DNA of 64,000 nucleotides, taken from positions 261,165 through 325,164 of the forward strand of contig JAGVXH010000004.1 of assembly GCA_018303845.1 (NCBI GenBank), given 5' to 3'. The first letter of the stretch is position 1. Each line of letters starts with the position of its first letter. Source of the DNA: Candidatus Pacearchaeota archaeon. GTDB lineage: Archaea > Nanobdellota > Nanobdellia > Pacearchaeales > GW2011-AR1. A program made the position numbers and the translations under genes. Shown here in pieces: positions 1 to 64,000 of the stretch. The notes beneath the pieces are model-generated. The model did not search any database. It was not told the DNA's origin and was given only the letters and a program-made list of their open reading frames with translations.

Positions 1-303
1 TATTGCTTCTCCCATCCATCTTACCCTCGGATACCACATCTCAGCTAATATTTTTGAGAGGTTTTTCTCTTTCTCCTTCATCTTCATTAATTTCCCCTTT
101 TGTGTTCCATATCCCAGAGTCAACAAAAAAGAATAAACCAAAATAGCAAACCCCAAAGAAAGTGTAAGAACCTTGAAATCTTCAGGAATCATACTTTCTT
201 TATTAATTACACTATAAAGAATTATGACCGAAGCCGTAACTCCAACACCAAAAGTTTGCCAAATTATCTTATTGTAGTCTAAAATTGTATCTTCTTCACT
301 CAT
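1..303 (-). CDS. hypothetical membrane protein, N-terminal part only (runs off left edge)
   Basis: Hand translation of the minus strand from ATG (complement of 301-303) gives MSEEDTILDYNKIIWQTFGVGVTASVIILYSV... It stays open to base 1 and has two hydrophobic segments. Absent from the ORF track because there is no stop in the window. Confidence 0.4.
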   Translation of the reverse strand, partial: MSEEDTILDYNKIIWQTFGVGVTASVIILYSVINKESMIPEDFKVLTLSLGFAILVYSFLLTLGYGTQKGKLMKMKEKEKNLSKILAEMWYPRVRWMGEAI

Positions 304-456
304 TATACAAAAAGCAATATATCGCAATTTAAATAACTACCCAATCATCTCAAACCAACAAAATTTAATTATTGACAGATAATTTCGAAGCGTAAAAATT
401 TCCGCCGTGTGTCATTACACATAAGAAAATTTTTACCAAGAAATTAACGTCAAGAA

Positions 457-1434
457 TTATAATTTACTCAACAAATCAACCAATCTCGAACTATACCCAT
501 ATTCATTATCATACCACGACAAAACCTTAACCATCTTCCCATTTCCTTGCGTCAACTTAGAATCAAACACAGACGAAGCCGAATCCCCAATAACATCACT
601 CGAAACAAGCGCGTCTTCCGAATACTTCAAAATCCCCTTCATCTTCCCTATCGAAGCCTTCTTCATAGCCGCATTAACTTCCTCAACACTAGCCACTTTC
701 TTTAATACAACAACAAAATCAACAATACTTCCCGTAGCAACTGGACCTCGAATAGAGAGCCCATCCATCTTCCCCTTAAGCGAAGGAATCACTTCAGCAG
801 TAGCCTTAGTCGCCCCACTTGAAGTCGGAACAAAATTGACCCCAGCTCCACGTCCTCGACGAAAATCCTTATGCGGAGAGTCCACCAACTTCTGGTCCCC
901 AGTATAAGCATGAATCGTAGTCATAAAACCTTTCTCAATCCCAAAAGAATCTTCCAAAACCTTCGCAACCGGAGCCAAGCAATTCGTCGTGCAAGATGCC
1001 ATGGAAATAATCTTATCACTTTTTCTCAAATCCTCATCGTTAACACCTAAAACAATTGTTCTCTCAATATCTTTCCCGGGCGCAGAAATAACAACTCGTT
1101 TCGCCCCAGCCACTAAATGTTTCCCGGCTCCTTCTTTGTCCCTAAAAAACCCAGTACATTCAACGACAACATCAACCTTAAGCTCACCCCAAGGCAAATT
1201 CACAGGATCCTTCTCACTATAAACATTTATCTTCCGATTTCCCACTTTAATAAAATCCTTCCCAAAACTAACTGGCTTTTCATATCGTCCATAAACCGAA
1301 TCAAACTTCAATAAATAAACCAAATTCTCAACATCAGTCAAATCATTAATAGCAACAACATCATAACCTTTCTCAAGTGCAATCTTAAAAAAAGCCCGAC
1401 CAATCCGACCAAATCCATTAATAGCAACTTTCAC
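457..1434 (-). CDS. gap: glyceraldehyde-3-phosphate dehydrogenase, type I (bacterial-like)
   Basis: INGFGRIGR NAD-binding N-terminus, SCTTNCLAP active-site motif and WYDNEYGYS near the C-terminus. GTG start; 325 aa. Confidence 0.9.
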   Translation of the reverse strand: MKVAINGFGRIGRAFFKIALEKGYDVVAINDLTDVENLVYLLKFDSVYGRYEKPVSFGKDFIKVGNRKINVYSEKDPVNLPWGELKVDVVVECTGFFRDKEGAGKHLVAGAKRVVISAPGKDIERTIVLGVNDEDLRKSDKIISMASCTTNCLAPVAKVLEDSFGIEKGFMTTIHAYTGDQKLVDSPHKDFRRGRGAGVNFVPTSSGATKATAEVIPSLKGKMDGLSIRGPVATGSIVDFVVVLKKVASVEEVNAAMKKASIGKMKGILKYSEDALVSSDVIGDSASSVFDSKLTQGNGKMVKVLSWYDNEYGYSSRLVDLLSKL

Positions 1435-1530
1435 CTCGAAACCTCAGACATACAACCTCGCCCGAGTTTAATAAACTTTTCTGTTAATACCATTTCTATT
1501 TTTTTCAAAAGAAAGATTTAAAACAAGGGG

Positions 1531-2022
1531 GTGCATTATTCTACAATGAGAAAGGGAGTTTGGGTTGGTTTTATAATAGCTGTTTGTTTATTCTTGTTAG
1601 CATTTTATTTTTATCAATCGAGTTATCAATCGAGTAGCGACCTAATTGTTCCAGAATGCAAAGGTTCTCAAGAGATAGAGAGATGTTATGTGGATTATGC
1701 AATTCAAAATAAAAATCCTTCTATCTGTCAAGATGTAAGCCAGGAAAGTATTCGTAATTCTTGCTATGATCAGCTTGCATCTAGACTTAATAGAGAAGAT
1801 CTATGCAGAGAGATTACAGATATAGACATGTTTAGCGTTTGCCTTATAGAAATAGCCAAAGCAAAAAAAGATTCAGTTATCTGTGACGGAGTAGATGCCT
1901 CATATTCTGATCAATGCTATCTCCTTGTTGCAGTATCTATTCCAAATCCCGACATTTGCAACAAAATAATAAATGAGCAGGTCAGAGAAGAAAGTTGCCG
2001 TTCAAGAATTTTAAATGCATAG
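1531..2022 (+). CDS. hypothetical Cys-rich protein with N-terminal membrane anchor
   Basis: 163 aa ORF with one N-terminal hydrophobic helix, then repeated C-x-D/Y patterns. Its coding strand is G/T-rich, unlike other plus-strand genes here. Confidence 0.45.
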   Translation: MHYSTMRKGVWVGFIIAVCLFLLAFYFYQSSYQSSSDLIVPECKGSQEIERCYVDYAIQNKNPSICQDVSQESIRNSCYDQLASRLNREDLCREITDIDMFSVCLIEIAKAKKDSVICDGVDASYSDQCYLLVAVSIPNPDICNKIINEQVREESCRSRILNA

Positions 2023-2068
2023 GAGATTAACAGTCAATCAATTCTAAAGATTTTCAGAAGCAACACAC

Positions 2069-2440
2069 TTATTTTACATCCTTCCCCAAAACATACTCAA
2101 TATACCCAACCAACATTCTCTCAATCCGCCGCAACTCCGCAACAACCACTCCAGCCTCATCCTCCCCCAAATAATCCAATCCAACAGCAACCTTCAAATG
2201 CTCCCGAACCTCCTTGGCACTTCCAATAGCATTATACAAATAACCAACAAAATCTTTACTAGTCCTCTTCCCTGAACCCTCAACAATATTAGCAGAAATA
2301 CTTTTAACCGCCCTCCGAACCTGAGGAACTAAATCATACTTCTCACTCGCAGGAAATTTCTTAACCAAATCATAAACAACAAAAATCAAACCATGAGCTT
2401 TATGATAAACTTCCAAATTCTCATAATTCCACATAAACAA
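2069..2440 (-). CDS. four-helix-bundle protein (23S rRNA intervening-sequence protein family)
   Basis: LEVYHKA...VKKFP..EKYDLVPQVRRAVKSISANIVEGSGKRTSKDF..YLYNAIGSAKEV matches the family pattern as I recall it. Confidence 0.75.
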   Translation of the reverse strand: MFMWNYENLEVYHKAHGLIFVVYDLVKKFPASEKYDLVPQVRRAVKSISANIVEGSGKRTSKDFVGYLYNAIGSAKEVREHLKVAVGLDYLGEDEAGVVVAELRRIERMLVGYIEYVLGKDVK

Positions 2441-2486
2441 AATAAAAATTCAATCTATATAAAACCTTAGCAGAATAGCCAAATCT

Positions 2487-2567
2487 CCAGCGAAGCTGAG
2501 CCCCCCGAGTTTTACTCGAGCCTCCCAATGCAAAGCATTGAGCCACCCATCCCTAGATGAGTCCCCC
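2487..2567. repeat. array of 4 GAGCCNCCC motifs alternating with mini-hairpins, directly behind the glucoamylase stop
   Basis: GAGCCCCCC at 2498, GAGCCTCCC at 2518, GAGCCACCC at 2540, GAGTCCCCC at 2559. Stems cgagt/actcg (2506-2518) and caatgc/gcattg (2526-2540). Confidence 0.85.
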
Positions 2568-4535
2568 TTAAGACAATTCTTTAAACTTATTCAAATATTT
2601 AATAACACCGACAACATACGAAGCATGGCTCCAAGTAAGCGGTGCAACACTAGCTGGTTTAGAATCATTTGGTCTAAACTGCTCCGACAAAACCCCAGAA
2701 GGAAGTGCCCTTTCAACAACCCAATCAAACAAATCTCTAGCGAGTTCTAATTCTTTCAAATTCCGAGCCTTAGCAATATAATATTCAGCCAACCACATAG
2801 TAGAAATAATCCAAGAATTCTCTCTCTGCCCAGGAACCCGATGATACATATCATTTTCATATCGAGCCATTCCAGAACAAGCGTCATCAAACCATAGCCT
2901 ATTCATTGTGATTTCAACAGTTCGAAGAAGCCGAGCATCATTAACATTCAATAAATTAAATTCGAACAAACCATAAAAAGTACTAGCATCAATAGTCCTA
3001 TCCATCACTAGTCTTTGATTCTCGTCAGCTCCCTCGTAATAAACACCTTTAACAAAAATCCCTCTTTCTTTATCAAACATATATTCTAAGGTCTTAGTTC
3101 GGATGTCTTCGGCGATATTCATATACTCTTCAGCCTTTTCCTTATCTTCAAAAATTCCAGCAAATTTACTCATAGCAACCAACCCAGCATAAGTGGCACA
3201 GCATGTAAAGGTATGAATTCCAAGTTTCTCTTCCCATAAATCATAACTCTCTTTGGGCAGCCCAGTATCAAGATTTCGAAACGCAACTAAAAAATCCCCC
3301 ATATTTTTGATAAAGTGTTTATACATTTTCTTAATCATTTCATCTTTGTCTCCATACTTCTCATAATGTTTCCAAAGGGCATCCAAAACAAGAGCCGTTT
3401 CATCTTCTTGAATCGGTAACTGAATCTTATCTCCCTTCAGCCAAGAATGCCAAGAACTTCCAAGTGAACCATCGGGATTATACTTGTGCATCAAATATCC
3501 TTCTCTCGCAGTAACCTCCGAACAAAATTTAAAAAATTTTTTAGTCAAATCACTATGTCCAGCATGATCCAAACTCCGTGAAATCAAAGCCCCATCTCGT
3601 GGCCACATATAACTGTAAGTGTCTCGTTTAAACCGAAGGGTGTGCGTATCATTAGCCGCCGTCACTGCCCCATGGTTATCGGTCTGTGCCCGAATAATTA
3701 AAAGCGACCTCTTAAACAAATCAACAATATCCTCGCCCAACGAATCAAAGTTAATATTCCTCTTGCTTCCCCATTGAATCCAATAATTCGCAGTTTCATT
3801 CATTGCCTTTGCAAAACCTCGCTTCAGAATAAAATCTCGAATCCCCAAAACTTCCCCATAATTCTTCCCAACACTAATCCAGTAATTTATTTCCTCCTCC
3901 TCTCTACCCTTAACTTTCAAATTAAACCCGATAGCCGAATCAGTAGACCCATGCTCAACAGGGTTTTTACTTAAAACCCCATCTTCACAATCAATATAAG
4001 TCCCCCCCTTATTTTCAACACCTCCAGAAACACCGACGGCATAATCGTCAAAATCCTTGTCCTTACTTCGTCCTCCCATCAAAAAATATCTTTTTCCCTT
4101 ATAATTCACAATTGAATTAGTTTTCGGGTCATAAAAAATACTATCCCCAATATCATCTTCCGAAATATGAAAATGTTGCGAGAAAAAAATTCGAATTTCC
4201 CTTTCCCTGTCAAAATTGTTTTTAACCTTTAAGTCCCTCAGATAAATATTCTTTTCAAAATGCACAGCTTCCATCATAGATATTTCAATCCCCAGCCGGT
4301 GATTTATCATTTTCACATCACTAACCAAAGAATCTTTTTTATATTTTATCTCGATATTCCATTCGTCCTGAGTCACCCAACTAAAAATTCCATCGACCCA
4401 AATTCCAATTCTATGAACAAATCCAGAAACATGATTTTCCTGCCCGACATAAGGATAATAAAAATCTCTAATCAAAGAATTCTTATCGGTGCAAACAAGC
4501 ATATTCCCATTGCCAAGAATCACATGTCTAGTCAT
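2568..4535 (-). CDS. GH15 glucoamylase / glucan 1,4-alpha-glucosidase family protein
   Basis: 655 aa. YSYMWPRDGALISRSLDHAGH and a later WEE...HTFT segment are typical of the archaeal/bacterial GH15 catalytic (alpha/alpha)6 domain. Last gene of the glycogen operon. Confidence 0.85.
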   Translation of the reverse strand: MTRHVILGNGNMLVCTDKNSLIRDFYYPYVGQENHVSGFVHRIGIWVDGIFSWVTQDEWNIEIKYKKDSLVSDVKMINHRLGIEISMMEAVHFEKNIYLRDLKVKNNFDREREIRIFFSQHFHISEDDIGDSIFYDPKTNSIVNYKGKRYFLMGGRSKDKDFDDYAVGVSGGVENKGGTYIDCEDGVLSKNPVEHGSTDSAIGFNLKVKGREEEEINYWISVGKNYGEVLGIRDFILKRGFAKAMNETANYWIQWGSKRNINFDSLGEDIVDLFKRSLLIIRAQTDNHGAVTAANDTHTLRFKRDTYSYMWPRDGALISRSLDHAGHSDLTKKFFKFCSEVTAREGYLMHKYNPDGSLGSSWHSWLKGDKIQLPIQEDETALVLDALWKHYEKYGDKDEMIKKMYKHFIKNMGDFLVAFRNLDTGLPKESYDLWEEKLGIHTFTCCATYAGLVAMSKFAGIFEDKEKAEEYMNIAEDIRTKTLEYMFDKERGIFVKGVYYEGADENQRLVMDRTIDASTFYGLFEFNLLNVNDARLLRTVEITMNRLWFDDACSGMARYENDMYHRVPGQRENSWIISTMWLAEYYIAKARNLKELELARDLFDWVVERALPSGVLSEQFRPNDSKPASVAPLTWSHASYVVGVIKYLNKFKELS

Positions 4536-4881
4536 TCGATTTTTCTAGGTATCTTTCAATGTAAGTGATACGAGCTCCGATTTTTTTCAAAGCACTTTCC
4601 TTATCGGCCCCAATCAAACTATCAGCCAATCTAACATCGTCAAGGCATTCACTAATCCAATTCGCAAAATCATTTCGCCCCTCGCTAGTGTGATGGAAGA
4701 AAACTTCGTTACTCATCTCTTCAAGCCCTTTTCCCAAATCTTTCAAATTATAAAAAACCTTTCCATCACTACAAAAAAAATTCTTGCCCTCATCAACATT
4801 GCCCAAAATTTTCCTAGCAAGTTTATTGTTTAATCGCATTAGCCTTCCTCCTGGCAAACCATCCCTTGGGTTTCTCGCCAA
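4528..4881 (-). CDS. small conserved protein, paralog of 5565-5861 (FFHHTxEGRNDFANWI motif)
   Basis: Shares FF.S.G......L..L...L......FFHHTSEGRNDFANWI with the ORF at 5565-5861. Overlaps the glucoamylase start by 8 nt. An alternative start at 4839 (Met15) reduces the overlap with the ParA gene. Confidence 0.6.
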   Translation of the reverse strand: MARNPRDGLPGGRLMRLNNKLARKILGNVDEGKNFFCSDGKVFYNLKDLGKGLEEMSNEVFFHHTSEGRNDFANWISECLDDVRLADSLIGADKESALKKIGARITYIERYLEKSND

Positions 4882-5572
4882 TCAAACTTCCAGCCAATCT
4901 CTTATACTCAGAAGAAACATCCTCTCTAGGAAAATTAACAACAACAGGAACCATCTTGGAAAGTGCAGACAAAACTTTAAAGTTCTCAGGAATGACGCCT
5001 AAAACTTTCGCTCCGCTAGCATCTTCAATATCCTTTTTCTTTAATTCAAACTTCTTCCCATAGGATTTGTTAATAATAATTCCACGAATCTTGGCCTCTC
5101 TTTTATCCGCAACACTAATCGCATGAATAGTAGAACTAAGTGTAGGGTAATCAGGCGAACTCACAACGAGCAACTCATCTGAAGCAGCCATCGTAGCATA
5201 CATCTCCTCGTTCAGCGAAGGAGACGAGTCAATCAAGATAACATCATAAATGTTTCGCAATTCCTCAAGCTTATCTCTCAAGCTAAGAGGCGTAGTCTTA
5301 AAAGGTGCAAGCTTCCCAGGGATAATATGAAACCCAAGTTCATGTTGATAAATAGATTCAAAGATAGAATGTTTATCATTCAAAACATGATGAAGTGTAT
5401 ACTTAGGAGCAAGAAGTCCTAAGTGCAAACCTAAATGCGGAGTAGAAAAATTAGCATCAATCATCAAAACATTCTTCCCATAATCTCTAGCCAAAGAAGC
5501 CCCAAGATTAGAAACAACAGTAGTTTTTCCAACGCCACCCTTCAATGCGACAACTCCAAAAATTTTACCCAT
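4823..5572 (-). CDS. ParA/MinD-family P-loop ATPase
   Basis: Deviant Walker A LKGGVGKTTVVSNLG, then MIDANF and ILIDSSPSL (Walker B-like). Start placed at MGKIFGVV (Met28 of the tracked ORF), which overlaps the upstream gene by 8 nt. Confidence 0.85.
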   Translation of the reverse strand: MGKIFGVVALKGGVGKTTVVSNLGASLARDYGKNVLMIDANFSTPHLGLHLGLLAPKYTLHHVLNDKHSIFESIYQHELGFHIIPGKLAPFKTTPLSLRDKLEELRNIYDVILIDSSPSLNEEMYATMAASDELLVVSSPDYPTLSSTIHAISVADKREAKIRGIIINKSYGKKFELKKKDIEDASGAKVLGVIPENFKVLSALSKMVPVVVNFPREDVSSEYKRLAGSLIGEKPKGWFARRKANAIKQ

Positions 5573-5861
5573 AAAGTATCGCTCCCTTGATCTGATCAAT
5601 AATTCCGCTCTTAACTTTAGCAGGAGTATTAACCTTCTTATCAAGAACAGCAATAATCTTCGCTCGGTCTGTCAATTTTTCAATCTTCTTCCCTAAAGTC
5701 TTATCCTTAACACAGTCATTAATCCAATTAGCAAAATCATTTCGCCCCTCGCCAGTATGATGAAAGAAACATTCGTCATCAATAACTTTCAATTTTTCAA
5801 GAAGTTCATTTAAACTTCCAGCACTTTCTCCATTAGAGAAATAAAATCGATCTATTACCAT
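5565..5861 (-). CDS. small conserved protein, paralog of 4528-4881 (FFHHTxEGRNDFANWI motif)
   Basis: 98 aa. FYFSNGESAGSLNELLEKLKVIDDECFFHHTGEGRNDFANWINDC aligns residue for residue with the downstream paralog. Confidence 0.6.
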   Translation of the reverse strand: MVIDRFYFSNGESAGSLNELLEKLKVIDDECFFHHTGEGRNDFANWINDCVKDKTLGKKIEKLTDRAKIIAVLDKKVNTPAKVKSGIIDQIKGAILYG

Positions 5862-5887
5862 CTTTTATTTACCATATACTTTATTCT

Positions 5888-7141
5888 TTATAAATTTACT
5901 CTTGTCCTGATAACTTTTCCCTTAACCGCAAATCCCCTCTCTTCTAAAATATCATCAATTTCCATTTCCAAATCCTGCAACACATTCATGTAAGCAATAA
6001 ACGCCTCATAAGGACTTTCGTAAGGATTAAAATATTTATGAACATCCCCATCGCTAAACCATTTAGTACACATATAATAAAAATGGTCTGATGTCTGCAA
6101 CTTCCTCCAGCGATGAAGCAATTTCCCATTTCCAGTCAACTTCACTTTCTCGCCCAAGGCATAAATCTTATTCATCGCCGCGTCCTGAATCTCATTCCCA
6201 GTCCACGCACTTAAATCTCTCTCAAGGTCAGCCCAAGAAATAAAATTATGACAATCATATTCCCCACGAGTTTCGTATGTGTCCACAACTTCCGAAGGTG
6301 TCTTAAAATTATTATCAGGATGCTTCAAAAATTCAACAGGCAAATAGCGAAGAAATTCAAAAATGCCAGTATCCTCCCACTGATGCTCGCCAAAAGTTTC
6401 ATAATCCATAAATAAATTCACAACTTCGCCACATCCATTAATCGAATTCAGCCACTGCACATATTTCGAAGCCGTAAGTGGCCAGTCTTTCCAGCCGCGA
6501 TTCGAAAATCTAAAAGCAACATCATCACTCAATTTATAATTCTTGAGCAAAACCTTAATCTTCTTAGCCCCAACAGGACTATATAAAAAATTCGGACTTC
6601 TCCAGCCCAAAAGATGATCCGCCCCTTCGCTAATAATTCCCTTATATCCCATCGCCTCGATCTCGTTGGCCAGTTTATTATTATAAATCAACTCTGTGTT
6701 CCGAAACACCGTAGGAGTAACCCCAAATAATTGCTTAACAAATTTATCATGAAGTCGAACCTGCTCCCGAAATTCATTCTTGTCAAACAAAAAAGAAAGT
6801 GAATGATAATAAGTCTCGCTCAAAATCTCAACTCGACCAGTAGCAACCAAATCCTGAAAACTCTTCAAAACCTCAGGCGCGAACTCTTCCAACTGCTCCA
6901 AAAAAACTCCAGAAAAAGAAAAACTAATCTTAAAATCAGGGTGCTTATTCAACAATTCCAACAAAACCGCATTCGTCGGCAAATAACATTTTCCAGCAAC
7001 CTTGTCAATAATCCATCTATTATCTAATTTCGTCCCGCTCCTATCTCCAAAATAATCCTTGTTCCTTCCAATATCAAAAACAGAATACCGCCTAATCCTA
7101 TAAGGCTGATGAACCTGAAAATAAAAACACATAGAAACCAT
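5888..7141 (-). CDS. glycoside hydrolase family 57 protein (alpha-amylase-like)
   Basis: N-terminal FYFQVHQPYRIRRY...FDIG followed by KCYLPTNAVLLELL...FKISFSFSGVFLEQL is the GH57 pattern as I recall it. 417 aa. Confidence 0.8.
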   Translation of the reverse strand: MVSMCFYFQVHQPYRIRRYSVFDIGRNKDYFGDRSGTKLDNRWIIDKVAGKCYLPTNAVLLELLNKHPDFKISFSFSGVFLEQLEEFAPEVLKSFQDLVATGRVEILSETYYHSLSFLFDKNEFREQVRLHDKFVKQLFGVTPTVFRNTELIYNNKLANEIEAMGYKGIISEGADHLLGWRSPNFLYSPVGAKKIKVLLKNYKLSDDVAFRFSNRGWKDWPLTASKYVQWLNSINGCGEVVNLFMDYETFGEHQWEDTGIFEFLRYLPVEFLKHPDNNFKTPSEVVDTYETRGEYDCHNFISWADLERDLSAWTGNEIQDAAMNKIYALGEKVKLTGNGKLLHRWRKLQTSDHFYYMCTKWFSDGDVHKYFNPYESPYEAFIAYMNVLQDLEMEIDDILEERGFAVKGKVIRTRVNL

Positions 7142-8391
7142 TATTTCTTTTCAGTAAGTTCTTTGTAAATATCAACACACCGCCGAGCCGGTTTATCCCA
7201 TGTCAACTTATTCACTTCACTATACCCCTCCCTCTTCATAGTATTACTCAAAGCATTATGTTTCAACAACGACACAATTTGATTAGCCATCATATCACTA
7301 TCCCAGAAGTCAACTTTAAAAACATTGTTCAAAATCTCACTTGCTCCAGACTGTTTAGAAATAATAGTCGGAGTCCCTTTACTCATGGCCTCAAACGCAA
7401 CAAGACCAAACGGCTCGCTAACCGAAGGCATCACATAAATATCAGCCATGCTAAAAAACTTATTCGCATCGTCTCGCGTATAAAACCCATGAAACAAAAA
7501 CTTATCCGATATCCCAAGCTCAATTGTTCTCTTAATCATCTTCTGCAACTGATCTCCAGAACCAGCCATAATAAAAATAACATTATCATAAAAATTACAA
7601 ACCTTCCTGGCGGCTTCAACAAAATAATCCGGACCCTTTTGCAAAGTCATTCGACCAGCATACAAAATAACTTTATTCTTATCTTTAAACTTTGGAAAAT
7701 CAAAATTCATATCAGGTCCAACATCAACCTTCGCATGGTAAACAATCTCAATCTTATTTGGATTAATCCCGTAATTCTTAATAAGCCCGTCTTTTACTCT
7801 TCTACTAATCGTAATAATTTTATCCGCCTTTTCCATCCCTTCTTTCTCAATAGAATAAATATGCGGGTCGGCTCCATTCCCTCCCGACTTATCAAACTCA
7901 GTAATATGCATATGAACAATCAAAGGTTTTCTCATATATTCACTCGCCTGAATAGCAGCCGGAAACGTCGTCCAATCATGCGCATGCACAACATCAAAAC
8001 TCTCATCCTCAACAATAGTCCGAACTCGTCCCGCAAAATTATAAACCTCTTCAATTAAATTCTGCCCATACAAACTCAAAGTATTATCAGCTCCAAGTCC
8101 AGTTTTCCCAGCCGAAATCAACCTTTGTCTTTCTTCCATATAACTTTCTTGCGTCATATAAGCACTAAGTAGAGATGGAATTTTTTTGAAATTTATCTTC
8201 TTCCCTTTAAATCTATCCGCAAGCAAAATCCTAAGGTGTTGATTCCTAATCTCATCCGGACCAAAAGGCATAACATAAGTTAAATCAACATCATCCATTT
8301 TCACCATCTCTCTTGTCAACTCATAGCAAACTATTCCAGCGCCCCCGGCAAAAAAAGGGGGGAACTCCCAGCCAAGCATCAAGACTTTCAT
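7141..8391 (-). CDS. glycogen synthase-like GT-B glycosyltransferase
   Basis: MKVLMLGWEFPPFFAGGAGIVCYEL N-terminus and C-terminal PSVSEPFGLVAFEAMSKGTPTI (E-x7-E). Its first base overlaps the GH57 gene by 1 nt. Confidence 0.8.
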   Translation of the reverse strand: MKVLMLGWEFPPFFAGGAGIVCYELTREMVKMDDVDLTYVMPFGPDEIRNQHLRILLADRFKGKKINFKKIPSLLSAYMTQESYMEERQRLISAGKTGLGADNTLSLYGQNLIEEVYNFAGRVRTIVEDESFDVVHAHDWTTFPAAIQASEYMRKPLIVHMHITEFDKSGGNGADPHIYSIEKEGMEKADKIITISRRVKDGLIKNYGINPNKIEIVYHAKVDVGPDMNFDFPKFKDKNKVILYAGRMTLQKGPDYFVEAARKVCNFYDNVIFIMAGSGDQLQKMIKRTIELGISDKFLFHGFYTRDDANKFFSMADIYVMPSVSEPFGLVAFEAMSKGTPTIISKQSGASEILNNVFKVDFWDSDMMANQIVSLLKHNALSNTMKREGYSEVNKLTWDKPARRCVDIYKELTEKK

Positions 8392-8503
8392 TTCACCATC
8401 TCCAAAAATAGATATTCACTTCGACTATTAAACCTTTCCATTAATATATTAGAAAATCACAGCCAATCCAAACAATTAAATATTTACGAGCTTTGAAAGT
8501 AAA

Positions 8504-9367
8504 ATGAAAGAGCTGATAAACTTAGATGAGTGTGTAATCCAAGCCTTAAAATTATTCTCCGTCACAAAACTCCCCAAAATAGAAGTCACATTCAAAAATC
8601 CCATAGTCATAGGAAGCGGAAATGCAGCAGCTCTAGGCAAAATACTATACCCTTCCGCAATCCATGCAAACGAATCAACTTACAAAACAATCCTAAAGTC
8701 CCAAAAGCCAGACGGTTGCATCTTAATTTCCGCCTCCGCCGGCAAACACGCCCCAATAATCGCAAAGCAAATGAGAAAAAACAAAATAAAAACAATCCTC
8801 CTAACAAATAACCCAGATGGCAAGGCAACAAAAATAGCAGACAAAACATACCTCTTCCCGAAAAACACAGAGCCCTACACCTACAACACCTCGACATACC
8901 TAGGGATGATTTTAGCAAAAACAGGTGAAGACCCAAAAAGGATTTTAACATTCCTTGAAAAATTAAAAGTCCCAAAAGATCTAAAAAAATATAACTCATA
9001 CTTCTTCATAGTGCCGGAATCCTTTGACCTCATAAGAGAATTCTACGAAACAAAATTCGATGAACTCTTCGGCCCAAAAATCCAAGGAGAAGCCTTCACC
9101 TTTGAAGAAGCCAAGCACGCAAAAACAATTGTAAAGTCCGACAAGGAATTATTTATCAGTTTAGGCAAAGAAAACAAAGTCTTCGGGAAAAACAGACTTA
9201 ATTATAAGCTTCCAAAAAATGCAGACTTCGCCTTAATGTTTTGTCTCGGTTATTATCTAATAGGAAAAATCCAACAACAAAATCCACCTTATTTCAAAAG
9301 AAGCATAGGCAATTACGTAAAAGAAGCAAGTAGGCTGTTCAAACAAAAAATAAAAATTCTAAGTTAG
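8504..9367 (+). CDS. SIS-domain-like sugar-phosphate binding/isomerase protein (tentative)
   Basis: IVIGSGNAAALG....DGCILISASAGKHAPIIAKQMRKNKIKTILLTNNPDGKATKIADKTYLFP follows the SIS pattern (G-x-G-x-S ... iS.SG.t.e). Divergent from the glycogen operon. Confidence 0.45.
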   Translation: MKELINLDECVIQALKLFSVTKLPKIEVTFKNPIVIGSGNAAALGKILYPSAIHANESTYKTILKSQKPDGCILISASAGKHAPIIAKQMRKNKIKTILLTNNPDGKATKIADKTYLFPKNTEPYTYNTSTYLGMILAKTGEDPKRILTFLEKLKVPKDLKKYNSYFFIVPESFDLIREFYETKFDELFGPKIQGEAFTFEEAKHAKTIVKSDKELFISLGKENKVFGKNRLNYKLPKNADFALMFCLGYYLIGKIQQQNPPYFKRSIGNYVKEASRLFKQKIKILS

Positions 9368-9564
9368 TTTCCCACTTTAGTATTGTTTTATTGTTTCGGA
9401 GTTCTTTTTGCTTATGCCTGGGATTTCGCTGAAGGTTCTTTCTTTTCAGCATTCCCATCTTTCTTTGTGTTCGTACAGGTCTATTTTCCCATAAAATAGC
9501 TGAGCTGGAATTCTTTATGATAAATTATTACTAGTATTGTAGTGTTACAAGGGTTGTAATATTA

Positions 9565-10431
9565 TCATATTCGTCCTTCTACAACATCTTTAAAATCAAT
9601 CCATTTTGTCGCAGGAGCATCTATCCTTTCTAAGATATTTTGGATATCTTTATTATAAAGTTTAGAGTTTGTATTCTTTTCTAACTTATATTTCCAGAAA
9701 AATAGTCCTGAATTAAATAGACTTCTAGATTCCCATCTGAATAAAATTCCTACGATATAATCATTATTAGAATTACTAAAGAAATCACTTAATGCTTTTA
9801 AAAAAATTTCGGATATTTCTTTTTGCAAAGTCCAGCTTTCTGGTATTTTTATAGAAATAATACTTGGATTGTTTTTTGGCATCTGTTCTTTTGCTTTCTT
9901 AAGTGTGGCCATCAATGTCTTTCGACTAAGTTCAGTGCTCTCAATTTTGTGCTTAATCTCACAATTTATTTTAGTATTGTAATTTATCACTATATCAAAA
10001 TCTTTTTCCTTTTCTCCACTCGGGATTATAAATTCAAACGGAATACCTCTCCTATAAAAATGTGTTCCAACTTCTATCTCTGCAAATCTTGACAAAAAAT
10101 TCCCTTCTTTTATTTTTTTTATAACATCTTCTATCCCTATTATATTTTGCAGATTAAACAATCGCTCAGAAAGTCTGCTCACTCTCTCCATCCATTGTAA
10201 ATTAATTTCTTTAGAACGTAAAAATTCTCTAGCTTCCATCGTTTTTTTTGTCTCATTTTCAAAATTTGCAAAAACAGATTTATTCAACCAGTCATTATCT
10301 ATTATTATTCTAAGAAATTCAGTCGATAACATCATTTTGTAAAAATCATTGCTTTTATTTGGAAATTTTTCCTTTATGGTTTTATCCATAATTTTTAAAT
10401 TTTCAAGATTAATTTTTTGCATAAAATTCAA
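9565..10431 (-). CDS. hypothetical protein, possible PD-(D/E)xK nuclease fold
   Basis: 288 aa ORF. The segment EKDFDIVINYNTKINCEIKHK fits D-x(n)-E-x-K. Composition is opposite to neighbouring minus-strand genes. Confidence 0.4.
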   Translation of the reverse strand: MNFMQKINLENLKIMDKTIKEKFPNKSNDFYKMMLSTEFLRIIIDNDWLNKSVFANFENETKKTMEAREFLRSKEINLQWMERVSRLSERLFNLQNIIGIEDVIKKIKEGNFLSRFAEIEVGTHFYRRGIPFEFIIPSGEKEKDFDIVINYNTKINCEIKHKIESTELSRKTLMATLKKAKEQMPKNNPSIISIKIPESWTLQKEISEIFLKALSDFFSNSNNDYIVGILFRWESRSLFNSGLFFWKYKLEKNTNSKLYNKDIQNILERIDAPATKWIDFKDVVEGRI

Positions 10432-10639
10432 AAAATGAGTTTGTATTTAACTATTATTATGATGTATTAACGTCCACCCAAAATCAGCTAGAACATATAT
10501 TCCTTTTGCCCATCAATAATCTCCAAAATATACCAAGATGTAAACTCGCCCTAACCGAAAGAACCAACCCATCTTCATCCAAAACAACTCCTCTTATATT
10601 TTTCATAAGCAACTCCCTCCAACATACAAAACCTAACAA

Positions 10640-10727
10640 ACCCCGCCAAGCCTCCGGCGTAGCCGAGCCCCCCAAACTCTTCCAAGAGTTTGAGCCCCCC
10701 AGACATCAGTCGAGCCCCCAGAAAAAA
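10640..10727. repeat. array of 3 GAGCCCCC(C) motifs with hairpins, directly behind the polB stop
   Basis: GAGCCCCCC at 10665 and 10692, GAGCCCCC at 10712. Perfect 8-bp inverted repeat aaactctt/aagagttt at 10674-10691. Confidence 0.85.
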
Positions 10728-13175
10728 CTAAAAAAGTTTTTTCTGCCTCTCCCCATCCAACACCGCCGCAACATCAACTCCAAACACATCAAAAATCCCC
10801 TCAACCGCCGGCAAGATCTGCTTCTTCAAATAATACTCCACATCATACTTAACCCTCTCTCCAGCCAAAAAAACCCGGTCGCCAACCTTCTTCCCACTTC
10901 CCTCTCCAATAAAATATTCAACATAAGTCCCAACGCCAACTCCAACACCAGCCTCAGCCATCCTCCGTGCCGCAACAACATGAGGCCCCTCCGCAACATA
11001 ATCTCCAACATCCCTCTTCATCTTCGTCTTAATCATCAAATCCTCTAACTCAACATCTCTCGACTTCAACTTATTAACAACCTCTAAAACTTCTTTCAAC
11101 GCAGCCTTTTCATTCCCGTCAATTAAAATCTTTCTCAAAACACTATCCTGCAAATTCCGCGACAACCGACACCAATCCCGCCGCACCGTCTCAAAACCCC
11201 GAATCTTAACTTTGTCATCTTCCCCAATCAAAGCATACTTCTTCTTTGCCCCAATCTTGCTATCTCTTTTAGCAACAAACAAACCTCGTCTGAAAAATCC
11301 CTCCAAATCAAGTTCAATAATTCCAGGAAGCTTCTCATTAATTTCTTTCAAAAGACTAACAATCTCTTCATGACTTTTCCCGTCACTCAAAAAAGCAATA
11401 GAATCTGTGTCTCCATAAATAATTCTATAACCCTCACTGCTAATCTTATCCATTGTATCGTGAGTCAATTTTCGAACATAGGCAAGAGTCGCAGCCGCAG
11501 CCTCACGCGAATAATACCGCGCCCCAAAAAACCCCTGATAACCAAAAGTCGCATTCGCCAAAAGCTTGTAAGCATTCGACCGAGCCTTTTTCATCGCACT
11601 CCCGTCTTTCTTCCATTCCTCCTTGACAATTTTCCTCTTATCAACAATTTCACTTAAGAGCGTAGAAAAAAATCCAGGCTTCTTATCAAAATAGATTTGA
11701 ACATTTTTCCCATCAAGTTCAAAGCTAGGTGCAATATGGCAATTCCCATTATCCCTGAATCGCAAAGCCTGCCCGCAAATATTAAACGTCACAATCAAAC
11801 TCGCATGCATACTAGTAAAATCAAACATAACAATATCCTCATAAAATCCAGGCACAGGTTCAAAAACAAACGCCCCTTCAAATTTCCTTTTCATCTTCCT
11901 CTCATCACTCTCATCATGCCCAGGTCGCCTCTCCGCAATCTCATCAAATCTATCAAGATTATGCAAAATATGATTCTCAACATGCGTCGCCATCCGGTCA
12001 CGAGTCACATCGAAAACAGGCTCCTTCACAATCCTACAAAATTCAATCATGTCAGGCAAAAGCTTCATTGCAAGTTTGTAAGTCGCAACCGAATCCTGCA
12101 AGTTGTAAGAAAAAAAATCCACCCAATCTTTATCATTCATATTCGCTAGCCTAGAAAATTCAAACTCTCCCTTCTCAACTCCAGCCAACTCTTTCGCCAC
12201 TTCACCCAAACTCAAAGTCTCGCTTTGCAAATACTGACTAAAAACAGAATCAACAAAACGAAACAAGTCAACATGAACAACTCCGGAAATACTTCCAGAT
12301 GGAATTCTCCCTCGAGCAAAACTAGGGTTCCGCCCATCAACACCCAAATCCAAAACAACCTTATGAAAATCCGCACGCGCTTTCAAGTAAGGCAAATCAA
12401 ATCCATCCGAGAAATACCCACACAAAATATCAGCATCAGCCTCGCGAACAATTTCCCCAAACCTCTCAAGCATCGCCGCCTCATCTTTAACAATCTCAAC
12501 ATAGTCCTGCGCACCTTCAACGTCTTTCCAACTAATCACTTTCAAAACATCTTCGCCAAAAATCGAAACCATCAAAATCTCACCATCGCCAATCTCTCGC
12601 CCCGTAGTCTCAATATCATAAGCTAAAACCTTCGGAAGAAATTCCTTCCCATTTTTCAACAACGTAATATTTTCAGCAAAATAACATCCCGCAACATCTA
12701 GCCCCTCAACCATCTTTAAAACCTCATGCTCACCAACTTCAACCTCATACCATTGCAGCGGCTCAACCTTTTTCTCCTTAATATATTTAGTAACAAGCCC
12801 AATATCATATTCTCTTCTAAAATCAATCTCTTCCATGTCCCCAATCGCTGAAGCAAAATCATGCCCATCCTTATGATTGCTAATCCAGACCCTAACAGCT
12901 TTAACCGGTTCGCCTAAAAAATGCTTATCCAAAACTTCCGTCCTTAATGCCCGACTCGCCCGTCCGCTTTTCCCTACCTCAACCTTCTCAATTTTTTTTA
13001 CAACCGCATCCGCATCATACCCATCCCTTAAAATCAAATAAAAATTAGCCTCATAAGAATCCACGACACAAATTCGTTTACCCTCAGAATTTCGCCCAAT
13101 CATCTTTACAAAATTTTGTCCCTCAAAATCAAAATAGTCATAATCAATCGGCACAAATTCCAAAGTTTTCTTCAT
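10728..13175 (-). CDS. polB: family B DNA polymerase
   Basis: Exo motif LAYDIETT and polymerase motifs SLYPS-like FDFTSMHASLI, KLLANATFGY and YGDTDS. Start placed at MKKTLEFVPIDYDY (13175). A TTATATAA box lies about 30 nt upstream; the tracked ORF extends to 13247. Confidence 0.9.
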   Translation of the reverse strand: MKKTLEFVPIDYDYFDFEGQNFVKMIGRNSEGKRICVVDSYEANFYLILRDGYDADAVVKKIEKVEVGKSGRASRALRTEVLDKHFLGEPVKAVRVWISNHKDGHDFASAIGDMEEIDFRREYDIGLVTKYIKEKKVEPLQWYEVEVGEHEVLKMVEGLDVAGCYFAENITLLKNGKEFLPKVLAYDIETTGREIGDGEILMVSIFGEDVLKVISWKDVEGAQDYVEIVKDEAAMLERFGEIVREADADILCGYFSDGFDLPYLKARADFHKVVLDLGVDGRNPSFARGRIPSGSISGVVHVDLFRFVDSVFSQYLQSETLSLGEVAKELAGVEKGEFEFSRLANMNDKDWVDFFSYNLQDSVATYKLAMKLLPDMIEFCRIVKEPVFDVTRDRMATHVENHILHNLDRFDEIAERRPGHDESDERKMKRKFEGAFVFEPVPGFYEDIVMFDFTSMHASLIVTFNICGQALRFRDNGNCHIAPSFELDGKNVQIYFDKKPGFFSTLLSEIVDKRKIVKEEWKKDGSAMKKARSNAYKLLANATFGYQGFFGARYYSREAAAATLAYVRKLTHDTMDKISSEGYRIIYGDTDSIAFLSDGKSHEEIVSLLKEINEKLPGIIELDLEGFFRRGLFVAKRDSKIGAKKKYALIGEDDKVKIRGFETVRRDWCRLSRNLQDSVLRKILIDGNEKAALKEVLEVVNKLKSRDVELEDLMIKTKMKRDVGDYVAEGPHVVAARRMAEAGVGVGVGTYVEYFIGEGSGKKVGDRVFLAGERVKYDVEYYLKKQILPAVEGIFDVFGVDVAAVLDGERQKKLF

Positions 13176-13465
13176 ACAATATAAAATCACCCGAACTTTA
13201 TATAATCTTTGAGTAACAACAAAGTAACTACTTACAAAAGACAACATTAGAAAAACTTATAAACTTTAATGACCTAATAAAAATATGAAAATAACTAAAA
13301 ATTCAATATGTATTTCAGGGGGAAAATCTCTAGCAAATATAGTGTATTCAAGTGAAATAGTTTCCAAAGCAAATCCAATAGAAGATAGTTTACAAAAATA
13401 TACTTCGAATAATGAAAATTACAAAAAACCTTATACTCTAAATAAAATAGACATCTACGTCTAAA

Positions 13466-13855
13466 ATGAAAACAACAATAGAAATAAAAGATTTGGCAAA
13501 AAAAGTAGAACATGAAGTGGCTATAGGAAAAAAAGTTCCTTTAGTAATTGAATACAATGGCAGAGAATACAGCGGAGGAGATACGGTTTTTAATTTCAGA
13601 TACATGTCTTTAGGGGAAACTGCAGACTTTTCTCCAAGATATGAAGAAGGAGATAAAGAATTCAGAGAAGCATCTTCTAATCCATTAAATCACGCTTTGG
13701 TTTATTTTAAAAACAATTTCATATACGATCATATTGATTCGTTGAAAAAAAATATTACAGGGAACAAACTAGAAACATCATTGCTTTTAAACGTAGAATC
13801 TGCAAACATGGCAATATCAGAAAAAAGAGAAAAACCCTTGCTGAAAAAAGTATAA
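13466..13855 (+). CDS. hypothetical protein
   Basis: 129 aa ORF with no recognisable motif. G exceeds C on the coding strand, unlike typical plus-strand genes here. Confidence 0.45.
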   Translation: MKTTIEIKDLAKKVEHEVAIGKKVPLVIEYNGREYSGGDTVFNFRYMSLGETADFSPRYEEGDKEFREASSNPLNHALVYFKNNFIYDHIDSLKKNITGNKLETSLLLNVESANMAISEKREKPLLKKV

Positions 13856-13880
13856 AGTAAATTGTAGTTTATATGTATTC

Positions 13881-14312
13881 ATGGGAAACAAAACAAAAAG
13901 AATCATAGATGTAGAAGAATTAGCAAGAACAATATTTGCTCTTGCAACATTCCCAAGGCAAAAGCCAGGGTACACTATAGAACTCAAAGGAGAAATAACT
14001 TATGAAAAAAGCACAAGAGACGCAACATGTTACCAATTCACGGCAAAACTTTTCTCCGGAACAATATTTAAGGGCGTAAGAAATATGCAAGAATATGCAC
14101 ACTTCTCTGAAATTTACGGATACCCTCACGACGAAAATGAAAAACATGACGAATCAAAAGAAATATACGACAGGCTTGCTAGTATAGCAAATAAAATAAA
14201 ATTATTTCCAGGTAAATCAGAATTTTACATTCCTAGAATAGCGAGAGGGAAAACACTAGAAACGATATTGGAAAAAAATGAAGATACTCTCATTATCTCC
14301 CCATTTCAATAG
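13881..14312 (+). CDS. hypothetical protein
   Basis: 143 aa ORF tandem to 13466-13855. The N-termini are weakly similar (I-D/E-V/I-E/K-E/D-LA-R/K). Confidence 0.45.
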   Translation: MGNKTKRIIDVEELARTIFALATFPRQKPGYTIELKGEITYEKSTRDATCYQFTAKLFSGTIFKGVRNMQEYAHFSEIYGYPHDENEKHDESKEIYDRLASIANKIKLFPGKSEFYIPRIARGKTLETILEKNEDTLIISPFQ

Positions 14313-14342
14313 TTATTTATATTTAAATTTCCTAATCTTTTT

Positions 14343-15368
14343 ATGGGCGTAAACATTTCACAAATCATTCCAAAAAAAGAAATCGAATTCTCAAGCCTAA
14401 AAGGTAAAACTATAGCAATCGACGCCTACGTCACCCTCTACCAATTTTTAACAACAATTCGTCAACCAGACGGAACTCCTCTCCAAGACAGCAATGGCAA
14501 CACAACATCTCACCTCTCAGGCCTTTTCTACCGAAATATCAACTTGCTCCAAGAAGGCATTAAGCCAGTCTACGTTTTCGACGGAATTCCTCCAGCTCTA
14601 AAGCAAGGAGAGATAGAAAAACGTCGTGAAGCAAAAGCAATCGCCGAAGAAAAATATATAGAAGCTAAAGACAAGCAAGACATAGAAGGGATGAAAAAAT
14701 ATTCTTCAAGAACAGTCAAAATAACAGATGAAATAATCCAAGAGTCTTACGAGTTATTAGAAGCACTAGGTATACCAGTTGTCCTCGCCCCCTCAGAGGG
14801 AGAAGCCGAAGCAGCAACACTGGCAAGACAAGGCAAAGTCTGGGCAGCAGCATCTCAAGATTATGACGCCCTTCTTTACGGCACTCCATATCTAATCCGA
14901 AACCTAACATCATCTAGGAGAAAAAAACTTCCATCTGGTCTTTATCTAGATATTAAGCCAGAACTAATAGAATTCCAAACTGTAGTAAGAGAATTAGACA
15001 TTGACCAAGATCAACTAATCTGCCTCGCAATCTTAGTCGGAACTGACTATAATCCAGGTGGCGTAAAAGGCCTCGGACAAAAACGAGCTCTCGAAATTGT
15101 CCAGCAATACAAATACCCAATAGAGATATTCAAACATGTTTCAGAAAAATACGACTTCATATTTGAATGGCAAGAAGTATTCAAACAATTCCACGGATAT
15201 AAATCAAGTCAGGTAGAAAACATAGAATTCAAAAAACCCTCTCCAGAAAAAATAAAAAAACTTCTTCTGAAGCATGGTTTTTCAGAAGCCCGAATAGACT
15301 CAGGGCTACAAAAATTAAAAAATTTAACCGAAGCAAAAAAACAAAAAGGTTTGTCAGATTTTTTTTAA
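14343..15368 (+). CDS. fen: flap endonuclease 1
   Basis: MGVNISQIIPKKEI...GKTIAIDAYVTLYQFLTTIR...G..TSHLSGLFYRNINLLQEGIKPVYVFDG, then SEGEAEAA and GTDYNPGGVKGLG (H3TH). 341 aa. Confidence 0.9.
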   Translation: MGVNISQIIPKKEIEFSSLKGKTIAIDAYVTLYQFLTTIRQPDGTPLQDSNGNTTSHLSGLFYRNINLLQEGIKPVYVFDGIPPALKQGEIEKRREAKAIAEEKYIEAKDKQDIEGMKKYSSRTVKITDEIIQESYELLEALGIPVVLAPSEGEAEAATLARQGKVWAAASQDYDALLYGTPYLIRNLTSSRRKKLPSGLYLDIKPELIEFQTVVRELDIDQDQLICLAILVGTDYNPGGVKGLGQKRALEIVQQYKYPIEIFKHVSEKYDFIFEWQEVFKQFHGYKSSQVENIEFKKPSPEKIKKLLLKHGFSEARIDSGLQKLKNLTEAKKQKGLSDFF

Positions 15369-15898
15369 CTCTGGCGGCAAGGACCTTTAATTGCACTACC
15401 CTCGCTGAAAATACTTATCTTTTCAAAATACTCTTCTATCCCATCTAAATTCCCACAGAAACAAGCATCATTGAAATTTTCCAAAAGAGAAAGATACAAA
15501 CTAGAAAGATACAAACTAGATTTACAAATCCATCCTATCTCCTCAAATCTATTTCTGGCGTAATTCACAACATCTTTACTTAATATTTTCTTTCTTTTAA
15601 GTTCATAAAAATATTCAAGACAATGCCCTCCATCAACTATCATTTCTCGCAGGCTCCCATCAAAAGCATAAATCCAAAAATCACTCATACATTTTTCAAC
15701 ATAGTCTTGCATATGTAAATCAACAGCTTTTTCGTTTTCAACAACAAATTCCAAATCACTTTCAGTCATAATTCGCCCCCTCCAGAATTTATCAATCTCT
15801 AAAGAAATCTTACCCAAGTTTTCCAAGTCGAAAGCCATAGCGTAAACTTTAGCCAACTCATATTTATCTTCAATTTTAGAAAATTCGTCTCCCAACAT
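15365..15898 (-). CDS. hypothetical protein
   Basis: 177 aa ORF containing a direct 17-nt duplication (agaaagatacaaactag x2, about 15487-15520) that encodes SSLYLSSLYLS. Confidence 0.4.
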   Translation of the reverse strand: MLGDEFSKIEDKYELAKVYAMAFDLENLGKISLEIDKFWRGRIMTESDLEFVVENEKAVDLHMQDYVEKCMSDFWIYAFDGSLREMIVDGGHCLEYFYELKRKKILSKDVVNYARNRFEEIGWICKSSLYLSSLYLSLLENFNDACFCGNLDGIEEYFEKISIFSEGSAIKGPCRQS

Positions 15899-15961
15899 CC
15901 AATAAATATCAAGCTAATACTTAAAAATATTTATGTGATATGACCTATATCTAGCGAAGCG

Positions 15962-16930
15962 TTATCCTCTAACAATAACATACCAAATATACAAAGAATA
16001 AAGCAATAACATCAAAATCCCATCTTTCCGTCTCAACTCATGTTTCTCCCCAGTCGCCATAAAAATAAACAATATCAACATCGCTAAAAACATAACTCCA
16101 ATATCAACTCCGATATAGGCAGGAATCGCCAAAGGACTAATCAACGGTACTACTCCCAAAACCCAACACACATTAAGCACATTCGCCCCAATAACATTTC
16201 CAACAGCTAGCCCAGGATTTTTTTTAATCATAGCAATAATACCAACAACTAATTCAGGAAGACTTGTCCCAACCGCAATAATCGTAGCAGAAATCAAAAA
16301 CGAACTAATTTCAAACTGATTCGCAATAACAACCGCCCCCTCAACAACCCATTTGCCGCCAAAATAAATTCCAATAACTCCAAACAAAAACTTCAGTCCA
16401 ATCAACCAATTCGACTTATCAACAACTGCGCTAATATTAAAATCTTTATTTCCTCGCCTCGCCATCAAAAAAACGTAATACAAAAAAACACCAAGTAAAC
16501 CAAGCAAAATAAACGCATCGTCTCTAGTCAAAAATTCCTTAGCCCCAAACAAATTCCCAGTCAAAATAAACAAAACAAAAGCAGCGAGTAAAGCAATTGG
16601 AATTTCATGCCAAATAGTTTCACGCTTAAGTCGAACATTTCCAAAACAAGCAACAATTCCCAGAACAAACAAGACATTCGCGATATAACTCCCAATCACA
16701 TTCCCAAACGCAATTTCCGCATTCCCACTAAACGCAGCAAATAAATTCACAACGAGCTCAGGCAAAGTCGTTCCAAAAGAAACAATTGTCAAGCCAATGA
16801 CCAAACTCGAAACACCAAGTCTTTTTGCAATTGATGAAGAACTATCAACAATCCAATTCGCACTCTCTATTAAAATAACAAGTCCCAAAATAAAAAGCAA
16901 ATATGTTATCACCATATCAAACGAACACAA
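15962..16930 (-). CDS. Ca2+/Na+ antiporter (CaCA / YrbG-type)
   Basis: Two alpha-repeat motifs, GTTLPELVV...GNVIGSYIANVLFVLG and GTSLPELVV...GNVIGANVLNVCWVLG, and about 10 hydrophobic helices. Confidence 0.8.
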   Translation of the reverse strand: MCSFDMVITYLLFILGLVILIESANWIVDSSSSIAKRLGVSSLVIGLTIVSFGTTLPELVVNLFAAFSGNAEIAFGNVIGSYIANVLFVLGIVACFGNVRLKRETIWHEIPIALLAAFVLFILTGNLFGAKEFLTRDDAFILLGLLGVFLYYVFLMARRGNKDFNISAVVDKSNWLIGLKFLFGVIGIYFGGKWVVEGAVVIANQFEISSFLISATIIAVGTSLPELVVGIIAMIKKNPGLAVGNVIGANVLNVCWVLGVVPLISPLAIPAYIGVDIGVMFLAMLILFIFMATGEKHELRRKDGILMLLLYSLYIWYVIVRG

Positions 16931-16961
16931 AGCTTATATAAAAGTTTAAGCATTAAGACTC

Positions 16962-17177
16962 ATGATAATCGGAATTCTCCTCGGCATCTCGCTCGCAATA
17001 AATTTAACATCTCTCATAATCATGATAACTGCATCGACTGGTATCCTTCGCGAAAACATGGTGACAGGTGCAGTCATTGGAACTACTCAAGCAACTTCCT
17101 ATGCTTTCATCTCTCTAGTGATATCATTAATTGTAACCTTGTTCCTATTTCTATTTCTAAAAAAAGCGAGATACTAA
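16962..17177 (+). CDS. small hydrophobic protein (2 TM)
   Basis: 71 aa, almost entirely hydrophobic, in an otherwise unassigned gap. Confidence 0.3.
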   Translation: MIIGILLGISLAINLTSLIIMITASTGILRENMVTGAVIGTTQATSYAFISLVISLIVTLFLFLFLKKARY

Positions 17178-17887
17178 TGTCTTCCAACTTGCCCCATAAA
17201 AGCATCAACAGCCTCAACACTTGCAGCCAACTTCATCTTCTCCTTCGCCACGCGTTTCCCAGCATTATATCGTGCAATAGCTGCAGTAATCGTAGCCAGA
17301 ACAGCAGGGAGAAAAAACAAAAGAACTAAGAAAAGAACAAATCCAATAACACCAATCCAAATACTAGCCTGGACAAAAACATTCCAAAAATAAATCCACC
17401 AATTATAAACAACAACAGCCATCCCGTAATAAAGCCGAACAATCAAAAACACAGCAAACACAGCAAATCCAAAAATCCTAGCTTTTTCTTTTTCTTCGAT
17501 AAAAAACCAAAGCCCTTCCCCTCCTAAAGCAAAAATAGAAAGAAACAAAAGAATAAAGTAAACATTAATAAAAAACAATAAAGAAATCGCAGGCTTCATG
17601 TGAAAAATATATCTCATCCACCCAACATTTTCATCCAACCACAAATTAATCGAAGCAATCCTCACTTCAGCCTTCGTCATAAACGGCTTATATTTCCCAT
17701 AGTCAATCTTCCCGCTCTCATCAATTGGAACATATGTATCAATCTTATCTTGCAAATCAGCAGCATCAGCTTCAGCATTATTCCCAATTCCAAAATTTTC
17801 TGCCAAACCTCCGACTTCAGGCCCAGCTTCTCCAATAACAAACCCAATTAAGAACAAAGACAGCAACAACAAAAACCACTTCTTCAT
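17174..17887 (-). CDS. membrane protein, member 1 of a 5-gene cluster (signal peptide + 4-5 TM + charged tail)
   Basis: MKKWFLLLLSLFLIGFVIG signal-like N-terminus, GGEGLWFF motif before a TM, and a K/R/E-rich C-terminal tail. Confidence 0.6.
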   Translation of the reverse strand: MKKWFLLLLSLFLIGFVIGEAGPEVGGLAENFGIGNNAEADAADLQDKIDTYVPIDESGKIDYGKYKPFMTKAEVRIASINLWLDENVGWMRYIFHMKPAISLLFFINVYFILLFLSIFALGGEGLWFFIEEKEKARIFGFAVFAVFLIVRLYYGMAVVVYNWWIYFWNVFVQASIWIGVIGFVLFLVLLFFLPAVLATITAAIARYNAGKRVAKEKMKLAASVEAVDAFMGQVGRH

Positions 17888-17955
17888 ACTATTAGATATC
17901 TTCCCAACTTTTAAACATTGCGAGATTATTTAAATTCAAATCATCTAAATCAAAT

Positions 17956-18621
17956 ATGAAAAGAGAAATAATAATTCTATTACTAATAACACTAATCTTG
18001 CCAATAGCAACGGCCGACCAAGACGTAAATCCAAAGGATTTACTGGCCACACCCCCAAACCTCCAAACCATAAAAACCCCAGATTCTGCAAAGCCAAATC
18101 TCAATGTCTGGAATGAAACCGTCATAATCTCTCCAACCTGGCAAACCCTCATAGGAACTTTCTTTGGATTAAACCTAAAAAACGTCTCAACCGAAATCTC
18201 CGTAAGAGAAGCCCTCGTCCTATTCCTAATTTTTATAATGTTCTTCATGATAATCTCAGATATCCTAAGTCTAACTCCATTCTTCAAAACAAACTTCGGT
18301 CCAATATCAGCAGAATTCCTAGCAGCTCTAATTATTACAATCCTCGTCTCAATCTCAGGCTCCTTCATTAATCTCAAAAATATCTTCATCAACGCAATAT
18401 TCTACACAATAACAGCTCTCGACTGGGACTGGTTAAACTATCTAACTCAAAACAAAGTCCCAGGAATCATAATCACAATTTTCATAATAATCCCCATCTT
18501 ATTTGTTATACATGAAATCTTCGACTTTTTAGAACCAATCATAAAAAAACATTCTCAAGTCTCAAAAGCAGAAAGCAAAGGTCGACTTCTAAATTCAGCA
18601 ATAGAAAAGTCGGGCATCTAA
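17956..18621 (+). CDS. membrane protein, member 2 of the 5-gene cluster
   Basis: MKREIIILLLITLILPIATA signal-like N-terminus, multiple TM segments and a charged tail. The antisense ORF 17892-18392 is rejected. Confidence 0.6.
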   Translation: MKREIIILLLITLILPIATADQDVNPKDLLATPPNLQTIKTPDSAKPNLNVWNETVIISPTWQTLIGTFFGLNLKNVSTEISVREALVLFLIFIMFFMIISDILSLTPFFKTNFGPISAEFLAALIITILVSISGSFINLKNIFINAIFYTITALDWDWLNYLTQNKVPGIIITIFIIIPILFVIHEIFDFLEPIIKKHSQVSKAESKGRLLNSAIEKSGI

Positions 18622-19388
18622 ATTCCAGCTTCAATTTCAAGAATTTTTCCAGCCGCGTCCCGCCTCATCTTCTTCAAATCCCTCTTTGCCTTCTCCTCAT
18701 CTCGTCGCCAATCATGAATCATCTCAGCAACTATCTTATACAAAACAGTTTGACCTATTCCCAGCCCAATCAAAATCCAGCCCGAAACAAATCTCATAAT
18801 AGCAATCACTCCTTCCTCGCCAGCCGAATGCCTAATAAAAAACACCCCAAAGAAAATCAAAAAAACTAAATTAAACATCTCTGCATAAAATGGACTGTTC
18901 GCGCTCTTCCCCTCATACGCGTTTTCATAAATCCTAAAAGTAAACGCTAGCAAAATCAAAATAGGCAGAATAACAGTTATGGTAATCCCCATCGCCTCAT
19001 AATTCAAAAAAATACTATCCAGCATCCCTTGATTTATTCCCATAAAAGCAAGAACACTAATGGCAAAAGCAATTCCAAAATTAAACTTCTCGAAGACAAA
19101 CCCAACAATACTATAAAGCATCATAAATAACAAAATAAAAAAAAGAAAATTAACAAAGCTCCCTTCTCCGCCAGCGTCAAAGAAGCCAAGACTAATAAAA
19201 CCCATAACTCCCATAAAAAATTCCTGAAACTTCAAAAGATTTTTGCCCAAAATCTCGACATAAACATTGCTGTTCCGACCAACATCTCCAAGTTTTTCTC
19301 CAGCAATTTGAACAGCTTCTTGCGGGGTAACATTCGCACTAACAAAAATTAAAGAAAACAATAGTAATAGTAAAACAATTCTTTTCAT
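18618..19388 (-). CDS. membrane protein, member 3 of the 5-gene cluster
   Basis: MKRIVLLLLLFSLIFVSA signal-like N-terminus, DAGGEGSFVNF motif, and the tail RRDEEKAKRDLKKMRRDAAGK. Confidence 0.6.
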   Translation of the reverse strand: MKRIVLLLLLFSLIFVSANVTPQEAVQIAGEKLGDVGRNSNVYVEILGKNLLKFQEFFMGVMGFISLGFFDAGGEGSFVNFLFFILLFMMLYSIVGFVFEKFNFGIAFAISVLAFMGINQGMLDSIFLNYEAMGITITVILPILILLAFTFRIYENAYEGKSANSPFYAEMFNLVFLIFFGVFFIRHSAGEEGVIAIMRFVSGWILIGLGIGQTVLYKIVAEMIHDWRRDEEKAKRDLKKMRRDAAGKILEIEAGI

Positions 19389-19438
19389 ACATTAATATAA
19401 AATATCATCTTTAAAAAAGTTTAGAGGCACAATTCTTT

Positions 19439-20149
19439 TCATTGCTTTTTCTTTTTAGGCTTAACATCTATCCCAGAAACATCACCAATGGTTTTATCGA
19501 ACTGCCCTAGCGCGGCAATCCTTTGATTGTGTCTAGTTCTAGCCTGTTCAATCTCTCCTTCAAGCGCCCACCTATTGCCCTCTTTCCTAAACAGACCAAT
19601 AAAGAAAAACATAAAGCAAGCTCCAACAAACCCTATAAAATAATACCAAGCACCTTCTCCTGTAGCTTTATTCCATTCAACAACAGAAAATGTAAGATAA
19701 TAAAGCGCAAAAAAAACCCATGTACCTTTAGCTAAGGCCAAGCTATCAACTTTTATACTAAACCAAAAAATTATAGCGAATGGAATAATCGCAAGAATAG
19801 CCGCTCCCATTGCTCCGTAACCAGCTGCAAAAGAAGAGATAGCTTCCATGGGAATTCCAACCATAGCCAAGAAAGTTACAGATCCAGTAATCGTCCACTG
19901 AACCCATATCGGGCTTCCAACAAAAAAAGTAGAAATCACACTAAAGATAACCATTCCCAAAAGAATAGCATATACCCACCCGACATAATCCCCACTATTT
20001 GCTGAAAGATCTGTAAATTTAAGGTTCTCTGCTCCCCAGCTTTTAACAGAAGAGAAAGTTTCTGTAAATGGGTTGGCAAAAACTCCGCTCATCATCGAAA
20101 ATAAAAATAACCCCAAAATCCCTAGCGTCAAAAACCTCTTCATGTTCAT
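19439..20149 (-). CDS. membrane protein, member 4 of the 5-gene cluster
   Basis: Start placed at MNMKRFLTLGILGLFLFSMMSGVFA; the tracked ORF extends to 20188. ATGEGAWYYF motif and a charged, coiled-coil-like tail ending KPKKKKQ. Confidence 0.6.
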   Translation of the reverse strand: MNMKRFLTLGILGLFLFSMMSGVFANPFTETFSSVKSWGAENLKFTDLSANSGDYVGWVYAILLGMVIFSVISTFFVGSPIWVQWTITGSVTFLAMVGIPMEAISSFAAGYGAMGAAILAIIPFAIIFWFSIKVDSLALAKGTWVFFALYYLTFSVVEWNKATGEGAWYYFIGFVGACFMFFFIGLFRKEGNRWALEGEIEQARTRHNQRIAALGQFDKTIGDVSGIDVKPKKKKQ

Positions 20150-20224
20150 ACTAAATCCAACATTACAATTCTTTATAAATATTACCACACTAAATTATAT
20201 AAACCAAATAATACTAAAATCAAT

Positions 20225-21013
20225 ATGAAAAAGAGCAAACTCCCATCATTTCTTATTCCCTGTTTATTGTTTTTTGCCTCACTAGTTCGCGCAGGTCCAG
20301 TAGAAGGCGTCGAGCAACTCTTAGGCGGATTAGGCCAAGTAATAGTAATCATAATCCAATTCGTCTCCGACACAATTTTAGACATAAATTCATTTGACGA
20401 ATTCCTTTTCGCAAAATTAGTATTTTTTATCTTAATCTCCCTAGTGATTTACGTAACGATAGACAAGAACAATTTCTTTGGAAACAACAAAACAATTGTA
20501 AAAATAATAACACTTACAATATCGATTCTCGCCGTAAGGTTTATCCCAGACGAATTAATCCAAGTAGTCTTTTTACAATATAGCACACTAGGCGTGGCAG
20601 TAGGAATGTTTCTGCCTTTCATAACAATGCTTTTTTTCTTACACCAATCAGAGCTCGGACCATTGCCAAGAAAGATAGGCTGGTTTCTCTACGGAGTTTC
20701 TTATCTTGCAATTTTTTCTTACACGTACATAGACCTAACGGGAATGGCAGGCTACATCTATTGGACAGGAATAGCCGGAATCGCTATGGCTTTCTTTTTT
20801 GACAGACAAATCCACGCGGCATTCGGGAGTGTGTCTCTTCAAGAAGCGAAGAGGGGATTTGAATCACAAAGGTATGCCGATATTCAAACAAGGATAGATA
20901 ATATTTCAACTCAGCTTTCAAGCGGAAATTTACCGTATAGTGTTCGTGTAAATCTCGAGAAAAGGAAGGCCTATTTTGAAAAAGAATTATTAAAAATTAT
21001 GAAAAGTCTTTAA
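20225..21013 (+). CDS. membrane protein, member 5 of the 5-gene cluster
   Basis: MKKSKLPSFLIPCLLFFASLVRA signal-like N-terminus, several TM segments, and a C-terminal tail of about 70 aa that is charged and helical. Confidence 0.6.
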   Translation: MKKSKLPSFLIPCLLFFASLVRAGPVEGVEQLLGGLGQVIVIIIQFVSDTILDINSFDEFLFAKLVFFILISLVIYVTIDKNNFFGNNKTIVKIITLTISILAVRFIPDELIQVVFLQYSTLGVAVGMFLPFITMLFFLHQSELGPLPRKIGWFLYGVSYLAIFSYTYIDLTGMAGYIYWTGIAGIAMAFFFDRQIHAAFGSVSLQEAKRGFESQRYADIQTRIDNISTQLSSGNLPYSVRVNLEKRKAYFEKELLKIMKSL

Positions 21014-21051
21014 TTCTAAAAATAATATTTCTAAAGCAATAACCAATCCAC

Positions 21052-21330
21052 TTATTTTACCTTTCTATATCCAACAACCCTTCTCGATCTACCAACTCCT
21101 TCATAAATCGGAACCTCGTCCTCTCCATTCTTTCCTTTTCGTCCACCTTTATCCATCAAAGCAATAAAAATTCCAATCCCAACCAACGCTAATCCAACCC
21201 CGCTAACATATTTTGTAGGCACGATATTTAAAATCTCCCACTTCACAGGAATCATATTAAACCCAACGGCCATAACCCCAAGTCCAGCAATAGACACAGC
21301 ATATCCAGTCACTCCCTTCATAATTAACAT
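21052..21330 (-). CDS. small 2-TM protein with basic tail
   Basis: 92 aa with two hydrophobic helices, then GGRKGKNGEDEVP...RRVVGYRKVK. Confidence 0.45.
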   Translation of the reverse strand: MLIMKGVTGYAVSIAGLGVMAVGFNMIPVKWEILNIVPTKYVSGVGLALVGIGIFIALMDKGGRKGKNGEDEVPIYEGVGRSRRVVGYRKVK

Positions 21331-21371
21331 AGTTTACCATTATTTATAAAATCTTCTCTTCTTAAAATAAT

Positions 21372-21629
21372 ATGAAAAATCACTTCCTATTAGACGTTCG
21401 AACCCAAGAAGAATTCAACGAGTCTCACATCCCAGGCTCAACACTAATTCCCCTAAATGAAATCCCAGCCAACCTAGAAAAACTTCGCAAAATCTCAAAA
21501 CCAATCCTAATCATCTGCCGCTCCGGTTCCCGTGCCCACGCCGCCCAAGACTACCTAAAAAACCAAGGAATAACAAACACTAAAGTCCTCGAAGGCGGAA
21601 TCCTAAAACACGGTACTGAATATCAATAA
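21372..21629 (+). CDS. rhodanese-domain protein (single domain)
   Basis: LLDVRTQEEFNESHIPGS..IPL....PILIICRSGSRAHAAQDYLKNQG contains the active-site loop C-R-S-G-S-R. Confidence 0.8.
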   Translation: MKNHFLLDVRTQEEFNESHIPGSTLIPLNEIPANLEKLRKISKPILIICRSGSRAHAAQDYLKNQGITNTKVLEGGILKHGTEYQ

Positions 21630-21660
21630 AACATATAAACGAGAAATATATATTTCAATT

Positions 21661-22341
21661 ATGTGCGAACTAATTCCCTTTCAAGCAAAATCAAATATAG
21701 AAACACATTCAAAACATTATCCCTTCCTATTATCGTCAACGCACGGCAAAGCATATCTAGGACTAGTGCTGAATGGATATGGATTTATATTTTCAAAGAA
21801 TTTAAATCAATCTTTAGGACAAAATGGACTCGCAAAAACATTATATCAAAAAATAATACATCCCGAAAAAAATCAATTCCATAAAAGAGAATGGCAATCA
21901 ATTTCAGAGTTAGAAGAAAATCTTGATATCTTCGAAGTTGTTCTTTGTCAATCGAACAAACCATTAACAAAAAAAGAATTAGGGCAAAAACAAGAAAAAC
22001 AAAAAATAGACAGGGTAAGCTTTACATCTTTCCCTCAAAGATTTTACACCTGTTCAATAGATTGGGGACATAGGATAAATCCAGAAGAGTTATTTGATTA
22101 TCTATACTATAGAGATATAACGCCAAAAGAATTTCTAAAAGAAAAAGTAAGGATAAAGATAAAAAACAGTAAAAAAAAATTTATGCCACAATTATTAAGT
22201 CCATTTGAGACATTAGAATGTTTAGCTTCTCCTGAAATAAGAGATAGTATAGAATACAAACCAAATTTCGAAAAAATAAAATGTTATTATGGAACAATGC
22301 AAAGATATACACCAGAAATGAAAGTTCCAAAAAGAATGTAA
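21661..22341 (+). CDS. hypothetical protein
   Basis: 226 aa ORF with no motif I recognise. Confidence 0.4.
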   Translation: MCELIPFQAKSNIETHSKHYPFLLSSTHGKAYLGLVLNGYGFIFSKNLNQSLGQNGLAKTLYQKIIHPEKNQFHKREWQSISELEENLDIFEVVLCQSNKPLTKKELGQKQEKQKIDRVSFTSFPQRFYTCSIDWGHRINPEELFDYLYYRDITPKEFLKEKVRIKIKNSKKKFMPQLLSPFETLECLASPEIRDSIEYKPNFEKIKCYYGTMQRYTPEMKVPKRM

Positions 22342-22539
22342 TGATAAAATTCACTTTTTCAACAACGTGTCCGCAATGTTTGCGTGTAATTATTTAGTAT
22401 CCATTCCCAAGACAATTTCCCGCCCAAGTTAATCTCGCCTCTTAAGTTAAAATCTAAAAATTCATTCTAATTAATAAAATCAAAATAACATCAAACAGAC
22501 CCCACAAAAATTTATAAACGAATATAACCAAATAACTCC

Positions 22540-22725
22540 ATGAATAAATACCTAGAAATACTAATCGGACTGGTTCTCTTACTTGCTCCAATCTATATGT
22601 GGATTGCAAACACAGCAGAATTCGGAACCGCAGCAACACTCTTCCTAAAAGGTGGCCTAGTATGGCTATTCCTTGGAATCGGTGCAATGTTCTTAATTAT
22701 CGGCATAAGCGACCTAAAAGATTAG
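22540..22725 (+). CDS. small 2-TM protein
   Basis: 61 aa with two hydrophobic helices. The antisense ORF 22454-22687 is less plausible. Confidence 0.4.
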   Translation: MNKYLEILIGLVLLLAPIYMWIANTAEFGTAATLFLKGGLVWLFLGIGAMFLIIGISDLKD

Positions 22726-22769
22726 TGAATAACAATAATCCCTTTAAACCTTAAATAGCATAGCGGCGC

Positions 22770-24020
22770 ATGGATAATTTATGTATAAGGTGCAAGGGGA
22801 AAGGATTATGCGGTTACCCGTGCAGAATTCTGGCCAGATTCAAAGACAATGCCCCAAAACCAAAACTTCACTTCTCCGGCAAATCAGCACCTGAACTTTT
22901 CGTCGGAAGAATCGGCTACCCTTACATCAACGCCGGAATCCTAACGCCTCAAGACAACGACAACATCTCAAGCTTTCCCTCGGCGGAAGAATGGTCAACC
23001 CAAAATTTTTCCATAGCAAATGTCCTAAGACTCCGAGGTCAACTAATTTACGGCAAAGCACAAACCCACATAAAAATCCCAGACAAAATAAAACAAGTTA
23101 CCCAAGAGTTAGCATTATCATCAAAACCAGTCTCAACCGAAATCTTCCTAAAGAAAAAACCAACAATGCAATTTACAGTAGACAAAGTTTTCCAGCCAAT
23201 GACAAACCCAGCGCCTCTAATAAAAGCAGTCCTCGAAGAAAACCCCTTCGTCCCAAAACAAGTAGACTACCTAATCAATGACACCGATGCAAAGTCAGTA
23301 GACGTAATTAACGAACTCTACAAAGACAAAATAAAAATAGACCATCTCCAAAAACTTTTATCAATCGGACTCCTAGGGAAAAGGGCAAATCGCAGAATGG
23401 TTCCAACAAGATGGAGCATAACAGCAACCGACGACACAATATCAAAAGAACATCTAAAAAAAATAAGATACTTTGGGCAGTTAAATCAAATAACATTATA
23501 TTCAGGAAATTTCCTAGGTAACTATATCGAAGCGTTACTTCTCCCCGGCTCGTTTGCATTCGAAGCAATAGAATCATGGCAAGAAGGTTCCACTTACGCT
23601 CCAGAAGAAGCCGAACAAGTCGGATCCAAACCCCCAAACCCCCAAACCCCCAAACCCCCAAAATTTTTAATATCTCAGGACTATGAAAATTTCAGTGGTC
23701 GCAAGGCTTACGCGTTCAATGTCACAGGAGGCTACTACGCAATGCGCCTTCCCCTAACCGAACACCTAATGAAAATACAAAGACAAGCAAGTGTTCTAAT
23801 ATTTCGAGAAATTAAGCCAGAATATTATGCGCCTCTAGGAGTAGGAATAGTTCGAGAAACAGCCAAGAGAACATTTTCTAATCTACCAAAACATTTTAAT
23901 ACAATAGAAGAAGTATTAAGTGATATGCAAACAAGAATAGAAACTCCAATAGAAACCATAAAACAAAAATCCTGGCTTCTAAGCAACTACGGAAAACAAA
24001 AAACAATTTTCGATTTCTAA
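22770..24020 (+). CDS. nre: Nre-family (DUF650/DUF651) archaeal DNA-repair-associated protein
   Basis: N-terminal CIRCKGKGLCGYPC zinc-like cluster, ELFVGRIGYPYINAGILTP, and RRMVPTRWSITATDD. Contains the in-frame (CCCCCAAA)4 insert encoding KPPNPQTPKPPK. Confidence 0.65.
   Translation: MDNLCIRCKGKGLCGYPCRILARFKDNAPKPKLHFSGKSAPELFVGRIGYPYINAGILTPQDNDNISSFPSAEEWSTQNFSIANVLRLRGQLIYGKAQTHIKIPDKIKQVTQELALSSKPVSTEIFLKKKPTMQFTVDKVFQPMTNPAPLIKAVLEENPFVPKQVDYLINDTDAKSVDVINELYKDKIKIDHLQKLLSIGLLGKRANRRMVPTRWSITATDDTISKEHLKKIRYFGQLNQITLYSGNFLGNYIEALLLPGSFAFEAIESWQEGSTYAPEEAEQVGSKPPNPQTPKPPKFLISQDYENFSGRKAYAFNVTGGYYAMRLPLTEHLMKIQRQASVLIFREIKPEYYAPLGVGIVRETAKRTFSNLPKHFNTIEEVLSDMQTRIETPIETIKQKSWLLSNYGKQKTIFDF
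23626..23663. repeat. (CCCCCAAA)4 tandem repeat inside nre
   Basis: Direct reading gives ccaaacccccaaacccccaaacccccaaacccccaaaa. The G-rich strand is the minus strand. Confidence 0.95.
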
Positions 24021-24057
24021 TAGAAACAGATAAAAAATCAAATATTTTAAAATACTA

Positions 24058-24558
24058 ATGAGTCTAAAAAAATCTTCTCAAAAAGTTGAAGCTTTTCTTC
24101 AAATTCATAACATCCCAGCAGAAATAATGGAGTTCCAGGAAACCACGAAAACCTCTCATGATGCAGCAAAGCAAATAGGTTGCAAGCTCGGGCAAATAGC
24201 AAAATCTCTAATCTTTCAAAAGCAAAATACCAATGAATTAATTTTAATAGTAGCAAGCGGAAAAAATATGGTAGATACACAAAAGGTAGAAAAAATTATC
24301 AACGATAAAATAAAACGAGCAGACCCAACCTTCATCAAACAAGAAACAGGATTTGTGATTGGAGGAGTTCCTCCCTTCGCCCATAATAAAAAACTCGAGA
24401 CTATCCTAGATAAAGACCTAGAAAATTATGAAGAAATATGGGCGGCAGCAGGAACCCCAAACTCAGTTTTTAGATTAACGCCAATTAAACTACAGCAACT
24501 AACAAAAGCAAAATTTCAAGATATAAAAAAATTGACTCAATCTCTTGTAAATTCATAA
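24058..24558 (+). CDS. YbaK/EbsC-type aminoacyl-tRNA editing domain protein
   Basis: GQIAKSLIFQ....LILIVASGKNMVDTQKV......GFVIGGVPPFAH is the YbaK/ProX pattern. 166 aa. Confidence 0.75.
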   Translation: MSLKKSSQKVEAFLQIHNIPAEIMEFQETTKTSHDAAKQIGCKLGQIAKSLIFQKQNTNELILIVASGKNMVDTQKVEKIINDKIKRADPTFIKQETGFVIGGVPPFAHNKKLETILDKDLENYEEIWAAAGTPNSVFRLTPIKLQQLTKAKFQDIKKLTQSLVNS

Positions 24559-24604
24559 ACAAATATTTTCCTATAATCACAATACACTAGAAAATAATAT
24601 ACAG

Positions 24605-24991
24605 TTAGATTTCGTTATCTAAAACAATCATTTTAAATCCAGGCTCCAAATCCATTCTCTCAAGCCCCATTTTAACTCGAACCATCTCGGCTGAAGCGAT
24701 ACAAGCATTTCTATAATTAGAAATAAAAGAAATCTCTCCCTCTTCAATTCTTGGAAGAAGGCGAACATTAATAATAGCAATTCCATATTTAGTATTATAA
24801 TTCATTTTCCCCAATATGGAAATCGTTAAAGAATTGCTTCTTTTATGGTAAAAGCCGCTCTCTTCACTTTCATATCCTTTATCTTTTAATAACCCAGTTC
24901 CAGCAAGCATTTCTCTATGAAATTTTTCAATTAAGAGGTATTGCTCTTTAACAAAATCCATCTTCCAGTACTCAGGAAACATCCTATTCAT
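24605..24991 (-). CDS. hypothetical protein
   Basis: 128 aa ORF with composition discordant with neighbouring minus-strand genes. Confidence 0.4.
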   Translation of the reverse strand: MNRMFPEYWKMDFVKEQYLLIEKFHREMLAGTGLLKDKGYESEESGFYHKRSNSLTISILGKMNYNTKYGIAIINVRLLPRIEEGEISFISNYRNACIASAEMVRVKMGLERMDLEPGFKMIVLDNEI

Positions 24992-25041
24992 AAACTTAAA
25001 TAAGAGAATATCCTTTTAATTGTTTATATTCTAAATTATAA

Positions 25042-25647
25042 TCAACCACCTAACCCAATCAACATCCCCTCAATAATCCCAGCCATAACAAGCAAAGGAA
25101 AAACAACAAAAACAAAAAACCTCAGGCCCTCTCTAAAAACATATTCAACATCTCTTTCTCTACTTAATCCCCCAAACCCCCAAACCCCCAAACCCCCGAC
25201 TTCGGCCCCCAGCCGAAGTCCCATCCCAATAGAAAACAAAACAGCCGGCAACTCGAAAATCCCATGAGGGAAAATCTTCCACATCGTCAAAATACCCTCC
25301 TGAACAACAGCCTCTCGTGCAACAAATCCAAGCAAATACCCATTAACAATACAAACCACGACAGGCAAAATCCCAAGCCCAATTCCAAAAACAAAAGCCA
25401 TAAAACTCGCCTTCAAATTATTTAAAAAAATAAAGCCAATCAATTCTAAGGTAGAAAGTCCCTCAAGCTCCGCCATCAGCATCTTAATCATCTCAATAAT
25501 CTCAGTCCTGAAAAAAACAGGAAAAGCAAACCCAATTAAAAAAAACAAACTGAATAACCCAAGAGCTACAACAAAAAACCATCGGCATTCCAAGAAAAAT
25601 CTCCAACACTTACTATAATTCTCAATAAAAAATCCTCTTCTCTTCAT
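25042..25647 (-). CDS. SpoIIM-like (DUF95) integral membrane protein
   Basis: FIFLNNLKASFMAFVFGIGLGILP....NGYLLGF and FPHGIFELPAVLFS motifs. Carries the in-frame repeat-derived insert GGLGVWGFGGLSRE. Confidence 0.65.
   Translation of the reverse strand: MKRRGFFIENYSKCWRFFLECRWFFVVALGLFSLFFLIGFAFPVFFRTEIIEMIKMLMAELEGLSTLELIGFIFLNNLKASFMAFVFGIGLGILPVVVCIVNGYLLGFVAREAVVQEGILTMWKIFPHGIFELPAVLFSIGMGLRLGAEVGGLGVWGFGGLSRERDVEYVFREGLRFFVFVVFPLLVMAGIIEGMLIGLGG
25169..25220. repeat. (CCCCCAAA)3CCCCC followed by a perfect 9-bp hairpin, in frame in the SpoIIM-like gene
   Basis: C-run at 25169-25197. Stem gacttcggc (25198-25206) pairs with gccgaagtc (25212-25220). Confidence 0.9.
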
Positions 25648-25789
25648 GATTAGGTATGAGTTAGGAACTATATAAAATTACTCCAAACACAAAATGGCAA
25701 CCTATGGTAACCATTATGGAAAACAAAAAAATCGCTATAGGTCATTTAAATCCAAATCCTAAAAACATCTATCCGTCAAAATATCTTCC

Positions 25790-25848
25790 ACCAAACCAAA
25801 CCCTCAAACCCCCCCTCGAGATATTTTTTATCGACTAAAATATCTCGA
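25790..25848. repeat. CCAAACC/C7 run followed by a perfect 12-bp hairpin at the rhomboid 3' end
   Basis: ccaaaccaaaccctcaaaccccccc at 25790-25815. Stem tcgagatatttt (25816-25827) pairs with aaaatatctcga (25837-25848). The reconstructed rhomboid stop (25828-25830) lies in the loop. Confidence 0.9.
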
Positions 25849-26489
25849 TATCATCTCTGTTTTCTTAGGAAACTTCATTTTCAAATAAAATCCATATCCA
25901 AGTCCAACAAGTAATCCGCCAAGATGCGCAGTATTCCCAATCGGCAACCCAAGTCCTAAAGACAATGCCCAAAGCGAATAATAAAGAAAACTAAAACAGG
26001 AAGCTTGGGAGTTAACACAGCCAAAAGTCCACCCAAAGCAAAAACAGCGCCACTAGCACCGACGGCATAAACATCCATATCAATCCCGCTAAAGTGAGCG
26101 ATCAAAACAAAAAACAACCCAGCAAAAAGTCCGCCACCCATATATAACCAAAGAAACCTTTTCCTCCCAATCAACTTCTCGACGAAACTTCCGATAAACA
26201 TTAACGAAACCATATTCACAAACAGATGCCCAAGACTGGCATGCATAAACATACTCGTAATAAAAGTCCAAAGTCCTTTGCCCGACAAAATATTAGCAGG
26301 CATCAATGCAACCCAAGAAATAGCAGAATCTTCACTTGTGACCGTAATCAGAATTAAAAAACAAAGAAAGGCTACAACATTAGCTGCAATCAAAATACTA
26401 GTATAAGAAAAATCAGGGCTAATACTTCTCTTCTTCAACGGGCGCCGAACAACATTTCCATTAGATTTTTGTTTAAACCATTGTCCCAT
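25828..26489 (-). pseudogene. rhomboid intramembrane serine protease, reading frame broken by a 1-nt indel (or a sequence error)
   Basis: The tracked ORF (25956-26489) has HxxxN (GHLFVNM) and GASGA but stops at ..FFIIRFGHCL*. The next frame continues ..LWALSLGLGLPIGNTAHLGGLLVGLGYGFYLK...* with the catalytic His motif. The shift lies near 25974-25980. Confidence 0.7.
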
Positions 26490-27299
26490 TTACTTTGTCC
26501 CAGAAAGCTTCTTCTTCAGTTTATTCGCCAAACTCAAACTTTTTTCTCCGCCTGCTTTCTTCACAACCTTCTTCACAACCTTCTTCACAACCTTCTTCAC
26601 AACCTTCTTCACAACCTTCTTCACAACCTTCTTCTCTTCTTTTTTGCTATCGGCAATATTTTTTCTAGCAACAGCCCTAGCAGTTTTAATTAAATCAGTT
26701 TTTTCTTTCTTCTCCTTATCTAATTTAGACTCGGCTCTCTTCCTGGAAGTTTCCGATTTCTTCCTAACAACTTCAAGCTCCCCATGAATCAAATCCAAAT
26801 TCTTTTTAATTCGAGCAATTTTCATTTTAACTTCACGAATAGGTTTTGTATTATCACTTAATTCATAAATATCTGCACATTCTTCACAGCTAAACCCATG
26901 CTCCAAAGCTTTCTCCTCGCCAACTTCAATATCACAAGACTTACAAACATAAAACCGCTTCGTTTCTCGACTACCAAGTGCTCCTTCAAGCGATGCAATT
27001 TTTCCAATCAAAGAACTCTCTAGCTTTGCCAAGCATTTTTCCGCATCTAATGTCCAGTAATAAATATACCAACCTTTCCTCTTATCTTTTTTTCTAATAA
27101 ATGAAACCAAATTATCAGCCGATAATTTATATAAAATATTTCTAACTTGATTAATCGTCAACTCCATTTTTTTTGCAATCAAAAATTCATTAACATCTTT
27201 CTTCCTAAATAAAATCTCGACAATCCTACCAGTTCCCTCTCCGGCCATTTCCTCGACGAGATCATGTAGAAGTTTAACTTGCATTTCAAACAAAATCAA
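26490..27299 (-). CDS. tfe: transcription factor E, alpha subunit (TFIIE-alpha homolog)
   Basis: N-terminal winged helix (EFLIAKKMELTINQVRNILYKLSADNLV..RKGWYIYYW) and Zn ribbon (C-K-S-C...C-E-E-C). The C-terminal K/V-rich tail contains a 12-nt repeat. Confidence 0.8.
   Translation of the reverse strand: MILFEMQVKLLHDLVEEMAGEGTGRIVEILFRKKDVNEFLIAKKMELTINQVRNILYKLSADNLVSFIRKKDKRKGWYIYYWTLDAEKCLAKLESSLIGKIASLEGALGSRETKRFYVCKSCDIEVGEEKALEHGFSCEECADIYELSDNTKPIREVKMKIARIKKNLDLIHGELEVVRKKSETSRKRAESKLDKEKKEKTDLIKTARAVARKNIADSKKEEKKVVKKVVKKVVKKVVKKVVKKVVKKAGGEKSLSLANKLKKKLSGTK
26557..26628. repeat. 6 perfect copies of the 12-nt unit ttcttcacaacc, encoding (VVKK)6 in the TFE tail
   Basis: Direct reading of the sequence. 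Confidence 0.95.
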
Positions 27300-27425
27300 A
27301 ATTCATTTATATACCTTTCTTTTTATCGAATAAATTTTATCCAGCAAATGTAACAAAATTTAATTATGGCTCTTTCTGAATAGTGTAGTCATTAGAAAAT
27401 TACTATAAACCTATAAAAAAGAACC

Positions 27426-28070
27426 ATGCCAATTAACATTATGGGGTTATTCAAAAAAAAAGAAGGAATACCAACTATTCCGACATCGTCATCTCTTCCG
27501 CCTCTTCCGTCAATTAGTGATGAGCCAATAAAAAGAGACCTTCCAGGATTACCATCTTTCCCAACGGGGTTCAAGAATACAAATCTTAATCAAGAAATGG
27601 TAAAATCTGCGGTGTCAGATATGCCATCTCCTGAGGAAGAAGAGGAATACGCGGAAGCTCCAGAAAGTTTTAACGTAGAAGAAGAGCCCGAAGAAGAACT
27701 AAAAAATTTTCAACGACCCCTTATTCGAAGTTCAATTCCAGAACCTCCAAAGCCAATTCTCCCATCCAAACCTAAGCCCGCAAGATTACAAATTCCATCA
27801 GCTCCAGTAGTTCCAACCCACCTCCAACAATCCCCAATTCCGAACCTGAGAACAAATGAACCTATCTTTATAAGAATCGATAAATTCCAAGCAGCACAAA
27901 AAAACTTTGAAGAAATAAAATCAAAAATAACAGAAATGGAATCGGTTCTTCAAAAAATAATAGAAGTAAAGGCTCAAGAAGAAGAAGAACTAAAAGGTTG
28001 GACCGAAGATGTAGAGAAACTTAAAATTAGGCTCTCGGAAATAGACAGCAACATCTTCAGTCAACTCTAA
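27426..28070 (+). CDS. hypothetical Pro-rich / C-terminal coiled-coil protein
   Basis: 214 aa with a disordered P/S/E-rich first half, then PIFIRIDKFQAAQKNFEEIKSKI... in a helical heptad-like pattern. Confidence 0.45.
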   Translation: MPINIMGLFKKKEGIPTIPTSSSLPPLPSISDEPIKRDLPGLPSFPTGFKNTNLNQEMVKSAVSDMPSPEEEEEYAEAPESFNVEEEPEEELKNFQRPLIRSSIPEPPKPILPSKPKPARLQIPSAPVVPTHLQQSPIPNLRTNEPIFIRIDKFQAAQKNFEEIKSKITEMESVLQKIIEVKAQEEEELKGWTEDVEKLKIRLSEIDSNIFSQL

Positions 28071-28074
28071 AGTT

Positions 28075-28452
28075 ATGGCTTCCGCAGAGGAACTCTTCAT
28101 CTCGGTTTCTCCTCAATTTTACAGGCAGAGTAAGTCCTCAGGACTAATGAGTCAGGCTGAACTTCTCCATTCCTTAAAACATCTCAGAAACCTATCAGTT
28201 CTCGCTCGCCAAAAAAACGATCTTAGAAAAAACTTCCATAAATTATTATCTTCGACACTAAAACAAATTAACGCAATTCAAGATAAAATGCCAACGCCAC
28301 AAATTCCAAAAACAATTTTAAGACATGAGGAGCAACTCTCAAAATCAAAGCTAGAACCAAGGCCAGAAGTCAAGAAAACATTTTCAAAACGAGACGAGAT
28401 TGAAGAAGAGCTCTTATTGATACAGGCCAAACTTAAGGAACTAAATTCTTAA
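28075..28452 (+). CDS. hypothetical coiled-coil protein
   Basis: 125 aa, starting 4 nt after the previous gene. Its last codons lie in the first copy of the 55-bp tandem repeat. Confidence 0.45.
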   Translation: MASAEELFISVSPQFYRQSKSSGLMSQAELLHSLKHLRNLSVLARQKNDLRKNFHKLLSSTLKQINAIQDKMPTPQIPKTILRHEEQLSKSKLEPRPEVKKTFSKRDEIEEELLLIQAKLKELNS

Positions 28453-28670
28453 CTCACCAGAGTTACCTACAGGGTAAAACCAGTTTTTAAGATTCCCAAA
28501 TTCTTAACTCACCAGAGTTACCTACAGGGTAAAACCAGTTTTTAAGATTCCAAAATTCTTAACTCACCAGAGTTACCTACAGGGTAAAACCAGTTTTTAA
28601 GATTCCAAAATTCTTAACTCACCAGAGCTACCTACAGGGTAAAACCAGTTTTTAAGATTCCCAAATTCTT
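28446..28670. repeat. 55-bp tandem repeat, 4 copies plus a partial fifth start
   Basis: The unit ttcttaactcaccagagttacctacagggtaaaaccagtttttaagattcc(c)aaa starts at 28446, 28501, 28556 and 28611, with ttctt again at 28666. There are 1-2 substitutions per copy. Confidence 0.95.
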
Positions 28671-28696
28671 AAAAACCCTCATCTCTAAGTTATAAA

Positions 28697-30466
28697 ATGG
28701 ACAGAAAAGAACTAATAAAAAAATACATCGAATTCTTCAAATCAAAAGGTCATGCACAAATTAAAAATTCATCTCTAGTCCCAGAAAACGATCCAACAGT
28801 TCTATTCACAACAGCAGGAATGCATCCACTAGTTCCATATCTTTTAGGGCAACCACATCCTCAAGGAAAAAGAGTTTGTAATGTCCAACGATGTATAAGA
28901 ACAGGAGACATTGACGAAGTTGGAGACACGACGCATCACACCTTCTTCGAAATGCTTGGCAACTGGTCAATCGGAGACTATTTCAAAAAAGAAGCAATCG
29001 AGATGTCCTACGAATTCTTAACACAAGTTTTAAAATTACCAAAAGAAAGGTTAGCATTCACAGTCTTCGGAGGAGATTCCAACTTCCCGCAAGTTCCAAT
29101 AGATAACGAATCAGCAGACATTTGGGAATCATTAGGAGTAGCAAAAGAAAGAATAGCTTTCCTAAAAGGAGGTGTCGCAACTTCAGAAGATAACTGGTGG
29201 GGACCAGCTGGACAAACAGGACCATGCGGACCATGTACAGAAATGTTTTACTGGAAACCAAATAATATTTCAGCTCCAAAAGTTTACGACCCAACAGACA
29301 AAAACTGGGTAGAAATCTGGAACGACGTTTTAATGGAATACATAAAAGACTCCCAAGGAAATTTCAATAAAGCATCACAGCAAAATGTGGATACGGGAAT
29401 GGGAACCGAGCGAACAATCGCAGTCTTAGACGGTTTCGAAGATAACTATCTAGCAAGTATGTGGCAACCAATAATACAAAAAATAGAACTAATCTCAAAA
29501 CACAAATACAATGAAGATGATTTAGTGAAAAAGTCAATGCGAATAATTGCCGACCATATCAAGGCGGCCGTTTTCATAATCAACGACGGAATAACTCCAG
29601 CGAATTCAGATCAAGGCTATGTCCTAAGAAGACTAATTCGTAGAGCAATCCGTTTCGGAAGAATTCTTGGAATAGAGAAATTCACAACAAAAGTAGCAGA
29701 TGCAATCTATCCAATCTACAATGACTACAATCTAGACGCAGAACGAATTAATCTAGAATTAGAGAAGGAAGAAGAAAACTTTTTAAGAACTTTAGAACAA
29801 GGACTAAGAGTTTTTGAAAAAATAACAGAGCATTCTGATGGCATCTCATCAAAAAACGCTTTCCTTCTCTACCAATCCTATGGCTTTCCAATAGAGATGA
29901 CAGAAGAAATAGCAAGAGAAAAAAACTTACAATTGGACAAGAAAGGTTTTGAGCAAGAAATGAAATCCCATCAAGACCTTTCAAGAACAGCTTCCGCCGG
30001 AAAATTCAAATCAGGACTAGCAGATAACTCCATTGCCACAACAAGACTTCACACAGCCTGCCATATCCTAAACCAAGCATTAAGAGAAGTCCTTCATAAC
30101 AAAAACATTTTTCAAAAAGGCTCCAATATAACACCAGAAAGATTACGTTTTGATTTCAACTTCGACAGAAAATTAACTGAAGAAGAAATCCAAAAAATAG
30201 AAGACCTAGTAAATGAAAAAATTTCTCAAGCACTTCCAGTAGATGTAAAAGAAATGTCAATGCAAGAAGCAAATAAATTAGGAGCAATAGGAGTTTTCGA
30301 AGATAAATACGGAGCAAGAGTGAAAGTGTATTCAATTGGAAATTTCTCCAAAGAACTCTGCGCTGGACCCCATGTGGGAAACACAAAAGAACTCGGAAAA
30401 TTCAAAATCCAAAAAGAAGAATCAAGTTCAGCAGGCGTTAGAAGAATTAAAGCAGTCTTGGAATAA
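28697..30466 (+). CDS. alaS: alanine--tRNA ligase, short bacterial-type form (catalytic plus editing domains, no long C-terminal domain)
   Basis: NDPTVLFTTAGM, RCIRTGD...HHTFFEMLGNWSIGDYFK, editing HxxxH (HTACHILNQAL) and CAGPHV. Only 589 aa. Confidence 0.9.
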   Translation: MDRKELIKKYIEFFKSKGHAQIKNSSLVPENDPTVLFTTAGMHPLVPYLLGQPHPQGKRVCNVQRCIRTGDIDEVGDTTHHTFFEMLGNWSIGDYFKKEAIEMSYEFLTQVLKLPKERLAFTVFGGDSNFPQVPIDNESADIWESLGVAKERIAFLKGGVATSEDNWWGPAGQTGPCGPCTEMFYWKPNNISAPKVYDPTDKNWVEIWNDVLMEYIKDSQGNFNKASQQNVDTGMGTERTIAVLDGFEDNYLASMWQPIIQKIELISKHKYNEDDLVKKSMRIIADHIKAAVFIINDGITPANSDQGYVLRRLIRRAIRFGRILGIEKFTTKVADAIYPIYNDYNLDAERINLELEKEEENFLRTLEQGLRVFEKITEHSDGISSKNAFLLYQSYGFPIEMTEEIAREKNLQLDKKGFEQEMKSHQDLSRTASAGKFKSGLADNSIATTRLHTACHILNQALREVLHNKNIFQKGSNITPERLRFDFNFDRKLTEEEIQKIEDLVNEKISQALPVDVKEMSMQEANKLGAIGVFEDKYGARVKVYSIGNFSKELCAGPHVGNTKELGKFKIQKEESSSAGVRRIKAVLE

Positions 30467-31903
30467 CTATTTCTTTCCCCAATCCTCAACCAATCCCCTC
30501 AACTTCAAATCAGCCTTATTTAACTTCGAAGTATCTGATTTCAAGATATTATCAATCCTCTTTATGTAGTTAGGAATAGTAGACCTTCCAACTTTTAACA
30601 TCTTAGCGATATCTCCATGTTTCTCTTCGTTCCCATTCAAAACCCAAGCCCCAAAAGCCTTCTCAACGCTAGTCCCATTTCCTTTAAGCCCGCAAACATC
30701 AACGCCAGCAAATTTACAAGCCTTATCTAAAAGTTCACTAGAAAAACTCTCCTTTCTAAACATCTCGCCCTGGTCACTTCCCCTCAAAACAGAAACAGCC
30801 TCATCGTATCCAAACTTAACATTAGGATTACACATTGCGTTGAAAACAATAGCATCACTTTCCCCAATAATTTCTCTGAAAGAAGGATTATCCGACAAAC
30901 AATGATTAATACCTCGAGCAACATCTTCAATCAATAAATTCTTAGGAACATCTTTCTTCTTATTCAAATAATCCAAAACAAAATGAGCCCTATCTTCCTC
31001 GCTAATTCCCCTAATCTCAATTGGAATTTTCCAATCAAGCCTACTAGACAAATCCCTAGCTATCTTCTCCCGAAATCCATCCCCTTTTCTATAAAGGTCA
31101 GAAACCATATCCTTGTAACTGCTTAATCCTCCAGTATAAAACATCGCAACAGGAACACCTTTTTCCTCAGCCTCATTAAATAACTTCACAATTCTACTTT
31201 GGGTCCCAGGCAATAACGAACCTTTCTTATTATGCACTTTCCCAAACTCATCCAAAACAATAAACTTAGAATCACTAGCCTCATCAAAATAGCGAGGATT
31301 AGTCCCTCCCCCCCCATATTTAGTCAGCCACCCAATCATTTCATTAACATCAATATAAGCAACAGGAACATTTTCAGAAGTTAACTTTCGAACAAAATGT
31401 TTCGCAATAGCACTCTTTCCAACTCCATTAGTCCCATAAAACAAATACCGTCTATCATCAAATTTCCCCTTAAGAACATCATCCGTAATTATCTCAAGCC
31501 CCTTTTCTGCAATCCTATTCCCCTTATGAGAAAAAAAATAACCATTAACTCTAAATCGTTTTCCCTGCGAAGCTATCCTATTATTATCATAACTAACCGA
31601 AGGATTTATTTTAATTTTATTCCTATCATCGCCAACAAAAAGTTCTTCCCTAGGTTGATTTGAATTATTCCCAATTTCATATATAATCTCTTTCCCATAA
31701 AATTTTTTCAAGCGTTCCCCATAATGTTTCTCAAATTTCTCCAGAGACATTTTATTTCGACCAATCACAACTCCATTATCAATCTTAACCCCAGAAAGCC
31801 ACAGTCGATTAACATGAGGGTCCTTTCCTTTCTCAAGGAATTCATAAACATCTTCCTTTTTCTTCTCCATCATAACACCACAGAACTCTTTCCCCCCAAC
31901 CAA
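30467..31903 (-). CDS. AAA+ ATPase with DnaA/Orc-like core and a DnaA domain-IV-like C-terminal HTH
   Basis: Walker A YGTNGVGKSAIA, Walker B FIVLDEFG, and LSSRLDWKIPIEIRGISEEDRAHFVLDYL (box VII/sensor-like). The C-terminal GDIAKMLKVGRSTIPNYIKRI is preceded by LLDKACKFAGVDVCGLKG. Confidence 0.55.
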   Translation of the reverse strand: MVGGKEFCGVMMEKKKEDVYEFLEKGKDPHVNRLWLSGVKIDNGVVIGRNKMSLEKFEKHYGERLKKFYGKEIIYEIGNNSNQPREELFVGDDRNKIKINPSVSYDNNRIASQGKRFRVNGYFFSHKGNRIAEKGLEIITDDVLKGKFDDRRYLFYGTNGVGKSAIAKHFVRKLTSENVPVAYIDVNEMIGWLTKYGGGGTNPRYFDEASDSKFIVLDEFGKVHNKKGSLLPGTQSRIVKLFNEAEEKGVPVAMFYTGGLSSYKDMVSDLYRKGDGFREKIARDLSSRLDWKIPIEIRGISEEDRAHFVLDYLNKKKDVPKNLLIEDVARGINHCLSDNPSFREIIGESDAIVFNAMCNPNVKFGYDEAVSVLRGSDQGEMFRKESFSSELLDKACKFAGVDVCGLKGNGTSVEKAFGAWVLNGNEEKHGDIAKMLKVGRSTIPNYIKRIDNILKSDTSKLNKADLKLRGLVEDWGKK

Positions 31904-31915
31904 TATTTTAAAAAA

Positions 31916-32332
31916 TCAAGCCTTTAAATTACTTACTACTCGCCTCTCAATCCAACCATCCCAAAGTTCAATAAGTTTCTTTCTCTGATATCCCCCATCC
32001 ACATTATGCCCTATATATAAAACCTCATTATCTTTAGTATTAAGAGTTATGGGCATCTCTCTAGTCACATAATCATCTCTACAAAAAAAATCTCGCTGAG
32101 ATGGGGCCATAATTAAACTACAGCTAGAAATGTCATCGAACCCAACAGAATACAACAAAAGACTAGCTCTAATAAAATCAATATGCCCTCCACTCGCGAT
32201 ATTAGCAGAATTGGTTTTCAAATAAGTAAAATCATCAAAAGACAAATCTCTCTGCCTTAATTCTCTGGCAAAGTCCTCGCGGAGCGCAATCCCAAGTCCA
32301 CTCTCGCCTAAAATTCTATAAAACTCATTCAT
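31916..32332 (-). CDS. hypothetical protein
   Basis: 138 aa ORF immediately upstream of the AAA+ gene on the same strand. Confidence 0.4.
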   Translation of the reverse strand: MNEFYRILGESGLGIALREDFARELRQRDLSFDDFTYLKTNSANIASGGHIDFIRASLLLYSVGFDDISSCSLIMAPSQRDFFCRDDYVTREMPITLNTKDNEVLYIGHNVDGGYQRKKLIELWDGWIERRVVSNLKA

Positions 32333-32603
32333 AAATAGAATAAGAATAGATTGTATATAAGATTATATATGATTCATTTAATCTTTACTTTTCCTCCCAA
32401 CTCATTCGTAAACATTAGTTATCACTCAAATTCCTGAAAAAATAAAAACGAAATAATAAAAAACCAACTCCCAGCCCATTTCATAATTCTATCAACGACT
32501 CGTTCGTCAAAAGTTTCCCCTTTTGAGTTGTCCTATGCACAAACCATCACAATGTCCCTTTTCCTCTTTATGAAATAATAGAGTTAGGGATTTGAATAAC
32601 TAA

Positions 32604-35516
32604 TCACTCTAAATAAATAGAAGCCATTCCGGGTTTGGCTTTGTTCGCTCGTCCAGCAGGATCAATCTTTGTTGAATCATTCACCGCAAAAACCGCAACT
32701 TCTCTAATATCTAATTTCGAATCCCTAATATCTCGAAGAATTTTTTCTTTATCAATCTGACCAATCTCAAACGGCATCACATAAACATAAACTTTCTTTG
32801 TATCCGATTTTAAAATTCCTTTAATTCTCTCAACAATCTTTTCATTTAATCCTTCGCCACTTATCTTTTGCCCCTTATTCTTTATAACTTTCTCGTCAAC
32901 CTTAGGCCAACTGGCAACCGAAATCAATCCCTTTTCCCCAATCTTCTCCCACAATTCCTCCGCGACATGCGGGCAAATCGGAGCAATCAACTTCAAAAAT
33001 TTCAAGCCACTATCTTTAGAACATCCCTTCTCTAACTCCCCAAACAATTCCCGAATCTCAATCGTTGCCTTCCGATATTCAAAACTATCATAATAATTCC
33101 CAATATTTTTAATACAAAGATTCAGCTTAGAAACTAACTCCTCAGAATCTTTTCCGCCTACAAACGAATCATAAAACTCGAAGACTTTCTTAATGAAACG
33201 AGTAGCTCCAAGTATACCCTTTTCCGACCAATCAAAATCCTTATCCGGACTAGCAACCGAAATCAAAAACCATCGCGTTGCATCCACCCCGTATTTCTTC
33301 ATTGTCTCAATTGGCTCAACAACATTTCCAAGACTTTTCGACATCTTCCGCCCATCCTCAGCATGAAGCATCCCCTGATGAAACAACTTCAAAAACGGCT
33401 CGTCAAAATCAAGCGCACCAATATCCCTCAAAAACTTAACATAAAACCGAGAGTAAAGCAAATGCATACAAGCATGTTCAGCCCCGCCAATATAAACATC
33501 AACCGGGTTCCAATACTTCACCTTATCAAAATCAAAAATCTTTTTCGAATTTTTAGGGTCAGCATATCTCAAAAAATACCAACTCGAATTAACAAACGTA
33601 TCCATCGTGTCACTTTCTCGTCGACCTTTCCCACCACACTTCGGGCATTTACAATTCAACCACTCACTATTAGTCTCAAGCGGATTGCCCTTCCCAAACT
33701 TAACCTCCTTAGGTAAAACAACAGGCAAATCTTTTTCAGGGACTGGCACAGCACCACACCCATCACAATAAACAATCGGAATCGGCGTCCCCCAATATCT
33801 CTGACGACTAACTCCCCAATCTCGTAACTTAAAATTCACAACTCGCTTAGCATTACCTTTTCCCGCTAACCAATTCGTAATATCCGTCTTTGCTTCCAAG
33901 CTACTCATGCCACTAAACTGCTTAGACGCCATCAAAACACCATCATCGACAAACGCTTCTTTCCCGGTATACCTATTCTTAAAATCCAAAGGATCCTTAT
34001 TCGTAACAACCTGCCGAACAGAAATCCCATACTTCTTCGCAAACTCAAAATCCCTCTTGTCATGCGCCGGAACTCCCATAACCATACCACTCCCATAATC
34101 AGCCAAAACAAAATTTCCAATCCAAATCGGAACTCTCTCACCATTTGCCGGATTAACCGCATAACTCCCGCTAAAAACCCCTTCCTTCTCTCGCCTCTCA
34201 ATATCCTTCTCCGAAACAGAATTCATTTTCCTCAAATATTCATCAACAGCTAATCGCTGCTCATTCGTCACCAACTCATCTAACTTATCATGCCCAGCCG
34301 CAACAACCATAAACGTAACCCCAAAAATCGTATCCGGCCTAGTCGTAAAAACCTTCCAAACATTTCCAGATTCGCGCGCATTGGCGGAAATTTGTGGCTT
34401 AATCTTGGAGTCAATAAATTCTTTCACCTTCTTAACATCTCCATTATAAGGCACAACATCAATTCCCAAAGATTTAGCAGAGTCAACTCCATCCTCAGAG
34501 TGTTCAAAATAAACAACATTTTCTTTTTTCAAATTGAATTCCTCTAAAACTTTTTCATAATACTTAGGAGAACTCTTTTTCGGATTAAACTCCGTAGTAA
34601 AAATCTCATAATCCTTAACCTTCCCAAAAAACAAATCAAACTTACTTTTAGGAGCCATAGTCAAAACAATCTTCCTATTAGGCAAAGAATCCAAATAATT
34701 CTTCAACTCTTGATTAACGTTTCCTTTTTCATCAACCAAACAATGAACAGCATCAACTAAAATAACTTTATCTGTGCTAATCTGTGAAATCTGTGGCTCA
34801 CCCCCAGAAATTTCGAAAGAAATTTCCGTCCCTTCGCTTCGCCCAATCCAATTCCTCTGCATAGTCTTAGTCCTCTCAGGCCAGTCAATTCTTTCTAAAT
34901 CATTAAGCAACTCCTCAGCATATTCAGTCGTCCTAAAAAACCACTGCCGAAGCTTTCGAACCTCAACATCAGTATCCTCGTGTCTCCAGCATTTTCCTTC
35001 ATTGACCTGCTCATTCGCCAAAACCGTATCACACTTAGGACACCAATTTACCGAAGCTTCCTTTTGATAAGCCAACCCCTTTTCAAGCATCTTCAAAAAA
35101 ATCCACTGGTCCCACTTATAATATTCACTATTCGCAGTATTAACCATTCGTGACCAATCATAAGAAACACCAAGTGCTCTCTGTTGCTTTACAAAATTTT
35201 CAATCGCATCATTAGTATACTTCTCTGGGTCAACCCCAGCCTTAATCGCAGCATTTTCCGCAGGAAGCCCCAAAGCATCAAACCCCATAGGATGCAAAAC
35301 ATTGAAACCTTTCATAATCTTAAACCGAGCCAAAATATCTCCAATCGTATAATTCAAAGCATGTCCCATATGAAGCCCAGCCCCGGAAGGATAAGGAAAC
35401 ATTTCCAAAACATAAAATTTTTCTTTTCCAGAATCTTCACTAATCTCAAAAACCCTTTTCTCTTCCCAAGTCTTCTGCCACTTTTTCTCTATACTTACAA
35501 AATCAATTTCATCCAT
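32604..35516 (-). CDS. leuS: leucine--tRNA ligase, bacterial type, with an extra in-frame insert of about 143 aa
   Basis: PYPSGAGLHMGHALNY (HIGH), RNWIGRSEG, TTRPDTIFG, the CP1 editing region and KMSKS. 970 aa; the insert lies at 34368-34796 between RSEGTEISF and VFTTRPDT. Confidence 0.9.
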   Translation of the reverse strand: MDEIDFVSIEKKWQKTWEEKRVFEISEDSGKEKFYVLEMFPYPSGAGLHMGHALNYTIGDILARFKIMKGFNVLHPMGFDALGLPAENAAIKAGVDPEKYTNDAIENFVKQQRALGVSYDWSRMVNTANSEYYKWDQWIFLKMLEKGLAYQKEASVNWCPKCDTVLANEQVNEGKCWRHEDTDVEVRKLRQWFFRTTEYAEELLNDLERIDWPERTKTMQRNWIGRSEGTEISFEISGGEPQISQISTDKVILVDAVHCLVDEKGNVNQELKNYLDSLPNRKIVLTMAPKSKFDLFFGKVKDYEIFTTEFNPKKSSPKYYEKVLEEFNLKKENVVYFEHSEDGVDSAKSLGIDVVPYNGDVKKVKEFIDSKIKPQISANARESGNVWKVFTTRPDTIFGVTFMVVAAGHDKLDELVTNEQRLAVDEYLRKMNSVSEKDIERREKEGVFSGSYAVNPANGERVPIWIGNFVLADYGSGMVMGVPAHDKRDFEFAKKYGISVRQVVTNKDPLDFKNRYTGKEAFVDDGVLMASKQFSGMSSLEAKTDITNWLAGKGNAKRVVNFKLRDWGVSRQRYWGTPIPIVYCDGCGAVPVPEKDLPVVLPKEVKFGKGNPLETNSEWLNCKCPKCGGKGRRESDTMDTFVNSSWYFLRYADPKNSKKIFDFDKVKYWNPVDVYIGGAEHACMHLLYSRFYVKFLRDIGALDFDEPFLKLFHQGMLHAEDGRKMSKSLGNVVEPIETMKKYGVDATRWFLISVASPDKDFDWSEKGILGATRFIKKVFEFYDSFVGGKDSEELVSKLNLCIKNIGNYYDSFEYRKATIEIRELFGELEKGCSKDSGLKFLKLIAPICPHVAEELWEKIGEKGLISVASWPKVDEKVIKNKGQKISGEGLNEKIVERIKGILKSDTKKVYVYVMPFEIGQIDKEKILRDIRDSKLDIREVAVFAVNDSTKIDPAGRANKAKPGMASIYLE

Positions 35517-35546
35517 CTAACTCAATCTTTTCGCGATTTAAAAATT

Positions 35547-35798
35547 CTATTGTTCCTCAAGCATACTAGTCTTTCCTCTCGAAAAAGACATTTTCTTAGA
35601 GGTCCTATTAGTCTTCTCAAATTCAAGCCTTTTGCCAATGTCTTCGTCATAAGAAAAATCCCATCCAAAAGGATTCGAATTTACCAAATCATAAACTCCT
35701 TTCAAATCATATTTCTTGCCATGCCTCTCTCCACTTTTCAAAATTTCAAACTGCTTACCAACCCGATTAAAATAAATAATTTCCCTATATTCTCCCAT
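35547..35798 (-). CDS. hypothetical protein
   Basis: 83 aa ORF with no recognised motif. Confidence 0.35.
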   Translation of the reverse strand: MGEYREIIYFNRVGKQFEILKSGERHGKKYDLKGVYDLVNSNPFGWDFSYDEDIGKRLEFEKTNRTSKKMSFSRGKTSMLEEQ

Positions 35799-36013
35799 CT
35801 ACATCAACCTCCTTACAAATTCATTACGAAAAAAATATTGAGCAACCATCTTAAAATAAAACAGTCGCAGCTCTAGGCGAGTGCGACACTGGCGACCAGC
35901 AACAAAACCAAAACGAAGTTACCATTCGACATATTCATAATAATAAATAACAATCAAACTTTAAAAAACTTATCTTAAGAAAAATATATAACCTATGTTA
36001 CTCTTAAACTCTA

Positions 36014-36580
36014 ATGAAAATCCTAACAATCCTCGCCCATCCTTCAAAAGACTCCTTTAATCATGCTCTTTTACGGCAATATATCAAAGGGACAAAACAA
36101 AATCACCAAGTAAAAACAATATACTTAGGCGACCTAAAATTCGACCCAATCCTCCACGAAGGTTACAAAAAAATCCAAACGCTAGAACCCGACTTACTAG
36201 ACGCCCAAAAAAAAATTCTCTGGGCAGACAAAATCACAATCTTTACCCCAATCTGGTGGACAACCCCTCCGGCACTCTTTAAGGGATTTATCGAAAGAAC
36301 CCTCCACCCAACTTTTGCCTTTAATAATCCTAGTGGCAATAAATACGAAAAACTCCTAAAGGGAAGAAACGCAAGAATAATCGCAACAATGGACGCTCCA
36401 CTTTTATATTATAAATTTATAGTCGGCGACCCACTCTACAAGCAAATGAAAGGCACCCTCTCCTTTTGCGGAATATCTCCAATCCAAAAAACCTACATCT
36501 CTAGTCTAAAATTTAAAACAAACAAACAAACAAACGAAATACTAAAACAAATTTACAAAGTAGGTTTAAACGAAAAATAA
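36014..36580 (+). CDS. flavodoxin-like-fold NAD(P)H dehydrogenase (quinone) family protein
   Basis: MKILTILAHPSKDSFNHALL N-terminus and IFTPIWWTTPPALFKGFIER, typical of the Flavodoxin_2 / NQO-like family. Confidence 0.75.
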   Translation: MKILTILAHPSKDSFNHALLRQYIKGTKQNHQVKTIYLGDLKFDPILHEGYKKIQTLEPDLLDAQKKILWADKITIFTPIWWTTPPALFKGFIERTLHPTFAFNNPSGNKYEKLLKGRNARIIATMDAPLLYYKFIVGDPLYKQMKGTLSFCGISPIQKTYISSLKFKTNKQTNEILKQIYKVGLNEK

Positions 36581-36655
36581 AATCCGTGTAAATCTCGCGT
36601 AATCTCGTGACCAACAACACTATCTAATTTCTAATCTCTATCGCCTAAAATCTAG
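36578..36655. repeat. AATCCGTGT-type motif run followed by a TAATCTC-type run
   Basis: aaaatccgtgtaaatctcgcgtaatctcgtgacc at 36578-36612, and ctaatttctaatctctatcgcctaaaatctag at 36624-36655. Confidence 0.85.
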
Positions 36656-36797
36656 TCAAGCCTCTTCTCCAATTCCCTAACCCTATCTCTCAAATACATA
36701 GCCCTCTTCACCAATCCAACAACTCCGCCGCTTCTCGCATATTAGCCTCCAACTCAATAATCACATTAGCAACCTCAGCCTTAGGAATCCCCTTAAC
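36652..36797 (-). pseudogene. diverged duplicate of the uvrB 3' end (UVR-domain codons) with a frameshift
   Basis: The minus strand reads KGIPKAEVANVIIELEANMREAAELLD, then a frameshift, then KRAMYLRDRVRELEKRLD*. The intact UvrB has SIPKAEVKNVIIELEADMREAAEMLDFERAMYLRDRVRELNKRLEK*. Confidence 0.8.
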
Positions 36798-37211
36798 TCA
36801 CCTCTAATCAAAGCATTAACATTTTTTCTTCGAAAAAATCGTTAGACAAATTCCTCCAGAATTCATATAAGAAATTTTGGCCCCAACATTCCGCAATTAG
36901 GGGTCTGCCGAGCGGCCGTAAATGGTGATTCCCTCAAATTTCAATCTATAATAACTTGCCCAACCCCAAAACTTTTAAATCATGTTACCACTACAAAATG
37001 TATAAATTAAAAAATATCCACACCACATAGAGAGTCCCACCGATTACGATTAGTAATTCCCAAGAAATACGTGGATAAAGAGAAGAAATACCAAGTCAAA
37101 GATATTTCAAAAGAGTTTTATCTTAGACTTGTCTATATAAAATAAAATTTTTACAGCGGAATATTAGTATTTAGAATTTATATTACACATAACTTACAAA
37201 AAGGAGAAAAA

Positions 37212-37403
37212 ATGAATAAAAATCCAAAAAAATCCAATTTCTTAATTACCATAATTTCAATAATGGCAATAACAGTCATTACACTATTTTTAGCAGTCAT
37301 TGGAGGTAAAAAGAGAAAAAAAACTCTGGAAAGGATAGCAAATGACAAAACCGCCTCACTTGGTATCAGAATCCAAGCCAGCAACTTAAGCAAAAAAATG
37401 TAA
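37212..37403 (+). CDS. small single-TM protein
   Basis: 63 aa with AGGAG 7 nt upstream of the ATG. One hydrophobic helix and then a basic segment. Followed by a hairpin and a T-run. Confidence 0.45.
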   Translation: MNKNPKKSNFLITIISIMAITVITLFLAVIGGKKRKKTLERIANDKTASLGIRIQASNLSKKM

Positions 37404-37407
37404 CATA

Positions 37408-37441
37408 GAAAGAGCCCGCGCCCACAAGCAAAGGCTCTTTC
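37408..37441 (+). terminator. stem-loop followed by a T-run downstream of the small ORF
   Basis: gaaagagcc (37408-37416) pairs with ggctctttc (37433-37441), and tttttt follows within 10 nt. The role is inferred. Confidence 0.35.
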
Positions 37442-37547
37442 GACCCATTTTTTATTTCAAGAAAATTATATTCTTTAAGATACTATATTAAATTAGATAT
37501 TTTAACAGTCCTTTTTATTTCCCAAATCAACATATTCCACCAACCTC

Positions 37548-37584
37548 AAAAGTCCGTGCCAGTCCATGAAGTCCGTGGTTAAAA
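37548..37584. repeat. AGTCCGTGN x3 motif run directly behind the uvrB stop
   Basis: aaaagtccgtgccagtccatgaagtccgtggttaaaa. The uvrB stop codon is at 37585-37587. Confidence 0.85.
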
Positions 37585-40227
37585 TTATTTCTCTAATCTC
37601 TTGTTAAGTTCCCTAACCCTATCCCTCAAATACATCGCCCTCTCAAAATCAAGCATCTCCGCAGCCTCCCTCATATCAGCCTCCAACTCAATAATAACAT
37701 TCTTCACTTCCGCCTTAGGTATACTCTTAGTATCCTTAATCTCAATCTTCTTATCTCTTATAGGTTTTACAATCGTCATCGGCGTAATCCCATGTTTCAA
37801 ATTATAAGCAATCTGTTTCGCCCGCCTTCTCTCAGTTTCCTTAATCGCTTCCTTAATCGACCCAGTAACAACATCAGCATACAAAACAACTTTAGCCTCC
37901 GAATTCCGAGCAGCCCTCCCAATTATCTGAATCAAACTTCTCTTATCTCGCAAGAACCCCTCCTTATCAGCGTCAAGCACCCCAACAAATCCAATCTCCG
38001 GAATATCAATTCCCTCTCGCAATAAATTAATCCCAACAAGTACATCAAACTTACCCAACCGTAGCTCCCGCAAAATCTCCGTCCTCTCAAACGTATCAAT
38101 CTCCGAATGCATATACCGACACTTAACCCCATTCTCCCCCAAAAAATCCGTCAACTCCTCCGCCATCCTCTTAGTAAGAGTCGTAAGCATAACCCGAAAC
38201 CCCTTCTTAACAGCCTTATCAATCTCAACCAAACAATCCCTCACCTGCCCCCCATAAGATTCGCGTCCATTCGCGGCTAAAATCTCACCCAGCAACTCAG
38301 AAAACTCCATGTTCTCACCATTCCCCCTGTTTGTAAAATGTCCCCTATCTTTCAATACAACAGACTTAACACCAAGCGCCTTAGAATAAATTTTAACAGA
38401 TTCTCTAATGCTCTTAGCATCATCAGAAGATTCAATTATAACAATGTCAGAAACTCTATTTGAAATTTTTTTATCAATCTTAAAATCATAAAACTCCTCA
38501 GCCTCCCATTCCTCCGTCCCCTTGTTCTTACAAGCAGCCGCAACCAAAATCAACTTCTTAACCTTCCTCTTAGTTTGCCCAAGCCACCGAACCAAAAAAG
38601 CCGCACCGGCACTAGCCCCAACCAAAACAGAATTCTCATCAACATCAATCTTTTCAAACTCTGCCTTCCACTTCTCATAATCAGGCTTCCAATTCTCAGG
38701 CATCAAAGGAGTAAATACGGCAGCACCTTTTTTCTCAAGTTCTGACTTAATCCAAGGAAACCAATTTCTTTCATTCTGCTCAGGCAAGCTATACCTCTTC
38801 ATATTCTCTCTATCATTAGGATTGGCCCCATGCACAATAACAACATTCCCCAAGCCCCCAGCGCAGCTGAGCTCTTCCACCGAAGGTGAGCCCTTCCGAC
38901 CACGAGCCCTTCCAGCAGAGCTGAGCCCCTCCGTAGAACTAATAGGTCGAATTTCGACCTCGGGATCAATTAGTCCTGTAGGCCTAATTATCTGTTCTAC
39001 GACGTTAGAAGAGCAACGCTCTTCGTATTCCCCAGGCGTCGCACTCACAAAAACAGTCGAATTCCCCTTCATATACTTTTCAAACTCACCAAACTTCAAC
39101 GGCCGATTGTCATATGCCGAAGTCAACCGAAATCCATAATCAATCAAATTCTTCTTCCGTGCCCGGTCCCCATTAAACATACCACCAACCTGCGGAACCG
39201 ACCGATGACTCTCGTCAATAATAAAAAGAAAATCCCCCTTAGGAAAATAGTCAAGCAAACAAAAAGCCTGTTCACCCTCACGCCTTCCATCAAAATGCCG
39301 CGAATAATTTTCAATTCCCTTGCAAGTCCCAGTCTCCTTCAACATCTCCAAATCATAAAGCGTCCTCTGTTTCAACCGATGTTTAACCAACTCATCGCTA
39401 ATCTCAGCCAAGTCAATCTTCAACTGTTCCCGAATTTCCAAAGCAGCCTTATCAAAAACACTCTCTGGCACAACATAATTACGCGCAGGCCAAACATGAA
39501 AATACTTCATATCACTAAGCTTCTCACCAGTCACCTTATCAATCTCAAAAATTTTCTCAACCTCATCTCCAAAAAATTCAATCCTAATAATATTTTCCGA
39601 ATATCCAGGAATAAAATCAATAACATCTCCCTTAACTCTGAAGCGCCCTTGAATTAAATCCAAATCATTCCGTTCAAAAGCTCCACTAACCAACTTCCCA
39701 ATAAAATCCTTCCTTCCAATCTTCTCGCCAACTTCAACAGGAAACCCCATAGACCGAAACATTTTAGGGTCACTCATTCCATAAATACAACTAACACTCG
39801 CAACAACAATAACGTCACTTCGAGTCAAAAGACTAGCAACAGTCGCATGCCTCATCATCTCAATTCGCGGATTAATCGCCGAATCTTTCTCAATATACTG
39901 ATCCTTCGCAGGCAAATAACTCTCCGGCTGATAATAATCATAATACGAAATAAAATACTCAACCCGGTTCTCAGGAAAAAACTCCCGCATCTCCTCATAA
40001 AGCTGAGCCGCAAGTGTCTTATTATGGGCCAAAATCAAAGTAGGCCTCCCAACCTTCGCAATAACATTCGCCATCGTAAAAGTCTTCCCTGACCCAGTCA
40101 CACCCAAAAGAGTCTGCATATTCTTACCTTCTCGGATCCCATCAACTAAACCAGCAATCGCCACAGGCTGGTCCCCAGTAGGTTTAAACTTCGATTTCAA
40201 CTTAAACTTTCGCTTTTCAATTTCCAT
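37585..40227 (-). CDS. uvrB: excinuclease ABC subunit B with an in-frame alpha/beta serine-hydrolase domain insert of about 229 aa
   Basis: GVTGSGKTFTMA, YYDYYQPE, DESH, TTLTKRMAEELT, the helicase C motifs and a UVR domain. 880 aa versus the usual ~660; the insert lies at about 38254-38943. Confidence 0.9.
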   Translation of the reverse strand: MEIEKRKFKLKSKFKPTGDQPVAIAGLVDGIREGKNMQTLLGVTGSGKTFTMANVIAKVGRPTLILAHNKTLAAQLYEEMREFFPENRVEYFISYYDYYQPESYLPAKDQYIEKDSAINPRIEMMRHATVASLLTRSDVIVVASVSCIYGMSDPKMFRSMGFPVEVGEKIGRKDFIGKLVSGAFERNDLDLIQGRFRVKGDVIDFIPGYSENIIRIEFFGDEVEKIFEIDKVTGEKLSDMKYFHVWPARNYVVPESVFDKAALEIREQLKIDLAEISDELVKHRLKQRTLYDLEMLKETGTCKGIENYSRHFDGRREGEQAFCLLDYFPKGDFLFIIDESHRSVPQVGGMFNGDRARKKNLIDYGFRLTSAYDNRPLKFGEFEKYMKGNSTVFVSATPGEYEERCSSNVVEQIIRPTGLIDPEVEIRPISSTEGLSSAGRARGRKGSPSVEELSCAGGLGNVVIVHGANPNDRENMKRYSLPEQNERNWFPWIKSELEKKGAAVFTPLMPENWKPDYEKWKAEFEKIDVDENSVLVGASAGAAFLVRWLGQTKRKVKKLILVAAACKNKGTEEWEAEEFYDFKIDKKISNRVSDIVIIESSDDAKSIRESVKIYSKALGVKSVVLKDRGHFTNRGNGENMEFSELLGEILAANGRESYGGQVRDCLVEIDKAVKKGFRVMLTTLTKRMAEELTDFLGENGVKCRYMHSEIDTFERTEILRELRLGKFDVLVGINLLREGIDIPEIGFVGVLDADKEGFLRDKRSLIQIIGRAARNSEAKVVLYADVVTGSIKEAIKETERRRAKQIAYNLKHGITPMTIVKPIRDKKIEIKDTKSIPKAEVKNVIIELEADMREAAEMLDFERAMYLRDRVRELNKRLEK
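38869..38932. repeat. 4 copies of GAGC(C/T)C(T/C)TCC at 16-19 nt spacing, in frame at the N-terminal border of the UvrB insert
   Basis: Copies start at 38869, 38888, 38904 and 38923. On the minus strand they encode EGLSSAGRARGRKGSPSVEELS. Confidence 0.9.
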
Positions 40228-40270
40228 AAAAAAGCAAGAAATTCAGACTATAAGAAATTTTTGTTAACAA

Positions 40271-41908
40271 TCACTCCCGAATCTTCTTGCCCCGAAGCAA
40301 CCTCTGATAACCAATCGCAAACCGATGTGCCTCATCCCGAATCTCAATCAACAATTTTAAAGCCCCACTCTTTTTATCTAGCCTAACCTCTCTTCCCAAA
40401 CCCCCATGCCCCCATACCCCCAAATCCCCATCTTGCCGTTTTGGCAAGATTACAGTCTCTTCGGCCTTAGCCAAACCAATAACCTCAATTCCCAATTTCA
40501 ATTCCTCCAAAACCCCAACCGCAACCCCAAGTTGCCCCTTCCCTCCATCAACAACAATCAAATCCGGGGCCTCCATTTTTTCATCCCGAGCTTCCGAACT
40601 CCCAATCCCCCGAACTTCCGCCAAGCGATGATATCGTCGCGAGATAACTTCCCTCATCGCAGCATAATCGTCATTAACATCCCCGCCACGAATTCGAAAC
40701 TTCCGATAATTACTTTTATCCGCAACACCATCCCTAAACTGAACCATCGAAGCAACAACATCAGTCCCACTCAAATGCGAAACATCAAAACACTCAATCA
40801 CTCTAGGCAACTTAATCAATCCCAACTTCTCCTTCAACTCCTTAACCTTATCAACATTCCCAAAAACCGCCAAATCAACATTCTTCTTCACAAGCTCCAA
40901 TAGCTTAACTTTCTCTCCCATCTTTGGCACAACAACTTTTCCGCCAAGTCTCTCAATAAATTCCTTCAATCCAGAATCAACATCTTCGGGCAACACAACC
41001 TCTTTTGGACAATCATAGTCCGAATAAAACTGAACCAAAAATTCCTCCAAAAAATTAGGACTCCAATCAAACTCAAAAAACTGCTTATTCTCTAGTATAC
41101 CTCTTCTAGCATTAAACAAAATCAAGTATACCTTATCTCCAGAAATAATCCAATTAATAAAATCCTCATCATACTTCTTATCCCTCTCCATCTTCTGCTT
41201 CTCACCCAAATCCTTAATCGCCCTAATCTGCTCTCTCAAAATAAGCGCTCTCTCAAAATCTTTGTCAATAGAAAATCCTTTCATTCTCTTCGACAAAATC
41301 TCAACAACAGCCTTAGTCTTGCCCTTCAAAACCATTTCGGCATTCTTAACATTCTCCAAATAATCCGTCTTGCTAATCTTCCCCTCGCACGGTCCAGAAC
41401 AAAGTCCAATCTGAAACCTCATACAAACTTTTTTAGGCAACTTTACGCAAGTTCGAATCTTAAAAATTTTCCTAAGCGCATGCAAAACATAATCTCTCGA
41501 CATCCCAGAAACAAACGGCCCATAAAATCTCGAAGCTCTTTCTAATTTCGAATCTCTAATCTCTAATCTCTTTCGTGCAATCAAAAGTCGCGGGAACATT
41601 TCTCCCGTGACTTGCACGAACGCATACCTCTTGCTATCCTTCAAGTCAATATTATATTTAGGCTTATACTTCTTAATCAAATTATTCTCCAATATCAAGG
41701 CCTCAACCTCAGAATCCGTAACAACAAATTCAACAGAATCAATATGTGAAACCAAAACATTAGTCTTAACAGACTCGTGCTCTTTAGCAAAATAACTCTT
41801 AACTCGGTTTACCAAACTCTTCGCTTTTCCAACATAAATAACTTTATCCTTAGAATCCTTAAACAAATAACATCCAGGATTTTTAGGAATTTCCTTTAGA
41901 TTAATCAT
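40271..41908 (-). CDS. uvrC: excinuclease ABC subunit C
   Basis: GIY-YIG N-terminus ([24 protein letters not shown]), a UVR-like segment, the endonuclease domain (ECFDVSH) and C-terminal IRDEAHRFAI. Contains two repeat-derived in-frame inserts. Confidence 0.9.
   Translation of the reverse strand: MINLKEIPKNPGCYLFKDSKDKVIYVGKAKSLVNRVKSYFAKEHESVKTNVLVSHIDSVEFVVTDSEVEALILENNLIKKYKPKYNIDLKDSKRYAFVQVTGEMFPRLLIARKRLEIRDSKLERASRFYGPFVSGMSRDYVLHALRKIFKIRTCVKLPKKVCMRFQIGLCSGPCEGKISKTDYLENVKNAEMVLKGKTKAVVEILSKRMKGFSIDKDFERALILREQIRAIKDLGEKQKMERDKKYDEDFINWIISGDKVYLILFNARRGILENKQFFEFDWSPNFLEEFLVQFYSDYDCPKEVVLPEDVDSGLKEFIERLGGKVVVPKMGEKVKLLELVKKNVDLAVFGNVDKVKELKEKLGLIKLPRVIECFDVSHLSGTDVVASMVQFRDGVADKSNYRKFRIRGGDVNDDYAAMREVISRRYHRLAEVRGIGSSEARDEKMEAPDLIVVDGGKGQLGVAVGVLEELKLGIEVIGLAKAEETVILPKRQDGDLGVWGHGGLGREVRLDKKSGALKLLIEIRDEAHRFAIGYQRLLRGKKIRE
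40395..40450. repeat. degenerate (CCCCCAWA)4 run followed by an 8-bp hairpin, in frame in uvrC
   Basis: cccaaacccccatgcccccatacccccaaatcccc at 40395-40429. Stem atcttgcc (40430-40437) pairs with ggcaagat (40443-40450). Encodes ILPKRQDGDLGVWGHGGLG. Confidence 0.9.
41541..41570. repeat. TAATCTC-type run, in frame in uvrC
   Basis: tctaatttcgaatctctaatctctaatctc encodes RLEIRDSKLE. This is inserted between the conserved FPRL..R and YFGPF segments. Confidence 0.85.
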
Positions 41909-42015
41909 GTCCCCACCTTACGCATAGCAATTTAGAAACGTATTTCGAATTCATAATAATGATATGAAGAATATCAAGTTTAAAACATTAATCCAATAAA
42001 TTAATTTTAATATTT

Positions 42016-42597
42016 TTATTTTAAATATACTTTTCTTTTCATCCAAAAAAAACTTGCAGTTAATCCGGCAAGGAACAATATGCTACCAGCCCAAGAGGTT
42101 GAATTGATGGATAAGTTTGCAATCGAATTACCTGTTATGTGAGAGGATAACAAAAACATTCCCCCAATAAGTCCGACAGTAGCCACAACACCACTATATT
42201 TTGTCATCCCAGATACAGCTTGTTTTTCTCCATATTTACCATCACTTGCTCTATAGAGAAGACCTTGCAAAGAGTTAATTTTCTCCTGTTCGTCCCCAGA
42301 TAGAAGTCGATGTGGGCATGTATCATATATGTCAACTTTCGTATGTCCAATTTCGTCCATCCGGTCTAAAACTTTATTGGCGAGATTATAAAAATGATCA
42401 GCCTTCTCAGCGGATAATTCTTTTTTTGCTTTCTCCGCTCGCGATAAAATATAATATATAGCTGAAAAAGTTCTAGGGTCCTGAGAGTTCGGATTATCTA
42501 GCGTTTCCTCCAAAAAACGAATATTTTTTTTCACATCACACGGCTTTTCATTTATGAATTTTCCCGCACCTCCAATACACCCCTTTTTTCTCCCCAT
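42016..42597 (-). CDS. hypothetical protein with two C-terminal TM helices
   Basis: 193 aa ORF lying between intact uvrC and a duplicated uvrC 5' fragment. Composition is discordant with neighbouring genes. Confidence 0.45.
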   Translation of the reverse strand: MGRKKGCIGGAGKFINEKPCDVKKNIRFLEETLDNPNSQDPRTFSAIYYILSRAEKAKKELSAEKADHFYNLANKVLDRMDEIGHTKVDIYDTCPHRLLSGDEQEKINSLQGLLYRASDGKYGEKQAVSGMTKYSGVVATVGLIGGMFLLSSHITGNSIANLSINSTSWAGSILFLAGLTASFFWMKRKVYLK

Positions 42598-42634
42598 ATT
42601 ATGCTAAATAGAATATGCTTTAAATAAATATCTG

Positions 42635-42754
42635 AAAATAACTCTTAACCCGGTTTACCAAAACCTTCGCCTTCCCAACATAAATAATTTTGCCCTTAGA
42701 ATCCTTAAACAAATAACATCCAGGATTTTTAGGAGCATGCCCTAAATCTATCAT
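42635..42754 (-). pseudogene. diverged duplicate of the uvrC 5' end (first ~40 codons)
   Basis: The minus strand reads [40 protein letters not shown], then QIFI*. The intact UvrC has [40 protein letters not shown]. Confidence 0.85.
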
Positions 42755-42868
42755 AACACAGCAAAGACAATACACGTTAAATACTTTTCATAATCCATAA
42801 ATTTCCAATACTCCAATTCAAATCAGACCCTTAATAAGATTTATAAAAAACAATAAACAATAAACAAT

Positions 42869-43144
42869 ATGAAAAACAATAAACTTTTCTTAATAACACT
42901 AGCAATTATATTAACCTTAGCAGTTATCACAACCCTAGCCTTATTTTGTTTCAAATCACAGTCACTGGACGAAAACTCACAAACAGTCCCAGTAGCAATT
43001 GCAAATCCAGCCGCAACATTTTGCATCGAACAAGGCGGAGAGTCAAAAATCAAAACAAACGAAGACGGCTCCCAATCTGGACTATGTATAATCGACGGCC
43101 AAGAATATGACGACTGGGAATATTTCAGAAACAACCAAAAATAA
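42869..43144 (+). CDS. DUF333-like small secreted/lipoprotein-type protein
   Basis: N-terminal hydrophobic signal, then ANPAATFCIEQGG...GLCIIDGQEYDDWEYFR, the DUF333 pattern as I recall it. Confidence 0.65.
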   Translation: MKNNKLFLITLAIILTLAVITTLALFCFKSQSLDENSQTVPVAIANPAATFCIEQGGESKIKTNEDGSQSGLCIIDGQEYDDWEYFRNNQK

Positions 43145-43159
43145 ATATTTCAATTTCCT

Positions 43160-43198
43160 TTACATAACCTTCCCCAAAAACTTCCAACTCCAACTCCT
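43160..43198 (-). pseudogene. short diverged duplicate of the uvrA 3' end
   Basis: The minus strand reads RSWSWKFLGKVM* followed by AGGAAA. The intact uvrA ends KSWTGKFLGKVM* followed by GGAAAG, 137 nt upstream. Confidence 0.5.
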
Positions 43199-43253
43199 CT
43201 CTAACCCTCACAGCCTCCCTCTCCCTCTCATTCCCACAATCTTGTCTCGCCAT

Positions 43254-43287
43254 AAAATCCGTGTAATCCGTGTAATCTGTGGCTAAA
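43254..43287. repeat. AATCCGTGT x2 plus AATCTGTGGCTAAA directly behind the uvrA stop
   Basis: aaaatccgtgtaatccgtgtaatctgtggctaaa. The uvrA stop is at 43297-43299. Confidence 0.9.
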
Positions 43288-43296
43288 TTTCTTTCC

Positions 43297-46092
43297 TTAC
43301 ATAACCTTCCCTAAAAATTTCCCCGTCCATGATTTCTTATTCAAGACCACCTCTTCCGGAGTCCCAACTGCCACCACAGTCCCCCCACCTTCCCCGCCCT
43401 CGGGCCCCAAATCAATCACATAATCCGCAGTCTTAATCACATCCAAATTATGCTCAATCACAACCATCGTATTCCCCTTCTCAACCAAACTATCAATCAC
43501 TCGAAGCAACTTCTTAACATCATGAAAATGAAGCCCAGTCGTAGGTTCATCCAAAATATACAAAGTCCGACCAGTTCCCCTTTTCGCCAACTCTTTAGTT
43601 AACTTAATCCTCTGACTCTCTCCACCAGAAAGCGTCGTAGAACTTTGCCCGAGCTTAATATATTCCAGCCCCACCTTTTTCAAAGTCTCAATCTTCCCAT
43701 GAATAGAAGAAACATTTTCAAAAATTACCAATGCCTCTTCTACGCTCATATCCAAAACATCCGCAATATTTTTTCCCTTAAATAAAATATCCAAAGTGTC
43801 CCGATTATACCGCTTTCCCTTACATTCCTCACATTCAACATAAACGTCCGGCAAAAAATGCATCTCAATTTTAATCGTCCCATCGCCCTTACATCTTTCA
43901 CAACGACCTCCACTGACATTAAACGAAAACCTTCCAGGCCCATATCCCCGAATCTTCGCCTCTTTAGTCGAAGCAAACAACTTCCTAATTTCATCAAATA
44001 CTCCAACATAAGTAGCAGGGTTCGACCGTGGCGTCTTCCCGATCGGCGACTGATTAATCACAATCACCTTATCAATTTTCTCATCCAAAGAAATTTCCTT
44101 ATGCTTCCCAACCAAAATCTTCGATCCCTTATTCAACTTCTTCTCCATTCCCTTATACAAAATCTCATTCATTAGCGTAGACTTTCCAGAACCCGAAACT
44201 CCAGTTATACAATTTAAAATTCCAATCGGAATATTAACATCAATATTTTTCAAATTATTTTCCGAACATCCTTTCAGCCGAATATACTTATTACTCGCTC
44301 GCCTTCGAAGTGGCGTCTCAACCTTCAACTCACCAGAAAGATATTTCCCAGTCAAACTCTTTTCATTCTTCTCAATTTCCTTCGGAGTTCCAGCCGCAAC
44401 AATTTCGCCCCCATGAATCCCGGCACCAGGCCCAACATCAACAACATAGTCCGCAGCCCGAATCGTATCCTCGTCATGCTCAACAACAATCAAACTGTTT
44501 CCCAAATCCCGAAGCCGATGCAGTGTCTCAATTAACTTAGCATTATCCCTTTGATGCAAACCAATCGACGGCTCATCTAAAACATACATCACTCCCATCA
44601 GGTTCGCCCCAATCTGCGTAGCAAGCCGAATTCTCTGCGCCTCACCCCCACTCAAACTCCCAGCCGTTCTAGACAAATTCAAATATCCAAGTCCAACATT
44701 ATTCAAAAAACTAAGCCGACTTCGAATCTCCTTCAAAATCAAATTCGCAATCTCCATCTCTTTATCAGAGAGCTTCAAGTTCTCAAAAAACTCCGCACAC
44801 TTCCCAATCGACATCTCAGTCACATTCACAATATTCTTATCCAATATTTTAATTGACAAAATCTTTTCTTTCAGTCGCTTCCCTTCACAACTAGGACAAG
44901 TCTTAGACCTCTGAAACTTCTCAAGCATCCGTCTTCGATAATCACTATCAGTTGACTTATACAATCTCTCCGACTGCGGAATCAAACCCTCCCATCCTTC
45001 TTCCATATTCATATTCGCTCCGCTAGACCACTTCGCAAAAATCGGCCTCTTGTCGCCATACATCAAAATCTCATATTGCTTCTCACTCATGTTACAAACC
45101 GGCTTCATAATATTAAACCCAAAACTTTTCCCTACCGCACCCAACTGCTGAATCCTCCAAGAATTATCCATCTTCCCATAAAGCTTAATCGCCCCGTCCG
45201 CTATCGTCTCATCCTCGTCAGGAATAATCAACTCAGGATCAAACTCAGTCTTAACGCCAAGCCCATGACATTCCTCACACGCGCCAAAAGGACTATTGAA
45301 CGAAAACATTCTTGGCTGCAACTCTTCAAAAGCAAGCCCACACTCAGGACAAGCCATGACAGTAGAATAAATATGCAACTTCCCCTTCTCATCAAGAACT
45401 TCAATCATCCCACCTTCGCTAACCTTCGCCGCATTCTCAATCGCCTCACTAAGTCGTCCAGAGTCAGTCACATTAACTCTATCAACAACAATAGCAATAT
45501 CATGTTTCACATATCTCCCCATCTTAATCGTCTCATCAGTCCGATAAATCACACCATCAACTCGAACCCGCGCCCAACCATCCCGATTCAAACCCAAAAT
45601 AACCTGCTCATGCGTCCCCTTCTTGTCAACAACAACAGGCGCCAAAATAGTAACATTCCCCTCAACCTCATTCCCAATCCGGTCACTAATCCTTTGAGGA
45701 GAACTCGACTCAATTTTACAACCATGCTCAGGGCAATAAGCAGTCCCAACTCTAGCAAAAAGCAATCTTAAATAATCATAAATCTCAGTCACAGTCCCAA
45801 CAGTTGACCGCGGATTTTTACTCGTCGTCTTCTGCTCAATAGAAATAGCAGGGCTAAGCCCCTCGATAGAATCGACATCAGGCTTATTCATAACGCCCAA
45901 AAACTGCCGAGCATAAGCCGAAAGCGATTCAACATAACGCCTCTGCCCTTCAGCATAAAGCGTATCAAATGCGAGAGTAGACTTCCCCGAACCAGACAGC
46001 CCAGTAATAACTACAAACTTCTCTCGTGGCAAATCAATGCTCACATTTTTCAAATTGTGTTCTCGTGCTCCCTTAATTCGTATCTGTTTCAT
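43297..46092 (-). CDS. uvrA: excinuclease ABC subunit A
   Basis: Two ABC modules (GLSGSGKSTLAFDT and GVSGSGKSTL), LSGGE signatures and Zn-finger Cys pairs. Start placed at MKQIRIKGAREHNLKN; the tracked ORF extends to 46122. Confidence 0.9.
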   Translation of the reverse strand: MKQIRIKGAREHNLKNVSIDLPREKFVVITGLSGSGKSTLAFDTLYAEGQRRYVESLSAYARQFLGVMNKPDVDSIEGLSPAISIEQKTTSKNPRSTVGTVTEIYDYLRLLFARVGTAYCPEHGCKIESSSPQRISDRIGNEVEGNVTILAPVVVDKKGTHEQVILGLNRDGWARVRVDGVIYRTDETIKMGRYVKHDIAIVVDRVNVTDSGRLSEAIENAAKVSEGGMIEVLDEKGKLHIYSTVMACPECGLAFEELQPRMFSFNSPFGACEECHGLGVKTEFDPELIIPDEDETIADGAIKLYGKMDNSWRIQQLGAVGKSFGFNIMKPVCNMSEKQYEILMYGDKRPIFAKWSSGANMNMEEGWEGLIPQSERLYKSTDSDYRRRMLEKFQRSKTCPSCEGKRLKEKILSIKILDKNIVNVTEMSIGKCAEFFENLKLSDKEMEIANLILKEIRSRLSFLNNVGLGYLNLSRTAGSLSGGEAQRIRLATQIGANLMGVMYVLDEPSIGLHQRDNAKLIETLHRLRDLGNSLIVVEHDEDTIRAADYVVDVGPGAGIHGGEIVAAGTPKEIEKNEKSLTGKYLSGELKVETPLRRRASNKYIRLKGCSENNLKNIDVNIPIGILNCITGVSGSGKSTLMNEILYKGMEKKLNKGSKILVGKHKEISLDEKIDKVIVINQSPIGKTPRSNPATYVGVFDEIRKLFASTKEAKIRGYGPGRFSFNVSGGRCERCKGDGTIKIEMHFLPDVYVECEECKGKRYNRDTLDILFKGKNIADVLDMSVEEALVIFENVSSIHGKIETLKKVGLEYIKLGQSSTTLSGGESQRIKLTKELAKRGTGRTLYILDEPTTGLHFHDVKKLLRVIDSLVEKGNTMVVIEHNLDVIKTADYVIDLGPEGGEGGGTVVAVGTPEEVVLNKKSWTGKFLGKVM

Positions 46093-46243
46093 GGTGTCTC
46101 CCAAAGAATAAACAATATCCAAAGAGAAATACGACCTTTAAATTTGTTCCGTTTACAATATTATCAACAACCTAAAGGGTTAAAAATCAAAATTTCCCCA
46201 AACAATAAGGTGATCAGCCACAGACTGTTTCTGTAAATTCAAA

Positions 46244-47317
46244 ATGGCAGATCCAAGAACAATCGAGTTAGCGAAACTTGTAGTCGATCACGCACTAAAA
46301 GTCAAGAAAGGAGAAAATGTAATCCTATCAGGCGGAGTCGAAGCCGAACCTTTCCTTTTGGCACTCTACAAAGAAGTCATCCTAAGAGGCGCCCACCCAG
46401 ACTTCCGAATCGCAATCAGAGAAACCGCACCATTCTTCTTCAAACACGCAAAGCCTCATCAAATAGAAAAATTCCCAGACACCTTCGACTACCAAGTAAA
46501 GAAAGCCCAAAAATACGTAGGTATACTAACAGATACCAATACCCGTAGTCTAGCCAACTGCGACCCCAAAAAAATAGCAGCCAGACAAAAAATCGTCAAA
46601 CCAATCTCAACCTACATCTGCAACGGCAAACCTCATATTCAAAGAAGTTCAGTCGCCTACCCCTGCCAAGCCCTAGCACAAGAAGCCGAAATGTCGCTAA
46701 CAGATTATGAAAACTTTGTCTACGGAGCCTGCCTCCAAGACTGGAAAACAATAGGAAGAAGAATGAACCAAATTTTAAAAGTATTTCAAAAAGGAAAATC
46801 AGTCCATCTAATAGGGCGCGGTGTAGACCTAAAATTTCAAATTCATGGCAAATTAGCAAAGTCAGACCTCGACGGAGAAAATATCCCAATGGGAGAAATA
46901 TTTATGGCGCCTGTAAGAGAATCTCTAAACGGTTGGATAAAATTTGACTACCCAGCAATCGAGTCGAGTAAAGAAGTAACCGACATCTACCTAAAATTTG
47001 AAAATGGAAAAGTAATAGAATCTTCAGCCAGTAAAAACGAAGACTTCCTAAAAGAAATGTTATCAGCAGACGAAAATGCATCTTATGTAGGAGAGTTTGG
47101 AATAGGGATGAACCCGAAGATAAAAAAGTTCACAAAAAATCTTTTATTCGACGAGAAAATGGGAGGAACAATCCATCTAGCACTAGGAGCAGCCTACAAA
47201 GCAAACGGCGGTGGCAACGACTCAATAATCCACTGGGACATCGTAAAAGACATGAGTCATGCAAAAATAATTCTCGACGGGAAAATAGTCCAAAACAAAG
47301 CCAAGTGGTTAATCTAA
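46244..47317 (+). CDS. M29-family aminopeptidase (AmpS/PepS-like)
   Basis: LAKLVVDHALKVKKGENVIL......PFLLALYKEVILRGAHP and C-terminal EFGIGMNP...GGTIHLALG....HWD. Confidence 0.8.
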   Translation: MADPRTIELAKLVVDHALKVKKGENVILSGGVEAEPFLLALYKEVILRGAHPDFRIAIRETAPFFFKHAKPHQIEKFPDTFDYQVKKAQKYVGILTDTNTRSLANCDPKKIAARQKIVKPISTYICNGKPHIQRSSVAYPCQALAQEAEMSLTDYENFVYGACLQDWKTIGRRMNQILKVFQKGKSVHLIGRGVDLKFQIHGKLAKSDLDGENIPMGEIFMAPVRESLNGWIKFDYPAIESSKEVTDIYLKFENGKVIESSASKNEDFLKEMLSADENASYVGEFGIGMNPKIKKFTKNLLFDEKMGGTIHLALGAAYKANGGGNDSIIHWDIVKDMSHAKIILDGKIVQNKAKWLI

Positions 47318-47423
47318 AATAAAAATAACAAAGCTGCACCAGCAATCTAATTTCTAATTTATAAAATCTAATCTCGATGAAAAAGAAGTAACTTTAAAAA
47401 CAAATTAGTTCTTTTTCATTTAC

Positions 47424-47583
47424 GCTCGCATAGTCTAGTGGCCAAGGATTCCACCCTCTCAAGACCAGTGGGAAGTCCTAGTCGATGAGACAACGACTTC
47501 ATGTTCTCTTGAACAACCACGGGATCTCTCCGAGATTCATTTGGAGAACGGTGGCGACCCGGGTTCAAATCCCGGTGCGAGCG
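47424..47583 (+). tRNA. tRNA-Glu(CUC) with an intron of about 87 nt 3' of the anticodon
   Basis: Acceptor GCTCGCA/TGCGAGC, D-arm GTCT-AGTGGCCAA-GGAT, and anticodon stem CCACC (47451-55) pairing with GGTGG (47550-54). The loop CTCTCAA gives anticodon CTC. T-arm is CCGGG-TTCAAAT-CCCGG, discriminator G, and no encoded CCA. Confidence 0.8.
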
Positions 47584-47901
47584 TTCATTTTTACGTCCAA
47601 ACCATTTAATTAAAATATACCACCTTACCCACAAACTTATAAGTCCTAAAACCATATCAAGCAAATTGCAACTAAGAAATCCCAAACAATAGAAGCCAAC
47701 TTATCAAAATTAGGGCTAACAAAAGAACTAATCCCAATCTTCATCAGTTTCGTAAACGAAAAAAATCAAGAAGAGGCAATCAAAATTTTCAAAACTCTAG
47801 AAATTTCAAAAGAAAGAATCGACACAAAAAACGAAAACAATACCCTAATCCGAGCAGGCAACAAATCATATGACGTAAGCATCGAAGTCATCAACGACAA
47901 A

Positions 47902-50900
47902 ATGTTCCACTACTGCACATGCCCGCATAAAACCGAAAGCAAAGCCTGTGCTCACGCTGGAGCAATCCTCCTATACAAAATGCTAAAAAAAGAAAAAAAC
48001 GAATTCAACTCTAAAGCAAAAACTATTCTAAAAAAACACGAAACAGAAAAAAAGAACCAAGGAGGAATAAACTACTTCAAAGAATTATTTCCAAAAATCA
48101 GCGAAGAAGATAAAAGAAACATAATCTATTTCAACTTTGAAAATTTCAGCGCCACCTCTCAAAGCCTAACACTTCAAAGAGGCGTAGTAAAAAAAGACGG
48201 CTCAAATTCTGCACCTATGAGATTCACAGGAAAAGATTTCGATTTTAAAAAATTAAGAATAAGCAAAGAAGTAAAAGATTTACTAAGCCTAATCATAACA
48301 GAAGAAAACGCAGCAAAAAGTCATTTGGCAGAAGGCTTCTCAAAAGAAAAATTCTATGACTCAAACACAGACCTTATGATGCCAATTTTCAAAGAACTTT
48401 ATTTCAAAGAACAAGAGCTAATCATCGGAGCAACTTTCGCAAAAGAACCTTTCCATATCACATGGGAAGCCACAAGAAATCAAGACAAAACTTACACAAT
48501 AAAACCTTTCTTCGTCTCAGGAAAAAGAAAATGCAATCTAGTTAACATGCAACTCTCAGAGCTAGGATTAAACAGCTTATGGATTTTCGACGACAAAGAA
48601 CGATGTTTTTATTGCCACAAAGAAACCTCAGACTTAAACGCAGTAAAAAACATTATTAGTTTCCCAAAAGAAATAGCCCTAGAAGAAAGCGAATTAAAAA
48701 CATTCTTCTCAAAATACTATCAAAAAATCCTAAATGCTTTTGAATTCAACGTTTCAGACGAACTAAAAAGAGAAGAAAAATCCCTAATCCCACAATCAAA
48801 ACTTTGTCTTGAAAGAACCGGAAATGAAATAAAAATAAATTTAAGGTTTGATTACGGAGGAAGGGAAATAGATTATTTCTCCCCGACAAGAGAATTAATT
48901 TTAGTAAGCGAAGATACAATTTATGATGTTTCTCGTGACATAGAAGAAGAAAATCGAGTTGCAGAAATTCTAAATAAATATGAGATTATAACTTCCAGAA
49001 GATACGATGAGTTCAAGCTCGAAGGAGATTTAATAGATTTCGTAGTGCACACACTTCCAGCTATAACTGAATTGGGAGTAAAAGTTTTAGGAGAAGAAAA
49101 CTTATTCAACTTCAAAGTTTCAAAAAGAAAAGCCAGCATGATGATGGAGGTCAGAAATGATGTAGACTGGTTTAATATTAAAGGAGAAGTCAGATTCGGA
49201 AAAGATTCCGTCCAAATGGAGAGTGTTCTAGAGGCAGTTTTTCAAGGCAAAAGATTTGTAGATTTATTAGATGGAGAAAAAGGAGTAATTCCAAAAGATT
49301 GGATAAGCGCACTTCGATCATATCGCGGGCTTTTCTCCATAGACAATAAAGGAATAAAGTTATCAAAATATCACATGTCAGTTTTAGAAAGCCTAATCCA
49401 ATTATCTCAAAAAACAGATATAGACGCCAAAACAAAAGAAACAGTAGGCAAGTTAAAAAGTTTTGACAAAATTTCTTCAGCGACACTTCCAAAAAACCTA
49501 AATGCAAAACTTCGAGAATACCAAAAAACAGGTTATGATTGGCTAAATTTTCTTCGAGATTATGACTTCAATGGAATCCTGGCAGATGATATGGGACTTG
49601 GAAAAACACTTCAAGCTTTAAGTTTATTACAGAAAATAAAAGAAGAAGGCAAGGCGAAAAACCCATTCTTAGTAGTCGTTCCAACTTCCTTAGTGTTTAA
49701 CTGGAAAAACGAAATAGAAAAATTCACTCCAGGACTAAGCGCCTACATTCATTACAGCGCCACAAGAGAAAAGTCTGAAAAGCCATTTCTAAAAATCCTA
49801 AAAGAAACAGACATAATCATAACTACTTATGGAATTTTAAAAAACGACTTAGCACTTTTTGCAAAGGAAGAATTTGAATACATAATTCTTGACGAAGCAC
49901 ATACGATAAAAAACCCTCAAAGCGTCAACGCGAGAACAGTTTCCGAATTGCAAGGAAAAAACAAATTAGCAATATCAGGAACTCCAATTCAAAACAATCT
50001 GATAGAACTTTGGAGCATATTCAATTTTCTTTCCCCTGGATATCTAGGAACTTATGAATCCTTCAAAGAAAATTTCGTCATTCCAATAGAAGTAGAAAAA
50101 GACAAAACAGTAGCGGGAAACTTAACAAAATTAATCGAACCATTTTTGTTAAGAAGAAACAAAGAGGTCATTGCAGAAGAACTTCCAGAGAAAACAGAAA
50201 TGACATTGAAAAGTGATTTCTCAGAAGAAGAGGCAAAAATATACAATACATGGAAAGATTATTACAGCTCAGAAATATCAAGAAGCATCAAAGACAAAGG
50301 CTTAAACAAATCACGTATGAAAATATTACAAGGACTAACAAAATTAAGACAGCTTAGTCTACATCCAAAAATGATAGATCCAAATTACAAAGGAACAAGC
50401 GGAAAGTTTGACCTTCTAATGATGGAAGTAGAAAAAATATTATCAGAGGGACACAAGGTTTTAGTCTTCTCATCTTTTGTAAAAATGTTAGACATAATCA
50501 AAGAAGATTTAGAAAAGAAAGGGGTAAAATATTCTTATCTTTGCGGAGCTTCCAAAAACCGAGAGCAAATAGTCAAAGAATTCCAAGAGTCAAAATCCCC
50601 TAGACCTTTCTTAATTAGCATAAAAGCCGGAGGTGTAGGAATCAATTTAACATCAGCCGATTATGTCTTTATCGTAGACCCTTGGTGGAACCCAGCAGTA
50701 GAAATGCAAGCAATGGACAGAGCTCATAGAATCGGGCAAACAAAATCAGTTTTCGTTTACAAAATGATAGCAAAAGATTCCATAGAAGAAAAAATCCTAG
50801 ACTTGCAAAAATCCAAAAAGAAATTAGTTGAAGATATAATAACTACTGAAAAAAGTTTATCTAAATCAATTGATGCAGAAACAATAAGGGAAATCTTCGG

Positions 50901-50904
50901 CTAA
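47902..50904 (+). CDS. SWIM zinc-finger / SNF2-family helicase
   Basis: CTCPHKTESKACAHAGAIL (SWIM CxC...CxH), LADDMGLGKT, ILDEAHTIKN and QAMDRAHRIGQ. The frame is open for 84 more codons upstream (47650-47901) without ATG, GTG or TTG. Confidence 0.85.
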   Translation: MFHYCTCPHKTESKACAHAGAILLYKMLKKEKNEFNSKAKTILKKHETEKKNQGGINYFKELFPKISEEDKRNIIYFNFENFSATSQSLTLQRGVVKKDGSNSAPMRFTGKDFDFKKLRISKEVKDLLSLIITEENAAKSHLAEGFSKEKFYDSNTDLMMPIFKELYFKEQELIIGATFAKEPFHITWEATRNQDKTYTIKPFFVSGKRKCNLVNMQLSELGLNSLWIFDDKERCFYCHKETSDLNAVKNIISFPKEIALEESELKTFFSKYYQKILNAFEFNVSDELKREEKSLIPQSKLCLERTGNEIKINLRFDYGGREIDYFSPTRELILVSEDTIYDVSRDIEEENRVAEILNKYEIITSRRYDEFKLEGDLIDFVVHTLPAITELGVKVLGEENLFNFKVSKRKASMMMEVRNDVDWFNIKGEVRFGKDSVQMESVLEAVFQGKRFVDLLDGEKGVIPKDWISALRSYRGLFSIDNKGIKLSKYHMSVLESLIQLSQKTDIDAKTKETVGKLKSFDKISSATLPKNLNAKLREYQKTGYDWLNFLRDYDFNGILADDMGLGKTLQALSLLQKIKEEGKAKNPFLVVVPTSLVFNWKNEIEKFTPGLSAYIHYSATREKSEKPFLKILKETDIIITTYGILKNDLALFAKEEFEYIILDEAHTIKNPQSVNARTVSELQGKNKLAISGTPIQNNLIELWSIFNFLSPGYLGTYESFKENFVIPIEVEKDKTVAGNLTKLIEPFLLRRNKEVIAEELPEKTEMTLKSDFSEEEAKIYNTWKDYYSSEISRSIKDKGLNKSRMKILQGLTKLRQLSLHPKMIDPNYKGTSGKFDLLMMEVEKILSEGHKVLVFSSFVKMLDIIKEDLEKKGVKYSYLCGASKNREQIVKEFQESKSPRPFLISIKAGGVGINLTSADYVFIVDPWWNPAVEMQAMDRAHRIGQTKSVFVYKMIAKDSIEEKILDLQKSKKKLVEDIITTEKSLSKSIDAETIREIFG

Positions 50905-50931
50905 AATAACAATAAAATATCTCAAGTAACC

Positions 50932-51663
50932 ATGACAATACAAAAAACCCAAATCCGAATAAACGACATCATATACACAGTCACAACTCACATCGAGCGC
51001 AGAAGTTCGGTCCGAGTTTCCATTACAAAAACCGGCATCAACATAAGAATCCCTCGCCATCTAAGTTCCTTCCAAAGAGAATCCGAGGGAAAAAGATTTC
51101 TTGATTGGGCAATAGAAAAGATAAAATCAAAACCAACCATAGTCCCAAAAACTCCAATATACCAAAACAATCACCTAATAAGAACACATTCTAAAATCTA
51201 CAAACTCCAAATTGAGCACAGGGATTCAATAAAAAACTTCTCAAAAATTTCCGGTTCTTACATAATTCTTAAAATATCAAACTCTCACGACGAACAAGCC
51301 AAGCAAAAATATATCTCAAAGCAACTTCAAAAACTCCTAGCAAAGAATCACTTAGAAGAATTAAAATCCCGCGTCCATAGACTAAACACAGTCCACGTCA
51401 ATAAGCCAATTAATAAGATATCTTACAAATACACGATATCAAGATGGGGAATTTGCAACTCCACAAAAAAAGAAATCAACATCTCAACAAGACTTCTTTT
51501 AGCTCCAATAGAAATCTTAGAATATGTAATAATCCATGAACTCTGTCATTTGATAGAGCCAAACCATTCCAAAAGATTTTGGAATATAGTAAAGTCTATT
51601 GACCCACAATACAAGCAAAAGAAAAAATGGATAAATGCAAACGGCAGTAGTTTGAATATATAG
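50932..51663 (+). CDS. YgjP-like (DUF45, M48-related) zinc metallopeptidase-fold protein
   Basis: The C-terminal ILEYVIIHELCHLIEPNHSKRFWNIV (HExxH...H) pattern. 243 aa. Confidence 0.75.
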   Translation: MTIQKTQIRINDIIYTVTTHIERRSSVRVSITKTGINIRIPRHLSSFQRESEGKRFLDWAIEKIKSKPTIVPKTPIYQNNHLIRTHSKIYKLQIEHRDSIKNFSKISGSYIILKISNSHDEQAKQKYISKQLQKLLAKNHLEELKSRVHRLNTVHVNKPINKISYKYTISRWGICNSTKKEINISTRLLLAPIEILEYVIIHELCHLIEPNHSKRFWNIVKSIDPQYKQKKKWINANGSSLNI

Positions 51664-51668
51664 AAAAA

Positions 51669-53657
51669 TTATTCTTCTAAAATAAATCCCCGAACCAAAT
51701 TATAAACCTCAGGATACTTTCCCGGCAAAATCATCTTATTATGCAAATATTCAAATCCCTCGCAAGTCCCATTCACATAATAATTATCAGCCCAAGAAAG
51801 ATAAACACTTGAATTTTTCGCAACACCGTCGCCATTTCCTCCAGATGTATCACATCCAATTCCAATTATGTTTTCAACAGGAATCTTTGGGGTCACGCCA
51901 TAGTCCAATTTATTCATAAATAAACTCCTCGCATCCATATCAGCACAATGTTTATCTTCGCCCAAAATAGAGCAACCAGATAAAGTCGTACCATCAATTC
52001 CATGATTCGGAGTTCCAATCATTATCAATTCAGCAACATCATCCTCTCCATAAATCTGAAGATATTTTCTAGAAACCAAGCCGCCCATACTATGCGCGAC
52101 AATAACAACCTTATCCTTCCCTGTCTCTGCCTTAACTTCCTTAATTATCTCATTTAACCTCAGTGCGTAACTGTCCAAATTATCAGATTGCGTCTCAAGG
52201 ACAATAGTCTCTTCGGTGTTTTTGTAAATATCAAAATAATAACTCACCGAAAAAATTATTCTTTCTCTAGTTTTCTTGAAAGTTTCAAAATCATTCCCAC
52301 TCCTCAAAATCAAATCTCCTCCATCTAAAAACCCATCCAAAAACAACTTCTCACGTATCCTTTGCAAATCCCCCAAACTTTTCTCTGCCGAAATGGCACT
52401 ATTAAACGAATGCCCATGAAGCAAAATCACGGGATATTTATCCGAATCTTTCGCACAACTCTCATCACAACAAGTCCCATAAATACCGTCATAACTACAT
52501 ATTAAATCCTCTGGCAAGATAGACAAATTACTTTCATAGCTATCACTAAAGTTAATCGTAATAAATTCAAGAGTGGAAGAATTAATTTTATCAAAAACAA
52601 AATCACTTTCATTTAATTTATCTAGGCTCAAAAAAATCTCATCAGACCTAGCAACCAAAGTTCCAATCTCATGTGTTTTCTTCTTAACATCGATAGAAGA
52701 ATTAAGAGAACTCAAAAAAGCATTATATTCAAAAATCAGCATAGCCACATTACTCTCGTCGTAATCACTCATATTCTTTTCTAAACTCAGCCCAATCAAC
52801 TTCGCCTCTTCTTCTCTAACCAACAAAACAAAATTATTATAATCATCTACCTCAAGTCTCAATCGCAAATTCTCATCAACAAGAGTCCTATTAGAAAGAT
52901 TAACCACATCACTAATCACCCCGCCATATTCATAATGTCTAAACTCATTCAAACTCTCATTCATTTTAACTTCAATCTCAGTTAAATTAATTTTCAAAAG
53001 CCCTTTCGTCAAAGTCCTATTAGACAAAACCTCAAACAAATATTTATTCTCTAAAGCCAAAACATTCAATGCAACAAAATCCTCAATCGTCCTATTCAAC
53101 TTCTCAATAGCTACTTCTCTTAAAACAGATTGCTCTTCGCTGAGATTATAATTTAAAGAAACAATAAAACTTTTCTCAATCGCTTCTCCTGTCGTTTCGC
53201 AAAAACCAGATTCGCTACTCACACAACTTACTCCAAACCTATAAAGTTTTTGCCCCTCACCTTTGTCAGGAGCATAAAGCGTATACTTCTGCGAACTAGG
53301 ATTGGTGACTATTGTATCAAAACTATTTCTATCTAAAACCTCGCCACTGGACAAATCTTTCAAACTATATTCACAACTAGACTTACAAAAAGGATTCGCA
53401 GAAACATAAGTATCAAATTCAATCTCGACGGATTCAGAATTAGACAAAAACAAATCCTGATCACTAGCAGTCAGCCTAACTAGGGCGTCGTTCCCAATCA
53501 ACAAGTTAAAAGCCAAATATATTTTAGTCCCAAATAGAATAACAATTCCAATAACAACAATCAAACCCAAAACATAAAAAAACTTTTTCCGCAAAACAAA
53601 ATATTCCTTTACGTCAATAAAAATCTTTTTCACCGAGCCTTTTTTCACCGATTTCAT
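51669..53657 (-). CDS. membrane-anchored protein with a C-terminal alpha/beta-hydrolase (lipase/PGAP1-like) domain
   Basis: N-terminal TM helix and a long extracytoplasmic region. Then PVILLHGHSF and VVIVAHSMGGLVSRKYL (GxSxG). Confidence 0.65.
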   Translation of the reverse strand: MKSVKKGSVKKIFIDVKEYFVLRKKFFYVLGLIVVIGIVILFGTKIYLAFNLLIGNDALVRLTASDQDLFLSNSESVEIEFDTYVSANPFCKSSCEYSLKDLSSGEVLDRNSFDTIVTNPSSQKYTLYAPDKGEGQKLYRFGVSCVSSESGFCETTGEAIEKSFIVSLNYNLSEEQSVLREVAIEKLNRTIEDFVALNVLALENKYLFEVLSNRTLTKGLLKINLTEIEVKMNESLNEFRHYEYGGVISDVVNLSNRTLVDENLRLRLEVDDYNNFVLLVREEEAKLIGLSLEKNMSDYDESNVAMLIFEYNAFLSSLNSSIDVKKKTHEIGTLVARSDEIFLSLDKLNESDFVFDKINSSTLEFITINFSDSYESNLSILPEDLICSYDGIYGTCCDESCAKDSDKYPVILLHGHSFNSAISAEKSLGDLQRIREKLFLDGFLDGGDLILRSGNDFETFKKTRERIIFSVSYYFDIYKNTEETIVLETQSDNLDSYALRLNEIIKEVKAETGKDKVVIVAHSMGGLVSRKYLQIYGEDDVAELIMIGTPNHGIDGTTLSGCSILGEDKHCADMDARSLFMNKLDYGVTPKIPVENIIGIGCDTSGGNGDGVAKNSSVYLSWADNYYVNGTCEGFEYLHNKMILPGKYPEVYNLVRGFILEE

Positions 53658-53718
53658 TTATTTATAACGAATTGAAACTTTATTAACTTTAACTATATCG
53701 TCAAGAAAAAAGTTAGGC

Positions 53719-55290
53719 CTAGTTTATACGAGCGATAAAGTCCCTAACAATTCCCAAAACCTCTGCCTTTTTTCGTGGAATAAAATTAATCGTTCCAGCA
53801 TTCTTATGCCCGCCACCCTCAACAAAAGCATTCGGCAACTCCTTCCTCAATTCCGCAATCAGTTCATGTGTAGAAAAACCAGACTCATCAGTCGCCCTAA
53901 AAGTCACAGCAGTCGCCATAACCCCAGCAGAAACTAATCGAATCACGCCCTCATTCTTAAGGGAATCATGTAATAATCCGGTAGCTCGACCAGGCTTAGG
54001 GAAAAAACCAAACCCAGGAAAACTCTTATCAATATCAATCGTCTGCAAAGTCACATTCCCTAGAACTTCAACCTCAGCCGCAACTTTACCAATAGCCAAA
54101 CCTTTCCGATCAAGCTCTCGAATATAAGGTGCCATCAATTCAACAAGTTTTTTCTGTTTGTCCCGTGGCTCACCGAATAAAACTTCGACATATTCCCGCG
54201 CTTCCATAAACCGAACCTTCGTTGAAACAAACTCAATAACCAAAGAAATATCCTTAAGCAGTTCCTTATCATATCCCTCCCTTCCAGCAATCGCCAAATA
54301 CTTTTCCATCAAATCATTATTCCCAAGTTCAATCCTGTCGGCATAACCAGCGAGAGCTGGAATCTGGGAAACGTTCTCGACTTTCTCATTAATGAACCTA
54401 GCAATCTCGGCACAAAGCATTCCAGCAGAAATATGAGTTCCAGATTCCCCAACCAAATGTGGATTAATATTAGCTAAAACTTCCGCGCTAATAACATCCT
54501 TCTCCCCAAAATCATGATGGTCAATAACAATAACATCAGCCCCATGAATCCGTGCCTGTTTAACCGCCATCAAATCCTCAACAGAAGAACCATTATCAGC
54601 AATAATAATCAAAGGCATTTTCGCAGAAAACTTCGCAACGTCCCGCAAACTCATAGCAGTATCCTTAATCGAATCCTCAAGTTCATAATAAGGAGCAGTC
54701 GAAGGAGCCCTCTTAAAATATTCCCAAGCAGCTTTAGGTGCACTATGTTGCCTCTCAACTAAAGGCAAAATCGCCCGCTCCAACGCGAACCCAGAACAAT
54801 AGCCATCAGTATCATTATGATGCCTAACAATAATCGGCCGACCCTGAATCACAGCAAGCCTAATTTCTTCAGCCGCCTTCAAAATTGGAGCCCTCAACTT
54901 TTCCAAAATATGATTTTCTAACATAAAATTAACATTAACAACTTTCGCCCTCTCTCTTTGTTGATACGCAATATGCTTCTTCATCGCCTCAACTTCTTCC
55001 CCAACCTTCTTCTTAATCTTCAAAATATTCCCTTCCATCTCACCTTGAAACTCATCAACTCTAATCCAAGCCTCAACAAAATCTCCCTCTACAATTTCAG
55101 GATGAGCTCTAACCCCAGGTGAAACAAATCCTTTCAAAGATAAACTTCCAGTCCCATCAACTATCCCAAAAACAGTCGGACCACCAGTCTGTGCAATTCG
55201 CTCAATCAGTCCCAAAACTACAACTTCCTTTTTCAGAAAATTCTCACCAACATCTCCAATCGGCGTTTGCTTTGCTTTTTCGTATACCAT
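53719..55290 (-). CDS. archaeal RecJ-like DHH-family nuclease (GAN/Cdc45-related) with an N-terminal OB-like segment
   Basis: DHH motifs VRHHNDTDGYCSG, IADNG and VIVIDHHD, and the DHHA1-like C-terminal GGGHKNAG. Confidence 0.75.
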   Translation of the reverse strand: MVYEKAKQTPIGDVGENFLKKEVVVLGLIERIAQTGGPTVFGIVDGTGSLSLKGFVSPGVRAHPEIVEGDFVEAWIRVDEFQGEMEGNILKIKKKVGEEVEAMKKHIAYQQRERAKVVNVNFMLENHILEKLRAPILKAAEEIRLAVIQGRPIIVRHHNDTDGYCSGFALERAILPLVERQHSAPKAAWEYFKRAPSTAPYYELEDSIKDTAMSLRDVAKFSAKMPLIIIADNGSSVEDLMAVKQARIHGADVIVIDHHDFGEKDVISAEVLANINPHLVGESGTHISAGMLCAEIARFINEKVENVSQIPALAGYADRIELGNNDLMEKYLAIAGREGYDKELLKDISLVIEFVSTKVRFMEAREYVEVLFGEPRDKQKKLVELMAPYIRELDRKGLAIGKVAAEVEVLGNVTLQTIDIDKSFPGFGFFPKPGRATGLLHDSLKNEGVIRLVSAGVMATAVTFRATDESGFSTHELIAELRKELPNAFVEGGGHKNAGTINFIPRKKAEVLGIVRDFIARIN

Positions 55291-55406
55291 TTTTATCTGT
55301 AGAATTCGTCCATTTTATACCTGAACACTAACATATTCTTCATTTAATATACCAAAAAAGACTTAAGAGTTTAAAAATCTTCGTAGTAGTAATTCCAAAC
55401 TATTTT

Positions 55407-56057
55407 TTAAATCAAGTTAAACTCCAACACCCGCGAATCATAAGCCACGCCATCTTTCGTAATCACAAAATTATACTTAATGTTACACGTTTTAACATCA
55501 GAAGGAAACGCAAAATAAATAGTCATAGCATCATACCACTCATTCCAATCCTGTCTCCACCGCCCACTAATCATCCCCGTGCTAGCCATCCCTCTCTCAA
55601 TCCAACCTTGAGCAACTTTTGCGCTAACTCCACAATTTCCAACCGAAGTCGGATCAACTGCAAAATTAAAACTAAACTCACTTCCCTCGGGGATCTTTGG
55701 GTTCACATTCTGAACAAGCCAAGCAACTCCATACTTCGTCCCCCTTGAAACATTAATATATCCAGTAGGTGGTAAATAAAAAGCAGTCTTGCCACTCGTC
55801 CCCGCTTGCCTCACAAGTGTAGCTTTAATGTTATCATTCATGTAATCAATATTATAATTTCCAAAGTTAACAGGTTGTGGAACGCTAGGCGTAGGGACAG
55901 GCGCAGGAGCAGCAGCGGGAATCGGCGCAGTATTTTCAGGAGTCTGAATCTCATCAACCGGACTTTTAGGACCATTGCCAACAAATCCAAAACTAAAAAC
56001 CAAAACCAAAACAACAGCCACTCCAACCCCCCAATAAATCATCCTCTTCCTTTCCAT
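55407..56057 (-). CDS. hypothetical secreted or membrane-anchored protein
   Basis: Start placed at MERKRMIYWGVGVAVVLVLVF; the tracked ORF extends to 56156. A Pro/Ala linker is followed by a beta-rich domain. Confidence 0.45.
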   Translation of the reverse strand: MERKRMIYWGVGVAVVLVLVFSFGFVGNGPKSPVDEIQTPENTAPIPAAAPAPVPTPSVPQPVNFGNYNIDYMNDNIKATLVRQAGTSGKTAFYLPPTGYINVSRGTKYGVAWLVQNVNPKIPEGSEFSFNFAVDPTSVGNCGVSAKVAQGWIERGMASTGMISGRWRQDWNEWYDAMTIYFAFPSDVKTCNIKYNFVITKDGVAYDSRVLEFNLI

Positions 56058-56147
56058 ATGTTCTCCAAACAACAAACCAAATATAAACCTTTTCCCGAAC
56101 ATCTTCAAAATATAAAAGAATATAAGTAATAGTTTTTTTAAAATATC

Positions 56148-56372
56148 ATGTTGCAAAAAATAAAAACAACCTATCTAAAATTAGAACAAAAAATTTCATG
56201 CGCCGTGGGAAGAACATATAAAGAAATATACCATTCAGATACACATGGCTCAGGAGGTCTAGATAAAATAATAACCGATTATAACTCTGTGACAGGAGAT
56301 ATCATAAGCAGAGAAATAATATTATCCAAAGAGGCAAGGTCGAAGATATTAAAGGACATTAGGTCATTATAA
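56148..56372 (+). CDS. hypothetical small protein
   Basis: 74 aa ORF only, with no supporting motif. Confidence 0.25.
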   Translation: MLQKIKTTYLKLEQKISCAVGRTYKEIYHSDTHGSGGLDKIITDYNSVTGDIISREIILSKEARSKILKDIRSL

Positions 56373-56451
56373 TTAAACATATAAATCATATTTTTCCCAA
56401 ACTCATTTTAATTAAAATTTCTCTTCAGCAGTCCCAGTAAAGAATTAATAA

Positions 56452-56572
56452 AAAATCCGTGTAATCCGTGTAATCTGCGGCTAAATAATTAACAAAATCC
56501 AAAAACAAAATCTGCGTAATCTGCGTAATCTGCGGCTAAATAATTAACAATCAATCCAAAAAAAATCCGTGC
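56452..56572. repeat. two tandem ~44-nt units (AATCYGYGT x3 + GGCTAAATAATTAACAA) plus a partial third, behind the helicase gene
   Basis: 56452-56495 is aaaatccgtgtaatccgtgtaatctgcggctaaataattaacaa. 56507-56550 is aaaatctgcgtaatctgcgtaatctgcggctaaataattaacaa. 56560-56572 is aaaaatccgtgcc. Confidence 0.95.
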
Positions 56573-56598
56573 CAATTCAAACTCAAGCCCCCTAACAG

Positions 56599-58755
56599 CT
56601 AACCCCTAATCTCAGAATCCCCCCCACTAAAAATCGAAACAATCTCCAAAATCCTCTCCCCATATTTCATCAACTTCTCTGGTCCAATCCCAGAAATCTT
56701 AATCAACTCCTGAGCATTAACTGGCATCATCCGAGCAATTTCATCTAAAGTTGCATTCGGCAAAATAACATAAGGCGGAACACCTCTCTCCTCCGCAACA
56801 ACACTCCTCCAACTCTTTAATTCTCCAACCAACCCCTCATCCGCCTCTTCAAAATCATTCTTACTTTTTACTCCCTGTTCCTTGTCCCTAGCAAGATTAC
56901 GCATCTCATTAGTTATATAATAAGTCGCCTTCTTCGTATGCGTCACAACCAATTCTCTCTTCGCCCTAGAAACCGCAACATAAAACAATCGCCGCTCCTC
57001 TTCTTCCCGGTCATAGTCATCCATCTTCACCATCTCAACAGCAGGATGGTCACTCGCCTTACAAGGAAAATTTTGTTCACTCGCTCCAATTATAAAAACT
57101 CGTCCAGCTTCAAGACCTTTAATCGCATGAATCGTAGCCAAAGTGACCTCTTGTTCCTTGTCTTCCACTCCTTGTTCTCCGCCATTAGAGTCATCCGCTC
57201 TAACCATATGCGCAATACCACGAAGCTTCATCGCCCGACTAAGCTCAAGCAAAATCTTATTCGTCCGAGCCAAAACAAAAACCTTTCCAACCAAATCCGA
57301 ATCCTCAATCTCTCTCAAAACAAATTCTCTCTCCGCATCCTCATCTGCAAAATCCAAAATCCTAATCTTCGCATCACCTTCAAGATGCCCTTCTAAATCC
57401 GGCAACTTCATCTCACGAATAGCATGATTCATAAATTCAACGACCTTAGGCAAACTTCGATAATTCCTCTTCAAATGCACAATCTCAATATTATCCTTAT
57501 CCGAGTTCACCTTCTTCCCAAAATCAGATTCAAAATTCAAAATAAAAGAAACATCACTACCTCTCCATCCAAAAATTGACTGCCGCGGGTCCCCAACCGC
57601 AAAAAGATTCGGCGACTTCAAAAGCCCAATCAATTCAATCTGCAACGCATTAACATCTTGATACTCGTCAATTAAGACATGTTCAAATTTAGGAACCTTG
57701 TCAGGATTCGCCTTCAAAAAATTGACAGCATCAATAATTTGGTCACTATAATCCCGCAAACCCTGAACCTCCATATGCTCTTTCAAGTATCGAGTAATCC
57801 GATAAATCCTCTCCGCATTAACCCGGTCCTTCCCCGCAACATCTCGACTCCAATCATAATCCCTTTTCCCGCTCACCTTAAAATAATCCATCACAGCAAA
57901 ACAATCATTCATGAAAGCATTAGACAATTGCGAGCTAGTCCGAAACTTTTTCTGTCCTGCACTAAAATATTCATCAACCACAACTTCCATATCAAGCCCC
58001 ATCGTAGCAACCGCCATATTCATCGCCAAAATTTTATCGCTATAACTTTGCACCCGAACCGCCCGACCATAAATTTCCGCCCCATGCTTCTGTAAAATCC
58101 TCTCGCAAAAAGAATTAAATGTATGAACTTTCACTCCAAAAATCCCCAAATCATCCAACCTCTTCTTCATCTCTAACCGAGCCTTTCGCGTAAACGTTAT
58201 CGCCAAAATATTCTCAGGCTCAACATTTCGATACTTAACCAGAAATTCAATCCTCTTAGTTAAAACCGTAGTCTTCCCAGTTCCAGCTCCAGCAACACAA
58301 AGCAAATTCCGCGCCCCAGAAACAATCGCCTTTTTCTGCTCGTCATTATACTTCTTCAAAAAATCCCGATACTTCTCAAACCTAATTTTATCCTCTTCCT
58401 CAATCTTACTCTCCGAAAAATCAACTCTATTCCCAAGCCTCTTCGCTTCCAGTGTAGGATGCGTAATTTCATTTCTCCCACGAATCGTCAATTGCAAAAC
58501 TTTGACAAACCTATTATAATCACTCACAACCATCTCAATCATTCCATTACTAATCAACCTATCAATCTCCCCCGCAACTTTTCCTTTATCCCAAGACAAG
58601 CTATCAAAATTATCAAGTTCATCAAGCCTATTCTTACTAATAGATTTATTAGAATAATCTCCAACCAAAAAATCAATCAAAAGTGTCCGCCCCACCTGAA
58701 ACGGCAACTCCATCAACGCTTTCAATATATGTGTATATTCCAAATTCTCTTTCAT
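56599..58755 (-). CDS. UvrD/Rep-family helicase with an N-terminal winged-helix (HTH_40/RQC-like) and a C-terminal HRDC domain
   Basis: CVAGAGTGKTTVL, LIDEYQDVN and RNYRS. The C-terminal RGVPPYVILPNATLDEIARMMPVNAQELIKISGIGPEKLMKYG is HRDC-like. Confidence 0.8.
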   Translation of the reverse strand: MKENLEYTHILKALMELPFQVGRTLLIDFLVGDYSNKSISKNRLDELDNFDSLSWDKGKVAGEIDRLISNGMIEMVVSDYNRFVKVLQLTIRGRNEITHPTLEAKRLGNRVDFSESKIEEEDKIRFEKYRDFLKKYNDEQKKAIVSGARNLLCVAGAGTGKTTVLTKRIEFLVKYRNVEPENILAITFTRKARLEMKKRLDDLGIFGVKVHTFNSFCERILQKHGAEIYGRAVRVQSYSDKILAMNMAVATMGLDMEVVVDEYFSAGQKKFRTSSQLSNAFMNDCFAVMDYFKVSGKRDYDWSRDVAGKDRVNAERIYRITRYLKEHMEVQGLRDYSDQIIDAVNFLKANPDKVPKFEHVLIDEYQDVNALQIELIGLLKSPNLFAVGDPRQSIFGWRGSDVSFILNFESDFGKKVNSDKDNIEIVHLKRNYRSLPKVVEFMNHAIREMKLPDLEGHLEGDAKIRILDFADEDAEREFVLREIEDSDLVGKVFVLARTNKILLELSRAMKLRGIAHMVRADDSNGGEQGVEDKEQEVTLATIHAIKGLEAGRVFIIGASEQNFPCKASDHPAVEMVKMDDYDREEEERRLFYVAVSRAKRELVVTHTKKATYYITNEMRNLARDKEQGVKSKNDFEEADEGLVGELKSWRSVVAEERGVPPYVILPNATLDEIARMMPVNAQELIKISGIGPEKLMKYGERILEIVSIFSGGDSEIRG

Positions 58756-58828
58756 AACAAAGAAAACAGGAGTTCGCTTTTAAGTTTTATTGAGATTGCA
58801 AGGATTTTTTAAAATAAGAATACAAAAT

Positions 58829-59191
58829 TCACCGCCCGTATTTCTTCTTCCTTAGATTATCATAATAAGAAATTCCCCTCTCCAGCAACTCTCTTGCTTC
58901 TGAAGATAAACTTTCCACAATATCATCCCTTATTTTATTTTCTAGTCTAGCAAAACCATCAAAGACAGGACTATATCCAAATTTTCCTCCAAACTTTATT
59001 CCTATTCCATCTTCAGTCAAATATATAACATCCTGGAAAGACTTAATCGCTCCAGAATTAAATCCGTCTTTATCGGGAAATATTTCCCTAATGACCATAC
59101 TAGAATCAACCGCACCTCTTTCTTTATCTAACTCACATGGATAAGAATAAGAATTATATTCAATTTCCCAGCGTCTTTCTCCCAGCAACAT
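58829..59191 (-). CDS. hypothetical protein, paralog of 59196-59573
   Basis: Start placed at MLLGERRWEIEY (Met11 of the tracked ORF). Shares W.(F/I)EY ... (E)(I/Y)FP(D/A) ... LLE..I.YY with the upstream neighbour. Confidence 0.45.
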   Translation of the reverse strand: MLLGERRWEIEYNSYSYPCELDKERGAVDSSMVIREIFPDKDGFNSGAIKSFQDVIYLTEDGIGIKFGGKFGYSPVFDGFARLENKIRDDIVESLSSEARELLERGISYYDNLRKKKYGR

Positions 59192-59195
59192 TTCG

Positions 59196-59573
59196 TTACA
59201 GCCTAACACAATATCTATCATGAGGCTTCCCCTCGGTTTTCAACTCATAATAATCTATTGCAGAAAGTATCAACTCCAAAACTCCAGAAGGCAATTTCTC
59301 AGAGAACGCCGCATTTTGTTTTTTATAAGAAGAAGAAAGATCCTCAAGAACCTCGCTTCGTCCATATTTTTCAATTCCACCGATAATAATGTCTTCGTCT
59401 TTTCTAACAATACTATCCTTAAAAGTAACATCAGTTGCGGGAAAATATTCTAAAACTTTCAAGCTCTTATCTCCACTACTAGAATTATCTGGAAAATATT
59501 CAAACTTCCAAGTAGTCCTTCCCTCGTATTTTACCTCAAAGAAAGCACTAGATTTTCTATTTGTTTTAATCAT
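59196..59573 (-). CDS. hypothetical protein, paralog of 58829-59191
   Basis: 125 aa with the shared motif order described for the downstream paralog. Confidence 0.45.
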   Translation of the reverse strand: MIKTNRKSSAFFEVKYEGRTTWKFEYFPDNSSSGDKSLKVLEYFPATDVTFKDSIVRKDEDIIIGGIEKYGRSEVLEDLSSSYKKQNAAFSEKLPSGVLELILSAIDYYELKTEGKPHDRYCVRL

Positions 59574-59615
59574 CCCAAAAAAATCTAATCACCCTTTTTA
59601 AAAATTTCCCTTTCC

Positions 59616-60539
59616 TCAAATCTTCATCTCAACTCGATTATTATCTTCTTTTAACTCTAAAACCTTATCTGAATAATCCACAGCAAATTCCATCACTTCA
59701 ACCTTTCCATCTAGCAGCATATTCTCAACTCTAAGCGTTCTCCCATAACCAATCTCAATATCACCCAAATCAACCACATCAACAATTTCACCGTCGGCAA
59801 TAACAGTTAAATCAATGCCATCTATTCTCACAAGCCCCTCATTTAAAATAGAAATATTAAAATCCAAATATCTTCCTTGAATCTTTCCATTTACACTTTC
59901 AACTCGCGCGTCCGCCAAAGCCTCAACCAAATAAAGCTCTCTCATAATCTTCCCCATGTCAGGGCTCATTCTTTGCCAGCAATTCGAAGTGTTATACATA
60001 ATATTCCTAATATCTGGAGAATGGTCAAATCCAAAAACATGTCCAAGCTCATGCAAAGCAACAATAGGATACACGCAATCCTCCCCATTATACAAAATCA
60101 CTTTCCCTTCTTCAATCACCTTAAATCCACTCGTGTTAATAATCCTCGACGGACCGCCTTCTCCGGCCGCAAACAACTCATCACCCAATTCAACAAAATC
60201 ATTAGAACATTCAACCTTAATATCAGAACTTCCATTTCCTTCATAAAACGCAATAACTTTAACCTCGCTAGAAAAAATATTAAACGCCGCAACCATATCA
60301 TCTCTTCTCACCTTATCACAATCTTCGTCAATCCAATACGAAATCAAATTATGATTAAACCTCAAATTCTCCGCAAAAATCGGAACCGCACCATAATCAA
60401 CCACAGCTCCAACATTTTTGGGCTCAATATAATTAACCTTCAATTCAATAGGCGCCCTAGGCAAATTATCAAACATCAAAGCAACGCTAAAAATCACCAT
60501 CATAAAAATAATCATCACCGCAGCCACCTTCCAAACCAT
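59616..60539 (-). CDS. membrane-anchored metzincin (matrixin-like) zinc protease with a C-terminal beta-sandwich (CARDB-like) region
   Basis: N-terminal TM helix, then VALHELGHVFGFDHS (HExxHxxGxxH) followed by NIMY (Met-turn). Confidence 0.7.
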   Translation of the reverse strand: MVWKVAAVMIIFMMVIFSVALMFDNLPRAPIELKVNYIEPKNVGAVVDYGAVPIFAENLRFNHNLISYWIDEDCDKVRRDDMVAAFNIFSSEVKVIAFYEGNGSSDIKVECSNDFVELGDELFAAGEGGPSRIINTSGFKVIEEGKVILYNGEDCVYPIVALHELGHVFGFDHSPDIRNIMYNTSNCWQRMSPDMGKIMRELYLVEALADARVESVNGKIQGRYLDFNISILNEGLVRIDGIDLTVIADGEIVDVVDLGDIEIGYGRTLRVENMLLDGKVEVMEFAVDYSDKVLELKEDNNRVEMKI

Positions 60540-60575
60540 AATCCCACAAACAAAAAACCCTATTTATTCTTATCG

Positions 60576-61472
60576 TCAAACAACAAGGGCTTCCAGTGGT
60601 TTCCTTAATTTTTTCCTAGCCCTTTTTTCAGCCATCCGAATTCCTTCAATACCAATCCCGTATTTTTCAGATAATTTCTTAAAAGTAATCCCTCTCCCAT
60701 GACTTTCAATAATATCCACATCCCTTTCAGAAAGATTACAGCTACAAATAACACCCCTAACTTTCTCAACAATATCCAATTCCTCGACACATTTTTCTGG
60801 TCCACAAGCATTATCCCCCAAATAAACACTTTCCCAGGAATCGCCATAAGGATTATCCAAAAATGCAGGACCATTAATATTTCGAGCAGAAGCCATATTT
60901 GTCCCAAGCGCAAGCGCCCCAAGCGCCCCTCTATCCATTCGCTCGCCTCTTTCAAAAATAAAATTCGAGAATAGAGCTTCCTGCAAATTATCCCCATTTT
61001 CAATCGCTCTCTTAACCGCCGATCTAGCTCTTACAAAATCGTTTCTACTCAGTGGTATATCAGTATATTTCATTCCCATATCATACATCCGACTAGCTAC
61101 TTGATATCCAATAAAAGTAGTCATCCCAGATTTCTCAGGATTATAATTATGTAAATTCTCCAATACACAAATAATTCCTTCGGGGACCAATTCCTTCATC
61201 CCTACATTAAACCCCTTAAGAGAAACCCTCCCATTTCCTCCCATTTTCCATCCTCTCCCATGAAGCATCTCCTTCGCAACAACATAAACAAACGACTCAG
61301 ACCTAACAACAACTTCATTTGCAATTTCAATTTGATGAGCAGTCCTTTTACGCAAGTCAAATTTTCCAGCCTTATTAAACTGGTCAGAAGTTATGGACTC
61401 AACATATTCTCGCCCCAAAGAATTCAGTATTTTCCCTTTATCCGAAATAGTATAACTTTCCACCATTAACAA
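60576..61472 (-). CDS. sigma-70-family-like protein
   Basis: ELVPEGIICVLENLHNYNPEKSGMTTFIGYQVASRMYD aligns by eye to region 2 (DLIQEGNIGL..AVEKFDP.KG.KFSTYA.WWIRQAI). LSERDVDIIESHGRGITFKKLSEKYGIGIEGIRMAEKRARKKLR aligns to region 4. Confidence 0.55.
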   Translation of the reverse strand: MLMVESYTISDKGKILNSLGREYVESITSDQFNKAGKFDLRKRTAHQIEIANEVVVRSESFVYVVAKEMLHGRGWKMGGNGRVSLKGFNVGMKELVPEGIICVLENLHNYNPEKSGMTTFIGYQVASRMYDMGMKYTDIPLSRNDFVRARSAVKRAIENGDNLQEALFSNFIFERGERMDRGALGALALGTNMASARNINGPAFLDNPYGDSWESVYLGDNACGPEKCVEELDIVEKVRGVICSCNLSERDVDIIESHGRGITFKKLSEKYGIGIEGIRMAEKRARKKLRKPLEALVV

Positions 61473-61531
61473 TACAAAAAATATTTTATAAAGTTTGTCA
61501 TTGTAATCATTAAAGAGTTATTACAATAAAA

Positions 61532-62440
61532 TTATTCCTTCCTTCCCATAATCCTCTCAATATCTTCAGTCGTCTTCGCTCCAACCAAATCCCCACGCAA
61601 CTTCTTCCCGTCCGCTAACCCCTTCGTGAAATTCATCGCCTGATATTTAACCTGCCGAAAATAGAGCCCATATTTCTTAGCCAATTTCAAATACTCTCCA
61701 AATCCAACCTCGTCCCCCTTTAGTCCGTGTTCGTCCGTGTTCGTCCGTGTGCCATTTTTTAAGAGTTGACCAGATTTATTTTCAAGCCCCAAGAAAATTC
61801 CAGGTCTCCCGATAGCCTCTCGTCCAATCATCACAAAATCAAAATCCCTCAAAATCTTCTCCACATCATTAAGATTGGAAACCCCACTAAAAATAACAGG
61901 CATACTAGCCTTCTCCTTAATCTTCAAAGCAAAATCATAATCAACTTCTCCGCTATACCCCTGACTCAAAGTCCGAGCATGAATACAAACAGCACTCACT
62001 CCAATCTCCTCACAAATCCTCAAAATATCAAAGGCCAAATCACTCTTCCGAATTTTAACAGTCAATGGTTTTCTAGTACAACTTCTCATCACTCTCAAAA
62101 TATCTTCAATTACTTCCAAATCATTTAAACAAGCTCCATGTTTCAATTTCTTAGACAACTTCGACGGACACCCCAAATTAAAATCCCAACCCGAAACCCT
62201 AGAATCATATTCCTTCATAAAACTCTTAATCCCACGAGAAGAATTCCCAAACAACTGCAAAACAGGCTTATCATCTAAATCAAGTTTAGCCTTAGATAAA
62301 GCCGAAGTCATCCCAGTCCAAGTCAACCCACATCCAGCCCGCCTACAAAGCAACCGAAAAGCAATATCATTAGGCTCAAGCATCGGAGCAAGAAAAACTC
62401 TGGCCTTCAATTTCAAATTCCCAAGTCTATAATCCATCAC
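61532..62440 (-). CDS. dus: tRNA-dihydrouridine synthase
   Basis: LAPMLEPNDIAFRLLCRR.G, DFNLGCP, VKIR and IHART motifs. Carries the repeat-derived insert GTRTNTDEHGLKG. Confidence 0.8.
   Translation of the reverse strand: MMDYRLGNLKLKARVFLAPMLEPNDIAFRLLCRRAGCGLTWTGMTSALSKAKLDLDDKPVLQLFGNSSRGIKSFMKEYDSRVSGWDFNLGCPSKLSKKLKHGACLNDLEVIEDILRVMRSCTRKPLTVKIRKSDLAFDILRICEEIGVSAVCIHARTLSQGYSGEVDYDFALKIKEKASMPVIFSGVSNLNDVEKILRDFDFVMIGREAIGRPGIFLGLENKSGQLLKNGTRTNTDEHGLKGDEVGFGEYLKLAKKYGLYFRQVKYQAMNFTKGLADGKKLRGDLVGAKTTEDIERIMGRKE
61721..61753. repeat. (TCGTCCGTGT)-type x3 run, in frame in dus
   Basis: Direct reading gives tagtccgtgttcgtccgtgttcgtccgtgtgcc. Confidence 0.9.
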
Positions 62441-62557
62441 AGATTATCCAAAGGAGACTTTATATTTTTAATTCTAGTTTAACTAACGAGGTTTTCTTGT
62501 CTTTAACGAGAGTTATCCCAAATAAATTTATTAAGTAGTCTAAAAATTATAGATAAT

Positions 62558-63799
62558 ATGATAATCCCAATAATAATTCTAGTTATCGTTCTTATCCTTA
62601 TTGCAATTAGACAAGTTGGCAATATAAAACTTCAGATTTGGCAGATAATGCTTTTCGGAGCAATTGCCGTTTTAATAACAGGTCAAATCTCTCCACTTAA
62701 TGCCTTAAAGTCGGTAAATGTAGACATAATGTTTTTTTTGTTTAGTATGTTTGTCATAGGCGTTGCACTTGAAGAGAGCGGCTACCTTTCTCATCTATCG
62801 TATAAAATATTTGGAAGAGCAAAAAATACAAACCAATTATTATTACTAATTTTATTCGGAATGGGATTTGCGTCGGCACTTCTTATGAATGATACTTTAG
62901 CAATCATAGGAACACCAATGATCATACTTCTCGCCAAAAAACATGGCATTAGTCCAAAGGCTCTTCTAATCGCACTAGCATTTGCAATAACAATTGGTAG
63001 CGTCATGAGTCCCATAGGAAATCCACAAAATTTTCTTATTGCAACACAAGGAAATATCGATAACCCATTTCTGACTTTTTTACAATATTTATTTATGCCA
63101 ACACTAATAAATCTCTTAGCGGCTTTCTTCCTGCTGAAATTTTTTTACAAAAAACAATTTGCAAATGTCTCATTAAACCATTCTCAAGAGCCAATAAAAA
63201 ATCGCACACTTGCAATGTTATCTAAGATGTCGCTTGCCCTCTTGCTAATATTAATATTTATAAAAATTGCAATGACATTTCTAAATATACATCTTGACCT
63301 TAAATTAGTCTATATCGTATTTATAGCAGCACTGCCGATTTTACTATTCAGTAAAGAAAGAATTTCTATAATAAAGAAAATAGATTGGAGCACATTAATA
63401 TTTTTTGCCGCTATGTTTATACTGATGGAGAGTGTTTGGAATACCGGATTTTTTCAATCAACCATAACCACTCTAAACATAAATATTCTTTCAATCCCGA
63501 TAATATTAGTTATTAGTATTTTGTTAAGTCAGTTAATATCAAATGTCCCCTTAGTAGCACTTTACCTGCCAATGCTTTCTCATGCAGGAGCAACAACTAG
63601 GGAGATGATGGTATTGGCCGCCGGAAGCACCATAGCAGGCAATCTTCTTATATTCGGAGCTGCAAGCAATATCATTATAATCCAAAACGCAGAAAAGAAA
63701 TCTGGAGAAACAATAACTTTCCTAGAATTCGCAAAAATAGGGATCCCGATGACAGCAGTTAATCTCTTGATTTACTGGTTATTTTTTATAATAATTTGA
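62558..63799 (+). CDS. ArsB/NhaD/CitMHS-superfamily anion permease
   Basis: 413 aa with about 10-12 TM helices and the duplicated pattern SPIGNPQNFLI / AGNLLIFGAASNIII typical of this permease superfamily. Confidence 0.65.
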   Translation: MIIPIIILVIVLILIAIRQVGNIKLQIWQIMLFGAIAVLITGQISPLNALKSVNVDIMFFLFSMFVIGVALEESGYLSHLSYKIFGRAKNTNQLLLLILFGMGFASALLMNDTLAIIGTPMIILLAKKHGISPKALLIALAFAITIGSVMSPIGNPQNFLIATQGNIDNPFLTFLQYLFMPTLINLLAAFFLLKFFYKKQFANVSLNHSQEPIKNRTLAMLSKMSLALLLILIFIKIAMTFLNIHLDLKLVYIVFIAALPILLFSKERISIIKKIDWSTLIFFAAMFILMESVWNTGFFQSTITTLNINILSIPIILVISILLSQLISNVPLVALYLPMLSHAGATTREMMVLAAGSTIAGNLLIFGAASNIIIIQNAEKKSGETITFLEFAKIGIPMTAVNLLIYWLFFIII

Positions 63800-63847
63800 A
63801 TGGATGGCAATTCTCTAAAGAAATTTTTTAAATTCTGATTTTAAACT

Positions 63848-63913
63848 CCTAATCTCTAATCTCTATCATCTAATCTCTATCATCTAATCTCTAACATCTA
63901 ACCCCTAACCCCT
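63848..63913. repeat. TAATCTC / CTAACCC-type motif run behind a minus-strand stop codon
   Basis: Direct reading gives cctaatctctaatctctatcatctaatctctatcatctaatctctaacatctaacccctaacccct. Confidence 0.9.
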
Positions 63914-64000
63914 CTCCCTCTTCACCGCTCGCCCAATTCTCTCCAAATAAGCCCGCCCAAGCATTGGCAATCCAATTCTAAACTTCTCCTCACAATTTTC
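63905..64000 (-). CDS. C-terminal end of an unidentified gene (runs off right edge)
   Basis: The minus strand reads ENCEEKFRIGLPMLGRAYLERIGRAVKRERG* with the stop at 63905-63907. G/T-rich codon style matches other minus-strand genes. Confidence 0.35.
   Translation of the reverse strand, partial: ENCEEKFRIGLPMLGRAYLERIGRAVKRERG

Follow-up and report, generated by a model that had tools for sequence, protein, structure and literature searches.

G-rich octamer tracts beside hairpins in a Pacearchaeota genome: candidate products of replication or repair errors

A 64-kb stretch of DNA (the window, meaning the whole stretch that was analysed) from a Candidatus Pacearchaeota genome, that of a tiny groundwater archaeon from an aquifer, carries (G5T3)n tracts in nre, in a SpoIIM-like gene, in uvrC and after the stop codon of a rhomboid gene. 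At a probability of about 0.55, we favour the view that these tracts are hypermutable repeats that arise from replication or repair errors beside hairpins, and that they are not telomeric, mobile or selected protein motifs. Our literature searches on G5T3, on tandem repeats of DPANN archaea and on Pacearchaeota repeats returned no earlier description.

Tracts and hairpins in the window

The tracts, the adjoining hairpins and their host genes are located as follows.

18025-18069, no strand assigned: 8-bp hairpin (18025-18043) and weak tract copy CCACACCCCCAAACCTCCAAACC (18047-18069)
22770-24020, plus strand: nre gene
23616-23669, minus strand: 54-nt insert in the interdomain linker of nre, without a hairpin
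25042-25647, minus strand: SpoIIM-like gene
25169-25197, minus strand: in-frame tract of the SpoIIM-like gene, (GGGGGTTT)3.6, containing four G5 runs
25198-25220, minus strand: perfect hairpin with 9-bp stem and 5-nt loop, directly 5' of the SpoIIM tract on the minus strand
25788-25815, minus strand: decayed G-rich tract G7TTTGAGGGTTTGGTTTGGTGG, just 3' of the rhomboid gene
25816-25848, minus strand: perfect hairpin with 12-bp stem and 9-nt loop at the rhomboid 3' end
34770-34826, minus strand: leuS site, a hairpin followed by TGGGGGT and (CACAGATT)2.7
40271-41908, minus strand: uvrC gene
40395-40429, minus strand: degenerate uvrC tract GGGGATTTGGGGGTATGGGGGCATGGGGGTTTGGG
40430-40450, minus strand: perfect hairpin with 8-bp stem and 5-nt loop, directly 5' of the uvrC tract
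40589-40621, minus strand: second repeat-derived insert of uvrC, with 8-nt periodicity, encoding AEVRGIGSSEA
41541-41571, minus strand: third uvrC insert, (AGAGATT)4.4

The four tracts reported in the initial annotation are all present where it placed them, and two more copies that it overlooked were found, one in the gene at 17956-18621 and one as a remnant in leuS. Six of the seven G-run tracts of the window sit within ORFs. The G5T3 unit was found at 5-7 sites in the 64 kb, three of them within 2.2 kb, each copy having about four G-runs, and these 8-nt units, whose length is not a multiple of three, lie in the ORFs nre, SpoIIM, uvrC and 17956-18621. With up to two mismatches allowed, the pattern CCCCCAAACCCCC gave 15 matches in the window, every one on the plus strand, compared with 2.5 ± 1.6 in dinucleotide shuffles, none of 100 shuffles reaching 15. 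Perfect stems of at least 8 bp occur in 0.48% of 39-nt windows, and their presence at three of five tracts corresponds to p ~1e-6. The tracts are hence confirmed as real and non-random. Assembly artefact was rejected: JGI, ENA, Logan and NCBI assemblies made independently show the same tracts, which are also found in altered form in the sister strain L141, and the nre tract, at 37 nt, is far below the assembler k-mer. In the 17 kb past the window no additional G5T3 copy was found; this extension holds one further hairpin with (GTTCGGAA)2.2. Rfam at gathering thresholds returned one tRNA in the window and no known RNA family at the tracts.

The coupling of tracts to hairpins proposed in the initial annotation is stronger than was seen there, with a perfect hairpin of 8-12 bp adjoining five of the seven tracts and a lineage-wide association described below. 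The stems of the window are all different and are partly native codons (GACTTCGGC, ATCTTGCC, TCGAGATATTTT, GTAAATCC and GAAATTTC). At SpoIIM, where the plus strand of the tract reads (CCCCCAAA)3CCCCC, the hairpin is GACTTCGGC/CCCCA/GCCGAAGTC and spans the codons G-L-R-L-G-A-E-V; at uvrC it is ATCTTGCC/GTTTT/GGCAAGAT, within the codons I-L-P-K-R-Q-D; the rhomboid arms are TCGAGATATTTT and AAAATATCTCGA, separated by the 9-nt loop; and the 8-bp hairpin of leuS (34807-34826) is GAAATTTC/TTTC/GAAATTTC, with the G5T remnant next to it. In the plus-strand gene 17956-18621 the hairpin lies 3' of the tract on the G/T-rich strand, making this the sole copy of reversed polarity, and at the nre tract the best stem is 4 bp.

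The SpoIIM, nre and uvrC tracts each contain at least four runs of at least three G with loops of 1-7 nt, the sequence rule for an intramolecular G-quadruplex, as had been stated before; the rhomboid tract of the window lies outside this rule and its L141 counterpart within it. The structure prediction recommended at that time was carried out using ViennaRNA with G-quadruplex energies, which predicts a quadruplex beside an intact hairpin; the energies are -65.5, -53.9 and -38.1 kcal/mol for the SpoIIM, nre and uvrC tracts, respectively, compared with -17.6, -15.4 and -14.4 kcal/mol when the quadruplex is left out. We consider the predicted quadruplex potential real and probably incidental. The motif may add to stalling and help a repeat to persist, but it would not be needed for the pattern, since most of the sister repeats are without G-runs; the number of about four units holds for these too.

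Telomeric and interstitial telomeric repeats, such as T2G4, T4G4 and TTAGGG, likewise consist of G-run/T-run units with quadruplex potential. The tracts, called telomere-like in the initial annotation, bear them a resemblance only, being internal, 3-5 units long and one of many 7-8-nt unit types, the majority of them incapable of quadruplex formation. In contrast to telomeric arrays they are archaeal, come without telomerase and vary in unit by site and strain; all copies are internal to a contig of at least 206 kb, most of them in genes. No single unit is fixed for the organism, the nre and SpoIIM units of L141 being different (GGGGATTT and GGGGGTTT, respectively) and the window having further families. 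A telomerase-like, genome-specific template acting in trans was rejected because the nre unit of L141 has changed and its SpoIIM unit has not. A terminator role was also rejected: terminator-like sites number 10 against 14.7 expected, with no enrichment, and whereas an intrinsic terminator is a GC-rich hairpin with at least five T behind it at the end of a gene, no T run of the tracts exceeds T3 and most tracts are in ORFs.

Orthologous sites and repeat alleles in related genomes

Comparison of nre, uvrC and the rhomboid 3' end with orthologs bears out the earlier proposal that the tracts are insertions. The 54-nt insert of nre, containing (CCAAACCC)4.6 at 23626-23662, is missing from seven related loci (L121, L122, L126, L127, L129, L130 and L133), and within the same insert L125 and L120 have C4A4 and CACCA4 units, the L125 variant being literally (T4G4)n. 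Over 20.5 kb without substitutions, the window, L001 and L002 differ by four indels, three of which are whole repeat units, including one G5T3 of nre, for which L001 has three units and the window and L002 have four. The three-unit allele, firm in one assembly only (L001; L004 ends within the tract), frameshifts the gene to give Nre_N (302 aa) and Nre_C (92 aa). In L141 all four nre units have changed together, with identical flanks.

The SpoIIM tract, which encodes GGLGVWGFGG within a variable loop, is identical across six assemblies and L141; the element shows no substitutions relative to L141, the flanks seven in 50 nt. At this site L128 combines the same 8-bp stem with a different repeat, L126 has a compensatory G-C to A-T change in the hairpin, and L131 has another stem, TGCGAC/GTCGCA, in the same place. 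The hairpin at the rhomboid 3' end has the native stop codon (25828-25830) in its loop; the 5' arm consists of the native, conserved C-terminal S-R-Y-F codons and the 3' arm is their reverse-complement copy. This 3' arm and the tract are within a block of ~135 nt that L136 does not have. In five lineages, including L121, L128, L126 and L135, the arm is matched to the lineage's own codons (for example TAT/ATA vs TAC/GTA). In L141 the same hairpin is adjoined by four G5 runs that keep a clean G5T3 register and lead into TTTGGTTTGGTGG; the tract of the window is 14 nt shorter.

In uvrC the tract is part of a 13-aa insert, DLGVWGHGGLGRE, that is missing from nearly all of ~25 aligned relatives and from five empty sites compared at the DNA level. 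As anticipated, the site is a variable loop among aligned relatives. The tract is interrupted by point changes and shows no variation across assemblies or L141. The five empty-site relatives have no hairpin here. At the same codons L137 has its own 9-bp hairpin and (GGGATTT)4; PGRKS is replaced by PVQKN at equal length through six changes in 11 nt, all of which give complementarity to upstream codons, and the unit GGGATTT matches the native G-I codons GGGATT. A neighbour-joining tree places the L137 UvrC (P0002) beside an empty-site sequence (P0003) and away from the window, which suggests independent origins of the two uvrC modules. At the second uvrC insert, which reads GGAAGTTC GGGGGATT GGGAGTTC GGAAGCT, L138 has a different 7-nt repeat and L137 is empty.

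The third uvrC insert belongs to a second dispersed family, AGAGATT, also present at 32703-32733 (leuS), 47346-47372 and 63849-63913; its uvrC and leuS copies have the irregular unit CGAAATT in common. The further repeat families of the window are GGNNGTTC and AGAGATT. The leuS tract borders a HAD-like insert of 146 aa (34362-34799), and this domain of LeuRS sits exactly at a hairpin-repeat site. L147 has the same leuS hairpin as the window with (CGGGGGTT)4.4, and L121 has a GAAATCTC/GAGATTTC stem with (GGTTCGGG)4. Several repair genes carry repeats, namely nre, uvrC and uvrB, and fen1 in L126.

The GLGVWGFGGLG-type peptides described in the initial annotation, GGLGVWGFGGLS and GDLGVWGHGGLG, are correct, but their convergence in SpoIIM and UvrC is trivial because the same DNA repeat is read in the same frame. 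In the ortholog comparison that had been suggested, relatives carry unrelated peptides at the same sites.

Lineage-wide, hairpins and repeats were related through a clade set of 41 repeats (units of 6-9 nt, at least 2.8 copies) by scoring perfect stems of at least 7 bp in the adjoining 36 nt. The hairpin was 5' of the repeat in 12 of the 41 and 3' in two, as read on the G/T-rich strand; at a background rate of 1.27% the former gives a binomial p of ~1e-13, several of the 12 being orthologous sites (~9 independent). The polarity is a DNA-level property that follows the G/T-rich strand, since three of the hairpin-to-repeat cases are antisense within plus-strand genes. Hairpin sequence and repeat unit vary from site to site, the 5' arm being native coding sequence and the 3' arm its reverse complement, missing at empty sites; this contradicts the earlier idea that the hairpin is part of a conserved inserted element. 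Units at orthologous sites include ones that cannot form quadruplexes (GTGTTTTG, GTTAGTA, TTAATGG and TCGGTGG), L131/L135 use one unit at two nearby sites, as does L137, and some intergenic relatives consist of a hairpin with (GGTTTTT)n behind it, past a gene end.

GC skew is extreme, from -0.3 to -0.5. The distant relatives L146, L148 and L149 have 0-1 such repeats per 21 kb, with low skew in L148 and L149 and high skew in L146. As a negative control, G5T3 tracts of unrelated phyla had, among the matches listed, a hairpin upstream in 3 of 127 and downstream in 6 of 127. A scan of species-representative genomes with GGGGGTTTGGGGGTTTGGGGG gave, among the matches listed, Bacteroidota, Saprospiraceae, Planctomycetota and others, and these listed matches are unrelated 8-nt periodic arrays with no hairpin association. 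Neither the hypermutability nor the lineage-wide hairpin-to-repeat polarity was anticipated by the initial annotation.

Origin of the hairpin-repeat pairs

Perfect hairpins can arise or be restored through template-switch mutations, whose signature is clustered changes that create complementarity (Monttinen and Loytynoja 2022, PMC8794818). A template switch would here copy a few native codons in reverse complement, producing a perfect 7-12-bp hairpin with an unaltered native 5' arm and with a 3' arm that takes the place of native sequence or comes after it. The hairpin would then stall replication, probably when formed in the single-stranded G/T-rich strand, which as judged by GC skew alone would be the lagging-strand template, and the primer end would slip repeatedly on the 7-8 nt by the hairpin base to leave 3-5 identical units. 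The literature on quasipalindrome correction provides a related template-switch background. In genes, only frame-keeping tracts in permissive loops are seen, and hence the same few sites carry different hairpin-repeat pairs in each lineage. Existing tracts gain and lose units and homogenise fast, at times frameshifting the host gene, as in nre.

Sequence comparison revealed a native arm together with a clustered reverse-complement arm missing in relatives at uvrC (L137 and the window against the five empty sites) and at the rhomboid 3' end (against L136). Local seeding is indicated by the L137 unit, which matches native codons, and by the L128 period running into the hairpin arm. Against purely local slippage, however, one unit recurs at 5-7 sites and uvrC and leuS share the irregular CGAAATT; to recur in this way, a unit would have to be templated ectopically or seeded convergently by Gly/Val/Leu codons, which are common. 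The mutational model is also opposed by compensatory hairpin changes at SpoIIM (L126) and leuS (L121 vs window), by the nre tract without a hairpin and by the reversed polarity of the 18047 copy. A two-step order with the hairpin first and a single complex event look alike in the present data. Off-target Cas1 integration at cruciforms was dropped, with no specific support and no CRISPR genes in view, as were FEN1-resistant flap ligation and P-nucleotide-like footprints, again with no specific support, the arms having loops between them and the units being in tandem.

Compensatory hairpins and the unchanged SpoIIM element could point to selection for function, and a structured module of hairpin and G-quadruplex, in DNA or mRNA, might be maintained for pausing, termination, mRNA stability or translation control, by analogy with Xanthomonas and Nostoc, where four-unit repeats that form quadruplexes lie near stop codons. 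Nearly every G-run tract has four complete G-runs, the predicted quadruplex adjoins an intact hairpin, hairpins are retained with compensatory changes at SpoIIM, rhomboid and leuS, the SpoIIM element is without substitutions relative to L141, and copies occur at the rhomboid stop codon and, as hairpin plus (GGTTTTT)n, past some gene ends; the bacterial repeats show the same four-unit preference and form quadruplexes in vitro (Rehm et al., PMC4692102). We nevertheless regard such a module as unlikely. Relatives use quadruplex-incapable units at orthologous sites, polarity tracks the G/T-rich strand in the three antisense cases, most copies are in ORFs at arbitrary permissive loops, a frameshifting nre allele exists, terminator-like sites are not in excess, about four units are also counted in repeats without G-runs, and template switching can mimic compensatory change without selection (PMC8794818). 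We hold it equally improbable that the tracts are contingency loci, in which gain and loss of 8-nt units would reversibly switch genes such as the DNA-repair gene nre and create heritable diversity in a host-dependent cell population, a reading that is compatible with a mutational origin. The unit length, the three- and four-unit nre alleles in otherwise identical genomes, the former splitting nre, and the repeats in nre, uvrC, uvrB and fen1 (L126) would fit, and for bacteria phase variation through simple repeats has been amply described (PMC3315296). However, an out-of-frame allele is seen at one locus only and essentially in one assembly, SpoIIM and uvrC tracts are invariant across all assemblies and the sister strain, point changes interrupt and hence stabilise the uvrC tract, switching off uvrC or leuS has no obvious benefit, and the tracts are in loops and linkers and not near gene 5' ends.

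Less probable still is a miniature mobile or ectopically copied element, a repeat cassette of ~30-55 nt inserted at hairpin-forming targets by a structure-specific enzyme, or by templated repair copying other tracts, perhaps in the manner of Rickettsia palindromic elements. One unit at 5-7 sites with three copies within 2.2 kb, its reuse at two nearby sites in L131/L135 and L137, the CGAAATT unit in both uvrC and leuS, and the precise junction from hairpin base to first G-run in three copies speak for it. Yet the tracts examined have no conserved ends, terminal inverted repeats or target duplications, nor the shared palindrome and flanking direct repeats of MITE, REP or Rickettsia-palindromic-like elements; hairpins are unlike at each site and partly native coding; a unit is derivable from local native codons (L137); and the change of the nre unit in L141, with SpoIIM unchanged, implies no common homogenising template. 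No transposase, reverse transcriptase or Cas1 was found in the gene tables, which span most of the window plus ~17 kb of flanking sequence, or among some remaining ORFs that were scanned, the search covering ~81 kb of the ~1-Mb genome. Protein-level selection for Gly/Trp-rich or Pro-rich low-complexity linkers, with the DNA repeat as a by-product, accords with the position of the inserts in loops and linkers and with the similar SpoIIM and UvrC peptides, but is very improbable. It is effectively refuted by the copy outside any ORF, past the rhomboid stop codon, and by the unit read on the opposite strand in nre, where the peptide is PPNPQTPKPPK; moreover, relatives have unrelated peptides at the same sites and changes in unit count break the frame.

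Known repeat systems and biological meaning

Among bacteria, Xanthomonas carries dispersed quadruplex-forming heptamers of the type GGGNATC and Nostoc those of the type GGGGA(C/T)T (Rehm et al. 2015, PMC4692102). Like these, the present repeats belong to genome-wide G-rich families of 7-9 nt with variable copies and a preference for four units, giving four G-runs (5-7 copies in 64 kb); some lie directly past stop codons on the sense strand, and they have quadruplex potential. They differ in being archaeal, octameric and mostly in-frame coding, without intergenic bias, the bacterial ones being under-represented in ORFs (PMC4692102). A perfect hairpin of unique local sequence is typical here and none is reported in PMC4692102, and the lineage uses many units besides the G-run one. 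Template-switch mutations offer a likeness at uvrC (L137 and window), the rhomboid stop codon, SpoIIM and leuS, in that clustered changes become the neighbour's reverse complement, with perfect stems and apparent one-step compensation; the studied events are isolated and in RNA genes, whereas those here are protein-coding with a tandem repeat on one side. The STRR heptamers of cyanobacteria overlap with the Xanthomonas and Nostoc families.

Bacterial contingency loci made of simple sequence repeats (reviewed in PMC3315296 and PMC11868660) likewise have repeats within ORFs, whose unit numbers outpace point mutation and shift the frame; the three- and four-unit nre alleles, the former firm in one assembly, would agree with this. 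In contrast to their 1-5-nt units at 5' ends, units here are of 7-8 nt, in internal loops of housekeeping and repair genes of an archaeon, with one locus out of frame. Another comparison is with Rickettsia palindromic elements, which are reportedly in-frame mobile insertions. Both are short repeated DNA in frame in conserved genes of a reduced, host-dependent genome, adding a surface peptide and leaving the protein undestroyed. The Rickettsia elements, however, are 100-150-bp families of conserved sequence with their own palindrome, unlike a 24-54-nt tandem repeat beside a site-specific, partly native hairpin.

A bolder extension, which we put forward tentatively and consider doubtful, is that one strand-polar process has repeatedly built two-part modules in this Pacearchaeota lineage, joining a perfect hairpin copied from nearby codons to a four-unit repeat that can often form a quadruplex. 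The modules would then switch reading frames reversibly and offer sites where larger insertions could enter, and a particular polymerase, a primase or a repair deficiency might underlie the process.

At a practical level, the tracts break assemblies and split gene calls in DPANN metagenome-assembled genomes. They join quadruplex-capable dispersed repeats, template-switch hairpins and hypervariable simple repeats in one recurrent polar architecture within a single uncultured archaeal lineage, and provide a natural record of DNA secondary structure seeding tandem repeats, which in turn supply essential enzymes with new peptide loops. Should the polarity follow replication, both its direction and the mutational mechanism could be read from sequence alone. 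To our knowledge, repeat-driven phase variation is essentially undocumented in archaea, and the nre frameshift allele is a possible instance. If the strand-polar process exists, the modules would be more than mutational debris: ultra-small symbiotic archaea would have an inbuilt source of diversity in their proteins and expression.

Hairpin-linked tracts on the G/T-rich strand

Re-reading of the window sequence located all four telomere-like tracts of the initial annotation, (G5T3)n-type repeats on the G/T-rich (minus) strand, together with a weak tract and a leuS remnant that were absent from it.

18047–18069: weak tract, with an 8-bp hairpin at its flank (18025–18043)
22770–24020, plus strand: nre; tract (CCAAACCC)4.6 at 23626–23662, without hairpin
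25042–25647, minus strand: SpoIIM-like gene (Pfam SpoIIM); tract (CCCCCAAA)3CCCCC at 25169–25197, adjoining a 9-bp/5-nt hairpin at 25198–25220
25788–25815: decayed tract on the rhomboid 3' side, with a 12-bp/9-nt hairpin (25816–25848) whose loop holds the stop codon
34807–34826: 8-bp hairpin adjoined by a G5T remnant in leuS
40271–41908, minus strand: uvrC; degenerate tract at 40395–40429, with an 8-bp/5-nt hairpin at 40430–40450

The G-run motif matched the window 15 times, always on one strand, against 2.5 ± 1.6 matches in shuffles. Five of seven G-run tracts touch a perfect hairpin with a stem of at least 8 bp, of which the entire 64 kb holds just 16 distinct examples. GC skew is extreme and uniform across positions 1–64000 (−0.3 to −0.5 in 2-kb windows), remaining negative even along plus-strand gene stretches, and the majority of genes lie on the G/T-rich minus strand. 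Close relatives likewise have values of 0.25–0.40, against 0.08–0.14 in Pacearchaeota and Woesearchaeota loci at greater distance; an earlier study reports similar strand disparity in a Microgenomates bacterium (PMC7143001). By exact protein matches the window belongs to a Candidatus Pacearchaeota genome of the Rifle aquifer, represented by many assemblies and contigs of up to 964,825 bp.

Related loci abound in 7–8-nt repeats of about four copies with many different units (for example GGTTTTT, TCGGTGG, AGTAAGT, TTAATGG, GGTTCGGG and GGGATTT). Read on the G/T-rich strand, a perfect hairpin (stem at least 7 bp) lies immediately 5' in 12 of 41 repeats, these 12 including about nine independent sites (background 1.27%, p ~1e-13), and 3' in only two (sign test, p = 0.013). 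Since three hairpin–repeat cases are antisense within plus-strand genes, polarity is a property of the DNA strand and not of the mRNA; the tract at 18047 in the window does not follow it. Among the matches listed, G5T3 tracts of unrelated phyla showed no hairpin association.

Also among the matches listed, unrelated bacteria (L034, L013, L014, L057) have long arrays of (G5T3)n or (G4T4)n that reach contig ends or are close to them; the array of L034, a Gammaproteobacteria MAG chromosome (OZ241847.1, 39–363), has ~40 units, and Bacteroidota KLAP56 and Saprospiraceae genomes hold very many (GNNGGTTT)n arrays. In related archaeal loci a GCTTCGC motif stands beside intergenic repeats (L121 2690–2800, L123 3120–3230, L126 1260–1360) and 3' of rhomboid (L121, L128, L126, L135), as in GCGAAGC-NNNN-GCTTCGC + (GGTTTTT)n + AGGGCTTCGCCC past a gene end. 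GCGAAGC, the complement of GCTTCGC, is a very stable DNA mini-hairpin.

Insertion sites and hairpin construction

Ortholog alignment, proposed in the initial annotation, identified the tracts as insertions at nre, uvrC and the rhomboid 3' side. A 54-nt block (23616–23669) in the Nre_N/Nre_C interdomain linker is missing from seven related loci. The uvrC tract belongs to a 13-aa insert that nearly all of ~25 aligned relatives lack, with five relatives having DNA-level empty sites (neither hairpin nor repeat), and in solved structures of UvrC the site, already described as variable, corresponds to a variable loop. The rhomboid C-terminus, MISRYFSR-stop, is conserved throughout; together with the tract, the 3' arm of the hairpin lies within a ~135-nt block that the related locus L136 lacks. 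In the SpoIIM loop, each relative has some different 7–8-nt repeat at the same place. The peptides had been described as convergent, and their likeness holds between tracts because an identical repeat is translated in one common frame; it fails for nre, where the opposite strand is read (PPNPQTPKPPK), which leaves protein-level selection unsupported as the cause of the tracts.

In every resolvable case native coding sequence forms the 5' arm, and the 3' arm is its reverse complement. The uvrC arms are ATCTTGCC/GGCAAGAT (I-L-P codons) in the window and TTTTTTTGC/GCAAAAAAA (V-F-L-P codons), followed by (GGGATTT)4, in the related locus L137, where the 3' arm swaps out native codons at unchanged length, with six changes in 11 nt, all creating complementarity. 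In a neighbour-joining tree the neighbour of L137 UvrC (P0002) is a sequence with an empty site (P0003), and the window sequence stands apart, which suggests independent origins of the two hairpin–repeats at one hot spot. At the rhomboid stop codon, the arm matches the own Tyr-Phe codons in each of five lineages; matching arms in SpoIIM and leuS are likewise lineage-specific, including G-C to A-T double changes. Published work describes this arm pattern as the signature of template-switch mutation (PMC8794818).

Larger insertions are present in leuS and uvrB. LeuRS (leuS, 32604–35516; 970 aa) carries a 146-aa HAD-like segment (34362–34799; Pfam HAD_2, E = 1.8e-6) exactly where relatives have hairpin and repeat, bracketed by near-identical 11-mers (CCACAGATTTC, CCACAAATTTC); in L121 LeuRS a NUDIX domain is inserted instead, at another place. 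In UvrB (uvrB, 37585–40227; 880 aa) the helicase is interrupted by a serine-hydrolase domain (Pfam PF06821, residues 485–632), present in L138 and absent from L146 (660 aa) and L149 (645 aa); uvrB also holds a 75-nt insert of 19-nt periodicity (~38865–38932).

Instability and origin of the repeats

The window and the near-identical assemblies L001 and L002 agree at all 20.5 kb aligned positions and are four indels apart, three of them whole repeat units; a single G5T3 unit difference splits nre into 302-aa and 92-aa ORFs. The sister strain L141 (~93% identity to the window) has the same SpoIIM element; in its nre all four units are changed from AAACCCCC to AAATCCCC between identical flanks, and at its rhomboid 3' site the G5T3 register is clean, with four G5 runs, the decayed window tract being 14 nt shorter. 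Furthermore, the same 54-nt nre insert holds C4A4 units in L125 and CACCA4 in L120. Each tract therefore homogenises internally without regard to the others, which rules out a common template.

Other length differences were observed. An array lying between alaS and a small ORF, 4.2 copies of a 55-nt unit at 98% identity (28443–28672), is two units shorter in L001 and L141, and a 12-nt repeat (26557–26634; 6.5 copies) encoding (VVKK)n in a TFE-alpha homolog (26490–27299) has four copies fewer in both. In rhomboid (25828–26489) the window lacks, at ~25975, 40 nt found in L001, L002 and L141; the loss, either a true deletion allele or an assembly error, frameshifts a gene that is 233 aa and intact in those three.

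The L137 unit GGGATTT matches native G-I codons (GGGATT) of the related locus L147, the 7-nt period extends into the hairpin arm in L128, and three G5T3 copies begin exactly at the hairpin base. These features suggest local amplification beside the hairpin. One unit recurs at several, often neighbouring, sites within a genome, and two AGAGATT copies have an irregular unit in common; a purely local origin is therefore disfavoured, and some copying between tracts may occur.

Further repeats, a tRNA and a large gene were recorded.

43256–43281, 56454–56475, 56509–56534 (also L144 ~19700; L128 2042–2067): intergenic 9-nt direct repeats AATCCGTGT, AATCTGCGT, AATCTGTGT, 2.4–2.9 copies
47346–47372: (ATTAGAA)-type repeat just upstream of the tRNA
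47424–47583, plus strand: 160-nt tRNA (Rfam, 44.3 bits) that presumably contains an intron; no tRNA in the window was reported by ARAGORN
L142 12292–21242, beyond the window's high end: giant minus-strand gene starting beside the window, with a called length of 8457 or 8536 aa depending on the assembly

The 9-nt repeats are conserved in a relative, with orientation independent of the G/T-rich strand, and their appearance suits protein-binding or regulatory sites better than an origin by slippage.

Quadruplex potential and proposed mechanism

The G-quadruplex rule, as initially proposed, applies to three tracts, predicted to fold beside an intact hairpin; the telomere analogy is unsupported. 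Many orthologous repeats of the lineage are unable to form a quadruplex, and quadruplex formation is therefore possibly a contributor to stalling, not the cause of the tracts. The nearest described class, the four-unit quadruplex-forming heptamer repeats of Xanthomonas and Nostoc, is mainly intergenic, and adjacent unique hairpins were not reported for it (PMC4692102).

We favour, with a probability of about 0.55, a reading of the tracts as hairpin-anchored hypermutable tandem repeats: replication template switching and slippage on a strongly asymmetric genome would generate hairpins and repeats, which selection would then filter to in-frame, permissive sites. Each alternative is possible and overlaps partly with this reading: a selected structural module, to be set beside both the folding predictions and the many repeats unable to form a quadruplex; contingency loci, beside the unit difference splitting nre; and ectopic or mobile copying, beside the recurrence of units and the independent homogenisation of tracts. 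The chief interest of the hairpin-anchored repeats lies in mutational mechanism and in how protein insertions evolve in DPANN archaea.

What the first reader, a model, noticed from the sequence alone, without database searches (positions are those of the whole stretch)
34368..34796. A module of about 143 aa with a HAD-like pattern inserted in frame in bacterial-type LeuRS, bordered by direct repeats
In bacterial LeuRS, RNWIGRSEG.EI.F is separated from (V)(F/Y)TTRPDT by only about 10-15 residues. Here residues ~241-383 intervene. The insert reads KVILVDAVHCLVDEKG...NRKIVLTMAP...KKSSPKYYEKVLEEFNLKKENVVYFEHSEDGVDSAKSLGIDVV. This has the order of HAD-superfamily motifs I-IV, but the second Asp of motif I and the acidic motif IV look degenerate. 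Both borders encode PQIS. The DNA at the borders is AGCCACAGATTTCACAGATTAGCACAGAT at the N side and AGCCACAAATTTCCGCCAATGCGCGCGAATCTGG at the C side. The first is nearly identical to the intergenic element TTTAGCCACAGATTACACGGATTACACGGAT found behind uvrA. The C-border peptide ANARESG also parallels ANGRESYG at the UvrB insert border.
Basis: partly seen in the sequence, partly recalled or inferred. Interest (0 to 1): 0.75.

Follow-up and report, generated by a model that had tools for sequence, protein, structure and literature searches.

The report
Whole enzyme gene nested inside LeuRS
A complete small HAD-type hydrolase gene sits in frame inside a surface loop of the essential leucyl-tRNA synthetase of a DPANN archaeon. 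It is bordered by copies of a short triple-repeat DNA element, and in related genomes this element also marks empty or differently filled versions of the same loop, which suggests a cassette-like way of grafting whole enzymes into essential proteins.

Summary
leuS (32604-35516, minus strand, 970 aa) carries a 438-nt (146-codon) in-frame block at 34366-34803.

- **The core is a whole gene.** Residues 248-373 are 59-60% identical, end to end, to free-standing 128-aa archaeal proteins. The start codon is now ACA and the stop position AAG.
- **The fold is HAD.** The model has pLDDT 92.8, its best Foldseek matches are HAD enzymes, and TIGR01509 and PF13419 score above cut-off. Motif I is D-x-V and motif IV is E-H.
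- **The borders are a repeat element.** Both are in-frame copies of a 9-10-nt x3 tandem element that elsewhere follows stop codons. They model as disordered linkers.
- **The organism** is a Woese-/Pacearchaeota-like DPANN archaeon with a bacterial-type LeuRS.
- **The loop is a hot spot.** In relatives it is empty, holds a HAD module, or holds other cargo (Ser_hydrolase, other alpha/beta hydrolases, an unidentified ~120-aa block).
- **The nearest relative** (78% identical) has only a solo triple repeat there.
- **A sister strain** is 95-100% identical in the host gene but mosaic (44-77%) within the cassette.
- **uvrB shows the same pattern:** empty, solo repeat, or repeat-flanked cargo.

Best reading: a translated nested-gene cassette gained or exchanged by recombination at the repeat elements. 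I found no description of this in the literature.

The parts
32604..35516 (-). leuS, a bacterial-type leucyl-tRNA synthetase of 970 aa. HIGH (HMGH), KMSKS and the CP1 editing-domain motifs are intact.
   Evidence: ORF. Pfam tRNA-synt_1, tRNA-synt_1_2 and Anticodon_1. The best PDB relative is T. thermophilus LeuRS 1h3n.
34366..34803 (-). Inserted block of 438 nt (146 codons), residues about 239-384. It sits at the tip of the beta-hairpin EISFEI / VWKVFTT at the start of the CP1 editing domain.
   Evidence: Alignment with 37 relatives. The insert lies between residues 243 and 245 of 1h3n. The Pfam editing-domain model is split at profile position 16/17.
34771..34800 (-). N-border triple repeat AGCC-ACAGATTT-CACAGATTAG-CACAGAT, translated as EPQISQIST. 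It is a predicted disordered linker.
   Evidence: pLDDT is below 50 for residues 240-247 in the full-length model.
34401..34775 (-). Core equivalent to a whole free-standing HAD-like ORF (Thr248 = former Met1 ... Ile372). The next codon, AAG (34398-34400), stands where relatives have the stop codon.
   Evidence: 59-60% identity over the full length to the 128-aa P0002. HAD fold. Family-invariant residues are kept.
34752..34754 (-). Codon of Asp255, the presumed HAD motif I nucleophile (LVDAV). It is invariant in the family.
34366..34402 (-). C-border triple repeat TTAAGC-CACAAATTTC-CGCCAATGCG-CGCGAATCTGG, translated as KPQISANARESG. It is a predicted disordered linker. It is orthologous to the solo repeat in the closest relative's leuS.
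   Evidence: L168: CGCGAATTTG-CGCGAATGGA-CGCGAATCTGG. pLDDT is below 50 for residues 375-384.
43256..43286 (-). Intergenic copy of the triple-repeat element, 11 nt behind the uvrA stop codon.
56450..56539 (-). Two tandem intergenic copies of the element (55-nt period) behind the UvrD-like helicase gene.
37545..37582 (-). Variant copy (CACGGACTT / CATGGACTGG / CACGGACTTTT) directly behind the uvrB stop codon.
38248..38943 (-). Second nested cassette: a Ser_hydrolase (PF06821) module in frame in uvrB, at the loop EIRP|..|GQVRD. The N border is a copy of another intergenic repeat family, GGGCTCA.. x4 (38865-38932). The C border is TTTAGCC-GCGAATGGA-CGCGAATCT (38255-38280).
61723..61750 (-). Solo triple repeat (GAACACGGAC x2.8) in frame in a Dus-like gene, just after the Pfam domain match (17-221). 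It encodes NGTRTNTDEHG, the same peptide that borders a UvrB cargo in a relative (P0281).

Best explanation
The block is a nested-gene cassette. A complete small gene of a DPANN-specific, cap-less HAD-IA-like family has been placed in frame into the tip of a surface beta-hairpin at the start of the LeuRS CP1/editing domain. Short stretches of repeat DNA flank it on both sides.

The gene's ATG is now ACA and its stop position is now AAG, so the ribosome reads straight through: LeuRS-N, linker (PQISQIS), HAD domain, linker (PQISANARESG), LeuRS-C. The HAD domain folds on its own and hangs from the hairpin on two disordered tethers. LeuRS keeps all its catalytic and editing motifs.

The flanks are copies of a 9-10-nt x3 tandem-repeat element that otherwise lies just behind stop codons in this genome. 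I infer that these elements are where the DNA exchange happens. A copy of the element resident in the loop recombines with element copies that bound a gene. This produces element-cargo-element, and the reverse reaction leaves a solo element. The same process swaps cargos between lineages and strains.

Shown:
- in-frame capture of a whole gene;
- the HAD fold;
- the border repeats belong to the intergenic family;
- the loop is a hot spot with several different cargos;
- the nearest relative has a solo element;
- between two strains, divergence is mosaic and confined to the cassette;
- the same triad of states occurs in uvrB.

Inferred:
- the recombination mechanism and its direction (gain or loss);
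- that the module is enzymatically active;
- that it is a passenger rather than a LeuRS accessory.
For: - Whole-gene homology: 59-60% identity from residue 1 to the last residue of free-standing 128-131-aa proteins in archaeal contexts.
- Family size and hosts: an exhaustive profile search finds 141 family members at E<1e-10. Many are free-standing proteins of 126-135 aa. Others are embedded in LeuRS, Ile/Val-type RS, AlaRS, a class II Asp/Lys/Asn-type RS, GyrA, L22 and a membrane protein.
- HAD fold and profile scores above cut-off. All 35 family-invariant residues are kept in the insert.
- Full-length model: the module has pLDDT 83-92, and both border peptides are below 50.
- Hot spot: the same loop is empty in 24 relatives. 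It carries a HAD module in L009, L088, L091-95 and L166; Ser_hydrolase in L008, L010, L019 and L029; and other alpha/beta hydrolases in L044 and L066. About 49 of the 120 closest LeuRS clusters are 900 aa or longer.
- Module tree: at least two HAD subfamilies were captured independently, each with free-standing relatives.
- Border elements: the family is enriched. L010, the sister lineage in the tree, has (CGCGGATTCA)x3 and (CGCGGACTCT)x3 on the two sides of a different cargo.
- Solo element: the closest relative, P0156/L168 (78% identical), has only (CGCGAATNNN)x3 at the site, with the same 3' end as the window's C border.
- Sister strain L171: the host gene is 95-100% identical at nucleotide level. 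The N border and the first 95 nt of the module are 100% identical. From gene position ~952 to the C border, identity drops to 44-68% with a 42-nt indel, then returns to above 90% immediately after the cassette.
- Composition: the module is 31.1% GC against 40.7% for the host gene.
- UvrB relatives show the canonical loop, solo-repeat versions (GTDSTDLHG = CACAGATAG-CACGGATTTG-CACGGATTGGG) and repeat-flanked cargos.
Against: - Several LeuRS with a HAD module in this loop have no repeat linkers at all. The repeats are therefore not required for the architecture, or they have been trimmed.
- Each array is more uniform internally than it is similar to other arrays. That fits local generation or homogenisation better than simple copy-and-paste.
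- The same repeats, and other short tandem repeats, also sit alone in other linkers: Dus, Nre, UvrC. They may simply accumulate wherever extra residues are tolerated.
- No integrase or transposase is encoded in the 64-kb window, and no free-standing donor copy flanked by two elements was found.
- The direction of change (gain or loss) is not resolved.
- There is no RNA or protein evidence for the fused product.
- The low GC is only in the lowest 6.8% of windows of that size.
Confidence: 0.6

Rival explanations
1. Permissive-loop accretion. The HAD domain is an old, vertically inherited insertion. The triple repeats are unrelated, fast-evolving microsatellite-like filler. They arise locally in any place that tolerates extra residues, such as intergenic DNA, loops and domain linkers, and play no role in moving the cargo.
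For: - HAD modules occur in the same loop without repeats in other lineages.
- LeuRS-embedded type-A modules cluster together in the module tree.
- Repeats occur alone next to or between Pfam domains in Dus and Nre, and inside UvrC.
- Arrays are internally homogeneous but differ from each other.
- No recombinase is encoded nearby.
Against: - The closest relative (78% identical) has the repeat but no cargo.
- The sister lineage L010 has a different cargo with the same kind of repeat on both sides.
- The window's C border is orthologous in its last two units to the solo element, while its first unit matches the N border. This hybrid structure is what a crossover would leave.
- Divergence between strains is confined to the cassette, with sharp boundaries.
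- The module's GC is 10 points below that of the host gene.
- The same association recurs at an unrelated loop in uvrB.
Confidence: 0.25
2. Functional accessory of LeuRS. The loop next to the editing domain recruits small hydrolases (HAD, serine hydrolase, alpha/beta hydrolase) because they add an activity useful to LeuRS. Examples would be clearing a mis-activated or mis-charged product, or a product of the reaction.
For: - The identified cargos at this loop are hydrolases.
- The loop lies at the base of CP1.
- Family-invariant residues are kept.
- The architecture persists in many lineages.
Against: - The same HAD family is embedded in GyrA, L22, AlaRS, a class II RS and a membrane protein, and is mostly free-standing.
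- The Ser_hydrolase family sits in UvrB in this genome and in LeuRS in others.
- Many relatives, including the closest one, have an empty loop.
- Motif I lacks the Asp+2 general acid/base of HAD phosphatases.
Confidence: 0.12
3. Intervening sequence that is removed. The block would be an intein, an archaeal bulge-helix-bulge intron or a DNA element excised before expression, so mature LeuRS would lack it.
For: - Archaea of this group have a tRNA-splicing endonuclease, and there is an intron-containing tRNA in the window.
- UvrB relatives carry true inteins.
- An 18-nt, 78% complementary pair of arms spans the two borders (I1).
Against: - No Hint or intein Pfam match, and no Cys/Ser ... His-Asn + Cys/Ser/Thr junction residues.
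- A bulge-helix-bulge motif search at the borders gives 10 hits against a background mean of 16.2.
- The start and stop codons of the captured gene have been converted to sense codons, and the frame is kept through both borders. That is pointless for a spliced element.
- Relatives fuse the module with minimal linkers.
Confidence: 0.03
4. Assembly or binning chimera.
For: The genome is a metagenome assembly, and repeats sit at both borders.
Against: - The identical 970-aa protein is on 24 contigs from independent ENA, JGI and Logan assemblies. It is on contigs of up to 965 kb.
- A sister strain carries the same architecture.
- The frame is kept at both junctions.
Confidence: 0.01

Closest known systems
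Rickettsia palindromic elements (RPEs): selfish repeats inserted in frame into protein-coding genes (from my own knowledge: Ogata et al. 2000)
   Same: A dispersed family of short repeats occurs both in intergenic DNA and in frame in surface loops of housekeeping proteins, without destroying them.
   Different: RPEs are about 100-150-bp palindromic units in bacteria and carry no cargo. Here the unit is a 27-30-nt direct triple repeat in an archaeon. It flanks whole captured genes, and the solo and filled states alternate at the same site.
Inteins in essential genes
   Same: A foreign coding block sits in frame at a recurrent site of an essential protein. Occupancy among relatives is patchy, and UvrB relatives of this clade carry real inteins.
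   Different: There is no Hint domain, no splicing residues and no homing endonuclease. The block is expected to stay in the mature protein as an extra domain.
Integron gene cassettes (ORF + attC)
   Same: Single promoterless ORFs are bounded by a short recombination-site-like repeat. The same site is found empty, with a solo site, or with different cargos.
   Different: Integron cassettes are not translated in frame with a host gene. attC is an imperfect inverted repeat recombined by IntI. Here the repeats are direct tandem triplets and no integrase was found.
Nested (inserted) domains in aminoacyl-tRNA synthetases, such as the CP1 editing domain itself and appended domains of eukaryotic aaRS
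   Same: A complete globular domain is grafted into a loop of the synthetase through two linkers.
   Different: Those insertions are ancient and fixed. This loop is polymorphic among close relatives, carries unrelated enzymes, and still shows the DNA flanks of the captured gene.
Cap-less (C0) and type IA HAD hydrolases (MDP-1 1u7p, YihX 2b0c, 2pr7, TM_1254 3kbb; TIGR01509)
   Same: It has the Rossmannoid HAD core, with the motif I Asp, the motif III Lys and the motif IV Glu aligned.
   Different: It is only about 125 aa with no cap. Motif I is D-A-V, not DxD. Motif IV is E-H, not DD or ED. Both changes are invariant in the family.

Membership tests
HAD superfamily (type IA-like, cap-less) | Profile score above curated cut-offs | tested here: met
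   PF13419 scores 28.7 against 23.8. TIGR01509 scores 40.7 against 29.4. Only the part after the cap position aligns.
HAD superfamily (type IA-like, cap-less) | Rossmannoid HAD core fold | tested here: met
   AlphaFold pLDDT is 92.8. The top 25 Foldseek PDB matches (E<=1e-3) are HAD-superfamily domains: MDP-1, YihX, the phosphatase domain of soluble epoxide hydrolase, and 2pr7 with TMq 0.75.
HAD superfamily (type IA-like, cap-less) | Motif I DxD (nucleophile Asp and Asp+2 general acid/base) | tested here: not met
   The sequence is LVD255-A-V. The nucleophile Asp is present and invariant, while Asp+2 is Val or Ile in all family members. Some HAD branches (dehalogenases, P-type ATPases, phosphonatase) also lack Asp+2 (my own knowledge). 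This argues against a classical phosphatase mechanism, not against the fold.
HAD superfamily (type IA-like, cap-less) | Motif III Lys and motif IV acidic pair (DD/ED) | tested here: inconclusive
   In the alignment to TM_1254, the Lys of PeKsdP aligns with GKPDP. FEHSED aligns with FEDSKS, so Glu is kept and Asp has become His. Both residues are invariant in the family.
Bacterial-type LeuRS | HIGH and KMSKS motifs, a CP1 editing domain with TTRPDT, and closest structures bacterial | tested here: met
   HMGH, KMSKS and VFTTRPDT are present. PF13603 scores 200 bits. 1h3n gives 341 bits, against 92 bits for archaeal-type 1wkb.
Intein | Hint domain, N-terminal Cys/Ser, and C-terminal His-Asn followed by Cys/Ser/Thr | tested here: not met
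   No Hint or intein family appears in Pfam. The borders read GGE|PQIS and RESG|NVW.
Archaeal bulge-helix-bulge intron | hBHBh' motif bringing the two junctions together | tested here: not met
   10 relaxed motif hits at the borders against a mean of 16.2 at random site pairs. The start and stop codons have been converted to sense codons.
Integron-type cassette | attC-like inverted-repeat site and a tyrosine-recombinase integrase | tested here: not met
   The border elements are direct tandem triplets. No integrase is encoded in the window. The rest of the genome was not examined.
Transposon / MITE | Terminal inverted repeats and a target-site duplication | tested here: inconclusive
   No terminal inverted repeats were found. 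TCTGG occurs at both outer edges (34804-34808 and 34366-34370). However, it overlaps the last repeat unit CGCGAATCTGG, which is also present in the solo element of L168.

The most novel reading that the evidence does not exclude
Woese-/Pacearchaeota-like DPANN archaea may possess a previously undescribed in-frame gene-cassette system. Short triple-repeat elements (9-10 nt x3, 27-30 nt, so they preserve the frame) would colonise permissive loops of essential proteins and then serve as recombination sites. Through these sites whole small enzyme genes would be inserted, exchanged and removed. The cargos seen include HAD, serine hydrolase, Nudix, Ham1 and GNAT. The result would be polymorphic 'enzyme-within-enzyme' proteins such as LeuRS, UvrB, other aaRS, GyrA and L22. 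This would be a natural, ongoing mechanism of domain insertion caught with its DNA scars still visible.
Probability: 0.35. Interest if true: 0.9.

Novelty: new variant of a known kind. Interest (0 to 1): 0.8.

Why it matters
How whole domains come to be inserted into the middle of other proteins is usually inferred from ancient, fixed examples. The DNA-level mechanism in those cases is no longer visible.

Here the same loop of an essential enzyme is found in four states among close relatives:
- empty;
- occupied by a solo repeat;
- occupied by repeat-cargo-repeat;
- occupied by a trimmed, seamless domain.

Two strains about 95% identical at nucleotide level differ by a mosaic replacement inside the cassette. 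This makes the process directly testable with population long reads, metatranscriptomes and simple biochemistry.

It also matters for annotation. In the source annotations, several of these longer LeuRS are named 'class I tRNA ligase family protein', and one such UvrB 'DEAD/DEAH box helicase family protein'. Finally, it matters for understanding how ultra-small archaea with few genes package accessory enzymes.

Tried and rejected
- **Read and RNA support.** I used independent assemblies instead.
- **Intein.** No Hint or intein Pfam hit and no junction residues.
- **Bulge-helix-bulge intron.** My own motif scan gave fewer hits at the borders than at random site pairs. The 18-nt complementary arms across the borders (I1) were therefore not pursued.
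- **Flanks of a free-standing homologue.** P0002 in L001 was checked for the repeat element, and there is none. The element is specific to the window's own clade.
- **P0001.** The module fused to L22 could not be located on a contig.
- **Recombinase in the window.** Pfam scans of 33 ORFs found none.
- **Second copy of the HAD module.** None in the window or in the sister-strain locus.
- **Literature.** Five searches on DPANN, aaRS insertion, Nudix-LeuRS and tandem repeats found no description.
- **LeuRS tree.** The NJ tree is star-like at 55-63% identity. It cannot by itself decide the number of gains and losses.
- **Target-site duplication.** TCTGG is ambiguous because it is part of the last repeat unit.
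Full report
**1. What is there**

The finding lies inside a 970-aa ORF on the minus strand (32604-35516).
- Pfam finds class I synthetase core, LeuRS editing-domain and anticodon-binding matches.
- The best solved relatives are bacterial LeuRS: T. thermophilus 1h3n scores 341 bits, while archaeal-type 1wkb scores 92 bits.
- HMGH, KMSKS and VFTTRPDT are intact.

I aligned the protein with 37 related LeuRS fetched from genome assemblies.
- The stretch from RNWIG to TTRPDT is 30 aa in 24 uninserted relatives (…GTEIDFEINGKKWPIFTTRPDT). It is 176 aa here.
- The extra block is 146 codons (34366-34803). Removing it leaves FEISGNVWKVF, the canonical length.
- In 1h3n the block falls between residues 243 and 245. 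That is the turn of the hairpin EILFPVEGKEVRI/RVFTTRPDT.
- The block splits the Pfam editing-domain model at profile position 16/17.

**2. The organism**

- The relatives are Woesearchaeota, Pacearchaeota and Nanoarchaeia MAGs.
- A free-standing homologue of the module sits between eIF-1A, ribosomal protein S17e and tRNA-intron endonuclease genes.
- The window contains an Rfam tRNA hit 160 nt long against a 71-position model, which a bacterial-mode tRNA finder misses.

This is therefore a DPANN archaeon carrying a bacterial-type LeuRS.

**3. The core is a whole gene with a HAD fold**

Homology to free-standing genes:
- A search with the insert returned four proteins. Three are free-standing, 128-131 aa long, and align from their Met1 to their last residue with residues 248-372 of LeuRS at 44-60% identity.
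- Where P0002 starts M-D-K-V-I-L-V-D, LeuRS reads T248-D-K-V-I-L-V-D (ACA GAT AAA GTT).
- Where P0002 stops, LeuRS has AAG (Lys373) inside the sequence TTAAGCC. That sequence is the in-frame version of the TTTAGCC that opens the intergenic repeat element.

Fold and family:
- The module scores above the curated cut-offs of PF13419 and TIGR01509.
- The AlphaFold model has pLDDT 92.8 and an alternating strand-helix pattern.
- Its 25 best Foldseek PDB matches (E<=1e-3) are HAD-superfamily domains. They include cap-less MDP-1, YihX and the 137-aa 2pr7.

Motifs:
- Motif I is D255-A-V, with no Asp+2.
- The motif III Lys aligns.
- Motif IV is E-H where TM_1254 has E-D.
- These residues are invariant across the family and are kept in the insert.

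The conservation nevertheless argues for a maintained function, not for decay.

**4. The borders**

Both borders encode PQIS.

| Border | DNA |
|---|---|
| N border | GAGCC-ACAGATTT-CACAGATTAG-CACAGAT |
| C border | TTAAGC-CACAAATTTC-CGCCAATGCG-CGCGAATCTGG |

- Each border is three tandem units of 9-10 nt.
- The shared 13-mer (12/13) would occur by chance in 0.27% of comparable window pairs.
- Intergenic members of the same family lie just behind the stop codons of uvrA and uvrB, and twice behind a UvrD-like helicase gene. All are in gene orientation and all end in a T run.
- A strict triple-repeat pattern is found 4 times, against 0.075 in shuffles.
- In a full-length AlphaFold model built on 63 sequences (pLDDT 85.6), the only segments below pLDDT 50 in this region are residues 240-247 and 375-384. 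These are exactly the two repeat-encoded peptides. The module between them is confident.
- A 10-nt unit repeated three times is 30 nt, so the array preserves the reading frame.

**5. The loop is a hot spot**

Cargos found at the same loop in relatives:

| Cargo | Where |
|---|---|
| HAD module | L009, L088/89, L091, L092, L093-95, L166, P0168, P0174 |
| PF06821 serine hydrolase | L008, L010, L019, L029 |
| Other alpha/beta hydrolases | L044, L066 |
| Unrelated ~120-aa block | P0159 |
| Short extra peptides | L041, P0157, P0166 |

- A second site inside CP1 carries Nudix domains.
- About 49 of the 120 closest LeuRS clusters are 900 aa or longer. Among these, precomputed Pfam hits include Ser_hydrolase, NUDIX, Ham1, alpha/beta hydrolases and nucleotidyltransferases.
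- The carriers are scattered over a poorly resolved LeuRS tree.
- The module tree shows two HAD subfamilies in LeuRS, each with free-standing relatives. L22-fused copies nest among the LeuRS-embedded ones.
- An exhaustive profile search finds the module mostly free-standing. It is also embedded in Ile/Val-type RS, AlaRS, a class II RS, GyrA, L22 and a membrane protein.

**6. Evidence that the repeats mark the exchange points**

(a) Solo element. The closest LeuRS, P0156 (78% identical; L168), has no cargo. It has a solo array at the site: GGTAATC-CGCGAATTTG-CGCGAATGGA-CGCGAATCTGG-AAAGAATGTTTGG, translated as NPRICANGRESGK. Its 3' end is the same as the window's C border. The window's C border looks like a hybrid: its first unit matches the N border, and its last two units match the solo element.

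(b) Different cargo, same kind of flanks. L010 groups with the window in the tree and has a serine hydrolase instead of the HAD module. That cargo is flanked by (CGCGGATTCA)x3 and (CGCGGACTCT)x3.

(c) Mosaic divergence in a sister strain (L171, GCA_053534935.1; uvrC, uvrB and downstream leuS 93-95% identical to the window at nucleotide level):
- Its leuS is 95-100% identical outside the block.
- The N border and the first 95 nt of the module are identical.
- From gene position ~952 to the C border, identity falls to 44-68%, with a 42-nt indel.
- Identity returns to above 90% right after the block.
- The UvrB module of the same two strains is 100% identical in protein sequence.

(d) Composition. 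The module is 31.1% GC against 40.7% for the rest of leuS. This is a local dip that lies in the lowest 6.8% of windows of that size.

(e) The same triad of states in uvrB.
- The window's uvrB carries a PF06821 module at EIRP|…|GQVRD. Its C border is TTTAGCC-GCGAATGGA-CGCGAATCT. Its N border is a GGGCTCA-type repeat that is otherwise found behind polB and a GH15 gene.
- UvrB relatives show the canonical loop (EIRPVEGQIKD).
- Others show solo arrays. P0285 has GTDSTDLHG, encoded by CACAGATAG-CACGGATTTG-CACGGATTGGG. P0288 has PRINASLHERE.
- Others show cargos bordered by array peptides: NGTRTNTDEHG, STRMNTDEHG, ENARESY.
- The peptide NGTRTNTDEHG also occurs alone in the window's Dus-like gene.

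**7. Rivals**

- **Accretion.** Under this reading the repeats accumulate in any permissive linker and are unrelated to cargo movement. It is the serious alternative, for three reasons. Several HAD-LeuRS lack repeats. Arrays are more uniform internally than they are similar to each other. Other tandem repeats sit in frame in the Nre, UvrC and LeuRS C-terminal linkers. It explains points (a) to (e) less well.
- **Removal by protein or RNA splicing.** This is not supported.
- **Assembly error.** This is excluded by 24 independent contigs and by the sister strain.
- **LeuRS-specific accessory function.** This is weakened because the same modules sit in unrelated hosts.

**8. Novelty**

Five literature searches found no description of these nested enzymes or of the triple-repeat element. 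One JGI annotation does label such a UvrB as 'UvrB/predicted alpha/beta hydrolase family esterase'.

The closest known phenomena are Rickettsia RPEs, inteins, integron cassettes and classical nested domains. This case shares features with each but meets the defining features of none.

**9. Verdict**

The nested whole-gene HAD domain is essentially certain. The recombination role of the repeat elements is the best-supported inference, but it is unproven.

Noticed in passing
window 36650-37585 (minus strand), compared with L171 4715-4928: About 930 nt of extra DNA follows the uvrB stop codon. After it comes a decayed duplicate of the uvrB 3' end (IPKAEVANVIIELEANMREAAELLDW*), which carries its own triple repeat (36580-36620). 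In the sister strain, uvrB ends 72 nt from the flavodoxin-like gene. This looks like an insertion into the 3' end of uvrB that brought a replacement gene end.
   Followed up: partly
window 47424-47583 (+): An Rfam tRNA hit (44.3 bits) spans 160 nt for a 71-position model, which implies an intervening sequence of about 89 nt. ARAGORN in bacterial mode finds no tRNA in the whole window.
   Followed up: no
window 23626-23662, 25169-25197, 40395-40431; L010 1889-1922: G-rich octamer tandem repeats lie in frame in three genes. They are GGGTTTGG, TTTGGGGG, GGTATGGG and GGGGTTTC, each x3.6-4.6 and mostly perfect. One sits in the Nre_N/Nre_C linker, one in a membrane protein and one in UvrC (…GDLGVWGHGGLG…). 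One also forms part of the N border of the L010 LeuRS cargo.
   Followed up: partly
window 32703-32733, 41541-41571, 47346-47372, 63849-63913: A heptamer repeat (GATTAGA / TCTAATC, x4-6) occurs in frame in the C-terminal part of LeuRS (ILRDIRDSKLDIRE) and in UvrC (LEIRDSKLE). It also occurs in intergenic DNA. A related array follows uvrB in L174.
   Followed up: no
window 2490-2567 and 10650-10727 (minus strand, behind GH15 and polB), 38865-38932: A second intergenic repeat family, GGGGCTCA… x3-4 with short hairpins, lies behind stop codons. It is read in frame as the N-border linker of the UvrB serine-hydrolase module. Similar 17-nt repeats occur upstream of leuS in L010 (549-620).
   Followed up: partly
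window 28443-28672: A 55-nt tandem repeat, 4.2 copies at 98% identity, begins in the last codons of ORF 28075-28452 and fills the gap up to the AlaRS-like gene.
   Followed up: no
window 26557-26634: A perfect 12-nt x6.5 repeat encodes (KKVV)n near the C terminus of a TFE-alpha-like protein.
   Followed up: no
P0323, P0330 (UvrB relatives); P0057, P0080, P0069, P0138: Some UvrB relatives carry true inteins (PF14890, LAGLIDADG). Some aaRS of this group carry up to three nested enzymes at once, for example LeuRS with NUDIX + Ham1 + HAD, or with GNAT + Ser_hydrolase + HAD.
   Followed up: no
window 32604-35516: The LeuRS of these DPANN archaea is of the bacterial type. Outside the group its closest relatives are Clostridia and Thermoanaerobacterales at about 45%, not archaeal-type LeuRS.
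   Followed up: partly

Follow-up and report, generated by a model that had tools for sequence, protein, structure and literature searches.

Duplicated gene ends beside small insertions at the uvr operon of a Pacearchaeota archaeon

In the DNA-repair operon of a Candidatus Pacearchaeota archaeon, uvrA, uvrB and uvrC each have a second, diverged copy of one gene end, separated from the intact gene by inserted DNA. These gene-end duplications are real. In each pair one copy runs without a break into the working gene, and the other is a truncated, broken and untranslated relic beside the old neighbor. The best reading, to which we assign a probability of about 0.5, is homology-anchored capture (single-crossover type) of DNA from related lineages; as part of that explanation, the three pairs would be the scars of three separate insertions. 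If this is true, genes are gained by ordinary recombination and not by a dedicated mobile-element enzyme.

Structure of the three duplicated gene ends

The window analyzed here is a 64,000-nt stretch of contig JAGVXH010000004.1, and all positions refer to it. The host is a DPANN archaeon with a tiny genome (a 1.09-Mb, ~80% complete MAG). The operon order is uvrA-uvrC-uvrB, all on the minus strand, with the three insertions at operon boundaries. Intact uvrB (37585..40227, 880 aa; Pfam and orthologues in relatives) has a serine-hydrolase domain nested at residues ~431-656 (Pfam), and its orthologues in relatives occur with and without this domain. The last ~160 nt of the gene (37580-37741, minus strand, from local alignment) are repeated as a 3' relic at 36646..36809 on the same strand, where a 2-nt insertion causes a frameshift and the relic ends at its own stop. 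Self-BLASTN aligned 37598-37729 with 36662-36795 (79.1% over 134 nt, one 2-nt indel, E 7e-26), and local alignment stretched the pair to ~160 nt at 78-79% identity. The insert between the two copies (36810..37579), defined by sequence comparison, carries a 9-mer-type array directly after the uvrB stop, a ~50-nt element common to other genomes (36864-36920), and a gene for a 63-aa single-pass membrane protein (37212-37403), which public assemblies also call on the plus strand. The region upstream of this gene (36959-37163) is 82% identical to a second copy on another contig (C6:183496-183703). The whole insert is missing in the relative G003, in which the uvrB stop lies 3 nt from a flavodoxin gene. 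The uvrB relic still adjoins that flavodoxin-like gene (36014..36580, plus strand; Pfam Flavodoxin_2), as uvrB itself does in G003; by this synteny, the gene is the ancestral convergent neighbor of uvrB.

The uvrC gene (40271..41908, minus strand; Pfam GIY-YIG and UvrC_RNaseH, orthologues in relatives) is duplicated at its 5' end: by alignment, its first 124 nt (41785-41908) correspond to a relic at 42631..42754, also on the minus strand, found by BLASTN and by a GIY-YIG match on the fragment. The relic retains the ATG and codes for the initial 41 residues of the GIY-YIG domain before it reads into the insert and ends (44-aa ORF 42620-42754). Self-BLASTN gave 92% identity over 100 nt (41789-41888 vs. 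42635-42734, E 1e-35); counted from the ATG, the identity drops to ~85% over 120-124 nt, since the opening 20 nt match at just 55%. The intervening insert (41909..42630, minus strand), recognized by its lack of homologues and its skews, contains ORF193 (42016-42597), which has C-terminal membrane segments and a TATA-like box at its own 5' junction. Its GC skew is -0.14 to -0.24 as compared to about -0.45 in the neighbors. ORF193 gave no Pfam, NCBIfam or PHROG match, found only itself among 5.8 billion proteins, and had no DNA-level match when 48 other genomes of the genus were searched. Between the uvrC and uvrA relics, on the strand opposite to the uvr genes, lies a DUF333 gene (42869..43144, plus strand, 91 aa; Pfam PF03891, E 2e-14; public gene calls agree), which did not turn up at the uvr loci of the relatives examined.

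The intact uvrA (43297..46122, minus strand; Pfam UvrA_DNA-bind, UvrA_inter and ABC_tran) is a 941-aa ORF, the start of which is placed 10 codons later by gene callers. Behind its stop is an insert (43219..43286, minus strand), recognized from the sequence and from the adjacency of uvrA and uvrC in the relative G021, that consists of a 9-mer array and ~35 nt. The array (43256-43281) reads TTAGCC CACAGATTA CACGGATTA CACGGATTT, and copies of it are present elsewhere in the genome. The 3' relic that follows (43147..43218, minus strand) includes the stop. The self-BLASTN match of 43287-43322 with 43147-43185 (87% over 39 nt, 3 gaps, E 1e-4) is weak alone; the relic extends to ~72 nt, reads SWSWKFLGKVM before its stop as compared to SWTGKFLGKVM in the real gene, is 81% identical over 47 nt to the uvrA-end relic of G003, and, compared flank to flank, scores beyond the 99th percentile set by 400 random sites.

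Self-comparison by BLASTN, which the initial annotation had proposed as a check, found the uvrB and uvrC copies highly significant; the uvrA copy, with the further evidence, is short but real. The annotated details stood as well: a frameshifted uvrB copy ~790 nt past the real stop, a uvrC copy of ~85% identity with its start codon intact, a compositionally discordant ORF at 42016-42597 (strand skews unlike those of its neighbors), a uvrA copy with its stop, now longer, and an element between that copy and the real stop, namely the 9-mer array. The genome is metagenome-assembled and the uvrA copy is short, and a mis-assembly of mixed strains, or likeness from conserved peptides alone, could be suspected. 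We consider such an artefact extremely improbable: besides the E-values of the uvrC and uvrB pairs, similar structures occur in relatives from other studies, and the 10.3-kb uvr region was found from end to end at 100% identity in three contigs of other samples (JGI, ENA), 100% identical over 8.8 kb in a fourth contig that ends inside the region, and at 98.7-99.98% in three further public contigs. The matching contigs come from independent assemblies of several samples, made with two pipelines (up to 206 kb read, 965 kb recorded), and the identical layout means that it is not an assembly error.

Gene-end repeats in relatives and across the genome

Comparison of synteny in related genomes, also suggested at the outset, revealed sites without the insertions: in G003 uvrB lies directly beside the flavodoxin gene, and in G021 uvrA lies directly beside uvrC. 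Two other relatives, SI039 and G011, have different fillings between uvrA and uvrC. G003 carries its own repeats, one of 465 nt at the uvrB 5' end around a three-gene cargo and one of 159 nt at the uvrA 3' end around a Bro-N gene, and in G022 a further shared gene bears a repeat of its own. The inserted ORFs at the uvr locus are lineage-specific. On the side against capture, neither a donor genome nor an empty-site strain nor an excised circle was encountered. The empty sites, the lineage-specific ORFs and the relics beside old neighbors support the core of the initial proposal, that DNA was inserted beside gene ends with the terminus doubled and the gene left whole.

A search for further terminus duplications across the genome was rewarded. 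The automated census of the 1.09-Mb genome gave 32 local two-copy direct-repeat pairs, 14 of which have one copy on a gene end. Aligned by hand, the 5' repeats take in a TATA-like box and the ATG, and most of the 3' repeats cover the stop. Repeat lengths range from 37 to 465 nt with no common core, and young pairs are 93-99% identical. Inserts measure 0.07-3.7 kb, from ~70-170 nt of non-coding DNA up to 3.7-kb gene sets, and the cargo across the repeat loci includes a HEPN and nucleotidyltransferase pair, NYN, TrmB, DUF362 and small membrane proteins. One hairpin element of ~140 nt is flanked at three unrelated genes by repeats specific to each site (106, 115 and 60 nt), and at one of these genes five relatives show an empty site with the repeat in single copy. 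The pattern had been described as one of the uvr genes; the three cases instead belong to a genome-wide and genus-wide pattern with about a dozen other gene ends, within which the uvr operon seems to be a hot spot.

The initial annotation likened the layout to integrative elements at tRNA genes. Such elements, which carry the terminus of a tRNA gene or gene 3' end in attP, likewise leave the gene intact with a relic terminus at the far junction, but they are kilobases long and use an integrase, tyrosine or serine, together with a specific att core, none of which is found here. Integrase elements could still have entered the uvr gene ends with a replacement terminus and later lost the integrase and most of their DNA: an intact gene, cargo and a relic terminus are what such elements leave, five tyrosine recombinase genes are present in the genome on other contigs (C4, C6, C9), and the cargo at uvrA of G003 is a Bro-N phage-type gene. 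This explanation, already weakened by the tests run, is improbable. No integrase, transposase or tRNA was found in or near the uvr inserts, and the inserts gave no recombinase, tRNA or Rfam match; no integrase is in or near any insert, the inserts are only 0.07-3.7 kb, and the repeats share no core. A tRNA gene plays no part at the uvr sites or at the eight further repeat-bearing loci that were scanned, the only tRNA found (locus L149) does not overlap the repeats of that locus, and the 140-nt non-coding element has the same layout. Target-site duplications of transposons and MITEs also place direct repeats of the target around an insert, and the hairpin element is MITE-like, but those duplications are short and of fixed length per transposase, whereas repeat lengths here span 37 to 465 nt, and neither DDE_Tnp_1 nor TnpB, the two transposase families looked for, was found in the genome.

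Substitution spectra of live copies and relics

The differences between live and relic uvrB fall on codon positions as 11/2/19. This spectrum fits that of functional orthologue pairs (p 0.18) and not that of a copy decaying in place (p 0.026; second-position deficit p 0.003), the latter being computed on the assumption that third positions evolve neutrally. Four older pairs pooled gave 34/19/75, with an orthologue fit of p 0.73 and rejection of in-place decay at p 6e-4. In the older pairs, to which uvrB belongs, the relics are as near to orthologues as the live copies, with 27 derived states on relics and 25 on live copies (plus 3 more on the live copy in another count); quartet counts on 124-135-nt segments resolved no tree. 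In contrast, uvrC and one other young pair (C5_122) have an even spectrum (uniform p 0.45), for which the orthologue spectrum is rejected (p 0.002). A test for a foreign allele, as envisaged initially, therefore divides the cases: by its third-codon-position spectrum and equal nearness to orthologues the uvrB relic behaves like a separate functional allele, whereas the uvrC relic has the look of a copy that was near-identical and decayed afterwards.

The same division bears on whether a single replacement could account for two of the pairs. A donor block of ORF193, uvrC, uvrB and the small membrane gene (42630 down to 36810) might have replaced the resident interior through two out-of-register joints, leaving the resident uvrC start and uvrB end as relics. 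The two relics do bracket exactly this 5.8-kb block, both with their old outer neighbors. But the pairs are unlike (uvrC 89-92% with an even spectrum, uvrB 78% with a third-position spectrum), two illegitimate joints between homologous molecules would be needed, and the uvrA relic and 12 other gene-end cases are left unexplained. We regard this replacement as unlikely, if slightly less so than decayed integrase elements.

Proposed mechanism and comparison to known systems

In homology-anchored capture, DNA of a related lineage would enter the cell with a homologous gene end and whatever adjoined that gene in the donor, and host homologous recombination would integrate it through this single homologous stretch. 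The likely routes would be Campbell-type single-crossover of a circularized fragment, or one-sided homologous invasion with an illegitimate second junction; both would duplicate the homologous stretch around the cargo. The gene would stay intact only if the duplication extends to its start, promoter included, or to its stop, and since the genome has almost no intergenic DNA, we propose that only gene-sparing events survive. At uvrB the two copies would be alleles from lineages that differ at the species level; at uvrC the incoming copy may have been nearly identical, or copied in place, with decay of the relic since. Comparable events are known in E. coli, where DNA with homology to one gene end was integrated mostly by single-crossover of a re-circularized molecule that duplicated 109-950 bp of the gene end (PMC3240628, which cites related work on S. 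pneumoniae, A. baylyi and P. stutzeri). Such Campbell-type insertion-duplication and homology-facilitated illegitimate recombination share with the present cases homology at one place, host recombination and no element-encoded enzyme. Those were laboratory events of very low frequency, whereas here the process is read from scars only, and classical homology-facilitated illegitimate recombination usually deletes recipient DNA where we see duplication.

The pattern also matches a class described earlier, insertion with long target duplication (Nobusato et al. 2000, Gene 259:99; Furuta, Abe and Kobayashi 2010, PMC2853133). In both, direct repeats of more than 30 bp surround genes (46 to ~420 bp there, 37-465 nt here), a related genome has the repeat once at its empty site, transposases and integrases are lacking, and repeats often lie across a start or stop codon. 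That class is known for restriction-modification genes in bacteria, mostly naturally competent ones, and no archaeal case passed the screen (PMC2853133). Here the host is archaeal, no restriction-modification system was among the cargo tested, inserts begin at ~70-170 nt of non-coding DNA and reach 3.7-kb gene sets, at least 14 gene-end cases occur in 1.09 Mb, and older pairs look like different alleles and not like copies of one target.

The main competitor, possible though less probable than capture, is that insertion itself copied 40-465 bp of the target in place, perhaps through the filling-in of breaks with a wide stagger, or through a template switch in replication that returns upstream; the copies would be identical at first, the relic would decay, and older live genes would later be overwritten by homologous recombination with other lineages. 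The older pairs stand against it: their spectrum is orthologue-like and, measured against orthologues, the relics are no more distant than the live copies, so that a second, unrelated event would be needed at each, soon after insertion. No enzyme for such staggered cuts is evident, and Ku was not found in the 80% complete genome. Other observations favor it over capture. The even spectrum of uvrC and C5_122 is what copying in place would give, and young pairs are nearly identical. The hairpin element, with its empty site in five relatives, is more simply explained by local target duplication at insertion; under capture, donors must have carried it at each of three genes. Recombination through a ~79%-identical anchor would be inefficient, and the published account of the bacterial class describes repeats often spanning start or stop codons (PMC2853133). 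That a live gene can later be overwritten is shown by uvrA, a mosaic made up of SI039-like parts and G003-like parts (Fisher p 1.6e-4); its product is 85% identical to UvrA of both G003 and SI039. The mosaic speaks for capture as well, in that it points to recombination between lineages at the uvr locus.

Duplicated ends of the uvr genes and the DNA between them

In the window, which belongs to contig C2 of a genome of 1.09 Mb in 10 contigs (80% complete), the uvr genes lie on the minus strand in the order uvrA (46122..43297), a 1.39-kb spacer, uvrC (41908..40271) and uvrB (40227..37585), followed by a spacer of 1.0 kb, a flavodoxin-like gene convergent to uvrB (36014-36580) and then leuS. BLASTN of 35001-47000 against the whole window gave three matches: the start of uvrC (41789-41888 and 42635-42734; 92% identity over 100 nt, E = 1e-35), the end of uvrB (37598-37729 and 36662-36795; 79% over 134 nt, E = 7e-26) and the end of uvrA (43287-43322 and 43147-43185; 87% over 39 nt, E = 1e-4). 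This self-comparison bore out the duplicated gene ends reported in the initial annotation. The end joined to the working gene is called here the live copy, and the broken second copy beyond the insert the relic. In local alignments the uvrB pair reaches ~160 nt, to 5 nt past the stop codon, and the frame of the far copy is broken by a 2-nt insertion. The uvrC repeat is 124 nt long; its relic retains the ATG and 41 GIY-YIG codons before running into foreign sequence, and is only 55% identical to the live copy over the first 20 nt and 89% identical over nt 21-124. The uvrA copy had been described as ~40 nt including the stop; the stop is present, and the length is revised to ~72 nt (43147-43218). 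It encodes SWSWKFLGKVM-stop versus SWTGKFLGKVM-stop in the live copy, it resembles the equivalent uvrA relic of a relative (G003), and flank to flank it scores above the 99th percentile of 400 randomly chosen sites. All three repeats are thus longer than 30 bp. A simple tandem duplication was rejected, since the DNA between the copies is unlike the DNA upstream of the first copy, and so was a single event duplicating the uvrA/uvrC junction, which predicts the uvrC relic followed by the uvrA relic, the opposite of the order found. Small ORFs of this sort, the 44-aa GIY-YIG fragment among them, are pseudogene scars that do not merit annotation as genes.

The inserts at the uvr genes measure 0.07-0.8 kb and contain an ORFan membrane protein, a 63-aa membrane protein, a 9-mer array and DUF333. 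The gene for the 63-aa protein lies in the uvrB insert on the strand opposite to the uvr genes, and the region upstream of it has a second copy at C6:183496-183703. In the insert upstream of uvrC, ORF193 (42016-42597, minus strand) has discordant strand skews, and profile and protein searches returned neither a family match nor any homologue for it. A ~50-nt stretch of the uvrB insert (36864-36920) is 80-95% identical to sequence in at least eight other genomes of the genus and also matches C1:17848-17897.

The same layout was present in independent assemblies. The exact ORF193 protein was found on 18 contigs by protein search, and 23 contigs carrying ORF193 were read by contig look-up. The 10.3-kb region was compared with seven loci fetched from ENA and JGI samples: three carry all of it at 100% identity, one carries 8.8 kb at 100% with the contig ending inside the region, two are >99.9% identical, and one is 98.7% identical with every difference in the last ~700 nt of its contig. 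Look-ups with the flavodoxin and DUF333 proteins gave the same layout, the sole variant being a 45-nt in-frame uvrB deletion (39389-39433 in JGI 3300025051; the rest of the 9-kb contig is identical). Across the three exact-protein look-ups in public assemblies all contigs had this layout, with no empty-site strain or other arrangement. We concluded that the uvr layout is not an artefact and that the population is clonal apart from the deletion variant.

Gene-end duplications across the genome and genus

The initial annotation had likened the uvr inserts to integrative elements at tRNA genes. This analogy failed: domain, tRNA and Rfam scans detected no integrase, transposase, tRNA or Rfam family in the inserts; the five tyrosine recombinases (PF00589) of the genome are on contigs C4, C6 and C9, with none on C2; no tRNA lies in the window or overlaps the repeats at eight other loci scanned; and the repeats are site-specific, mutually unrelated and variable in length, with no common att core. 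A site-specific integrative element using a tyrosine or serine recombinase was therefore rejected. A DNA transposon or MITE was likewise rejected, because the duplications vary from 37 to 465 nt instead of being short and of fixed length, and searches of the 80%-complete genome for two transposase families, DDE_Tnp_1 and TnpB, gave no hit; Ku was also not found there.

Whole-genome self-comparison gave many short local direct repeats. We took a census of those present in two copies only, 35-500 nt long, at least 75% identical, 80-4000 nt apart and not within one ORF, which yielded 32 pairs in the 1.09-Mb genome. In 14 of these one copy spans an ORF end, the ORF being 100 aa or longer (a crude longest-ORF set; part of the 14 were hand-checked), with 5' and 3' ends about equally represented, so that further terminus duplications, which the initial annotation had suggested looking for, do occur elsewhere in the genome. 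Hand alignments showed that the 5' repeats begin 13-35 nt before the ATG, contain a TATA-like box and extend 45-150 nt into the gene, that most 3' repeats include the stop and extend 0-16 nt past it, and that the boundaries are sharp. Cargo at the non-uvr sites includes a HEPN and nucleotidyltransferase pair, NYN, TrmB, DUF362 and small membrane proteins. Applied to 200 kb, this census counted three cases in another genome of the genus and none in a genome of another family. Three genomes carry a 141-148-nt duplication of the 3' end of one orthologous gene (C4:29440-29840 here; L130 on G053:C15; L139 on G056:C30), and the DNA between the copies differs, being 117 nt here and the ~140-nt hairpin element described below in the other two; this suggests either that the duplication is old and shared and its filling has been replaced, or that it arose more than once.

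Synteny supported the proposal that DNA was inserted near gene ends. In G003 the uvrB stop is 3 nt from the flavodoxin gene, with neither spacer nor relic, and in G021 uvrA and uvrC overlap; the compared relatives are only 70-80% identical (all at least 20% diverged), and these empty sites are thus not strain-level comparisons. The uvrA-uvrC spacer of the relative SI039_bin30 (SI039) holds two unrelated ORFs and no relics, and G011, G015 and others have spacers of different lengths. A search of the genus (48 other genomes) with the insert DNA matched nothing but short repeat elements and orthologous gene ends. G003 has cases of its own, a uvrB 5' repeat of 465 nt (92% identical) with radical-SAM, GNAT and amidohydrolase cargo and a uvrA 3' repeat of 159 nt (82% identical) flanking a Bro-N gene, and in G022 a repeat is present at a different shared gene. 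Throughout the genus the uvr operon appears to be a hot spot for insertions.

A non-coding element of ~140 nt (C5:24565-24710, C2:46349-46485, C6:61318-61455 and C2:45190-45364) is found at three unrelated genes, each time enclosed by repeats particular to that site (106, 115 and 60 nt long). At one of these sites both repeat copies map to a single gene end in five relatives, which represents an empty site. The element consists of a long hairpin with a 16-bp stem (RNA fold z -4.6) and a 50-nt tail that is 96-100% conserved across species; it has no Rfam match, and it occurs in 26 of 48 genomes of the genus in up to 11 copies, in some of them between the 141-148-nt repeats.

Two alleles or two copies of one target

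The uvrB live copy, its relic and the G003 and SI039 sequences all lie at about the same distance from one another (75-80% identity), the relic being only 4-5 differences more distant from the rest than these are among themselves. Live copy and relic differ at 32 sites, distributed over codon positions as 11/2/19. This spectrum fits functional orthologue pairs (p = 0.18) and departs from that of an immediately dead copy (p = 0.026; second-position deficit p = 0.003, with an expectation that assumes neutral third positions). Four older pairs pooled (34/19/75) fit the orthologue spectrum (p = 0.73) and reject decay in place (p = 6e-4). In seven other pairs the relics are as near to the orthologues as the live copies are, and derived states number 27 on relics versus 25 on live copies, to which the C5 hairpin site adds 3 on the live copy. 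The codon spectra, orthologue distances and derived-state split point to older pairs, including uvrB, that probably diverged for the most part while both copies were still functional alleles in separate lineages, and whose relics would be young as pseudogenes. A phylogeny of relic against live copy, proposed earlier for recognizing a foreign allele, took the form of three- and four-taxon site counts over 124-135 nt and gave no resolution, because this genome, G003 and SI039 are about equidistant. uvrA is a mosaic: its first 1200 nt share 179 sites with SI039 versus 96 with G003, and the remainder 168 versus 169 (Fisher p = 1.6e-4, breakpoint chosen post hoc), and recombination between these lineages therefore occurs at this locus.

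Homology-anchored capture of DNA from related lineages is the simplest single account, to which we assign a probability of roughly one half. DNA of a related lineage would integrate through one stretch of homology, a gene end, and bring cargo alongside, either by single-crossover integration of a circularised fragment or by one-sided invasion in which the second joint is illegitimate. In E. coli, DNA of this kind mostly gave gene-end duplications of 109-950 bp around the insert (PMC3240628). A working gene would remain only if the duplicated stretch reached the promoter and start, or the stop; since the intergenic spacers are a few bases long, only events reaching a terminus would leave one, which would account for the restriction to termini. 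Either copy may be the newcomer: the relics stand beside the old neighbours, but the mirror image, a donor fragment anchored on the neighbour side, fits equally well. Neither a donor nor a circular form was seen.

For uvrC and one further young pair the picture differs from that of the older pairs: the spectrum is even, fitting a uniform distribution (p = 0.45) and rejecting the orthologue spectrum (p = 0.002), as would be expected of a copy nearly identical at the start that then decayed. The uvrC copies are 89-92% identical to each other versus at most 85% to orthologues, and in the young pairs the two copies are likewise closest to each other. This even spectrum and the hairpin-element sites favour a true local duplication of the target at insertion, which is also the published description of the class in bacteria (PMC2853133); for the older pairs, however, it would require later overwriting of the live gene, and as the general explanation we regard it as rather doubtful. 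Both processes may be at work.

Descriptively, the finding falls within "insertion with long target duplication" (Kobayashi group): the repeats at the uvr sites exceed 30 bp, related genomes have the empty site (G003 and G021; five relatives for the hairpin case), the insert is <20 kb and has no other mobile-element gene, and the only feature of the class that is missing is restriction-modification cargo. That class takes the repeats as copies of one local target, which holds for uvrC and not for uvrB, whereas in Campbell-type or one-sided capture the copies are donor and recipient alleles diverged under coding constraint, which holds for uvrB and the pooled older pairs and not for uvrC. No archaeal case passed the screen of Furuta et al. 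(PMC2853133), and in the literature searched we found no description of such a pattern in DPANN or other archaea. The class would thus extend from bacterial restriction-modification genes to archaea and arbitrary cargo, with evidence that at least some such duplications are really two alleles. Homology-anchored capture would explain in concrete, testable terms how archaeal genomes that are very small and poor in mobile-element genes can nevertheless acquire accessory genes, by host recombination at gene boundaries that leaves datable relic termini; as fossil alleles, the relics could be used for tracing donors and timing transfers between uncultivated lineages. A further extension is speculative and in our view improbable: DPANN gene cassettes might spread without any element-encoded enzyme, a cassette between two gene-end copies looping out into a small circle, on which one of the copies serves as an address tag, and then re-entering any related genome through a single crossover at the tagged gene end. 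Such a cycle would be a major way of gaining genes and, acting inside linkers, would also have placed whole enzymes in frame within UvrB and LeuRS.

Small repeats and a domain nested in UvrB

Arrays of 9-mers (CACGGATTA type, often after TTAGCC) follow stop codons at 43254-43288, 56452-56541, 37540-37575 and 36585-36620 of the window. All 38 arrays in the genome are oriented as the upstream gene. That such arrays are generally flanked by duplications was rejected; the uvrA site tops the 38, and the other high scores come from adjacent arrays. A second hairpin element of ~110 nt (C3:36483-36591; L145 2984-3092) directly follows a stop codon and is multicopy in all five relatives searched, at 70-86% identity. 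At the start of a 1743-aa gene (C6:183100-183200), which also has an upstream 5' relic copy, the 20-mer GGCTCACTCTTCGAGTGGAT is repeated three times in tandem.

The interdomain linker of UvrB contains, nested in frame, a serine-hydrolase domain (Pfam Ser_hydrolase; window 38257-38948, residues ~431-656). SI039 UvrB shares it at only 44-54% identity, versus 72-97% in the flanks, and UvrB of G003, G021, G015 and G011 is without it. G003 encodes a free-standing homologue on its contig C5 (58% aa identity), and its leuS (L015 10784-11833) has a related sequence (49% and 23% aa identity) between two LeuRS-homologous segments. The N-terminal border of the nested domain is encoded by a GGCTCA-rich repeat like GGCTCACTCTTCGAGTGGAT (window ~38850-38930), and the C-terminal border by an in-frame 9-mer array (TTAGCC GCGAATGGA CGCGAATCT).
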